NCBI RefSeq assembly: GCF_010692685.1 | Contig: NZ_JAAHGU010000008.1 | Coordinates: forward strand, 233,619-261,380 | DNA from: Okeania sp. SIO2F5 | GTDB taxonomy: Bacteria; Cyanobacteriota; Cyanobacteriia; Cyanobacteriales; Microcoleaceae | DNA length: 27,762 nucleotides | Reading direction: 5' to 3' | Shown: one piece after another, positions 1 through 27,762 of the stretch | Position numbering within the stretch: the first letter of the stretch is position 1 | Layout of the letters: the number at the start of each line of letters is the position of its first letter | The notes under the pieces: model-generated | The model's input: only the letters and a program-made list of their open reading frames with translations | What the model was told of the DNA's origin: nothing | The model's database searches: none | Made by a program: the position numbers and the translations under genes

Positions 1-62
1 ATGAAATGATTCGTCAAAAAAAACTGATAAAATTTTACAACCTATTTAGAATTACTATATCT

Positions 63-200
63 CAATTTCTCATTTGCTTCAACCTTTTTTCTTTCTTCCT
101 TCTTCCTTCTTCCTTCCTTAGTCAGAAAAAAGTAGTTTTGCGAAATTACTTTAACTCTTAGTTCCTTATTTCCTTTTTCCTTCTTCCTTCTTCCTTATTT
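63..200. repeat. STRR heptamer tracts (CCTTCTT-type) in two blocks (63-118 and 168-200) flanking a short spacer
   Basis: Tandem ttccttc/cttcttc heptamers are visible directly. They are typical Nostocales short tandemly repeated repetitive sequences. Confidence 0.8.
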
Positions 201-202
201 TT

Positions 203-484
203 ATGAAATCAGAAGAACAACAGCATCCCCAATATCATAAAGATAGACTAATAGTTAACACCCTATTAGCAGAAAAAGATACTGCCTATAACTTAGCAGA
301 ATTAGCAAGACTAAAAATTCGTTATCGAGGTTTTCCTGGGGCAAAAGATATTCAGGAAGACTTAGAGAAAGTATTAGTAAAGTGGGAACTAACTGAAGAA
401 AAGCTCTATGAAAAAACTCGTGAAATTCATCGCAAAGGTCAGGTTTATAAAAAACACAATAACGACCAAGAAGATTGGTTTTAG
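203..484 (+). CDS. Small conserved hypothetical protein (93 aa), possibly the DUF3288-like cyanobacterial family
   Basis: ATG-initiated ORF with no internal stops. The N-terminal motif HPQYHKDRLIVNTLLA...YNLAELARLKIRYRGFPGA resembles a small protein family conserved in cyanobacteria. The family assignment is from memory only. Confidence 0.5.
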   Translation: MKSEEQQHPQYHKDRLIVNTLLAEKDTAYNLAELARLKIRYRGFPGAKDIQEDLEKVLVKWELTEEKLYEKTREIHRKGQVYKKHNNDQEDWF

Positions 485-811
485 AAATTTTTTATAATTA
501 TTTAATAGAGTGGTTAAATAAGGTAATAAGCAGTAGGTCTGGTTAGCAATGGAAGTAGAGGTTCGTGAGATTATTGCTGTTTATATGGACTCACGGGATT
601 GAGAAGTCACTAGGCATTTGTAGCAGTCCTTACCTGCTGTAGGTCGTCAATTTGCCTTTCGCTCCGCGACATTAAACGTGTAAATAATGTGTAGTCCGTT
701 ACTGTGAATCGCTACATTTATATAGTTTTTGCAGATAATATCAAATCCGGTTAATTGCACATAAAAAAATTCTCCAATCGTCATAACTACGCTTATCTTT
801 GTAATTCTCTT

Positions 812-850
<39 letters not shown>

Positions 851-944
851 AGTTAACCATTCTATAACTGTTTAACCGGACTTGATATAATTTGGCATTC
901 CACTATACCTAAAGTATAATTAATATGAAATACGAAAAATTATG

Positions 945-1500
945 CTACAAATAAAGCATCAGATAAAGCTTCTAAAATCAAGTCCCATCCGGTCACAGAT
1001 ATAATAGTTTTTGGGGTTAATTCTAGTAAGATTTTAGATAATCGCTTTCTGAAAATATCGAGATTTTCAAACAGTTCCCACTTGAATTTTTTTTGAATTT
1101 CTTTCCACAATCTTTCAATGGGATTGACTTGTGGAGTGTAAGGAGGTTGAAATAAGGAGTGTAAGGAGGTTGAAATAAAAGGATGACATTATTGGGAATT
1201 AGGCGATCCATCTATAATGCCGTAATCTGCAAGTCTTACCTGTGAATAGTCTTGGATAGATTCGATTGCTTTTGTTACTAAATCACCAGTAGGTTCGAGA
1301 GAAGGTTTTGCTCCAATTGTGTTGAATGAAGTAGTTAGATGTCATATAAATTTCCATGTCATATCCTCTCTAATGATGATTATTTGCAACCTGATTTTTA
1401 GCTAATTCATCCTCAATAAACTCAGAAGTTTTACTTCCAACTTTTGGTTGTTTATCTACGTTCTGAAATTATAGTAGTTTAACTTAAAAATGAGACGTTT
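945..1500 (-). mobile_element. Degenerate IS630/Tc1-family transposase remnant (C-terminal DDE region, several frame disruptions)
   Basis: The minus-strand translation contains QPPYTPQVNPIERLWKEIQKKFKWELFENLDIFRKRLSKILLELTPKTIISVTGWDLILEALSDALF. This matches the conserved (L/Q)P(P)YSP-x-LNPIE-x-W C-terminal signature of IS630-family transposases. The reading frame is broken, with no intact ORF longer than 62 aa. Upstream fragments (…KAIESIQDYSQ…, …SKTSEFIEDELAKNQ…) lie in other frames. Confidence 0.55.
1134..1179. repeat. Perfect 23-bp tandem duplication (ggagtgtaaggaggttgaaataa x2) inside the transposase remnant. It duplicates the PPYTP codons and shifts the frame.
   Basis: Direct reading shows 1134-1156 identical to 1157-1179. 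Confidence 0.9.
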
Positions 1501-1910
1501 TTTCATCTGAAACTCCCTCATAGCAAGAAAGCTTTGTCTCAATCTAAAGTTAAATGACTATAGTGTTGATATGATTCAGGTATTTCATAATGCCAAAAAT
1601 CACAATAGCATATTTTGGACATCCAAATTGAAAATTTAGACCGCTTAGGTATAAATCAATACAGTTCAGTTAAGGATTTTTTTTGGCAGTTCTGTAATCT
1701 CAAGAGCTACTCTAATAGTTCCATACCTTATGAGTTTTATCCCTATTCCCTACTCCCTATTTCCTACTGCCTAAAATTTAATGATTATCTGTTTCACTTT
1801 TTGCGATAAATATGAAACTTTTGGCTTTCATGGATACTAACAAAACTAAATCCAGCTTGTTCCATAATTTCTTCTTTTTTCCATTGCTTAATGTAACTCA
1901 ACTTAAGTTT

Positions 1911-2534
1911 TTATTGAGCTAATATTTCCCCATCTTTCTTAAAAAAATAAGTTTTATCAATGGATTCAATTTCATAATTTTCCCCAATTTTTTCTATCTC
2001 ATGAGAATAAACAATTCCTGTGGGAAGACTTTGTTGATAACTTTTATGTTCTCCTTGAAAACTCAATAGGAATAACCCATCTTGATGCAGATGTTTAGCA
2101 ACATTAATTAATCCCTTAATATCCTCATCAATATCCTTAGTATGATTTCTTAAGTCAGTCCGATCACCTCGTTGACTTATTACCCAAACTCCTCTACTAG
2201 AAACAGCGATATCAAAAGTTTCTTGGAGGTTCATATCATAGATATCTGCCTCTAGCAACTTTCCCCATCCTCCTAATCTCTTTCTGGCAATTTCGAGCAT
2301 TGATAAGGTAATATCTACTCCTGTAAATTCAGCTTCGGGAGCAAGTGGCAATAATTTTTCAGCAAATAATCCTGTTCCTACACCTAATTCAAGTATTTTT
2401 TTATGACCATCTTTCATCAAAGAATAGACTGCATTAGCCATTCCTTGATAATCATAATAGCCTTGGGTCATCAAAAGATCATAATAATCAGTAAAACTAT
2501 CGTAATAATCGGTGATATTAATATATTGACTCAT
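1911..2534 (-). CDS. Class I SAM-dependent methyltransferase (~207 aa)
   Basis: Motif I KILELGVGTGLFAEKLL (GxGxG) followed by an acidic residue at the end of beta-2 (GVDIT). The six-frame ORF extends to 2555 only by using a TTG codon. The first ATG is MSQYIN at 2534. Confidence 0.75.
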   Translation of the reverse strand: MSQYINITDYYDSFTDYYDLLMTQGYYDYQGMANAVYSLMKDGHKKILELGVGTGLFAEKLLPLAPEAEFTGVDITLSMLEIARKRLGGWGKLLEADIYDMNLQETFDIAVSSRGVWVISQRGDRTDLRNHTKDIDEDIKGLINVAKHLHQDGLFLLSFQGEHKSYQQSLPTGIVYSHEIEKIGENYEIESIDKTYFFKKDGEILAQ

Positions 2535-2706
2535 AGTTAATTTTGCAGGAGTCAAGTGCAGTCCCTAATAAATAATTTGAATTTTAGTAACTATAACCAT
2601 GATGATTTGATTGAAAAATCCGTATCAATAAATCAGCTATTTATTTTCTCAATTTGATGCAACTTAACAGGGAATTTGTATCAGACTTAATTTGGATACA
2701 ATTATT

Positions 2707-3112
2707 TGATTATCTGTTTCACTTTTTGCGATAAACATAAAACTTTTGGCTTTCATAGACACTAACAAAACTAAACCCATCTTGTTCCATAATTTCTTCT
2801 TTTTTCAATTGCTTAATGTAGTTCAACTTAAGTTTTTGTTGAGCTAATATTTCCCCATCTTTCTTAAAAAAATAACTTTTCTCAATGGATTCAATTTCAT
2901 CATTTTCCCCAATCTTTTCTATCTCCTGAGATTAACGAAGTCAGAAGTCAGAAGTCAGAAGTTAACCCACCCCTCGCCCCTCCCCCTCCCAGGAGGGGAA
3001 GTAGGGGATGCGTGAGCAACTCTCCAAAAATATTGCGCCTTAAAAGGCGGGGTTTTAGACCAATATTATTTTGATAAACAATTCCTGTGTGGAAATTTTG
3101 TTGATAACTTTA
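2707..3112 (-). pseudogene. Truncated paralogous copy of the methyltransferase 3' end plus 3' flank (~90% identical to 1782..2048), interrupted by a 140-bp MITE
   Basis: 2707-2930 aligns base-for-base with 1782-2005 with scattered substitutions. After the inserted element (2931-3072), 3073-3112 resumes the alignment with 2006-2048 (…aaacaattcctgtg[t]gg[a]a[a]a[t]tttgttgataactt…). The copy contains only about the last 45 codons. Confidence 0.75.
2931..3072 (+). mobile_element. MITE-like element A (AGTCAGA STRR head, C-rich/G-rich palindrome, ccttaaaagg...ttttagacc tail). Seen inserted into the duplicated methyltransferase fragment.
   Basis: It is absent from the paralogous copy at 2005/2006. 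An inverted copy lies at 14740-14850. Internal hairpin cccctccc-agg-aggggaag. Confidence 0.7.
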
Positions 3113-3159
3113 TAGGTTAGCTATGGGTAATTAGGGTTTGCTGAATAAAGTATGAGTAG

Positions 3160-3370
3160 TAGGGGTAGGAGTCAGGAGTCAGGAGTCAGGAGAAATGGGG
3201 AATTTAGAGGAGGTAGGAGTAAGAATTGTCCCTCAATTTTTTTGTCCGAAGGTTTGCCTTTTATGCTAACTTTTTGAGGGTTTTAGACTAAAACAAGCGC
3301 ATTTTTTGGGAATCGAAGAAAGCTCAAACCTTTACCTGTCAATGGTCTTAAAATTAATTGGCAAACCCTA
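3160..3370 (+). mobile_element. MITE-like element B (second copy at 24610..24830)
   Basis: aggagtcagg...agaaatggggaatttagaggaggtag...attgtccctcaattttt...ctaactt...acctttacctgtcaatg matches 24610-24830 with about 80% identity. Confidence 0.65.
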
Positions 3371-3424
3371 ATTATAAATATCTGGAAATCAAAGAATTAA
3401 TTTAATATTTGGAAAAGGTAGGCA

Positions 3425-3840
3425 ATAGGTAATTTCAGTTATCAGTTATTAGTAACTCTTCAATAAGGAGGCAAGAAAATACGGAATTCTCTTTTCTCTT
3501 GGTCAATTGGATATGGGGAGGTCTCCTCGTCACCCCACCCTACGGGAAGCTCCGAAGCTATACTGCTTTTTATCCCCTTAAAAGGCTATGCTTTATCAAC
3601 ATATTTACTTAACATAAAACTTGACAAAATAGACAAGTTATATTCAAGCCTTTAAAAGTTTTTTTTCAGAGAAAAAGTGTATTCAAAGGTATATTTGTTT
3701 TGATAACTTAAGTAGCTTTTCCTATCTATATGATTCTTTCTCCCTTCTCCCCTGCTCTCCACAAGGTTTTCAGGAGTTCCTTATAAGGGATAGCTTAAAA
3801 GGGGAGGCTTTAGACCAGGATTTTTCGGTCAAAAGAATAT
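3425..3840 (+). mobile_element. Composite MITE-like elements C and D (cagttatcagttattagta...ggaggcaagaaaatacggaattctctttt...ttggatatgggg... then ccttaaaaggggaggctttagaccaggatttttcggt). A direct copy lies at 11697..11812.
   Basis: The C module also occurs inverted at 14585-14695. The D module (3795-3836) closely matches 11769-11812. Confidence 0.6.
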
Positions 3841-3909
3841 CGTTGATTAGTAAATGCACAAATAATTTTATCCATCTACTTAGCACAATAATTTGATTGA
3901 AAAAAATCA

Positions 3910-6900
3910 TCAATTTCCTGCAAATTTTTGATAATCTTCTAGTAACCAATGAGGCAGTTTAGTTATATCTTCGATTCGTAATTGTTCAGAACGACAATAT
4001 AACATTGCTGCTAATAAATAATTTATAGTTTTTGGTGCTTCTATTCCTTTGGCAAGTTGAGCAGCTAACTGTCGTAAAAATTCTTGTTCGCTTTCTATTA
4101 AAGATTCATTTTGAATTTTGCTATTGAGTAATGCTTGATAACCTTTACCCATTTCACCCAAGTAAAAAGTTTCTAGTTTTTGAGGTTCTAAATTTATCCA
4201 AAAATCAGCCATTTGTTTTCTGATTTGACGCAATTCTTGAACCACAGATTCATCAGATGGGTCAATATAGTAAAGATTCACACTGCCCAATAATTGATTG
4301 ATAAATTTTTGCTGTGGAATGTCTAAATTATCTGTTTGATTTGCTGTTAAAACTACATTTTTTTCTGGTCTAACTTCAGCAGTTGTGACTGGAGAATTTT
4401 CTGGTAGATGAGGGGATTTAGATTTAAAAGCTTTTTCCAACTTCTGGGCAACTTCTCGACTTTCAAATATCTGTTTATAATCATCTATCAACCACTGAGG
4501 TAAACGATTTTTAGCATCTCTGACTAACATTTTGCTTGGAGGAAAATATAACATTGCCCCTAAAAATGTATTGATAGCTTTTGGATTAGTTAAACCCATA
4601 CTTGTCTCAGCTAATTCTTTGAGAAATTTCTGTTCATCTTCGGTTTGAGGTTCGTTTTGAATTCCACTTTTTAATAAAGCTTGATATGCTTGTCTAATTT
4701 TGCCTTGATAAGTATTTTCTAATTCTTTGGGAGCTACAGCTAACCAAAAATCAGCTATTTGTTTACGAAGTTGACGTAATTCTTCTATTAAAGATTGGTC
4801 AGTAGGATCGATTTCGTAGAGATTCACACAACCAATCAAACGATTGATAAATTCAGAAGTTAAAGAATTTTTATCTGTAGATTCTATAGTTTTTGGCGCG
4901 TGAATATTTTGCCATTCTTGGAATAATTCTTGAAATAATTTACCTATCTGTGTAGAGTAACTAAGACTGTCTAAAAATGAAGGGTTTTGCTCAATTTTTT
5001 CCAGAATTTCTTGCCGCTTTTGTTGACGTAACTGAGGATTAGTTGCTAGTTTCACTACTAAATTAATATAACTCTCTTCCCCATCAGCAATAAGATCGTC
5101 CATCTTTATCTCTCTGAGCAATGCTGATGCTTGTCGAAACCTTAAAGCATTTCCTTCAACAACTACTGGTGGAACTCCGACCATGAGTGGATCGACCAGA
5201 GAGGTTGCACCACCGTAAGGGAAAGAGTCTAAATAAATATCCGCTAATTTCAAACATTCTTTGATATCTGCTTGACTTGGTAATGCTTTAATTACGACCA
5301 AGCGCTTACTGTCGATACCATGACGTTTCAAAACAGACCGCATCTGTTTGATAAAAGGGGCAAATCGATAAGAATTAGTCCAGTTAGGATTAAAAGGATA
5401 CAAGACTAAAATAGAATTGGGCACTTTTGCTAGGATTTTGGCCCAAGTCTCCCGCATCTCCGGTATAATTTTGTAGAAATTAGCTCCAGAAATAAATATG
5501 GTGGTTTGGTCGGTTGCCCCCCAACTAGAGCGAATTGGTTTTACTCCTGAGGGGGGTTCGGCGATCGCATATCGGAAACAGAGTCCGGAATCTTCTAGGT
5601 TGGCCAGTTTTTCTGTATAATGTTCTTGGGTTGTCTCTGTTGGTGCAGTAATTTTACCGGAGATATAGTAGTCTATGGAGTGCATCCCGGTGGTAGTGGG
5701 AGAATTGATGGATGTAATTTGTATTCTGGCCAGTTTGTGTATTGCCAGCAAGGTAGAATTTTTGATAGTAGCAGTAATATTAGAGCCAATAAATAGAATA
5801 TCAAGGTTGTCGTTGCGAATAATTTGTGCTTGACTTTTCAATTCTTCTGGTAGTTGTAGAAATTTATCGGCGTGACTTTGGCAATATTTTTCTAAGGGAT
5901 GTCCGTTAGATTTTATTGCATAGAGAAATATCTCAAATTTACTCCGGTCTAAATGTTCAAATACTGGGAGTAAGGAATATGTTTCTGTTTGGGGAGAATA
6001 ATGATCTTTGAGAATTCCCAAGCGAATTTTTGGGCGGTTAAATGGGCGGTCGTTCATCTTATAATCTAACTCTAACCCACGATTTTTTAGAGCAAATTCT
6101 ATAATTTCTGCACGCTTGATGTAGAGATTTTTTAAATTGGGCGTAGTAGTAAAATATAGAGGAATCCAATTAGCATTTTCCACAAAAAACCAGGCGATAA
6201 CTTGCCATAATTCTGAGTCTGGATTAGTGGATATATTGTTATGCACATAATTCAACCATCCTACTAGAAAATTATGATAATTATCTGTTTCTCCTATTTC
6301 TTGAAAAAGTTGGGGAGAGGCAAACATAAATTTTAAATAGTCTGTAGCAAACCAGCTAGGTATGGGAGCTTTTTCGTATTTAATTCCTAGTCGATCTGCT
6401 CTTTGATAAAGCATCCCTGCCAATAAATACTGAATGGCTAAAGGTTGGTTAAATCCTTTGGCAAAATTAGCTTTTATTTTGTCTACAAATCTTTGTTCTA
6501 TTTCAGTTAAAGTTTCGTCTTTTATACCACTTGCTAATAATGCTTTGTGTGCTTGACCAAATGCTCCCAAGTAAACATTTTTGAGTTCTTCCGAAGTTTG
6601 AATATTCAGCCAGCATTCTGCAATTTGCTTTCTAATTTCTTGCAATCTAACTAATGCTGATTCATCCAACTGGTTTTGCTGATAAAGCTGAATATTCTGA
6701 TTTATTTCTGTCAGAGATGGTAATAAATTAGTTTTAACAGTAGGAACAACTTTTTGTTGTTCTATAGACTGAGGTTTTGGAGAATTGACTGACTGATTTG
6801 GTGTCTTAATTAAATCTGTTTCCCCACTGACCAAAACAGAGATAAGTAAATTAACTACAGAAGGAGATTGACTACATTTAAGACCTTCACGAATTTGAGC

Positions 6901-9900
6901 GATCGCTCCATTAGTATTTCCTCCTTTCAACATAGAAGCAGCCATTTTTATTGCTTCAATTGCATAATGTTCCCTAGCTTTATCAGATAATTTTTCTGCC
7001 ATTTTTGTTGGTAAATAAGTTTGAGTAATTTCTATAGCTTTCCGAGCATTTTCTATATTACCGCCAGACTGCATTAAGCGGGAAGTTTCCGAGGAGGAAT
7101 GTAAACGGAAACAAGCCAAAATTTCCGGTTCAAACCAAATAGGATAAAAAGCAGTTATTCGCTTCCAAATTTCCCAATCAGCCGCCGAATCTGCCTGAGA
7201 ACAAAAACCTCCTAAATTTTCATAAACCTTACGTTTTACTACCATCCCCACAACTTGAATTCGTTGTTCAATAGTAATTTTTTCTAAGAAATTTTCTATA
7301 ATACCTGGAGTTTTTCTTTCCAACACAGACAAATACTTTTTCTGGTCATATTCATCTATATAATAGTGGCGACAAAATGCTGCTCCTACTGTTGTATTTT
7401 GTTCAATTCCACGACGTAATTTTTCATAAAAACCAGGCAAGACAAAATCATCATCATGGAGTAGATGAATCCAATATCCTTTTGCTCTTTGTAGACAAAT
7501 ATTAAAAATCGGAGCTTGACCAATATCTTGTGGAAAATGTCGATAAAAATTAACTCTTTCTCCCCCTACCTTTCGGACAATTGCTTCTATTTCAGCTTGA
7601 ATTTTATGGTCTGGACAATCATTTACGACTTCTATCTGCATTTCTTCTAGGGCAGGAGCTTGTTGCAATACACTTTTGAGAGTTTGCTCTAAATATTTCG
7701 CCTTTTTATAAGTAGGAATCATCACAGACCAAAACGGTCGATGGTTATTATCTGACAATGGATTAATTTCTGGATATTCAATACCCATTTGATTATTTTT
7801 GAGAGTAGCTATTTGAGGAAATTTTTCTATACCTACTTCTAGTTGTTGTTCTCGTCTTACCGTTGCCCAAATCCAAGGTTTAGCAGATTTTAAAGAAACT
7901 AAATTAAACCCCGCTGCCATTAATAAATCTTTTAATTTTTCTTCAGTATAAGCATTGCCAGAAAAATAATATTGTTGATCTTTTGCCCCTTCCTCATCAA
8001 AATTTCCTAAACTTTCAGCGCTGTGGTCATGTACTTTAATTCTCAAATATCCTCCCGGTTTCAAAACCCGAAATATTTCTCGGAAATAACTTTTGACAAT
8101 AGAAATAGAACGGATGTGCTGAAAAACTATCGTCGAAAAAACAAAGTCGTAATTTTCATCAGCTAACTGTTGCAAATCATCGCCATTATTAATATATAGC
8201 TCTCCATTTTGTTTCCCATCAGCTAAATATTGTCGGGCAAACTGAATCATATTTTCCGAAATATCTACACCATCTACCCGTGCAAATTTTTCTCGCAAAT
8301 ACTTAATAAGACGACCAACACCACAACCGATTTCTAATACTTTCCACTCTGGTTTAACAGGGATACCTTCCAGAATTTGTGGCACCCAAATTTCCATTAA
8401 CTCTTTCCTAACTTGCTTTTTTTGTCCTGGAGAAAGCGTCTCCATTCCACTGTAAGCTAAGACTCGCTCAAAAATAGCTTCATCTAAAGAATTAACATTC
8501 CTAAAATAGCGTTGTATTTCTAACTGCCCGTGATTTATTTGAAATTGAATTTTGCCTAAATTTTTCCTATCTTCCATACCAGATAATTCCTTTGATTTAA
8601 GCTGTATCTCTGACTCTCCATGATTTATTGGAGATGAAATTTCTCCTGACTTTTTCCTATCTTCCACACTAGAAAATTCCTTTGATTTAACCTGCATCTC
8701 TAAATCTCTATGATTTATTGGAAATGGAATTTCTCCTGACTTTTTCCTATCTTCCATAGCAGATAATCTCTCTACTTTAATCCGATTAAAAGTCTGGATA
8801 AATACATCAGTCATAATCTTAGCCATTCGAGACCAAGAAAACTTTTGAGCTTGTGCTAAACCAGCAGTTATTAATTGTTGCCGAACTTCTGATTTTTGCA
8901 CTTCACCCAAAGCATTTACCAATCCATTAACATCATTATCATTAATATATAAAGCTGCTCTTCCTGCCACTTCTGGAATTGAAGCATTTTTACAAGTAAT
9001 AACTGGACAACCACAAGCCATTGCTTCTAAAATAGGCAGTCCAAAACCTTCATATTTTGATGGATAAACTAAAGCCATCGCTCCAGAGTAAGCCGATTTT
9101 AATTCTTGGTCACTCAGTTGTAATAAATGAATTTTACTATCTGAAATATATTTGCTTAATTCTGGCTCTACTTTTCTATTTCCCCCTATACAAACAATCT
9201 CAAATTCTGCGGATTTTTTGAATTTAGCAAAAGCTTGAAAGAATAACATAGTATTTTTATAACCTAGCCAACCTATTCTCTCACCCACTATCAGAAAGTA
9301 TGGGCGATGAATGTTATATTTCAACTGAAAATTAGTAACTTCTTGAGGGGTCGCTCTAGAAAATTTAGGTTCAATTCCGCAGGGAGCTACTCTGATAGAA
9401 TTTGCGGATATTTGAGGAAAATATTTTACTAAATCACGAGCTGTATTTTCTGAAATTGAAATATAAGAAATTGCCTGTTTAATACTACGATGTTTTTCTT
9501 GCCATGAAGGGTTATCAAGATTTTTAGCTAAAACTTCTGGAATCATATCATAAGCCATAAATATAGATGGCGTTAAGATAGGTGTTGTGTAATAAGTAGA
9601 AATGAAAATATCAGCATTTTCTTCATCACATATTTGCTGCAAAATTTGACGGTCTGCATCTATTCTGCCGTAATTATATCCAGGGATAACACGATATTTT
9701 ATGCCGGGAATTTTTGGTGCAGTTTTTGCTCTGTCAAGCACTAAAATATTTTTAGCAAAACTATCTTTTGACCATACTTCCAACAAAGACTTCCAGACAC
9801 GGGCAATACCTGTATTATTTATTTGGAAAAATACACCATCAATAAGAACCTTGAAATCTAATAGCTGCCAATTTTTCGATTTTCTTTCGGCAATATTTTC

Positions 9901-11583
9901 AGAGTCTAACTCAGTTAACTGCTGCTGATTTTTTAGTTTCTTTTCTGTCACTTTTTCATAGTCTACCTCAGTTAAAGATTCTTTCCTTTTCTCAGGTTTA
10001 TATCTACCTATCCTAAATATGCTGTGAAACTCGGAATTTGATAAACTTTTCTCTGTTAATAAGTGCAGAGATTCTCCATCCGAACATAAATTAAGTTTAA
10101 ACTTTTGAGCAATTACAGATAATGCTTTTTTGTTAAATATAGAAATGTGTTGACCTTCTTCCAGAGCATAATACCACCAATCATTAGGACGAGGATTATC
10201 AGGTGGCAATAGCTTTGTACTAAATAAAATATTTCTAGTTTGTTGCAGTATCTTCTCAATTTCTGCCAGAGGATTTATGAAATGTTCAAATACTTCAAAA
10301 GCTGTGACTATTTCATATTTTTGTTCCCTATTTATTTCTCCTTCCCATCCTTGAGAAAAAATATTTTGGCAATATTTATCATATCCATAAAAATCTAATC
10401 CTAAGTCACGCATCATCCGGACAAATAAACCATACCCACACCCATAATCTAGGAATTTATCATTGGCATTAAAGAAGTTGAGAATTAAATTTTCTGTAAT
10501 CAAAGAAAAATTTTGATTTCTAGAAACCAAACCCACATCACTACTAGCAATTGCCTCTGTATAAGCTTCCCCTAACCAGTAAGGATTTTCCGTTTGTACA
10601 AAACCACAATTAGAACATTGAAAATAGTCAACATTATATTTATTTAAAACCTTAGCATTATCAAATTTGTGAGATATTGAACCACAAACTTTGCAATGAA
10701 CATTTTGAATTTGTAAACCACCACTAAACATTGTTTTTTCTGTAAAATTGTCTGCTGGAATATTACGAATAATAGAGGGAGGATGAGTCAGAGGAAAAAT
10801 CATTTCCTCCACAGACATATTGGCAAACTTATTAATACTTGAAGTGTGAGTAGCACCTTGACCAAAACCAATATTAGAAACTAAATTAACCTTGGGTAAA
10901 ATAGTTAAACCATGATAATTCCAACAGGCAAATGTCCAAGCATAAGCCCAAGAATTAAACCCTTGATAATTCTTCTGAAAAATCTCCGACCAATATTGAA
11001 CTGCCCTACTATTTTGTAGAATATTTTCTAACCACTTACTACCTCTAAGCTTCGACCATAATTGCATTTGATTATCATAATTTTTCCATGCTCTTCGCCA
11101 AGTTGCCCAACCCCAACAATGGGGATAGCGAGAGAAATAATAACTAGACTCTATTGGATTATTACCAAACTGAAAATTATCTCCAGATATAGCCATAATC
11201 CTCTCATCATTTCGATATCTTTCTAATAACTCTTCACAAAACCTAAAAAAAGTTAAATGAGGTACACAGTCATCCTCCAAAATAATTGCTGATTCTACCA
11301 AACTAAAAACCCAATTTAATCCATTATAAATACGCTCTCTACAACCTAAATTCTTCTCAGAATAATTAGTCAAAACTTCACAATTCCAATCAACCTGATC
11401 GATTATCTTTCTTGCTGCCATACACCTCTCAACTTCTCCATATCTATCGAGGCGAGGAGCATCAGCTATTACAAATAATTGAAGAGGCTTTACTTGACGA
11501 ATTGCCTCAAATACTTTTGCCGTTGTATCTGGTCGATTAAATATAATTATAACTACAGGAGTTGTTAATTGAAATTGAGTCAT
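3910..11583 (-). CDS. Giant multi-domain glycosyltransferase/methyltransferase (2557 aa). Domain order: GnT-I(GT13)-like GT-A; Zn-ribbon plus class I MTase; GT4; 3x31-aa repeat linker; class I MTase; GT2-like GT-A; helical module; OGT/GT41-like; two more helical modules.
   Basis: Uninterrupted 7.67-kb ORF with an ATG start. The motifs recognised in each domain are listed in the domain entries below. Confidence 0.9.
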   Translation of the reverse strand: MTQFQLTTPVVIIIFNRPDTTAKVFEAIRQVKPLQLFVIADAPRLDRYGEVERCMAARKIIDQVDWNCEVLTNYSEKNLGCRERIYNGLNWVFSLVESAIILEDDCVPHLTFFRFCEELLERYRNDERIMAISGDNFQFGNNPIESSYYFSRYPHCWGWATWRRAWKNYDNQMQLWSKLRGSKWLENILQNSRAVQYWSEIFQKNYQGFNSWAYAWTFACWNYHGLTILPKVNLVSNIGFGQGATHTSSINKFANMSVEEMIFPLTHPPSIIRNIPADNFTEKTMFSGGLQIQNVHCKVCGSISHKFDNAKVLNKYNVDYFQCSNCGFVQTENPYWLGEAYTEAIASSDVGLVSRNQNFSLITENLILNFFNANDKFLDYGCGYGLFVRMMRDLGLDFYGYDKYCQNIFSQGWEGEINREQKYEIVTAFEVFEHFINPLAEIEKILQQTRNILFSTKLLPPDNPRPNDWWYYALEEGQHISIFNKKALSVIAQKFKLNLCSDGESLHLLTEKSLSNSEFHSIFRIGRYKPEKRKESLTEVDYEKVTEKKLKNQQQLTELDSENIAERKSKNWQLLDFKVLIDGVFFQINNTGIARVWKSLLEVWSKDSFAKNILVLDRAKTAPKIPGIKYRVIPGYNYGRIDADRQILQQICDEENADIFISTYYTTPILTPSIFMAYDMIPEVLAKNLDNPSWQEKHRSIKQAISYISISENTARDLVKYFPQISANSIRVAPCGIEPKFSRATPQEVTNFQLKYNIHRPYFLIVGERIGWLGYKNTMLFFQAFAKFKKSAEFEIVCIGGNRKVEPELSKYISDSKIHLLQLSDQELKSAYSGAMALVYPSKYEGFGLPILEAMACGCPVITCKNASIPEVAGRAALYINDNDVNGLVNALGEVQKSEVRQQLITAGLAQAQKFSWSRMAKIMTDVFIQTFNRIKVERLSAMEDRKKSGEIPFPINHRDLEMQVKSKEFSSVEDRKKSGEISSPINHGESEIQLKSKELSGMEDRKNLGKIQFQINHGQLEIQRYFRNVNSLDEAIFERVLAYSGMETLSPGQKKQVRKELMEIWVPQILEGIPVKPEWKVLEIGCGVGRLIKYLREKFARVDGVDISENMIQFARQYLADGKQNGELYINNGDDLQQLADENYDFVFSTIVFQHIRSISIVKSYFREIFRVLKPGGYLRIKVHDHSAESLGNFDEEGAKDQQYYFSGNAYTEEKLKDLLMAAGFNLVSLKSAKPWIWATVRREQQLEVGIEKFPQIATLKNNQMGIEYPEINPLSDNNHRPFWSVMIPTYKKAKYLEQTLKSVLQQAPALEEMQIEVVNDCPDHKIQAEIEAIVRKVGGERVNFYRHFPQDIGQAPIFNICLQRAKGYWIHLLHDDDFVLPGFYEKLRRGIEQNTTVGAAFCRHYYIDEYDQKKYLSVLERKTPGIIENFLEKITIEQRIQVVGMVVKRKVYENLGGFCSQADSAADWEIWKRITAFYPIWFEPEILACFRLHSSSETSRLMQSGGNIENARKAIEITQTYLPTKMAEKLSDKAREHYAIEAIKMAASMLKGGNTNGAIAQIREGLKCSQSPSVVNLLISVLVSGETDLIKTPNQSVNSPKPQSIEQQKVVPTVKTNLLPSLTEINQNIQLYQQNQLDESALVRLQEIRKQIAECWLNIQTSEELKNVYLGAFGQAHKALLASGIKDETLTEIEQRFVDKIKANFAKGFNQPLAIQYLLAGMLYQRADRLGIKYEKAPIPSWFATDYLKFMFASPQLFQEIGETDNYHNFLVGWLNYVHNNISTNPDSELWQVIAWFFVENANWIPLYFTTTPNLKNLYIKRAEIIEFALKNRGLELDYKMNDRPFNRPKIRLGILKDHYSPQTETYSLLPVFEHLDRSKFEIFLYAIKSNGHPLEKYCQSHADKFLQLPEELKSQAQIIRNDNLDILFIGSNITATIKNSTLLAIHKLARIQITSINSPTTTGMHSIDYYISGKITAPTETTQEHYTEKLANLEDSGLCFRYAIAEPPSGVKPIRSSWGATDQTTIFISGANFYKIIPEMRETWAKILAKVPNSILVLYPFNPNWTNSYRFAPFIKQMRSVLKRHGIDSKRLVVIKALPSQADIKECLKLADIYLDSFPYGGATSLVDPLMVGVPPVVVEGNALRFRQASALLREIKMDDLIADGEESYINLVVKLATNPQLRQQKRQEILEKIEQNPSFLDSLSYSTQIGKLFQELFQEWQNIHAPKTIESTDKNSLTSEFINRLIGCVNLYEIDPTDQSLIEELRQLRKQIADFWLAVAPKELENTYQGKIRQAYQALLKSGIQNEPQTEDEQKFLKELAETSMGLTNPKAINTFLGAMLYFPPSKMLVRDAKNRLPQWLIDDYKQIFESREVAQKLEKAFKSKSPHLPENSPVTTAEVRPEKNVVLTANQTDNLDIPQQKFINQLLGSVNLYYIDPSDESVVQELRQIRKQMADFWINLEPQKLETFYLGEMGKGYQALLNSKIQNESLIESEQEFLRQLAAQLAKGIEAPKTINYLLAAMLYCRSEQLRIEDITKLPHWLLEDYQKFAGN
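3913..4900 (-). other. C-terminal pair of paralogous ~140-aa alpha-helical modules. A third copy lies at about 6300..6700, before the GT41-like domain.
   Basis: Shared pattern L(R/Q)(E/Q)(I/L)RKQ(I/M)A(E/D)(C/F)W(L/I)N/A...Y(L/Q)G...(A/G)(Y/H)(K/Q)ALL(A/K/N)SGI(K/Q)(D/N)E...(I/T)N(Y/T)(L/F)L(A/G)AMLY across all three copies. Confidence 0.7.
4930..6065 (-). other. Domain 6: OGT/HMW1C-type (GT41-like) glycosyltransferase catalytic domain
   Basis: RPKIRLGILKDHYSPQTETYSLLPVFEHLDRSKFEIFLY; IFISGANFYKIIPEMRETWAKILAKVPNSILVLYPF; DSFPYGGATSLVDPLMVGVPPVVVEGNALRFRQASALL. These are collinear with human OGT segments (RLRIGYVSSDFGNHPTSHL...; [75 protein letters not shown]). Recalled from memory. Confidence 0.6.
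6990..7750 (-). other. Domain 5: GT2-like GT-A glycosyltransferase
   Basis: WSVMIPTYKKAKYLEQTLKSVLQQ at the N-terminus, an acidic IEVVNDCPD region, and LLHDDDF as the DxD motif. Confidence 0.6.
7950..8480 (-). other. Domain 4: class I SAM methyltransferase (Methyltransf_11/23-like)
   Basis: VLEIGCGVGRLIKYL (motif I), DGVDISENM, VLKPGGYL. Confidence 0.75.
8490..8765 (-). repeat. Intragenic tandem repeat, about 3 x 93 bp, encoding (M/V)EDRKKSGEIxxPINHxxxEIQxKSKEFSx
   Basis: The DNA-level repeat is visible at 8560-8765 (ttttcctatcttccata/c... x3). The protein repeats are 31 aa each. It forms a linker between the GT4 and second MTase domains. Confidence 0.85.
8860..9890 (-). other. Domain 3: GT4-family (GT-B, retaining) glycosyltransferase
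   Basis: VLIDGVFFQINNTGIARVW at the N-terminus. EGFGLPILEAMACGCPVI (E-x7-E signature) at 8997-9050. Confidence 0.8.
10150..10710 (-). other. Domain 2: Cys4 zinc-ribbon plus class I SAM methyltransferase (the architecture of sugar C-methyltransferases)
   Basis: CKVCGS...(24 aa)...CSNCGF, then LDYGCGYGLFVRMMRDLG (motif I) and EIVTAFEVFEHF. Confidence 0.7.
10715..11575 (-). other. Domain 1 of the giant protein: GnT-I (GT13)-like GT-A glycosyltransferase domain. Proteins of this type are often annotated HlpA-like in bacteria.
   Basis: PVVIIIFNRPDTT...LFVIADAPR...AIILEDDCVPHLTFFRFCEEL...MAISGDNF...PHCWGWATWRRAW parallels GnT-I motifs (ILVIACDR / VVVEDDLEVAPDFFEYF / CVSAWNDNG / GLGWLL). Recalled from memory. 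Confidence 0.5.
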
Positions 11584-11811
11584 TTTTAGTTTAATAGGAA
11601 AGAAGGAAGAAGGAATAAGGAAGAGATAAGAAGGAATAAAGTAGATAAATCTACAGATAAATCAAGTTCAACTAAAGATTTGTTTAAGAAGGAGAAAGTC
11701 ATTTCAGTTATCAGTTATCAGTACCTCTGTAATAAAGAGGCTTTAAATACGAAATTATCTTTTTTTTTCCTTAAAAGAGGAGGCTTTAGACCAAGATTTT
11801 TCGGTAATAAA

Positions 11812-12205
11812 GTTGATAGCTGATATCTCACTACTGAATCCTGAGAAACTTTTAATTATGGAAAATATTTCCATTATTTTTTCTCCTTTCAAAGTAATCA
11901 AAACTGATAGCTGACTGCTGAGTGCTAAATGCTTATAAGCTAATAAAGCTGATAGCTGATACCTGAGTGCTGAATGCTTATAAACTTTTAATTATGGAAA
12001 ATATTTCCATTATTTTCCCCTCCTTTCAAAGTAATAAAAACTGATAGCTGAATGCTGAGTGCTAAATGCTTATCAGGTAAGAAAGCTGATAGCTGATACC
12101 TGAGTACTGAATGCTGAGAAACTTTTAATTCTGGGAAATATCTCAATTACTTTTTCCTCCTCTAAAGGTAATAAAGCTGAATCCTCACCGCTGAATGCTT
12201 AACCA
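11812..12205. promoter_or_regulatory. Three tandem ~137-bp repeats 230-620 bp upstream of the giant gene start. Each contains the near-palindrome atggaaaatatttccat, which is degenerate in copy 3.
   Basis: Copies at 11812-11947, 11948-12084 and 12085-12205. Each unit also carries ctgatagctga twice and ctgagtgctgaatgct. The palindromes are at 11858-11874 and 11994-12010. Confidence 0.6.
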
Positions 12206-12325
12206 ATGGATAATTGATAATTATTTTGCTTGGGAATCTTTGTACAAAAAGTGAAAAATTTTATATTTTTATTATCTAAAAGAAATAGTTGATCTACAAG
12301 GTTTAAAAATTAAATTCATTATCCA

Positions 12326-12856
12326 TTATCCATTATCCATTAATGACGTCGCTTTATATAAAATATCTTGATGAGACCGTTCCAGTAAAGTCTCATTGAT
12401 AGAATTAGATAATACTGCAACAGGTTCATATAATGGTCTTAAAAAAGAGTCAATTGCTTTTCTATCTCCATAACGTACTTCTATCAACATAAACTTTGGT
12501 TGGTATTTATCAAAATCAATACCTTGCAACACATCTAATTCAAAACCTTCAACATCCAACGAAAACAAATCTATATTTTCAACTCCATACTTATCAAGAA
12601 TTGCAGTTAGTGTCCTTACTCGTACATTAATTTCATAACTATGATTAATATTTTGAACTTGACAACCCGCTTTTAAATGAACCTTTTTTTCCTCCTCTGA
12701 CTTCATAGCTCCATCAACAAAAGACATAAGATTACAATAGTACATTTTTATATAATCCTGACCATAATTAAAAGGAACCAAAGCATAATTTTCAACCGCT
12801 GACTTAGACCGATTAATTCTACATTTTTCTGCTAACTCTGGTATTGCCTCTATCAA
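12326..12856 (-). CDS. FkbM-family methyltransferase C-terminal portion. It is in the same frame as 12890..14038 and separated from it by a single TGA, so it is probably the continuation of that gene.
   Basis: IDLFSLDVEGFELDVLQGIDF is the characteristic FkbM motif (IDLLKIDVEGAE..VLKG). The ORF as listed begins with TTG, not ATG. The segment between the two ORFs (…SQSNT*YFEKYKNWQGILIEAIPE…) is in frame. Confidence 0.65.
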   Translation of the reverse strand: MIEAIPELAEKCRINRSKSAVENYALVPFNYGQDYIKMYYCNLMSFVDGAMKSEEEKKVHLKAGCQVQNINHSYEINVRVRTLTAILDKYGVENIDLFSLDVEGFELDVLQGIDFDKYQPKFMLIEVRYGDRKAIDSFLRPLYEPVAVLSNSINETLLERSHQDILYKATSLMDNG

Positions 12857-12889
12857 AATACCTTGCCAGTTTTTGTACTTCTCAAAATA

Positions 12890-14038
12890 TCAAGTATTAC
12901 TTTGACTTATCCCATCATTCGCCCCAGCTTCAATAAAAAATCCATTTTCCCAAGTTAAGTAAGAAGCAAGTTTAAGATCGAGCTGATTCAAAGCATAAGA
13001 TTTTCTCATTAAATCAGGTTTTATTTCTAATGCCTTTTGCTGATAAATATTAGCCTCAAATAATCTACCCTGTTTCTGTAAAATATTACCAATACTCCAA
13101 TATATACCTGCCGACTTTGGTTCAAGTGCAATAACTTTTTGATAGTAAGCGTTCGCCTGTTCTAGCTGACCTTTTTGGGAATAAATTTTGCCTAGTTTTG
13201 CATAAACTATTGCCAAGTTTGGTTGTGATTTTATTGCTTTGTTATAAGAACGAATAGACTTTTCAATTTGACCTTTAGAATAATAAAAATCCCCTAATCC
13301 CTGATAAGCTTCAGCAGCATAAGGTTGATTTTTAATAGCTTCGTAATAAGCCAAAATCTGATTATCTTGACTGTCTAGATTTTTATTTTTTCTTTTAGCT
13401 CTTGCTTCACCTTGACCCAAAGAAATACCCAAGCAAGACTGCTTTTGACTAGGTAATTTTAAATCCGATAAAAAATCATCACTTTGAAAAAAAATAGAAG
13501 TACAGCTTTTATATCTTTGACTAGGAACTAAACCATAAAAATCAATACGTTTAAATCCTTGATGATGAAGCAAAATTACTCCCCTATCATTTTCCTCTCT
13601 ATCCGAATTATCAAATACTATCCAGCCATTTTTAGATAATTTTTCACCACATATTTCAGCACATTTAACTCGCTCAATTCCATCAATAATAATCACATCA
13701 AAATCACCATTATCATAATTCTGAATTTCCTCAACATATCTTTGCCTATCTTCCCTCAAAACTAGCTTCACATTTTGAGGAATATAAGTTGAAACATTGA
13801 CAAAATAATCAGGATTATGTTCTACAGAAACCACCTGCTTAACTCGGTCAGCGTACCAAAAAGTTGACTGTCCGCTCCCATATTCAAATACTCGAAAATC
13901 GCTCTTTAACTTATCCTCAATAAATTCAATAGCAGGATAAGAATACCAAGGAAGAGGATGATAATTATAATCTATAGATTTTCCTTCTTTTAATGAATTG
14001 AGCCATCCTGAAGTTTCTAGATAGTTCAAATTAGTCAT
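12890..14038 (-). CDS. N-terminal part of a methyltransferase-TPR-FkbM protein: class I MTase-like domain, then 4 TPR repeats, then the FkbM SAM-binding motif. It ends at an in-frame TGA.
   Basis: ATG start. VFEYGSGQSTFW...DVIIIDGIER (MTase-like). AYYEAIKNQPYAAEAYQGLGDFYYSKGQIEKSIRSYNKAIKSQPN... (TPR). The C-terminus FIEAGANDGISQS is the FkbM-family motif I. Confidence 0.75.
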   Translation of the reverse strand: MTNLNYLETSGWLNSLKEGKSIDYNYHPLPWYSYPAIEFIEDKLKSDFRVFEYGSGQSTFWYADRVKQVVSVEHNPDYFVNVSTYIPQNVKLVLREDRQRYVEEIQNYDNGDFDVIIIDGIERVKCAEICGEKLSKNGWIVFDNSDREENDRGVILLHHQGFKRIDFYGLVPSQRYKSCTSIFFQSDDFLSDLKLPSQKQSCLGISLGQGEARAKRKNKNLDSQDNQILAYYEAIKNQPYAAEAYQGLGDFYYSKGQIEKSIRSYNKAIKSQPNLAIVYAKLGKIYSQKGQLEQANAYYQKVIALEPKSAGIYWSIGNILQKQGRLFEANIYQQKALEIKPDLMRKSYALNQLDLKLASYLTWENGFFIEAGANDGISQSNT

Positions 14039-14117
14039 ATTATTTGAGCATTAGTATTTAGTGTGTTGAAAACTAAAGGAAACTGATATAGCGTGTTTCA
14101 ACTTATTGAGGTTAGTT

Positions 14118-14240
14118 CATTAATTGATAATGGATAACCACCTCTGGTTAAAACCGTTCTTGATTGAATATAAGGAAATATTATTTATTTTTTTCCTCTT
14201 TGATTGCTATGTTATAGAGCCATCAAAAGATTAACAATAA
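14118..14240 (+). mobile_element. MITE-like element E (cattaattgataatggataaccacctctggttaaaaccg...gattgaatataaggaaatattattt). Other copies are at 22335..22400 and a partial one at 12196..12230.
   Basis: Direct alignment of the three regions. Confidence 0.55.
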
Positions 14241-14584
14241 ATTTATATATAAATAATTTTGTCTGCTTACTTAAATTTTTTTCTTATTTTCTATTCCCTA
14301 CTCCCGCGTAAAAAAGGAATTTTGTACCTCACGCTTCTTGGTAATTACTATAGAAAAAACTTCTACATCCAATTACCAACTTGATAATACAAAATAACAA
14401 TAGTATAAATCCATAACTCTCAGCTAGCTATTAAAGAAAGAAAGCAAAGAAACAAGAGTTTACTTAAGATAACCTATCAGATAGCCAAAAATTATGAGAA
14501 CTACTCATTGAAACTACCATAGACATCTCCAGAAAAGAGATAGTAAGGAGTAAGCGGTAGGGATGAAGTCTCCCTTCCCTCCAG

Positions 14585-14850
14585 TCCCCAAGAGAACGCC
14601 ATATCCATCAGACCAACAAAAAAGAGAACTCCGTATTCTCTTGCCTCCCTATGACAGCAAGTACTGATAACTAATAACTGATAACTGAAATGACTGTTTA
14701 CTTAATTACCGAACAACATTATCAAAATAATTGGGTCGCGCAACCCCACCTTTTAAGGCGAAATATTCTTGAAACCTTGCTCAAATCCCCTACTTCCCCT
14801 CCACCGGAGGGGGAGGGGCGAGGGGTGGGTTAACTTCTGACTTCTGACTT
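14585..14850 (-). mobile_element. Inverted copies of MITE modules C (14585-14695) and A (14740-14850), a mirror of the left flank of the locus
   Basis: The reverse complement of 14600-14695 matches 3425-3520. The reverse complement of 14740-14850 matches 2935-3062, including aatatt[t/g]cgccttaaaagg[t/c]ggggtt and the AGTCAGA tract. Confidence 0.65.
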
Positions 14851-14990
14851 CTGACTTCAAATCCCCGTTACAAAAATAACTTCTGACTTCTAACTTTTGA
14901 GTTTTGACTTCAAATCCCCGTTACAAAAATAACTTCTAACTTTTGACTTTTGAGTTTTGACTTTTGACTTTAATCTACTGTGATATTATA
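14850..14990. repeat. STRR heptamer block (CTTCTGA / CTTTTGA) with an embedded ~50-bp tandem duplication (caaatccccgttacaaaaataacttct x2)
   Basis: Direct reading. Confidence 0.8.
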
Positions 14991-15073
14991 TTAGAAATCA
15001 GTTAACATAAGTTAATATACCAGGATTAAAAAATAGTCCCAATAGTATAAAAAGATAAGAAGGAGCAACCCCA

Positions 15074-16915
15074 GTGAATAATAAAAGGTGGAGAAATGCT
15101 GGCCTATATGCCCTATTAGCAATAGTAGTCATCGCCTTAGCAACAGCATTCTTCGATCAACAACCCCAAACCAGCGAAACCTGGAAATATAGTCAATTTA
15201 TTCAGCAGGTAGAAACCAAAAACGTAGACAGAGTAAGCATCAGCGCCGACCGTACAGCAGCACGAGTCAAAGTCGCCGACGGTAGTATAGTCCGCGTTAA
15301 CCTACCCAACGACCCAGACCTAATAAACATCCTCACCAAAAACAACGTAGACATTTCCGTACTCCCCCAAAGCGAAGAAGGTTTCTGGGTTAGAGCATTA
15401 AGTAGTTTATTCTTCCCCGTCCTATTATTAGTGGGACTATTTTTCCTACTACGTCGTGCCCAAAGTGGACCTGGTAGCCAAGCTATGAACTTTGGTAAAT
15501 CCAAAGCAAGAGTCCAAATGGAACCCCAAACCCAAGTCACATTCGGCGATGTAGCAGGTATTGAACAAGCCAAACTAGAACTAACAGAAGTAGTAGACTT
15601 CCTCAAAAATGCTGATCGCTTCACAGCAGTAGGCGCAAAAATTCCCAAAGGAGTATTGTTAGTAGGTCCTCCGGGAACAGGTAAAACCCTATTAGCAAAA
15701 GCAGTAGCTGGGGAAGCAGGAGTACCATTCTTCTCCATCTCCGGTTCAGAATTTGTAGAAATGTTTGTGGGTGTAGGTGCTTCCCGCGTCCGCGACCTAT
15801 TTGAACAAGCAAAATCTAACGCTCCCTGTATCGTATTTATAGATGAAATTGATGCGGTGGGTCGTCAACGGGGTGCTGGTTTAGGTGGTGGTAATGATGA
15901 AAGAGAACAAACCCTCAACCAGCTACTTACCGAAATGGACGGTTTTGAAGGCAATACAGGTATCATTATTATTGCAGCTACTAACCGCCCAGATGTTCTA
16001 GATGCTGCCCTACTCCGACCAGGTCGTTTTGACCGTCAAGTAGTAGTAGACCGCCCTGACTATGCAGGTCGTCTAGAAATTCTCAATGTTCATGCTCGTG
16101 GTAAGAGTCTATCTAAAGATGTAGACCTAGAAAAAATTGCTCGTCGAACTCCTGGATTTACTGGAGCAGACTTGTCTAACCTATTAAATGAAGGAGCTAT
16201 TTTGGCAGCTCGTCGCAACTTAACTGAAATCTCTATGGACGAAGTTAATGATGCTATTGACCGGGTATTAGCTGGTCCAGAAAAGAAAGACCGAGTAATG
16301 AGCGAGAAGCGTAAGGAGTTAGTAGCGTATCACGAAGCTGGTCATGCTTTAGTCGGAGCGTTGATGCCTGATTATGACCCAGTACAGAAAATTAGTATTA
16401 TTCCTCGCGGTCGTGCTGGTGGTTTGACTTGGTTTACTCCTAGCGAAGACCGGATGGACTCTGGTTTGTATTCTCGTGCTTATCTACAAAATCAGATGGC
16501 TGTAGCTTTGGGTGGTCGTCTTGCTGAGGAGATTATTTTTGGTGATGAAGAGGTGACTACTGGTGCTTCTAACGATTTACAGCAGGTTGCTAATGTGGCA
16601 AGGCAAATGGTGACTCGCTTTGGCATGAGCGATCGCCTTGGTCCAGTTGCTCTTGGTCGTCAGAACGGTAATATGTTCTTAGGTAGGGATATTATGGCGG
16701 AGCGTGATTTTTCTGAGGAAACTGCTGCTGCTATTGATGATGAGGTGCGCAATTTGGTAGAGCAAGCTTATCGTCGGGCGAAGGAAGTATTGGTAACTAA
16801 CCGTCATATTTTGGATAAGTTAGCCGAGATGTTGGTTGACAAGGAGACTGTAGACTCTGATGAGTTACAGGAGTTGTTGGCAACTAATGATGTGAAGATG
16901 GCGGCTTTGATATAG
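15074..16915 (+). CDS. ftsH: ATP-dependent zinc metalloprotease FtsH
   Basis: GTG start 11 nt after AAGGAG. Two N-terminal TM helices, Walker A GPPGTGKT, Walker [10 protein letters not shown], second region of homology (ATNRPDVLD), and HEAGHAL zinc-binding motif. Full length, 613 aa. Confidence 0.95.
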
Positions 16916-17068
16916 GGCTATAGCAGAAGGAAGAAGGCAGAAGGCAGAAGGAAAAACCTAGCGTTGTCTAGAGTTTTAACCTTTTGATCTGCCCTCACCT
17001 TTCCTTCGACTTCGTATGATCTGAAATTTTTCTCCTCTTTAGTTAGTCAGGGATTACTTCTAACTTCT

Positions 17069-17097
17069 GTAGGGGCGAATGACTATTCGCCCTACTA
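17069..17097 (+). terminator. Stem-loop downstream of ftsH: gtaggggcgaat-gact-attcgccctac, an 11-bp stem with one bulge
   Basis: The palindrome is seen directly. There is no U-tract, so intrinsic-terminator function is uncertain. Confidence 0.35.
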
Positions 17098-17939
17098 ACT
17101 CCTGACTTGCGCTACGCGCTATAGCTGACATCATTAGGTAATTTATCCTAAGTTCAATCAATACTATTACAGTTGCACCGACTGCCGATATTGAGTGTCT
17201 GGAATTTACATCTTACATTTATGTACTATTTGTCAATAGCTAGAATTACTTAGGCATTTATACTTGTTCAAAATTTGTTTTTTTGAAGTTATCTGACTCT
17301 GCTGAAAATTACCAGATTTGAGATGCAATTAACGTAAATACAAGGTTGTAGCTTTCTTGAAAAGGTCTTTTTTTTGATTTAAATATAACATTGGCATCAT
17401 ATCTTAATGTACAGAGTATGATACAAATCGCTGAAATAACGCAAGTTCGTGAAATATTTTGTAATAATTAGCGAAAAATGAGGCAATTTTGATTAATATA
17501 AATAATATTAAAAATAAATTTAATTAGTATAAATTATGTAAAAGGGTGACAATTTAGTTTTGTTTTTGAAATGAATTTTGCCCTCCCTTGGAGACAGTAG
17601 AACAGAAAGTAATGATAATTTTCTGATTACTTTGTCATACTCTAATTAGTTGGAGCGATCGCTACAGCAGAAGAATTCAAATTGTCAGAAATCAGAAGTG
17701 TGTTTGTGCAGCATTCGGACCGAAAGGCAGAAAGGAAAATTGCTTATGGATAGTCAATGACCGATCACCTTAATATCTTAATAACCCCAAACAATTTTCA
17801 GCACCCCCGTTGACTATGGGTGATTAAACCCGTAAAAGAAAAGATAATTTATGCAAATTATACAGTCATTCAATAATAGTAAATTAACTATTATCCACAT
17901 CCTCAAAAAGTGCATCTAAATCTTGATATCCACTCACCA

Positions 17940-18690
17940 CTTTCTAATTCTTTCTTCTCCTAAATTTAGCAGGCTTAAATGGAGTTGCTTGCCTATACGC
18001 ATGACTTTTTATTCAATTAATTTTCCTTACTCAAAGGCGATGAACTATTCAGGATTTTTTTCCCAGAAGCAATACCACCAAGATTTTCATTCTCTGAAGC
18101 TCAAGAACTACTTACTTATTTCTTCTCTAATCAAATCTTTCCATCCATGGCAATTGAGTGAAAAATTACCAAGATTTTCATTCTCTGAAGCTCCGAAAAA
18201 AAATCGCGACTCAAAGGAATTTCCGGTTGCATCCTCACAAAAATTCTGATATCATCAGATTTAAATGGGGCTGTTCGTCTATGCGCATGACTTTTTATTC
18301 AACAAAATTCCCTTGCTTAGAGGCGATGAACTATTTAGGAATTTTTTCCCTGAAGCAATACCACCAAGATTTTCATTCTCTGAAGCTACCTGAAGAATAC
18401 TGATTTTTCCCTCATCAAATCTTTCCATCTATTGGGACTTAAACAAAATAGAGCCAGAAAATAGGCTTAAATATAGACGGGCAAAGGCTTTTACGTCAAA
18501 AAGGTATAAATCCTGAATTACCAAAGGTTCTAGCCATTTTTAGGGAATCGACGTAATTCCCTTGTCTAGAGTGGCTTTGACGCATTTTTTCGACCAGAAA
18601 ATGTTTAAGTACCACTATGACGATTGAGTGGAAAATCACCAATTTTTTTTTCATTCTCGGAAGCTCCTCCAGAAAAAATCGCGACATCCC
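17940..18690. repeat. Repeat block: two ~135-bp copies at 287-bp spacing (17975-18110 and 18262-18395) plus two partial copies (18168-18215 and 18636-18690, the latter inverted in part). It contains the recurring core ccaagattttcattctctgaagct.
   Basis: ttaaatgg(a/g)g(t/c)tg(c/t)t(t/c)g(c/t)ctat(a/g)cgcatgactttttattcaa...aggcgatgaactatt...gaagcaataccaccaagattttcattctctgaagct occurs twice. The three six-frame ORFs here are translations of the repeats. Confidence 0.75.
18481..18592 (-). mobile_element. MITE-like element F, minus orientation. Other copies are at 23120..23290 (+) and a split copy at 22262..22700.
   Basis: Reverse complement gcgtcaaagccactctagacaagggaattacgtcgattccctaaaaatggctagaacctttggtaattcaggatttatacctttttgacgtaaaagcc matches the other copies. 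Confidence 0.6.
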
Positions 18691-18804
18691 GTTAGCAGAG
18701 ATTATCCGTTAGGATAAACCCAACATTAGTAAGGTTTTGTTGGGTTGAACGGTAGTGAAACCCAACCTACTAAACTCTGACTTTTGACTTTTGACTTGTC
18801 CTAT

Positions 18805-19428
18805 ATGAGCAATCTTTCTTACAGTAAATTCACATTGGAAATAGCCAAGACAAATTTTGAATTAACCTTAGAAGAAAATCAAGATTTATTCGCCCAAATT
18901 AAACCAGTTAAACCTTCTGAAATTCTCACAACTATCTTACGAGAATATATTCCATTAGCAACAGCTATTAATACAGAAAAAGCTCGTTCTGAACTATTAA
19001 TTTCTCAAATTTTAGCTGATGTGAGACGGCAATTAAATTATCGAATTAGTCTTTTTTCAGGAACAGAATTTAACGTAGAAGCAGAATTAGGATTACAAGG
19101 ATATTGTGATTTTTTGCTCAGTTTTTCCTCCGAACAATATTTCATTACAGCTCCAGTGATTATCATTGTTGAAGCTAAAAATGAAAATATTATTCGTGGG
19201 TTAGGACAATGTGTTGCTAGTATGGTTGGAGCGCAATTATTTAATCAGCGAGCTGATAATCCAGTTAAGGTTATTTATGGCGCAGTTACAACTGGAACAA
19301 ATTGGAAGTTTTTAACACTTGAAGAAAAAATTGTGTGTATAGATGCAGTGGAATATTACGTCAAAGAAGTTGATAAAATTTTAGGAATTATTTTACAGCC
19401 ATTTCGAGAATATCGAGAAAATTCTTGA
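18805..19428 (+). CDS. Hypothetical protein (207 aa) with a possible PD-(D/E)xK nuclease-like core (GYCDFLL ... VIIIVEAKNE)
   Basis: The ORF as listed starts with TTG at 18784. The first ATG is at 18805 (MSNLSYSKF). The D...E-x-K spacing is suggestive only. Confidence 0.55.
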   Translation: MSNLSYSKFTLEIAKTNFELTLEENQDLFAQIKPVKPSEILTTILREYIPLATAINTEKARSELLISQILADVRRQLNYRISLFSGTEFNVEAELGLQGYCDFLLSFSSEQYFITAPVIIIVEAKNENIIRGLGQCVASMVGAQLFNQRADNPVKVIYGAVTTGTNWKFLTLEEKIVCIDAVEYYVKEVDKILGIILQPFREYRENS

Positions 19429-19598
19429 ATGCTTAATCCCTAGATTTTCTTAAATCCATCCCTACATCTATAAACCTAAATCCTTAAATAAATATAAAGT
19501 ATTTCAGTAATGAAAGCCTGGTGTAATTAAGATATTTAATCAAAAATTTTTAATTCTTATCACATTTAGGTTTAACCACAGTAAAGGAAGGGCTAGAA

Positions 19599-20138
19599 AT
19601 GAAAATTATACAAAGTCGCATAGCAAAGGTTTTACTTGCAAGTATTATCGCTCTCTTAACAATTTTTACATCTGTTGTGAATCCTCAAGGTATCTCTGGT
19701 GTTCTATTTGCTCAGAAACCCAATGGAGAATTGTCATACTATAGCTATAGTGGTTTGCCAGACCGTAATAACTTTAACAACAATGGTAATGAAAGGGTAA
19801 TATCTAGCGGTTGGAATATTTACAGCAAGATTTTTTCAGGAGGTTCTGGTGTTCTATTTGCTCAGAAATCCAATGGAGAATTGTCATACTATAGCTATAG
19901 TGGTTTGCCAGACCGTAATAACTTTAACAACAATGGTAATGAAAGGGTAATATCTAGCGGTTGGAATATTTACAGCAAGATTTTTTCAGGAGGTTCTGGT
20001 GTTCTATTTGCTCAGAAACCTAATGGAGAATTATCATACTATAACTATAGTGGCTCGCCAGACCTTAATAACTTCAACAACAATGGTAATGAAAGGGTAA
20101 TATCTAGCGGTTGGAATATTTACAGCAAGATTTTCTAA
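19599..20138 (+). CDS. Small secreted protein: signal peptide plus three near-identical 47-aa tandem repeats (GVLFAQKPNGELSYYSYSGLPDRNNFNNNGNERVISSGWNIYSKIFSGGS)
   Basis: RBS AAGGAAGG 7 nt upstream of the ATG. Hydrophobic N-terminus KVLLASIIALLTIFTSVV. DNA repeats of 141 bp x3 at about 19700-20122 with more than 95% identity. Confidence 0.8.
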   Translation: MKIIQSRIAKVLLASIIALLTIFTSVVNPQGISGVLFAQKPNGELSYYSYSGLPDRNNFNNNGNERVISSGWNIYSKIFSGGSGVLFAQKSNGELSYYSYSGLPDRNNFNNNGNERVISSGWNIYSKIFSGGSGVLFAQKPNGELSYYNYSGSPDLNNFNNNGNERVISSGWNIYSKIF

Positions 20139-20351
20139 GGAAGAATATCCTTTTTTTTCTGGGAATAGGAAATCACTCGCTAATACGCTCCATAGTAGTG
20201 GACTGTTTCATCTAAAGTAGAGAATATTTAGTAAGGTGCGTTTCGGCTAAGAACCGACATGAAACACTGCGTGACATGAAAATGAAATGTAATGCACCAC
20301 CTCTGCCAAATATTTTTATCCTAAATATTTCGGTGCGTTACGCTTCGCTAA

Positions 20352-22172
20352 CTACTGAACTCTAAAATTATTAATTACCTCAATTTTCCTATTTCCTTTT
20401 TCCTCTTTCCTTTTTCCTTCTTCCTTCTTCCCTCTTCCTTCTTCCTTCCTCACACAATTAGCATCCAAAACCAATAAACTATCATTCTCAAAAACAGTAC
20501 AAGTAGATATAGTTGTTGCCAAAGCAGGAATATATCCCAACTGCAAAAAAGTAACCGCATCCTGTGCAGGTTCATATTGCATTAACCAACTATTATCCTC
20601 AATATATTCTGGCGTAAAACTACCACGATGTAACATCCAAAAATCAATTCCATACTTTTGAATAAAATTTTTCACATCTGCTAAATCTGAACTATATTGA
20701 GCAACAATTAAATCTATAGTTCGTTGCCGAAATTGACTGTAATAACCAACTTGATAAGGAATAGCATATTCCCTACCCAACAAAATAGAACGTTGAGCAA
20801 ATGTAGGTAATAAATTTGCCTCTTCCTCCAAAGAAGCAATCAAAATATCTTGAGGTTGTGCTTGAAAAAAGCTATATAAATCTGTAGCTCTACCCACTTT
20901 ATATTTCACCAGAGGAAAGCCTTTAACAAAAGCAGGATATAACACCAGAGATGCCATAATTAAACTCGTTAAAATTAAAGAAATAATACCCTGAAATTTA
21001 ACAGGATATTTTTGTCTATTTTCTGCCCAATTAAACAAAGCATCAATAATTAAAGTCAGAGCGATCGCCGTTGCCAAAGCAATAATTATCCGGAAACTTA
21101 ATCCTGTATATCTACTCGGAAGATGCAACCGAAAAAGTAAGGCATGAGCAATGAAAAACATTGCCAAAGATGACAGTAATAGATGTACTAATAACCAAAT
21201 TCTATTAGTAATACTTCTGATTAAAGGAAAAGCAGATTTAAAAGTCAATAAAAACGGCAATAATAATCCTGCACATTGAGTAGCTGGAGTAAATAAAGAC
21301 TTAGGAAACATTCCACTACGTTTGCCAGTTAACCAAAAATCTTTTGGATGAACGTGAAAAAAAGTACTCCTCCCATTTGGATAAAACTCTCTTAATTTCA
21401 TCGCTGCTTCTCGACTAATAGCAGGTCCGAATTCTGAAGAAGTTAAAGCGTAGGGTAATAAAACAAAAAATGCCGTGCTTAAACCAACTCCACAAAATAG
21501 AAAAGTCCGTTTTTCTGATGATAACTGAAACCTCCCATTTTTCCAGTAAATTAGTTGGAAAATTAGAATGCCAGAAGCGATAAATACATATTGAGGATAA
21601 AATAATCCGACCAGAGCAATCGCTATTCCCATTCTGACCAATGAACCTTGGAGTAAATAATATAAAAAAGCCAGAAAAAATGGATAAACAAATGCTCTAG
21701 GTGTAGCAGAAGCAACATCATCTTTCATCCAAATAGCTTGATTCATTACCAAAGCAGCAATAAATCCTGCCATTGGTACTGGTAATATCTCTAAACAGAT
21801 TTGAAAAATATAGTAAGTACAAATTAAACCCAAAATAAAAGGGATAATTTTGGCAAAGATAAACGGGTTAATTCCTATAATTGCTGCACTTTTATAAAGT
21901 AAAGTATATCCTGCTGGAGCTACTGACTGAAAATAATTAGCAATTAAATCATTGGGGAATAAATCTGGATAAAAAAAACGCTGCATCCAAAAAATATGTT
22001 GTCTAGCATCATCTTGAATACTCAGACTACTAGCAAAAGCTTTTTTAAGTGTCATAAAAGCATAAATTGTAGCAAAAGTCATGCTAAGGCTAAACCAAAA
22101 TATCACCCCTTTACAAGATTTTTCATCTACGATAGGGGTAGTTAAAAATTTATGTATATTTGTCATTAACAT
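20352..22172 (-). CDS. Polytopic membrane protein (606 aa, at least 12 predicted TM helices plus a C-terminal soluble domain). Possibly a GT-C-fold glycosyltransferase.
   Basis: ATG start. Long hydrophobic stretches throughout the N-terminal 400 aa. A DD motif (SIQDDARQH) lies in the first predicted extracytoplasmic loop, as in the ArnT/PMT/STT3-type enzymes. The C-terminal tail KEEGRGKKEEGKRKEEKG is encoded by an STRR tract (20390-20450). Confidence 0.7.
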   Translation of the reverse strand: MLMTNIHKFLTTPIVDEKSCKGVIFWFSLSMTFATIYAFMTLKKAFASSLSIQDDARQHIFWMQRFFYPDLFPNDLIANYFQSVAPAGYTLLYKSAAIIGINPFIFAKIIPFILGLICTYYIFQICLEILPVPMAGFIAALVMNQAIWMKDDVASATPRAFVYPFFLAFLYYLLQGSLVRMGIAIALVGLFYPQYVFIASGILIFQLIYWKNGRFQLSSEKRTFLFCGVGLSTAFFVLLPYALTSSEFGPAISREAAMKLREFYPNGRSTFFHVHPKDFWLTGKRSGMFPKSLFTPATQCAGLLLPFLLTFKSAFPLIRSITNRIWLLVHLLLSSLAMFFIAHALLFRLHLPSRYTGLSFRIIIALATAIALTLIIDALFNWAENRQKYPVKFQGIISLILTSLIMASLVLYPAFVKGFPLVKYKVGRATDLYSFFQAQPQDILIASLEEEANLLPTFAQRSILLGREYAIPYQVGYYSQFRQRTIDLIVAQYSSDLADVKNFIQKYGIDFWMLHRGSFTPEYIEDNSWLMQYEPAQDAVTFLQLGYIPALATTISTCTVFENDSLLVLDANCVRKEEGRGKKEEGKRKEEKGNRKIEVINNFRVQ

Positions 22173-22261
22173 ATAATCAAGAATTGATTGAATAGGCAGA
22201 TTTTAACAGATATTTAAAATAATTTTTTATACTATTGGGACTTAAACATTTTATGATCAAA

Positions 22262-22700
22262 AAATGGCTGATAGTCAGTCTAGATAAGGGAATTACGTCA
22301 ATGCCATAAAAATTCCTAGAACCCTTGTTCATTAATGGATAATTGATAATTACCTTTGGTTAAAACCGAGAGGATTGAATATCAGGAAATATTATTTTTT
22401 CTCTTGTTCGATTGGATATGGCGAGGAGACCCGTTCTTGCAGACTCGCTCCGCTGTTAGCGTTTGCGGTAGCATTCCGGAATGGAAAGCTTTGCGGTAGC
22501 AAACGCCATCCCACCCTACGGGAAGCTCCGCTAACGACCACTTTTTTTTCCTTTAAAATGGGAAGCTTTAAACCAGAATTATTTAATTATTAATAATTAA
22601 TAATTAATTATTAATTATTAATTATTCGGTAATTAAGGATTTATACCTTTTTGACATCAAAGCCTCTTTCTGTATATGCTTGAGACTATTTTACAACTCG
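22262..22700 (+). mobile_element. Nested insertion: a MITE F copy (22262-22334 and 22629-22700) split by a ~294-bp composite element (E-like head, C-like core with an added hairpin, and a taattaataat tail)
   Basis: An uninterrupted F copy at 23168-23287 reads ...ggaacccttggtagtcaaagaattatacctttttgacg.... Here, ...agaacccttgttcatt and gtaattaaggatttatacctttttgac are separated by 22335-22628. Confidence 0.65.
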
Positions 22701-23530
22701 ATTTTGTATAATTACCACTATAAAAATTATCATACTGGTAAGTTACAGTATTCTGGTTTTCAGAGAACATTATCCCGGAAATATTAGCTGAAATAAAAAT
22801 ACAAAAACCATACTTTAAACAGGTTAAAATGCTATATTAATACCGCATCAATTGCTTTATAAAGCTTTAAAAAAAACAGGCTTATCTGATTTTAATTGGT
22901 AAATTATAATGGTTGAATAGATTCAAAAAAAATTGATGTATTGAAATATATTATAAATTTTATTATGATTAATTTAAGATTTTTAAAAGCAAAAAAACAG
23001 TATAATTTAAATTTAAAAATAGAACTAAAAATGCAATCAATTTATTTTTTTGCAGTTCTAAATATGTAATAATATTATTCGCTAAATTCCTTGAATTATT
23101 AGTGGTACTTACACATTTTCTGGTCAAAAAATGCCTATTTGCGTAGCATTCCGCAGGAAGAGTCTGTCTGCATAAGGAAATTACGTCAATGTCCTAAAAA
23201 TGCCTGGAACCCTTGGTAGTCAAAGAATTATACCTTTTTGACGTGAAGCTCTCTATCTGTATATATTTGAGACTATTTTATCACTCTACGAGCGTGTAAG
23301 TCCCATGACGAAGATATACAAGAAAAATAATTACTTGTTTAGCACTATCTAATTTGTTGATGACAAAAATCTAGTAAAAAATATGTTGATTATAACTAAC
23401 GATAACTCCATTAAGTTATATGTAATTTTCTACACCATACTGTATGGCCAACGCCAGGTCTATCATCAAAATTTATTGTGATATCATCAGACTCATAACA
23501 TTTACTTAATAAGCAACTTTAAGACCTTTA

Positions 23531-23923
23531 ATGGAACCACCAATTGAAAGAATACGACTTTCTCAAACAGCTAAAGATCAGTTAACTAAGCTGAAACGTA
23601 ATACCAAAATAGACCAATGGAATATTCTTTGTCGTTGGGCATTTTGTTGCTCTTTAGCAGAATCAAGCATTCCCTCTCTAGTACCAACCCCTGCTGATAG
23701 TAATTTAGAATTAACATGGAGAATTTTCGGTGGAGAATTTTCTGACATCTTTTTATTAGCTCTAAAGCAACGTTGTTATAATGATCAAATAGGCATAGAA
23801 AGAGAAACTTTGGCCACTCAGTTTCGCCTACACTTGCATCGAGGTATTGGATATTTAGCTGGTAACCCAAATATCAAAAGGATAGAAGACTTAATTGCAA
23901 CTGTGATTCCTTCTCTCGACTAA
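23531..23923 (+). CDS. Small protein (130 aa), possibly a DndE-like family member
   Basis: ATG start. The N-terminal IRLSQTAKDQLTKLKRNTKIDQWNILCRWAFCCSL resembles my recollection of the DndE-family N-terminal motif (RLS..AKDQL..LKRRTGI.NWNVLCRWA). No other dnd genes are present. Confidence 0.5.
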   Translation: MEPPIERIRLSQTAKDQLTKLKRNTKIDQWNILCRWAFCCSLAESSIPSLVPTPADSNLELTWRIFGGEFSDIFLLALKQRCYNDQIGIERETLATQFRLHLHRGIGYLAGNPNIKRIEDLIATVIPSLD

Positions 23924-23983
23924 ATTTTAACTCTAAACATTTAATATTTAGATATCTCTTGTTATGTAGAGTAAATATAATTT

Positions 23984-24003
23984 ATGTAACTAAATTGTTA
24001 CAT
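23984..24003. promoter_or_regulatory. Perfect inverted repeat ATGTAAC-N6-GTTACAT about 150 bp upstream of the ComFB-family gene
   Basis: atgtaactaaattgttacat. A candidate operator for a dimeric regulator. The GTA...TAC half-sites are 10 nt apart, not 8, so this is not a canonical NtcA site. Confidence 0.3.
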
Positions 24004-24154
24004 CAAATTGTAAATAAATAATAGAAGAAGTTGAGTCAATACAAGTAATTAACTAAGTTAACTAAGTTAATATTATAGAAGCATTCTTATCCTAAAGTTG
24101 GAGGTACAACAGCTAGGTAGGTTAAATATTGGAACAATAAAAAGGAGATATGCA

Positions 24155-24583
24155 ATGATTCATGCTAACTCTAAAAAGAAATATCTAAATGTCATGGAAG
24201 ATATGGTAGCACAGGAAGTAAATCGCCAAATTACCTTATTACCTCAAAAGTTAGCGAAATATATTAAGCGAGTTGATGTAGAAACTTATGCGCTGAATCG
24301 TCTCCCACCCTTATATGCTTCTAGTCAGGAAGGCTGGAAGTTTCAAACAAAAAAAGCACAAGAAGATTATAGAAAGGAGATTGTGGTAGTAGTACGTCAT
24401 GCTTTTGCAGCAGTACAAAGAGACTTGTTGAAAAGCTCAACTCCTCTATTTACAGAGGAAACCAAAAAAGTATCCTCCTTAGTAACAAAAGCAGGAGGAT
24501 CTACGGCAGAAAATAAAGAAAGCAGTAAAAATTATAATTGGAATCATAGTCAGTACTATAACTTAGGGAGTTCTAGAAAATAA
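24155..24583 (+). CDS. ComFB-family protein (a cyclic-dinucleotide-binding family in cyanobacteria, e.g. CdgR/Slr1970)
   Basis: RBS AAGGAGA 6 nt upstream of the ATG (MIHANS...). VMEDMVAQEVNRQITLLPQKLAKYIKRVDVETYALNRLPPLYASSQEGW matches the conserved ComFB core. The ORF as listed is extended upstream by a TTG. Confidence 0.7.
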   Translation: MIHANSKKKYLNVMEDMVAQEVNRQITLLPQKLAKYIKRVDVETYALNRLPPLYASSQEGWKFQTKKAQEDYRKEIVVVVRHAFAAVQRDLLKSSTPLFTEETKKVSSLVTKAGGSTAENKESSKNYNWNHSQYYNLGSSRK

Positions 24584-24609
24584 GTAGGGTTTGCGTATGG
24601 AAAGTCTTT

Positions 24610-24830
24610 TGGTAGAGCTAGGAGTCAGGAAGACCTCCTCAGAAGTCAGGAGAAATGGGAATTATAGAGGGGGTAGTCGGAAAAATTGTCCCTTGATTTT
24701 TCTGCCATAATCGTCCTAAAATACTAACTTTATGCAGCTCTTTCCACCGAAAAGCTTATACTTTTTTAGACAAAAAAATGCTACAACCTTTATCTGTCAA
24801 TGCTTTGATTTTTAATCAGCAAGCCCTAAG
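24610..24830 (+). mobile_element. Second copy of MITE-like element B
   Basis: Aligns with 3160-3370. Confidence 0.65.
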
Positions 24831-24939
24831 TATATTGTGAAATGGCTATTACCAACTTAACCATTAGCCATTTAGCCAATTTTTTTCTTAAATTTTTCTC
24901 GCAAGATCGAGATAGATAGCTAAAACATTCTTACTTCTG

Positions 24940-25752
24940 CTATAATAAAGGGAAAAAATGTCCTACTGGCCCTTGACCAAGACCAATTTCTAAAGCATAC
25001 TCCAAAGCATTTGTGACATAATCCTTCGCCAATTTAACTGCAGAAAATAAATCTTTCCCTTGAGCTAAATTAGCAGCTATAGCTGCCGAGAGAGTACAAC
25101 CAGTGCCATGAGTATTATTAGTCTCCACCGTAGCAGTCCTTAAAATTTCAAACTGCGCTCCATCAAACCAAACATCTACTCCTAGTAACTCATTCTTCAT
25201 GGCTCCCCCCTTGACTAAAACTGTTTTTGCTCCTAGCCTGTGAATTTCCTGAGCAGCCATCTGCATATCATCTAGGTTATTAATCTCTAAACCCGTAAAA
25301 ATCTCTGCCTCATAAATGTTAGGAGTAACAATAGTCGCCTTAGGCAGCAAAACATTCTGTAGAGCTTCCACAGCCAAATCATCAATCAACTGAACACCTG
25401 CACGGGAGACCATCACTGGGTCTATTACTAATTTATTTAAATTTAAAGCTTCTATCTCTTCAGCTACGGCCAAGATAATTTCCTGACTCAATAACATTCC
25501 GGTCTTAGTTGCTTGTACGCCTATATCCGTAAAAACAACTTGAATTTGTGCTTTTACCGCTTCTGGGGACAAAGCGTCAACCCTATTTACTCCCAAAGTA
25601 TTTTGAGCAGTAATACAAGTCAAAGCACTCGTACCATGAACACAATGAAAAGCAAAAGTACGCAGGTCTGCCTGAATACCCGCTCCACCACCACTATCAG
25701 ATCCAGCAATAGTCAAAGCAACAGGAATACTTGATACCTTTAAATTATTCAT
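24940..25752 (-). CDS. thiD: Hydroxymethylpyrimidine/phosphomethylpyrimidine kinase
   Basis: VALTIAGSDSGGGAGIQADLRTF...TCITAQNTLGV and a C-terminal GTGCTLSAAIAANLAQG motif. 270 aa, ATG start. Confidence 0.9.
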   Translation of the reverse strand: MNNLKVSSIPVALTIAGSDSGGGAGIQADLRTFAFHCVHGTSALTCITAQNTLGVNRVDALSPEAVKAQIQVVFTDIGVQATKTGMLLSQEIILAVAEEIEALNLNKLVIDPVMVSRAGVQLIDDLAVEALQNVLLPKATIVTPNIYEAEIFTGLEINNLDDMQMAAQEIHRLGAKTVLVKGGAMKNELLGVDVWFDGAQFEILRTATVETNNTHGTGCTLSAAIAANLAQGKDLFSAVKLAKDYVTNALEYALEIGLGQGPVGHFFPLL

Positions 25753-26041
25753 AATATCAAATTTAGTAGTCAGTAGTCAATAGTCTGTAGTTATTTTTAA
25801 ATAAATAGAACTTATGCACAAATACTGCATAACATTTATAAACTATAGTTAAACCTATAGTGCCACACTATATAAACCTGTTAACCACTAAAGAATGCCT
25901 AAATTTACCTCTAACTAAACTACTATTAACTTAATCAACTTCTTTAAATTGCACTGCCGTGCAAGGCCAACAAATTTGATATAACAATTAATAGAATTGA
26001 CCTGGATGTCAATATCAAGAAAATTCCCTTGCTTTAACCAT

Positions 26042-27313
26042 CTATCTATTAGTAGGTGGAGTCCGTCGCCTTTGCAGAAAATCAGGAATATCCAATCCTG
26101 GTAATTTTTTCTGCTTCTCTGTGCTTTGAGTTGGAGTTGGAGTTGGAGTTGGTATCGACCTTCTTGGCTGTGATATTTCCTGGGTAGGATTCATTTGTGC
26201 TTCTCCACTAAAACCAGTTGCTATGACAGTAATTTTGATTTCTCCCTGCAATTTCTCATCAATTACAGCCCCAAAAATAATATTGGCATTAGGATCGACA
26301 ACTTCATAGATAGTCTCAGCAGCAGTATTAACTTCATGTAACGTTAAATCAGTTCCGCCAGTAATATTAAATACCACCCCTCTAGCTCCTTCCACAGAAG
26401 ATTCCAGTAAAGGAGAAGAAATGGCCATATTTGCTGCTTCTCTTGCCCTAGACTTCCCAGACCCCATACCAATTCCCATCAAGGCTGAACCTGCATCTGC
26501 CATCACTGCTCGTACATCGGCAAAGTCAACATTCACCAACCCAGGCACAGTAATAATATCTGAAATTCCTTGTATACCTTGACGTAATATATCATCTGCA
26601 ATTCTAAAAGCTTCCTGTACGGGAGTTTGTTCATTAATTACAGATAGCAAACGATTATTGGGAATTACGATTAAAGTATCAACTCTACTTTGTAAAGCAG
26701 CAACTCCTTCATCAGCTTGAGTAATTCGACGTCTTCCCTCGAAAGTGAAGGGACGCGTCACAATACCCACTGTCAGAGATCCTGCTTCTTTAGCAATTTC
26801 AGCTATAACGGGTGCTGCACCAGTACCAGTACCACCTCCCATTCCAGCAGTAATAAATACTAAATCGGGGTGGTCTAAAGCATTAGCTATTTCATCCCTA
26901 GATTCTTCAGCCGCTTTTTGGCCAATAGCCGGATTACCCCCTGCCCCCAAACCTCTTGTGAGTTTTTGTCCAAGTTGTAAGCGTTTAGGAGCATTGGACA
27001 GGGTTAGAGCTTGGGCATCTGTATTAACTGTCCAGAATTCTATACCAGAAACCTCACTAGCAATCATTCGGTTAACAGCATTGCCGCCACCCCCTCCAAC
27101 ACCTATTACTTTAATTTTTGCTGTATTACTTGGCACAATATCATCACTCCTAGATTCTTTCTTTGGGGTGGCTTTGGGGTCATAATTTTGTTCTCCATAA
27201 AGTCCCGAGCTATTGCGAAAGGGATTAGAGAGATTTTTTGGTAATGGAAAATTTCCTTGTCCTTGGGATTGGGGACTTTCACTGTTGACCCCTTGTTGAT
27301 TATTCACTATCAT
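26042..27313 (-). CDS. ftsZ: Cell division GTPase FtsZ, with the Nostocales-type N-terminal extension
   Basis: [14 protein letters not shown], tubulin signature [21 protein letters not shown]7 loop NVDFADV, and a C-terminal [10 protein letters not shown] peptide. Confidence 0.95.
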
Positions 27314-27608
27314 TTTTGGGGATGGTAGATATATAGTATTTTTAAATTTTAATTTAATTTATACCTTATTACCAGAATAGCTCTTAGCATAGGTTAATCA
27401 GTCATATTCTAAAGCATGGTGAAGTTCTCTCTCGTTAAAATCGGAGATGATAACGGGAGCTTCTCAAACAAAGAAGTTTCTTGCTCCTGCTGGCGCAACG
27501 TTGCACGAACACAGGTTGATTAACGTCTTACGCCTCCACAAGCAGGCAAGATGATACCCACCTCGTTTAATGTTTTATTGCAATATGTTAATTGCAGCAT
27601 TCTCATCT

Positions 27609-27662
27609 CTATCTAAAACTATTTTACATAATGGACTATCTAAAACTATTTTACATAATGGA
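27609..27662. repeat. Perfect 27-bp tandem duplication (ctatctaaaactattttacataatgga x2), about 300-350 bp upstream of the ftsZ start codon
   Basis: Direct reading shows 27609-27635 identical to 27636-27662. Confidence 0.9.
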
Positions 27663-27762
27663 CAAGAATGAATTCTAACTGATCAAGTTAATGGTACTTT
27701 CTGACCACAATTACTACAATGAGTGAAAGGTATGATTCGGGTTGACTTTAATTACATGAACA

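Follow-up and report, generated by a model that had tools for sequence, protein, structure and literature searches.

Heterocystous cyanobacteria reportedly carry STRR heptamer repeats, as described by Mazel et al. in 1990, and Nostoc punctiforme is said, in work by Elhai et al. from 2008, to hold SDRs (SDR1-8), hairpin units of 21-27 nt that sit at fixed places inside other repeats. Direct repeats of TAACTGA occur in Beggiatoaceae, Cyanobacteria and Bacteroidetes, with no evident mechanism of spread (MacGregor 2015, PMC4679880). The MITEs of cyanobacteria, among them Nezha (Anabaena/Nostoc), the MaeMITEs (Microcystis) and thousands more that MUST has detected, have been reviewed (PMC3184786). 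The window analysed here, a stretch of 27,762 nucleotides from Okeania sp. SIO2F5 (GCF_010692685.1 NZ_JAAHGU010000008.1:233619-261380), holds a glycan locus that recalls yet another type of system, composite transposons and invertible or excisable segments, in that two element copies flank a gene block, one pair being inverted and one direct. A sequence-only reading had seen in this arrangement a bracket of MITEs, which might invert or excise the glycan genes and may have brought them in. We propose instead that the flanking repeats are, with high probability, ordinary members of two abundant non-autonomous mobile families, and that their pairing around the glycan genes is a coincidence of density. 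The inverted family-1 and direct family-2 pairs make up neither a composite transposon nor an invertible or excisable cassette.

The genes of the locus lie on the minus strand. They comprise a SAM-dependent methyltransferase gene of 214 aa (1911-2555; Pfam Methyltransf_25/11/12), a remnant of a duplicated methyltransferase 3' end (2697-3116; 91% over 246 nt by repeat search), a giant multidomain gene of 2557 aa (3910-11583; Pfam methyltransferase, GT4, GT2 and GT41 domains) whose orthologues in relatives measure 2497-2627 aa, and a TPR-FkbM methyltransferase gene (12326-14038; Pfam) that is split into two ORFs (12890-14038, 382 aa; 12326-12856, 176 aa) and has an intact 565-aa orthologue in Okeania sp. 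SIO3I5. An FtsH protease gene on the plus strand (15074-16915; Pfam) serves as synteny anchor and adjoins the glycan locus in all relatives. Further features are a dispersed repeat 'E' of about 260 nt with an (AGGAGTC)n head (3117-3375, plus strand), which has a second copy at 24576-24832 and blastn matches to loci L012, L044, L047, L018, L035 and L056, and an IS605 remnant at the right end of the window (27419-27762). Searched for as integration targets, tRNA and tmRNA genes were not found. Another repeat family of the window also "brackets" genes, with copies at 18430-18617 and 22230-23288.

Element A, proposed at 2931-3072 on the plus strand and inverted at 14740-14850, is present at both places to within about 20 nt. 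The left copy (2933-3077, plus strand; nhmmer 83.9 bits; element proper 2936-3074, 139 nt) consists of a (GAAGTCA)x3.7 head, a C/G-rich hairpin insert, a CGCC-TTAAAA-GGCG hairpin, GGGTTTTAGACC and a TTATTTTGA end, and it interrupts the methyltransferase remnant, whose two parts (2697-2932 and 3078-3116) correspond to 1772-2050. It is bounded by TAA on both sides (2933-2935 and 3075-3077), and deletion of the element together with one TAA yields a gapless alignment with intact paralogous sequence at 1960-2050. The left copy is thus a clean 139-nt insertion in a methyltransferase pseudogene, which bears out the idea of small, non-coding mobile repeats; as the only reconstructed empty site it documents one event, in which the TAA on both sides may be a duplication or a fixed target used without duplication. 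In an independent assembly (L134), the left junction is identical and the contig stops inside the element.

The right copy of element A (14719-14973, minus strand; nhmmer core 60.1 bits, partial heads 18.5 and 17.6 bits) has its core and heptamers at 14719-14858 and a head extended through 14859-14973 by two further TTATTTTTGTAACGGGGATTTGA units within heptamer repeats, that is, by a 53-nt tandem repeat (TRF period 53); its tail is degenerate, with GGGGTTGCGCGACC in place of GGGGTTTTAGACC. The two copies align over about 130 nt, including a perfectly identical stretch of 53 nt, with a mean column identity of 87% over 167 columns when flanks are included. A 24-mer of the A core occurs twice in the window against 0 expected. 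The 53-mer common to the pair is also found, exact, in another Okeania species, and a 24-mer subvariant of it in 10 other blocks.

The second element, C-D, had been placed at 3425-3840 and 11697-11812 in direct orientation, with an inverted C at 14585-14695, and here, too, every copy is present within about 20 nt, so that all five claimed A and C-D copies are real and none is expected by chance. A shared tail motif, CTTAAAAGNNGNGGNTTTAGACC, turns up three times in the window, where shuffles would give 0.01, and a 33-mer of C twice against 0. What had been called a composite is indeed one, in the sense of a single element of about 110 nt that carries insertions, among them a nested MITE with a 9-bp target-site duplication. 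The copy downstream of the giant gene (3428-3832, plus strand; nhmmer head 3434-3500, tail 3768-3835) is about 400 nt long solely because the element holds two nested insertions. Its head and first hairpin (3428-3516) are followed by a small inserted hairpin (about 3517-3560); next come the TTAAAA hairpin's 5' half (3566-3585) and, beyond the second insertion, the tail (3794-3832); splicing 3585 to 3803 restores the family-2 consensus TTTTTATCCCCTTAAAAGGGGAGGCTTTAGACC. The second insertion, MITE-X (3586-3793, plus strand, 208 bp), has ends CTATGCTTTATCAAC and CCTTATAAGGGATAG, terminal inverted repeats (TIRs) that match at 10/15 and a flanking 9-bp duplication, CTTAAAAGG, at 3577-3585 and 3794-3802. 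Its copies in other genomes are bordered by different 8-9-bp duplications (CTTTGAAAG, CCGTCAAC, CTTCTTCAG); in all, MITE-X has such duplications at no fewer than four different targets.

Upstream of the giant gene lies a full family-2 element (11698-11807, plus strand; nhmmer 77.0 bits), 114 nt from the start codon and with its TAACTGA-repeat end facing that start. Within a degenerate tandem array it forms the proximal unit, and it is adjoined by a 137-nt tandem array of about 2.7 units (11803-12175, plus strand; TRF and repeat search) at whose site relatives have three tandem family-2-like units. Lineage H, Okeania SIO3I5 and Dapis all retain the element at this position and in this orientation. 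This family-2 unit is an ancient, fixed part of the gene's upstream region, and its conservation across genera may reflect function rather than pure selfishness. The inverted C (14599-14695, minus strand; nhmmer 21.0 bits, HMM positions 3-69) is a family-2 5' fragment with (TCAGTTA)n head and first hairpin, lacking the tail and 85% complementary to 3463-3516.

Matches to the tail in cyanobacterial genomes, of which at least 120 are exact, resolve into two consensus families of 110-140 nt, both non-coding and of the same build: a heptamer-repeat head, hairpins including one of the form NNCC-TTAAAA-GGNN, TTTAGACC and a TTTT(C)GRTAA end. Family 1 (A-type) has a variable tandem (GAAGTCA)n as its head, and family 2 (C-D-type) has (TCAGTTA)n, the reverse complement of TAACTGA. 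In both, the head is followed by a variable first hairpin, into which even smaller hairpins insert in their turn, and by an A/T-rich spacer, after which come the conserved TTAAAA hairpin, GGNTTTAGACC and the common end. A long first hairpin that we had seen by eye in family 1 proved not to be a consensus feature when 33 family-1 cores were folded with RNAalifold, which predicted two short invariant hairpins only and no covariation within the family. TRF places period-7 arrays at 2937-2962, 3435-3453, 11704-11722, 14663-14688 and 14833-14858, along with some 15 others in the window. In our data set, 59% of the (TCAGTTA) arrays and 70% of the (GAAGTCA) arrays with two or more units run directly into a conserved element core, some 90 nt long, and are therefore not free-standing repeats.

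How do these families compare with the systems described above? Like the STRR and TAACTGA repeats, the window elements carry tandem heptamers in intergenic DNA, TAACTGA included; unlike those repeats as described, the arrays are mostly attached to an element core. They recall the SDRs, as these have reportedly been described, in having units of about 20-30 nt that form hairpins and are nested at fixed positions in repeats or heptamer arrays, although the host is oscillatorian and not Nostoc. Examples are the AACCCACCCCTAACCCCTCC..GGAGGGG unit and, in the head of family 1, the TTATTTTTGTAACGGGGATTTGA unit noted above; within heptamer arrays, the nested hairpin units measure about 25-30 nt. Families 1 and 2 further resemble cyanobacterial MITEs (PMC3184786) in being small (about 110-140 nt), non-coding, intergenic and high-copy, in forming stable hairpins, in being present or absent between close relatives and in inserting cleanly. 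They differ from classical MITEs, and from MITE-X, a textbook case with TIRs and 9-bp target-site duplication, in having a heptamer array at one end, no convincing TIRs and no cognate IS that we could find. The family-1 TIRs are weak (TTAACGAAG against the reverse complement of the end, TTATCAAAA in Okeania or TTACCGAAA in Nostocales; 6-7/9), and the family-2 ends, judged by eye, are not inverted repeats. Family 1 of Nostocales could be an element that already bears a name. A full-text literature search for the motif strings returned unrelated papers only.

Hosts among the matches listed include nine Okeania genomes, Dapis and tar-biofilm MAGs as well as Nostoc, Calothrix, Cylindrospermum, Anabaena, Trichormus and Crocosphaera; the A-type core extends beyond Okeania to Nostocales and Crocosphaera. 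Density was sampled in 65 8-kb blocks by counting at more than 1 kb from the ascertaining match, the blocks coming from other Okeania species and having been picked for holding one element, so that clustering could inflate the estimate. On this count, full copies number about 1.6 (family 1) and 4.8 (family 2) per 100 kb, and fragments of any kind 13.3 per 100 kb or about one every 7.5 kb, which extrapolates to hundreds of copies per genome. An element's chance of having a full copy of its own family within 12 kb to one side comes to 0.17 (family 1) or 0.44 (family 2). Given so high a density, a same-family partner at that distance is unremarkable, and since the elements are randomly oriented relative to genes as well, we see no special arrangement in the bracketing. 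With two family-1 copies in 12 kb, and none in relatives, against about 0.19 expected per 12 kb, this pair does stand somewhat above background density, and local hopping or some other local process may therefore contribute. Just four of 207 elements lie inside ORFs, the remainder being intergenic. In all five window copies the heptamer end faces a downstream gene start, a pattern that was lost in 203 intergenic copies from other loci, where orientation relative to genes is unbiased. A phage vector was considered and dropped, the single viral-contig match being a chance one that lies within a 481-aa ORF and has unrelated flanks; the plasmid collection gave one weak, unannotated match.

The proposal of a working bracket, in which the inverted A pair flips the locus, the direct C-D pair excises the giant gene and MITE events delivered the whole, can be set against both the repeats and the relatives. 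RecA-dependent recombination in E. coli has a minimal length of about 25-30 nt. By that figure the A pair with its 53 perfectly identical nucleotides, and no other pair, could in principle serve as a recombination substrate. The direct C-D copies have only about 100 nt in common and a longest exact match of 18 nt, probably too short for efficient homologous recombination and unlike what composite transposons would offer; the inverted C copies share 22 nt exactly. Also in favour of a bracket, both A copies are absent from the loci of all relatives examined, which hold no family-1 copy at all, and the spacers that contain them are highly variable.

Orthologous loci, however, located via neighbouring proteins, keep the order FtsH, TPR-FkbM, giant gene and methyltransferase from Okeania to Dapis, with orientation equally unchanged: in lineage H (five loci shown, eight contigs), in the W lineage (JAAHGX and JAAHHA), in Okeania SIO3I5 and in Dapis. 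Inversion between the A copies or excision between the C-D copies, as the sequence-only reading had predicted, is seen in none of the assemblies examined, which are short-read drafts or MAGs in which low-frequency inversions would stay hidden, and among these relatives the glycan gene block never occurs elsewhere, inverted or deleted. What does vary is the spacers: lineages with 97% identity in their genes have different spacer content. The variants observed are spacer deletions at 5-6-nt microhomologies (TTGAT or CTTTTT) and one wholesale spacer replacement; their junctions lie outside the elements, and none involves recombination between element copies. The downstream family-2 copy of Okeania SIO3I5 is inverted relative to the upstream ones, pairs at such spacing are expected by chance, and an additional repeat family of the window, noted above, brackets genes as well. 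Since gene order is kept in SIO3I5 and Dapis, both without an A copy, the locus predates the A copies and, unlike the cargo of a composite transposon, the flanked block is ancestral. Of the suggested MITE-associated arrival or remodelling, then, remodelling holds for the spacers between strains, whereas delivery of the locus with the repeats does not. Taken together we regard a functional bracket as very improbable. Hundreds of copies at random spacing, combined with a lack of structural variants, had been named beforehand as the outcome that would speak against it, and this is largely what the density estimate from other Okeania and the assemblies return. As posed, the question of repeats flanking the glycan cluster has little import: elements of this kind are common in the long spacers of such a genome, and the cluster is an old one that has stayed stable.

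On the reading that we favour, in which the repeats are ordinary members of dispersed mobile families, families 1 and 2 populate the long stretches between genes in Okeania and in filamentous cyanobacteria related to it. Copies insert cleanly, the sole reconstructed site having TAA on both sides; they become targets for other MITEs, which gives rise to nested composites; and they turn over fast in spacers while the intervening genes stay in fixed ancestral order. Movement would occur in trans through some enzyme, and the conserved hairpins might be recognised by that enzyme or by the replication and repair machinery. A cognate autonomous IS or transposase was not found, the inspected tail matches showing short repeat heads upstream and no adjoining gene. 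One candidate source is the IS200/IS605 type, with the elements as PATE-like derivatives whose hairpin tail is a transposon end or an omega-RNA scaffold for TnpB/TnpA. The left A insertion is compatible with integration beside a short target of fixed sequence (TTAA or ATAA) and no true duplication, subterminal hairpins are conserved, and TnpB/OrfB_IS605 fragments lie nearby, upstream of FtsZ in L002 and adjoining FtsH in lineage H. Yet the IS605 remnant of the window has no HMM match to either family, there is no Rfam match to omega-RNA (HEARO-type), and nothing but a short repeat head precedes the inspected tails, so to us such a descent seems highly doubtful.

Selection for function, in which all the elements, or if not all then the one that precedes the giant gene, would act as RNA or regulatory modules (a leader or translational control element with TAACTGA repeats, or weak bidirectional terminators), fares somewhat better, though we still consider it unlikely. 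In each of four lineages, tandem family-2 or family-2-like units precede the giant gene and face the same way, and the TAACTGA repeats of Dapis and SIO3I5 reach right up to its ATG, a placement that agrees with TAACTGA repeats in Beggiatoaceae (PMC4679880). The stem of the TTAAAA hairpin covaries (GC 27, CG 21 and UA 3 at one pair; 0/500 shuffles reach the observed score), the family-1 core is about 85% identical by eye between Okeania and Nostocales, and terminator-like sites (hairpin plus T-run) occur in both A copies. Against this, the wobble-type exceptions in the stem fit either strand, RNAalifold found no covariation in family 1, promoter-like sites (58 against 50 shuffled) are not above expectation, and the 203 intergenic copies are oriented without bias relative to genes. 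Rfam at gathering thresholds gave no match in the whole window, and at E <= 1 a single match of chance level in 2900-3900 and 11580-12330.

A broader conjecture, which we put forward with considerable reserve, sees families 1 and 2 as a so far undescribed class of mobile elements with heptamer heads that is pan-cyanobacterial in range: a conserved three-hairpin core would be moved TIR-free by a structure-specific mechanism, its heads would seed STRR/TAACTGA arrays, and the tandem units at the giant gene would be an exapted leader. If true, it would supply a mechanism for the patchy distribution of TAACTGA in Cyanobacteria, Beggiatoaceae and Bacteroidetes. Independently of this, the analysis has by-products that are of some service to cyanobacterial genomics: a conserved tandem unit upstream of a giant glycosyltransferase gene as a candidate leader; evidence that many STRR/TAACTGA heptamer arrays belong to dispersed elements as their heads rather than being repeats in their own right; a defined consensus, with HMM, for two families of repeats at which short-read assemblies break, as does the contig that ends inside the left A copy; and a worked example of three-level nesting.

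The repeats around the glycan locus are real and mobile, and their bracketing of it is a by-product of copy density. Every copy listed in the sequence-only reading exists, with boundaries corrected by up to ~20 nt: family 1 (its element A) lies at 2936-3074 (+) and 14719-14973 (-), and family 2 (its C-D) at 3428-3832 (+) and 11698-11807 (+), with an inverted 5' fragment at 14599-14695 (-). Each of their diagnostic patterns is found 2-3 times across the window, where shuffles give an expectation of 0-0.01. The tail motif CTTAAAAGNNGNGGNTTTAGACC, scanned in one genome per species, returned at least 120 blocks that are cyanobacterial, possibly bar a few; hosts among the matches listed are nine Okeania genomes, Dapis, tar-biofilm MAGs, Nostoc, Calothrix, Cylindrospermum, Anabaena, Trichormus and Crocosphaera. 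Lining up the flanks of these matches resolves two families with a single architecture. Family 1, which begins with TTAACGAAG at one end and closes with TTTTGATAA at the other, has the consensus TTAACGAAG(TCAGAAG)n TTATTTTTGTAACGGGGATTTGAGCnnCGCTCCAAAAATATTTCGCCTTAAAAGGCGGGGTTTTAGACCCATATTATTTTGATAA, and family 2 reads (G)GTCATTTCAG(TTATCAG)n TACCTCTGCAATAAGGAGGCTTGAAATAAGGAATATTCTCTTTTTTTATCCCCTTAAAAGGGGAGGCTTTAGACCACAATTTTTCGGTAA. The C/G "palindrome" of the window's family-1 copies (AACCCACCCCT..CCCCTCC-loop-GGAGGGG) is an optional ~30-nt hairpin unit, which many copies carry within the heptamer head and others lack; the right-hand copy similarly has the unit TTATTTTTGTAACGGGGATTTGA repeated in its head. 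Two family-1 copies (locus L082, 853-947; locus L119, 5519-5613) carry the first-hairpin loop reversed (CGGGG-CTCAAAT-CCCCG instead of the usual CGGGG-ATTTGAG-CCCCG), the sort of loop flip to which a DNA palindrome would be expected to give rise.

To count the elements, HMMs made from the hits were run on 8-kb blocks, 65 of them from Okeania, and densities were taken only from copies more than 1 kb away from the hit that had selected the block. Full family-1 copies number 1.6 per 100 kb (mean spacing ~63 kb), full family-2 copies 4.8 per 100 kb (~21 kb) and fragments of any kind 13.3 per 100 kb (~7.5 kb), which, in genomes of several megabases, extrapolates to hundreds of full copies genome-wide. 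The chance of a same-family partner within 12 kb on one side is thus 0.17 for family 1 and 0.44 for family 2, so same-family pairs at such spacing are nothing unusual. The 27.8-kb window holds two full family-1 copies, one intact full-length family-2 copy, a nested family-2 composite and several fragments; this total is of the order of the background density, with the two family-1 copies exceeding prediction. Only 4/207 elements lie inside ORFs and the rest are intergenic, with random orientation relative to neighbouring genes (family-1 heads point toward a gene start in 41 cases and an end in 39, family-2 heads in 42 and 54).

Nor does the likeness of the two family-1 copies single them out. 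They align over ~130 nt including a perfect 53-nt stretch; outside the head, their hairpin loop, central segment and tail all differ. Since the 53-mer has an exact match in Okeania sp. SIO3B5 and a 24-nt subvariant of it occurs in 10 other blocks, the identity reflects a conserved subfamily head rather than special kinship. Exact identity reaches at most 18 nt in the direct family-2 pair and 22 nt in the inverted family-2 copies. The minimum usually quoted for RecA-dependent exchange in E. coli is ~25-30 nt, so a rare inversion between the family-1 copies is physically possible and excision by homologous recombination is improbable. The inversion and excision of about 8-12 kb of glycan genes that had been predicted appear in no assembly examined, all of them short-read drafts or MAGs, in which low-frequency isoforms would go unseen.

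Mobility and nesting show in the 1.35-kb spacer 2556-3909, a chain of a pseudogene remnant, family 1, a 260-nt repeat "E" and family 2 with two nested inserts. The 3' end of the methyltransferase gene (1911-2555, -) plus downstream sequence (1772-2017) is copied at 2697-2942 with 91% identity; this second copy is a truncated remnant, and the left-hand family-1 element breaks into it. Removing 2936-3074 and one flanking TAA gives a gapless alignment to the intact paralogue (...CTCATGAGAATAAACAATTCCT vs ...CTCCTGAGATTAAACAATTCCT), which argues that family 1 inserts cleanly at TAA, either with a 3-bp duplication or by entry beside a fixed TAA target. The 415-nt "composite" of the sequence-only reading is a single family-2 copy: joining 3585 to 3803 regains the consensus TTTTTATCCCCTTAAAAGGGGAGGCTTTAGACC. 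The insert between them (MITE-X, 3586-3793, 208 bp) bears inverted ends, comes with the 9-bp duplication CTTAAAAGG and sits in the TTAAAA hairpin loop of the family-2 element. Its copies in other genomes show different 8-9-bp duplications (CTTTGAAAG, CCGTCAAC, CTTCTTCAG) and often lie within a CCCC...GGGG hairpin loop, suggesting that MITE-X targets hairpin loops. Repeat "E" itself (3117-3375, second copy at 24576-24832) is dispersed, with an (AGGAGTC)n head and copies of 70-81% identity in several Okeania, Dapis and tar-biofilm MAG loci.

Comparison with relatives shows an old glycan locus whose synteny is stable and whose spacers churn. Within the lineage of the window, 10352-27600 is 100% identical to JAAHGX010000014.1 (assembly GCA_010672305.1), including the right-hand family-1 copy and both its flanks; JAAHHA shares the junction of the left-hand copy and ends inside that copy, a typical repeat-induced assembly break. 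The sister lineage, ~97% identical in genes (5 loci from 8 contigs, including GCA_003838225.1), keeps the gene set, order and orientation and retains the family-2 copy upstream of the giant gene; its 20.9 kb contain no family-1 copy. Its spacer between the TPR-FkbM and FtsH genes (window 14073-14933) holds wholly unrelated sequence instead, homology restarting within the heptamer array that adjoins FtsH. On the other side, one sister strain (L124, GCA_003838225.1) has lost 1.8 kb corresponding to 2087-3892 at a TTGAT microhomology junction, taking most of the methyltransferase gene and the entire repeat-filled spacer; another is without 2728-3565, with its junction at CTTTTT, and in a third, different repeats accompany a family-2 copy that is probably orthologous. 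With such deletion or replacement of the spacers, family 1 may be missing from this lineage through loss or because it never inserted. Okeania sp. SIO3I5 and Dapis sp. BLCC M126 both have FtsH divergent from TPR-FkbM (70% protein identity to the window's in SIO3I5), followed by the giant gene, Dapis also keeping the downstream methyltransferase, and neither locus has a family-1 copy. Of the proposal that the locus arrived or was remodelled by MITE-associated events, arrival therefore sits poorly with the same neighbourhood existing without family 1, and remodelling holds for the spacers.

Every lineage has, upstream of the giant gene, a tandem array of family-2-like units measuring 100-137 nt (window 11803-12175; locus L130, 12833-13139; locus L131, 11386-11700). 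SIO3I5 and Dapis have three such units, with TAACTGA repeats that reach the ATG of the giant gene; the family-2 copy downstream of the gene in SIO3I5 runs opposite to them. Among the Okeania sequences, (TCAGTTA) arrays of at least two units are joined to the matching core on the same strand in 59% of cases and (GAAGTCA) arrays in 70% (13/31 and 3/7 in an ascertainment-free subset). The stem of the TTAAAA hairpin is paired in 92.6% of cells, with one pair varying (G-C 27, C-G 21, U-A 3), mostly between families; its covariation score was reached by 0/500 shuffles and by no slid control, so the hairpin is a feature under selection in the element. Pairing is weaker in the GGNTTTAGACC hairpin (76.6%), family 1 alone showed no covariation, no Rfam family match was found and promoter-like sites were not in excess.

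Tandem heptamers are the classic STRR. The nested ~25-30-nt hairpin units resemble small dispersed repeats of Nostoc that Elhai et al. are said to have described in 2008. MITEs are abundant in cyanobacteria, among them Nezha, MaeMITEs and thousands found by MUST (PMC3184786), and TAACTGA direct repeats have been catalogued in Beggiatoaceae, Cyanobacteria and Bacteroidetes, their spread having "no mechanism evident" (PMC4679880). Families 1 and 2 fit this known kind, though neither has clear TIRs or a known partner IS. On a bolder but less likely reading, the heptamer-headed elements would form a pan-cyanobacterial class of mobile DNA not described before, one that seeds arrays of STRR and TAACTGA repeats, and one tandem array would have been exapted upstream of the giant gene.

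The window has 34% G+C and is dense in heptamer repeats. The giant gene (3910-11583, -) encodes a 2557-aa methyltransferase/GT4/GT2/GT41 protein with in-frame 90-nt tandem repeats at 8513-8782, of which the window has three units; the sister lineage, whose alignment jumps over 8605-8692, apparently has two. The TPR-FkbM methyltransferase occupies two ORFs (12890-14038 and 12326-12856, both -), split into 382 + 176 aa in the window and 292 + 227 aa in the sister lineage; it is a single 565-aa protein in SIO3I5, and the split form may be a pseudogene or a programmed split. FtsH (15074-16915, +) is followed on its right by tachylectin-like, unknown, DndE, ComFB, ThiD and FtsZ genes. Downstream of FtsH the sister lineage has ~400 extra nt (window 16952-17122 vs L124 7053-7388) with a Cas12f1-like_TNB (TnpB) fragment that the window is without. 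At 27600 the window leaves the otherwise identical JAAHGX contig and follows JAAHID010000111.1, which carries OrfB_IS605 fragments upstream of FtsZ; as 27582-27725 is 99% identical to the reverse complement of L124 16417-16560, at a different place in the sister lineage, a mobile piece marks this breakpoint. The tachylectin-like gene contains three tandem 150-nt repeats (19695-20141; 93-99% identical), shortened or different in two sister-lineage strains. Another family of ~190 nt (18430-18617, 22230-22343 + 22625-22720, 23097-23288) flanks the tachylectin-like and 606-aa genes with inverted copies, a second "bracketing" in the window, and its middle copy is apparently split by ~280 nt with weak family-2 hits and (TAATTGA)/(AATTATT) heptamers.

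Follow-up and report, generated by a model that had tools for sequence, protein, structure and literature searches.

The GT41 glycosyltransferases considered here for comparison are OGT, plant SPINDLY (SPY), Xanthomonas XcOGT, Thermobaculum TtOGT, the HMW1C-like NGTs and the cyanobacterial Ogt/OgtA enzymes, and to our knowledge all characterised members of the family glycosylate proteins. In stepwise systems of cytoplasmic protein glycosylation, such as the Actinobacillus NGT (GT41) with its alpha-1,6-glucosyltransferase (GT4) and the glycosylation of flagellins and serine-rich adhesins, a GT41 or other priming enzyme is followed by GT4 or GT2 extenders, sometimes with methyltransferases, and the oligosaccharide is built on the protein before export. 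In cyanobacteria, glycosylation of PilA requires Ogt/OgtA, whose gene usually adjoins pilA (PMC9306852; PMC12288463). Enzymes that join several glycosyltransferase and methyltransferase modules are already an established kind, an example being Klebsiella O7 ORF6, which consists of a methyltransferase-kinase, a coiled coil and two rhamnosyltransferase modules (PMC11231755).

The window analysed here, 27,762 nucleotides in length, is from Okeania sp. SIO2F5 and contains an open reading frame with an ATG start that encodes 2557 aa (3910..11583, minus strand; all features below lie on the minus strand unless marked otherwise). An earlier note, made from the sequence alone, had proposed that four glycosyltransferases and two methyltransferases are fused in this chain, and each was recovered by profile or fold search. 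All six catalytic modules, namely a GT13-like GT-A domain, a zinc-ribbon methyltransferase, GT4, a class I methyltransferase, GT2 and GT41, possess intact motifs. As in E. coli O9a WbdA/WbdD, Klebsiella O7 ORF6 and Geobacillus WsaE, polymerase/terminator enzymes of ABC-transporter-dependent glycan assembly that are soluble or peripheral and vary in module organisation between strains, several glycosyltransferases share one polypeptide with SAM methyltransferases. The Okeania protein is likewise soluble and lacks any hydrophobic segment (the highest Kyte-Doolittle mean over 19 residues is 1.47). It differs from them in carrying six catalytic modules where they have two to four, in possessing GT13-like and GT41 modules, in lacking a kinase module and a recognised coiled-coil ruler, and in having no adjacent wzm/wzt. 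The stepwise protein glycosylation systems, in turn, consist of separate proteins encoded in an operon with their substrate, whereas in the Okeania protein all activities are joined in one chain, and its gene has no substrate gene beside it.

The same module order is present in the corresponding open reading frames of six further genomes: Okeania hirsuta, Okeania SIO3B5, Dapis, two Trichodesmium assemblies and one Microcoleaceae MAG. One of the Trichodesmium assemblies is the complete genome of Trichodesmium erythraeum IMS101, and an assembly chimera is therefore ruled out. The protein is 94% identical end to end to that of O. hirsuta, the sole sizeable gap being 60 aa in the number of linker repeats. 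The order of all nine modules is fixed and is fully kept from Okeania to Trichodesmium and Dapis, and every module exhibits 71-89% identity between Okeania and Trichodesmium, so that all of them are under selection.

The N-terminal module (residues 1-290; 10714..11583) had been described as a GnT-I/GT13-like GT-A domain, and this was recovered by fold only. Its GT-A fold is nearest to GnT-I, and the invariant E103-D104-D105 corresponds to the EDD metal/nucleotide motif that it has in common with GnT-I and POMGnT1 of GT13, its closest counterparts in fold. The PF03071 profile gave no match to residues 1-300 even at E <= 10, and the weak Pfam GNT-I match falls instead on the GT2 domain (residues 1257-1335). 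Unlike GnT-I and POMGnT1, to which it is only 12-17% identical, the module is bacterial and cytoplasmic and has its own C-terminal helical sub-domain. It is followed by a Cys4 zinc ribbon (C297, C300, C323 and C326) with a class I SAM methyltransferase (residues 291-520; 10024..10713), in which motif I reads DYGCGYG at 379-385 and Methyltransf_23 matches residues 367-498 above its Pfam gathering score (E 1e-40). Of the earlier designation as a zinc-ribbon C-methyltransferase type, the zinc ribbon and the SAM methyltransferase stand, but the C-methyltransferase label does not: the PF08421 zinc domain scores 17.2 bits, under its cut-off of 31.3, the C-methyltransferase C-terminal domain PF08484 is absent from a whole-protein Pfam scan at E <= 0.1, and matches to TcaB9/KijD1 are insignificant (E 0.4-0.9). 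Across the two methyltransferase modules of the protein, profile scores are 139 bits for PF13489 and 86.8 bits for PF08241.

The GT4 domain (GT-B fold, retaining type; residues 575-935; 8779..9861) carries an EX7E motif at E845-E853 and was identified above gathering score by Glyco_trans_1_4 and Glycos_transf_1 at residues 761-905, the module scoring 75 and 68.5 bits with these two profiles. The repeat linker behind it (8513..8767), previously read as three units of 31 aa, has an actual period of 90 bp (30 aa) and 2.8 tandem copies. With three copies here and one in O. hirsuta, it is a variable and dispensable spacer. The second class I SAM methyltransferase (residues 1036-1245; 7849..8478) possesses the motif LEIGCGVG at 1083-1090 and matches Methyltransf_11/12/25 above gathering score at residues 1083-1181. 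The GT2 GT-A glycosyltransferase (residues 1270-1560; 6904..7776) has its DDD at 1377-1379 and a helical C-terminal extension, and Glycos_transf_2 matches residues 1286-1436 with 69 bits against a cut-off of 23.3, as expected from the earlier reading of both domains.

The earlier note had staked its interpretation on an OGT/GT41-like C-terminal region (catalytic region, residues 1771-2235; 4879..6273), and Glyco_transf_41 (PF13844) matches residues 2017-2203 with 104.6 bits against a cut-off of 25. In phmmer searches the region reaches E 1e-31 to SPINDLY and 1e-23 to OGT, and its GT-B fold is nearest to GT41 structures, with 518 residues superposing on AaNGT. The essential lysine is kept as K2038 in GANFYK (SPY K665, human OGT K842), Y2123 is the counterpart of SPY Y744, which is proposed to stabilise the sugar, and T2127 in YGGATS is the counterpart of the phosphate-binding SPY T748. 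Two histidines, near the acceptor and nucleotide sites, are replaced. The N-terminal catalytic-lobe histidine (SPY H495, human OGT H558) is Q1865 within an SPQTET stretch, where glutamine is the majority residue in 17 relatives and the neighbouring threonine is at least 90% conserved; in SPINDLY, the H495A and H495F mutants at the equivalent position are inactive. The nucleobase-stacking histidine SPY H728 is I2107. TPR profiles gave no match in residues 1480-1900 or 2250-2557. Given Q1865, I2107 and the lack of a TPR superhelix, acceptor and donor recognition are likely to differ from those of proven protein glycosyltransferases. A TPR superhelix is not universal in GT41, since HMW1C-type members also lack one.

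Three paralogous helical modules of about 140 aa flank the GT41 domain, as had been noticed previously: H1 (residues 1625-1770; 6274..6711), H2 (residues 2236-2390; 4414..4878) and H3 at the C-terminus (residues 2410-2557; 3913..4356). Over about residues 1631-1765, 2245-2385 and 2425-2557 they share 37-50% mutual identity (E 1e-26 to 1e-46), and H1 always directly precedes the GT41 domain in relatives. They have no match in Pfam or the PDB and no TPR signature, and in the structural model they are predicted to be multi-helix bundles with no obvious long coiled coil. The modules are an undescribed cyanobacterial domain and not TPRs. This helical domain family comprises 662 representative clusters, among which there are also stand-alone proteins. 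The GT41 part of the protein resembles GT41 protein glycosyltransferases in being soluble and cytoplasmic with a helical domain before the catalytic lobes, but differs from OGT and SPY in that the TPRs are replaced by this new module, which is repeated twice after the catalytic domain. It differs from known GT41 enzymes in being embedded with three other glycosyltransferase families and two methyltransferases, and we know of no earlier case of such a fusion.

The gene lies beside a divergently transcribed ftsH (15074..16915, plus strand), a conserved neighbour that adjoins the giant gene in 51 of 80 related loci and serves as a locus marker among relatives. Upstream is a partner gene of 570 codons (12326..14038) encoding a Methyltransf_24 (GXM-like) methyltransferase, TPRs and an FkbM methyltransferase, and downstream is a class I SAM methyltransferase of 214 aa (1911..2555) that occupies the same position in 14 related loci; the three adjacent genes together carry five SAM methyltransferase domains. 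Neither the window nor the orthologous loci beside ftsH contain a pilin, ogt or obvious acceptor gene or a prepilin motif, except that in Planktothrix a prepilin-like gene follows 4-9 kb downstream (loci L008, L049, L058 and L061). In four relatives, two Nostoc, Aulosira and Waterburya (three Nostocales and one Waterburya), the gene order is PseG/H-PseI-giant-ogtA-pilA, in which PseG/H and PseI are pseudaminic-acid genes, and the giant ends in GT4-GT2-H1-GT41; this pilin-adjacent arrangement was seen only there (L086-L088 and L090).

The earlier statement that no characterised system has such an architecture stands, as literature searches retrieved no characterised GT41-containing multi-glycosyltransferase enzyme and no spirulan/EPS genes of this type. 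The protein is not unique, but one member of a large annotated family of cyanobacterial giants with shuffled modules. The same cassettes recur in different combinations in hundreds of cyanobacterial proteins, and across relatives this one locus shows more than 25 architectures. The zinc-ribbon methyltransferase and GT4 form a fixed cassette in most of 111 homologues (about 70), and the H1-GT41 cassette is highly paralogous, a single 7.6-Mb contig carrying three copies or more. H1-GT41 relatives are fused to sulfotransferases, fucosyltransferases, LicD and methyltransferases, and further partners of the cassettes include KpsC-like PF05159, GT11/NodZ fucosyltransferases and CmcI/TylF/FkbM methyltransferases. 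Throughout the family, every fused partner is an enzyme that builds or tailors glycans.

Very probably, the protein is an assembly line in which several enzymes build a methylated glycan. We infer that its modules act on one common product, and likewise the nature of the acceptor and the sugar donors and the role of the H modules. The soluble cytoplasmic megasynthase, together with its TPR/double-methyltransferase neighbour and the small methyltransferase, would make a short, heavily O-methylated heteroglycan. A product linked to protein, either a pilin or another exported surface protein, is the reading favoured here, though tentatively. The GT41 module may itself attach the first sugar to the polypeptide, or it may extend a chain that a classical TPR-type Ogt has primed; the other three glycosyltransferases would add further sugars, the methyltransferases would methylate those sugars, and the H modules could dock the enzyme to its acceptor or a partner. 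The unambiguous GT41 fold with its retained lysine, tyrosine and threonine, the PseI/ogtA-pilA synteny in four relatives and the lack of wzm/wzt favour linkage to protein, whereas the paralogy and varied fusions of H1-GT41 suit a general module for glycan elongation better than an enzyme dedicated to priming. A more specific form of the proposal, which is speculative and rather unlikely to hold in full, is that H1-GT41 is a new TPR-less GT41 branch within combinatorial megasynthases that, in the cytoplasm, build complex methylated glycans (also sulfated or fucosylated ones in relatives) directly on exported proteins such as pilins. H would be the acceptor-docking domain, and modules would be swapped at the ftsH-adjacent locus, so that every lineage of filamentous cyanobacteria would have a surface-glycoprotein 'serotype' of its own.

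It is also possible, and only a little less likely, that the product is a lipid-linked polysaccharide. The protein would then be a peripheral-membrane polymerase or modifier of a methylated O-antigen, sheath or slime (EPS) polymer with exporters encoded elsewhere; the methyltransferases would methylate repeat units or cap the chain, GT41 would be one more GT-B enzyme on a glycan acceptor, and the H modules would act in oligomerisation, length control or docking. In favour of this reading, O-methyl sugars are abundant in the LPS and EPS of cyanobacteria. The hypervariable module content at a conserved locus resembles serotype variation, and the KpsC-like, GT11/NodZ, sulfotransferase, LicD and CmcI/TylF/FkbM fusions of relatives, the glutamine in place of the acceptor-side histidine and the absence of TPRs all point the same way. 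Moreover, proteins with multiple glycosyltransferase and methyltransferase modules are a hallmark of ABC-transporter-dependent assembly, as in Klebsiella O7 ORF6 (PMC11231755). Against this, no wzm/wzt-type transporter lies beside the gene in the window or in about 90 loci (10 annotated and 80 unannotated), and wzx/wzy, initiating phosphoglycosyl transferase and OPX/PCP genes adjoin it in none of them; the only ABC components, of ECF type and DevA/DevC, are 6-10 kb away and were rejected as an adjacent polysaccharide exporter. The missing neighbouring transporter is weak evidence, because polysaccharide genes are scattered in cyanobacterial genomes. The protein also has no predicted membrane anchor, the pilA-ogt synteny in four relatives points elsewhere, and we know of no GT41 member shown to act in polysaccharide synthesis.

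The free recombination seen across relatives, and the occurrence of each cassette in other contexts, would also suit independent enzymes that are loosely fused, being translated together only so that they are co-regulated, and that act on different substrates with no single product. This is improbable, given the fixed order of the nine modules, the restriction of fused partners to glycan enzymes, and the action of characterised multi-module glycan enzymes on a single product (PMC11231755). Least probable of all is a cytoplasmic polymethylated oligo- or polysaccharide like mycobacterial MMP/MGLP, made by alternate glycosylation and O-methylation by the methyltransferase-GT4 cassette and never exported: the best PDB sequence match of GT4 is the methylmannose-polysaccharide mannosyltransferase ManT of M. 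hassiacum (7qsg, E 2e-11), the cassette is fixed, and the enzyme is soluble with no export gene nearby, but the ManT similarity is at the ordinary GT4 level, the sulfotransferase, fucosyltransferase and LicD fusions of H1-GT41 suggest surface glycans, and we know of no intracellular polymer of this kind in cyanobacteria.

Okeania, Trichodesmium, Arthrospira, Planktothrix and Microcoleus are bloom- and mat-forming cyanobacteria. The glycans on their surfaces are believed to affect how they glide and aggregate and how they fare under grazing and phage attack, but hardly any of the enzymes behind these glycans have been assigned. The ftsH-adjacent gene is conserved and easily located, and its module content predicts lineage-specific glycan chemistry. 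The GT41 fusion suggests either that GT41 chemistry extends beyond single-sugar modification of proteins or that GT41 acts on glycans, and glyco-engineering could make good use of soluble multi-enzyme fusions that produce defined methylated oligosaccharides.

In Trichormus variabilis, five tandem CTB-family bacteriocin genes sit beside two GT41 genes. Such bacteriocins were rejected as general peptide substrates, as no homologue is present in the window or in any other locus and the arrangement is thus not general. When the flanks were scanned for promoters and terminators, candidates were no more numerous than in shuffled sequences, and the window contains no tRNA or Rfam matches. The downstream methyltransferase gene is decayed in Trichodesmium. 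The upstream partner is 78% identical to the intact Trichodesmium gene but is interrupted in the window by a single in-frame stop codon (12890-12892), at a position that is leucine in relatives.

The giant ORF (3910..11583, minus strand, ATG start) encodes a 2557-aa protein in which five modules exceed the Pfam gathering threshold: Methyltransf_23 (residues 367-498), GT4 (761-905), Methyltransf_11/12/25 (1083-1181), GT2 (1286-1436) and GT41 (2017-2203; 104.6 bits against a cut-off of 25). A Cys4 ribbon (C297/C300/C323/C326), two occurrences of methyltransferase (MTase) motif I, an EX7E motif in the GT4 module (E845-E853) and a DDD motif in the GT2 module (1377-1379) are also present. The N-terminal 300 residues have no Pfam match whatever, and a weak Pfam GNT-I match falls within the GT2 domain, away from the N-terminus. 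The earlier note had called this terminus GT13-like, which is right at the level of the fold, because L102-E103-D104-D105 is invariant and E103-D104-D105 matches the EDD motif of GnT-I. The label of C-methyltransferase type for the zinc-ribbon MTase is not supported, given that PF08421 scores below threshold and PF08484 has no match in the Pfam scan of the giant; TcaB9 matches at E of about 0.9. The giant contains no hydrophobic segment (maximum Kyte-Doolittle 19-mer mean 1.47) and is on that basis taken to be a soluble cytoplasmic protein.

The nearest relatives of the window, which has a G+C content of 30-45%, are Okeania genomes, and the Okeania hirsuta protein is 94% identical to the giant across its full length. 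The nine-module order is shared by O. hirsuta, Okeania SIO3B5, Dapis, a Microcoleaceae MAG and two Trichodesmium assemblies, one of them the complete T. erythraeum IMS101 chromosome, with identities between Okeania and Trichodesmium of 71-89% for all modules. Its presence in six other genomes, including complete IMS101, rules out an assembly chimera. Nor is the giant unique, since cassette-shuffled relatives were found along with these orthologues. A first homologue search found 111 proteins, 1400-3550 aa long, almost all from filamentous cyanobacteria, which recombine three cassettes: GT13-like; zinc-ribbon MTase and GT4, a pair that travels together in about 70 of the 111; and the helical module H1 with GT41, followed by zero to four further H modules. 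A search with the H1-GT41 cassette alone returned more than 370 proteins, some of them stand-alone (about 605-635 aa), with several paralogues possible per genome and with fusion partners that include sulfotransferase PF13469, MTases, GT2, GT11/NodZ fucosyltransferases, LicD and CmcI. Among proteins P0136-P0154 and P0228 (e.g. 10001-12727 of locus L010) are many of Microcoleus type, about 908 aa long, in which H1-GT41 is joined to Sulfotransfer_3.

The three helical modules around the GT41 domain are paralogous, as the earlier note proposed (37-50% identity, E 1e-26 to 1e-46). Searched against 1.84 billion representative clusters, an H-module profile matched 662 (127 of them at E <= 1e-30); a single protein can hold as many as five copies, and a class of 280-400-aa proteins consists solely of two H modules. 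The module has no match in Pfam or the PDB and is an undescribed domain. The two-module proteins (P0272, P0275, P0285 and about 25 similar representatives) match no Pfam or NCBIfam family, and their Ala/Arg/Gly/Pro-rich composition suggests an origin in high-GC cyanobacteria. The linker repeat (8513-8767), previously described as 3x31 aa, was computed as 2.8 copies of a 90-bp (30-aa) unit. Close relatives differ in copy number, with three in the window, a single one in O. hirsuta and a larger number in Okeania protein P0008, and the single O. hirsuta copy accounts for essentially all of the 60-aa length difference between that protein and the giant.

GT41 residues were mapped by phmmer alignment to SPINDLY (SPY), whose active-site residues have described roles (PMC9715652). 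K2038, the counterpart of the essential SPY K665/hOGT K842 (PMC9715652), is conserved, as are Y2123 (SPY Y744) and T2127 (SPY T748), and T1866 is a conservative change from SPY S496; with these key residues conserved, the module looks catalytically competent, judged from the alignment. Two residues are replaced: Q1865 occupies the position of SPY H495 (hOGT H558), where H495A and H495F are inactive, and I2107 that of the nucleobase-stacking SPY H728 (PMC9715652). Most aligned relatives have Gln at position 1865, the adjacent Thr is at least 90% conserved, and the consensus is PQTET. The GT41 domain of the giant therefore differs from proven protein glycosyltransferases exactly at the sites that read the acceptor and the nucleotide base.

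Divergent from and upstream of the giant gene lies ftsH (15074-16915), with 100% protein identity to the O. hirsuta locus L012. Among 80 loci from species-representative genomes, 51 have ftsH (87-100% identical) at this position, and the others are mostly cut by a contig end or from Nostocales. The ftsH-adjacent loci come from about ten filamentous cyanobacterial genera (Okeania, Trichodesmium, Dapis, Microcoleus, Tychonema, Planktothrix, Arthrospira, Lyngbya, Limnoraphis and Capilliphycus) and hold more than 25 different giant-gene architectures; in certain Okeania giants the second MTase occurs three or four times in tandem. Before the giant gene lies one of 570 codons (12326-14038, minus strand) that encodes a GXM-like MTase with TPRs and an FkbM MTase and is 78% identical to an intact Trichodesmium gene. 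A lone in-frame stop (12890-12892, SNT*YFEKY) interrupts it at a site that is Leu in five relatives; this reflects either a nonsense mutation that arose recently or an error in sequencing. A 214-aa MTase gene comes after the giant gene, and the three genes together encode five MTase domains. No wzm/wzt, wzx/wzy or initiating transferase gene adjoins the giant gene in any locus examined, and the ABC ATPases encoded at a distance of 6-10 kb belong to the ECF and DevA/DevC types.

A different neighbourhood is found in two Nostoc, one Aulosira and one Waterburya (loci L086-L088 and L090), where the pseudaminic-acid synthesis genes for a PseG/PseH fusion and then PseI (pseudaminic acid synthase) precede a 2182-aa relative ending in GT4-GT2-H1-GT41 (e.g. 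L090 2871-15434). On the opposite strand after it are a classical TPR-GT41 (OgtA-like) gene and one for a prepilin whose C-terminal half is rich in Ser/Thr. Cyanobacterial ogt typically lies beside pilA and is needed for PilA glycosylation (PMC9306852; PMC12288463), and this synteny links the giant family to protein glycosylation, in a side branch and not in the ftsH-adjacent orthologues. No pilin gene was found in the window or in ftsH-adjacent loci outside Planktothrix, where a prepilin-like gene lies 4-9 kb downstream.

It is firmly supported that the giant is a soluble enzyme bearing four glycosyltransferase and two MTase active sites, acting alongside as many as three further MTase domains, and that the fusion partners of its family all build or tailor glycans. 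Its parts belong to known families (GT41, GT4, GT2, class I MTases and a GT13-like fold), and multi-module glycan assembly enzymes are a kind already known; new are a GT41 domain within a multi-module glycan megasynthase, a repeated undescribed helical module in place of TPRs, six catalytic modules on one chain and combinatorial variation at a conserved ftsH-adjacent locus, and the giant is readily testable. By analogy with characterised multi-module glycan enzymes (PMC11231755), all modules very probably work on a single growing O-methylated heteroglycan. We lean slightly, and tentatively, towards a protein-linked product, because every characterised GT41 to our knowledge acts on proteins, because cyanobacterial Ogt acts on pilin, and because relatives occur in the pilA-ogt-Pse locus and a polysaccharide export gene is never adjacent to the giant gene. 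This last observation counts against a lipid-linked surface polysaccharide, which is nearly as good a reading and fits the architecture class of the giant, the paralogy of the H1-GT41 cassette and its promiscuous fusions, the changes in GT41 residues on the acceptor side and a locus that varies much as serotypes do. A fusion of enzymes that do not cooperate is improbable, and an intracellular polymethylated polysaccharide, suggested by the match of the GT4 module to ManT, is very unlikely.

In Trichormus variabilis (L009 1905-15421), one TPR-type GT41 gene and one GT2+H1-GT41 gene adjoin five tandem CTB family bacteriocin genes, together with an ATP-grasp gene, MTases and a DegT aminotransferase, an arrangement absent from every other locus examined. 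The precursors have double-glycine leaders and Ser/Thr/Asn-rich cores with N-x-S/T sequons, and may be glycosylated. In the window, the stretches flanking the 214-aa MTase gene (485-1910 and 2556-3909) contain no ORF of at least 60 aa, parts of them share 73-88% DNA identity with Trichodesmium, and the MTase gene itself is only a frameshifted remnant there (L001 17575-18142), all of which fits the gene-poor, pseudogene-rich genomes of the clade. Other genes of the window (18784-19428, 19599-20138, 20352-22172, 23531-23923 and 24098-24583) include a 214-aa and a 606-aa ORF without any family match, a dndE-like gene that is solitary, with other dnd genes absent from the window, a gene for a tachylectin-like protein and a ComFB-domain gene.

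Follow-up and report, generated by a model that had tools for sequence, protein, structure and literature searches.

The interrupted gene and its neighbours

The window analysed here (the whole stretch of DNA, 27,762 nucleotides) comes from Okeania sp. SIO2F5; Okeania is a filamentous marine cyanobacterium and the sister genus of Trichodesmium. Two of its minus-strand open reading frames (14038..12890 and 12856..12326) lie in the same frame, and translation showed that the sole separator between them is a TGA at 12892..12890. The listed second ORF begins at the TTG at position 12856 because this is the first possible start codon there. The translation of 14038..12326 as a whole is 570 codons long and contains a single internal stop (...FIEAGANDGISQSNT*YFEKYKNWQGILIEAIPE...), and past the TGA the frame stays open for 187 codons of conserved sequence until the TAA at 12328..12326. 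The initial annotation had described two ORFs in one frame with a single in-frame TGA, and this is confirmed by the translation as well as by the match to the FkbM methyltransferase family, which runs unbroken across the stop: translated through the stop, with codon 383 written as X, the sequence gives a single match to PF05050 over residues 371–523 with 75.9 bits (cut-off 22.7 bits), and also exceeds the cut-off of TIGR01444 from NCBIfam (57.4 bits against 37.7 bits). The FkbM domain is not encoded here in one unbroken frame, as the TGA at codon 383 lies inside it. The first ORF, said in the same annotation to end exactly after the GANDG motif, actually ends six residues past GANDG; the FkbM IDLFSLDVEGFELDVL motif assigned to the second ORF is present there. 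The pair of ORFs is not a chance juxtaposition, since 99% of the joined sequence can be aligned with full-length orthologues. The features of the locus are collected in Table 1.

Table 1. Positions of the interrupted gene, its parts and its two neighbours in the window
Feature	Position	Strand	Description or basis
Ancestral gene, 570 codons + TAA	12326..14038	-	N-terminal methyltransferase-like domain + TPR + FkbM; broken at codon 383
Premature TGA, codon 383	12890..12892	-	TTA (Leu) in relatives; mutated base 12891, T->G
Remaining ORF, 382 aa, ATG start	12890..14038	-	N-terminal domain and TPRs complete; of FkbM only beta1 + glycine loop
Remainder of FkbM domain, codons 384-570, 564 nt	12326..12889	-	Untranslated, nearly undamaged
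N-terminal class I SAM-methyltransferase-like domain, residues 1-200	13439..14038	-	AlphaFold2, Foldseek
TPR region, eight helices, about four hairpins, residues ~207-339	13022..13420	-	Pfam, P0001 model, Foldseek
FkbM methyltransferase domain, residues ~346-565, broken by the stop	12344..13003	-	PF05050, TIGR01444
Giant 2557-aa glycosyltransferase/methyltransferase gene, downstream, intact	3910..11583	-	Pfam, synteny
ftsH, divergent upstream neighbour, intact	15074..16915	+	Pfam, synteny

The giant downstream gene combines Methyltransf_23, GT1, Methyltransf_11, GT2 and GT41-like domains (Pfam). It ends in TGA TGA, and another ORF of the window also ends in TGA. One genome per species was scanned for the locus, which led to 12 orthologous loci (L001–L012) in Okeania, Trichodesmium, Dapis and a Microcoleaceae MAG; the gene order ftsH / methyltransferase-TPR-FkbM gene / giant glycosyltransferase/methyltransferase gene is found in all 12. 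This conserved pairing suggests that the products of the interrupted gene and of the giant gene may act on the same glycan. A literature search on FkbM enzymes as glycan methyl-capping enzymes, the role on which the initial annotation had drawn, returned nothing usable.

Domain architecture and position of the stop in the fold

The AlphaFold2 model of an orthologue (P0001, pLDDT 93.8) consists of an N-terminal seven-strand beta/alpha domain (residues ~45–185), eight helices (207–339) and a FkbM Rossmann domain starting at residue 367. The protein of about 560 residues that had been proposed, with two methyltransferase-like domains and about four TPRs, is thus upheld at the fold level, with an ancestral length of 570 codons. 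The TPR region is also supported by Pfam, with TPR_11, TPR_2, TPR_8 and TPR_1 exceeding their cut-offs over residues 242–343, and its Foldseek matches are consensus TPR proteins and the TPRs of O-GlcNAc transferase. As these TPR and O-GlcNAc transferase matches swamped the Foldseek query with the whole three-domain protein, the N-terminal domain was modelled alone (window residues 1–205), which gave the same seven-strand beta/alpha topology with a pLDDT of 92.7 and a pTM of 0.90. Its best matches in the PDB are catechol O-methyltransferases (E 7e-8, TM 0.55–0.59), and the top set comprises these and other SAM methyltransferases with E values of 7e-8 to 1e-6. The resemblance to COMT-like class I methyltransferases includes the predicted fold, a GSGxS loop that follows beta1 and an acidic residue that ends beta2, although sequence identity is only 12–17%. 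The match of this domain to Pfam Methyltransf_24 is slightly below the cut-off (24.7 bits against 26.3), and phmmer searches of the PDB with both methyltransferase domains gave only spurious weak matches such as eIF1A and SAS-6.

In the FkbM domain of the P0001 model, beta1 (367–371) is followed by the glycine-rich SAM loop that contains GANDG (372–382) and by helix alphaA (383–389). Residue 383 is therefore the first of helix alphaA, directly after the SAM-binding loop. The class I Rossmann fold with a glycine loop after beta1 is a property of the ancestral sequence, as seen in this model, and of neither fragment; because the stop falls at the first alphaA residue, neither fragment can form the FkbM fold. 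Translation in Okeania sp. SIO2F5 would end right after beta1 and the SAM-binding loop, and the FkbM activity would be lost. On the other hand, none of the residues that are invariant among 38 homologues is missing from the N-terminal domain and TPRs of the 382-aa product; this product, with both of these modules whole, may still be made and may remain a working single-function protein, judging from sequence conservation.

Orthologues and the ancestral codon

A protein search returned five full-length relatives (P0001–P0005) of 563–571 aa, with 71–83% identity over 99% of the joined sequence. Intact orthologues include those of Trichodesmium erythraeum IMS101, Okeania SIO3B5 and Okeania SIO3I5, the closest intact protein being WP_293078978.1 of Okeania sp. 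SIO3B5 (P0122, 564 aa), and at the DNA level five of the orthologous loci (L002–L005 and L010) carry an intact gene. The locus of T. erythraeum IMS101 (NC_008312.1:5752342-5774039, L004) and the SIO3B5 protein P0122 share the three modules and the synteny with the Okeania window gene at 77–92% identity; unlike it, both have a TTA leucine codon at position 383 and an unbroken frame.

The initial annotation had expected tryptophan or leucine at the position of the TGA, and the codon aligned with it is TTA (Leu) in 12 of 12 orthologous loci. Six of six further O. hirsuta-type assemblies also have TTA at codon 383. With TTA in all of these loci and assemblies, the lesion is therefore one T->G transversion at position 12891, through which a stop would have replaced a conserved leucine codon. 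Among the 52 homologues that carry the QS[ND][ST] motif, the residue that follows the motif is L (38 cases), Y, V, M or K; neither W nor C occurs at this residue in any of them. Within the same set only one protein ends at the site (P0006), and none starts just after it. Modular versions of the protein do occur in nature, as TPR-FkbM proteins of about 350–400 aa and as N-terminal domains fused to other methyltransferase domains.

The interruption is very probably a recent and ordinary nonsense mutation, TTA to TGA at Leu-383, that truncates a three-module methyltransferase gene. Three origins had been considered in the initial annotation: a nonsense mutation is now strongly supported, a sequencing error appears unlikely and natural stop suppression is unsupported.

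Independent lesions in related lineages

Fourteen lineages, the Okeania window included, were classed by probing with the intact SIO3B5 protein and by direct translation. The gene is damaged in nine of them and intact in the remaining five (SIO3B5, P01_H01_bin.35, T. erythraeum IMS101, SIO3I5 and the Trichodesmium MAG jk18x7bins.61). A single nonsense codon is found in three lineages: the TGA at codon 383 in the Okeania window, a GAR->TAA change at codon 293 in O. hirsuta PAB10Feb10-1 and five sister assemblies (leaving ORFs of 292 aa and 227 aa), and a change from a glutamate codon to a stop near codon 416 in the Microcoleaceae MAG. In another group the N-terminal domain is destroyed and the TPR-FkbM ORF is kept, which is the case in Dapis BLCC M126 (11 stops), Dapis BLCC M172 and a Trichodesmium sediment MAG. 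The gene is heavily broken in Okeania KiyG1 (stops and a frameshift), in the Okeania MAG of locus L012 (7 stops plus frameshifts, and the insertion of an IS605-type TnpB gene identified by Pfam) and in Okeania SIO3C4 (L081), which has a TGG->TAG change at codon 363 and in which the sequence past about codon 380 is replaced by a frameshifted tnpB element.

Since each of the nine lesions is at a different place, they are independent; the Okeania window allele would be one case of a clade-wide, piecemeal loss that its relatives reached in at least eight other ways. Some of the lesions are module-specific: the N-terminal domain is destroyed and TPR-FkbM kept in L007, L008 and L009, and the window, L006 and L081 retain the N-terminal domain and TPRs with FkbM destroyed. 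The neighbours fared differently, as the giant gene (7.6 kb) has a long unbroken frame in all loci that cover it except L011 (Okeania KiyG1), in which it is in two pieces, and ftsH is intact in all loci that cover it. Repeated damage next to an intact giant gene and an intact ftsH is the pattern that a dispensable accessory gene should show in a pseudogene-rich lineage, and the methyltransferase-TPR-FkbM gene is such a gene, lost piecemeal across Okeania, Dapis and Trichodesmium. The genomes of the Trichodesmium/Okeania lineage are described as having a larger non-coding fraction than those of any other cyanobacteria, along with many pseudogenes (PMC3141437), and as being only ~60% coding (PMC4143802); the main ORFs cover ~64% of the window. 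Piecemeal loss of this gene fits these known pseudogene-rich genomes of low coding density.

Age of the mutation and selection

The changes specific to the window lineage were judged by comparison with O. hirsuta L001 (32 differences) and SIO3B5 L002, which are closest to it. Downstream of the stop there are three of them: P552L, which alters a conserved proline, and two synonymous changes. Because almost no lineage-specific change has accumulated downstream of the stop, the mutation is recent, and the 564 nt at the 3' end would be a young remnant that has not yet decayed. The dN/dS ratio downstream of the stop against close relatives is 0.11–0.36, a value that rests on only these three lineage-specific changes. 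A low ratio past the stop would also fit continued function; with three changes it carries no weight.

Among the intact orthologues, dN/dS is mostly 0.14–0.25 in the FkbM domain (range 0.14–0.49), 0.17–0.39 in the N-terminal domain and 0.30–0.58 in the TPRs, values that show purifying selection on the intact orthologues.

Alternative explanations

The alternative that survives best accepts the same lesion and supposes that the loss was selected. The FkbM module (in Dapis, the N-terminal module) would have been shed to the benefit of the cell, with an altered methylation of surface glycans that allows, for example, escape from phages or grazers. Independent hits in nine of 14 lineages point in this direction, when the neighbouring gene, 4.5-fold larger, is interrupted in one locus only, and so do the module specificity of the lesions in several lineages and the fixation of the O. 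hirsuta allele across six assemblies. However, relaxed selection in a lineage known to accumulate pseudogenes (PMC3141437) predicts the pattern equally well, and the loci L011 and L012 show wholesale decay, so this explanation is regarded as possible but unlikely. Somewhat more doubtful still is the proposal that the module-specific disabling amounts to a slow, mutation-driven switch of surface-glycan methylation under diversifying selection by phages or grazers, in which the 382-aa protein would still be active as a methyltransferase with a single function. Read as a switch, the lineages fall into those without FkbM (the window, the Microcoleaceae MAG and SIO3C4) and those without the N-terminal module (Dapis and a Trichodesmium MAG), and the O. 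hirsuta gene is split between the modules.

A sequencing or assembly error, in which the true base would be T, the codon TTA and the gene an ordinary intact one of 570 codons, requires a single wrong base only; the essentially undamaged state of the part downstream of the stop is compatible with it, and the related genomes are mostly draft assemblies or MAGs. Nevertheless, the 382-aa ORF is 100% identical to P0006, which is WP_287274538.1, a RefSeq MULTISPECIES entry for unclassified Okeania recorded on 3 contigs, and a sequencing error is disfavoured because the same product underlies this entry, the independence of the contigs being that implied by the database label. Additionally, substitution errors in a consensus are rare, and the comparable TAA allele at codon 293, identical in six separate O. 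hirsuta-type assemblies, indicates that such alleles are real in the genus. An error is therefore considered very unlikely. A scan of JGI metagenome contigs for 35 nt spanning the site, in which the mutated position was left as N, had 0 matches.

It is highly improbable that the gene has become a functional split, in which the 382-aa product and a polypeptide re-initiated at the TTG of codon 395 or later would together rebuild an active FkbM enzyme. This TTG is preceded by AAGG, and the natural occurrence of modular versions of the protein is in line with such an arrangement. In opposition, the break lies within the Rossmann fold, after the SAM loop and before alphaA, and a product that starts at codon 395 would be without beta1, the loop and alphaA. 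No database protein begins there, and the 176-aa ORF with the TTG start is absent from the protein collection. Orthologues split naturally at the same position, the case named in the initial annotation as contradicting a lesion, were looked for and none was found: no orthologue is split there and none of the 52 homologues starts just after the site, and this candidate was rejected.

The weakest alternative is programmed recoding, in which the full-length enzyme would be made by readthrough of the TGA or by its decoding as selenocysteine or tryptophan; it is hardly credible, even though the frame runs on for 187 codons with conserved sequence and UGA is the leakiest bacterial stop codon, since no orthologue has a stop at codon 383, all of them having a TTA leucine codon, and none of the 52 homologues has Cys or Trp at the corresponding residue. 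Low-level readthrough of UGA is general in bacteria. The base at +4 after the TGA is U, which in the tetranucleotide stop signals of E. coli is a context of efficient termination and counts against recoding. The TGA that naturally ends the adjacent giant gene indicates that the standard code applies. The 71 nt from the stop are no more stably folded than shuffled sequences, with a minimum free energy of -8 kcal/mol where the shuffles average -8.2 (z = 0.10), and no Rfam family reached its gathering score in the window. Selenocysteine insertion and other recoding were rejected on the conserved leucine at the site, the lack of a 3' structure and the use of TGA as a stop by nearby genes.

Comparison with known systems and implications

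The ordinary nonsense mutation thus remains the preferred reading, and nothing at the locus is outside known biology. In common with the FkbM family (PF05050 Methyltransf_21, TIGR01444), the domain passes the cut-offs and has GANDG after beta1 and an acidic LDVEG motif. Unlike typical members, it is fused to TPRs and to a second methyltransferase-like domain, and in the window it is interrupted past the SAM loop, which makes it a disabled member. The stop is derived and one base from a sense codon, and intact orthologues span both fragments, as is found in truncated genes. Nonsense and frameshift pseudogenes of the Trichodesmium/Okeania lineage are a kind already known; the window gene is like them in having a disabling mutation confined to a single lineage while intact orthologues exist, and differs from them in being very young, with one stop and no further decay, and in that its upstream two-thirds may encode a working protein. 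'Truncated gene' describes the locus better than 'dead gene'. What is mildly notable is the number of independent and partly module-specific inactivations.

For annotation, WP_287274538.1, named 'tetratricopeptide repeat protein' in RefSeq, is better described as the front part of a methyltransferase-TPR-FkbM gene, truncated and with its FkbM domain disabled, than as a plain TPR protein. Should strains with intact and with broken alleles turn out to differ in glycan methylation, the broken alleles would be natural knock-outs that could be used to assign the substrate of the enzyme, presumably a glycan.

Mosaic Divergence and Allelic Differences within the FkbM Gene

The divergence of the methyltransferase-TPR-FkbM gene (FkbM gene) of the window from its orthologues in O. 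hirsuta PAB10Feb10-1 and Okeania SIO3B5 is not uniform along its length. Over the 5' two-thirds O. hirsuta is the nearer of the two (dS 0.03, against 0.14 for SIO3B5); in the 3' third the order is reversed, SIO3B5 being the nearer (dS 0.04) and O. hirsuta the more distant (dS 0.085). This mosaic pattern suggests inter-strain recombination inside the gene.

O. hirsuta-type assemblies (L001, L082-L087) carry a TAA at orthologue codon 293, which falls in the third TPR and breaks the gene between modules. The ORFs left over are one of 292 aa for the N-domain and one of 227 aa that starts at an internal Met and holds a complete FkbM domain. The O. hirsuta allele could in principle still give two working proteins, and in that respect the allele of the window differs from it.

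Repeats and Mobile DNA

Main ORFs cover only ~64% of the 27.8-kb window (GC 34.7%), in agreement with published accounts of Trichodesmium, whose coding density is low. A 137-bp tandem repeat lies in the 742-bp spacer between the FkbM gene and the giant glycosyltransferase/methyltransferase gene. Its unit is matched in ~10 overlapping registers in SIO3B5 (L002 12001-13479), and therefore its copy number differs among strains. The 53-bp repeat and the longer repeat block, both intergenic, are of a type common in the Okeania/Trichodesmium lineage, which has repeat-rich non-coding DNA.

Upstream of ftsZ, the window closes with ~345 nt that correspond to one end of an IS605-type TnpB element, the rest of which is cut off by the window edge; the part present is presumed to be the tnpB 3' end or the omega-RNA region. 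Matching stretches are found in SIO3B5 (L002 5998-6285) and in the Okeania MAG with the heavily broken FkbM gene (L012 4696-5007), where the TnpB element inserted in the FkbM gene is of the same kind.

Repeats, mobile DNA and further ORFs of the window
Feature	Position	Strand	Details
137-bp tandem repeat	11803-12175		2.7 copies, 87% matches
53-bp tandem repeat	14831-14963		2.5 copies, upstream of ftsH
Repeat block	~17970-18432		intergenic tandem repeats; several registers matched in orthologous loci L005 and L011 (Okeania KiyG1)
Sizeable ORF	18784-19428		no Pfam match at E <= 1e-5
Tachylectin-like ORF	19599-20138	+	PF14517, E 1.5e-17
Sizeable ORF	20352-22172		no Pfam match at E <= 1e-5
DndE-family ORF	23531-23923	+	PF08870, E 1e-42
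TnpB-element end	27418-27762

Other ORFs of the Window

The DndE-family ORF adjoins an ORF with a ComFB domain. No other dnd genes were seen within the 27.8-kb window, and this ORF may be an orphan DndE homologue. The DNA of the tachylectin-like ORF is internally repetitive, with repeats that reach ~20345, and extra tandem copies of it are found in Dapis BLCC M126 (L008 4870-6592).
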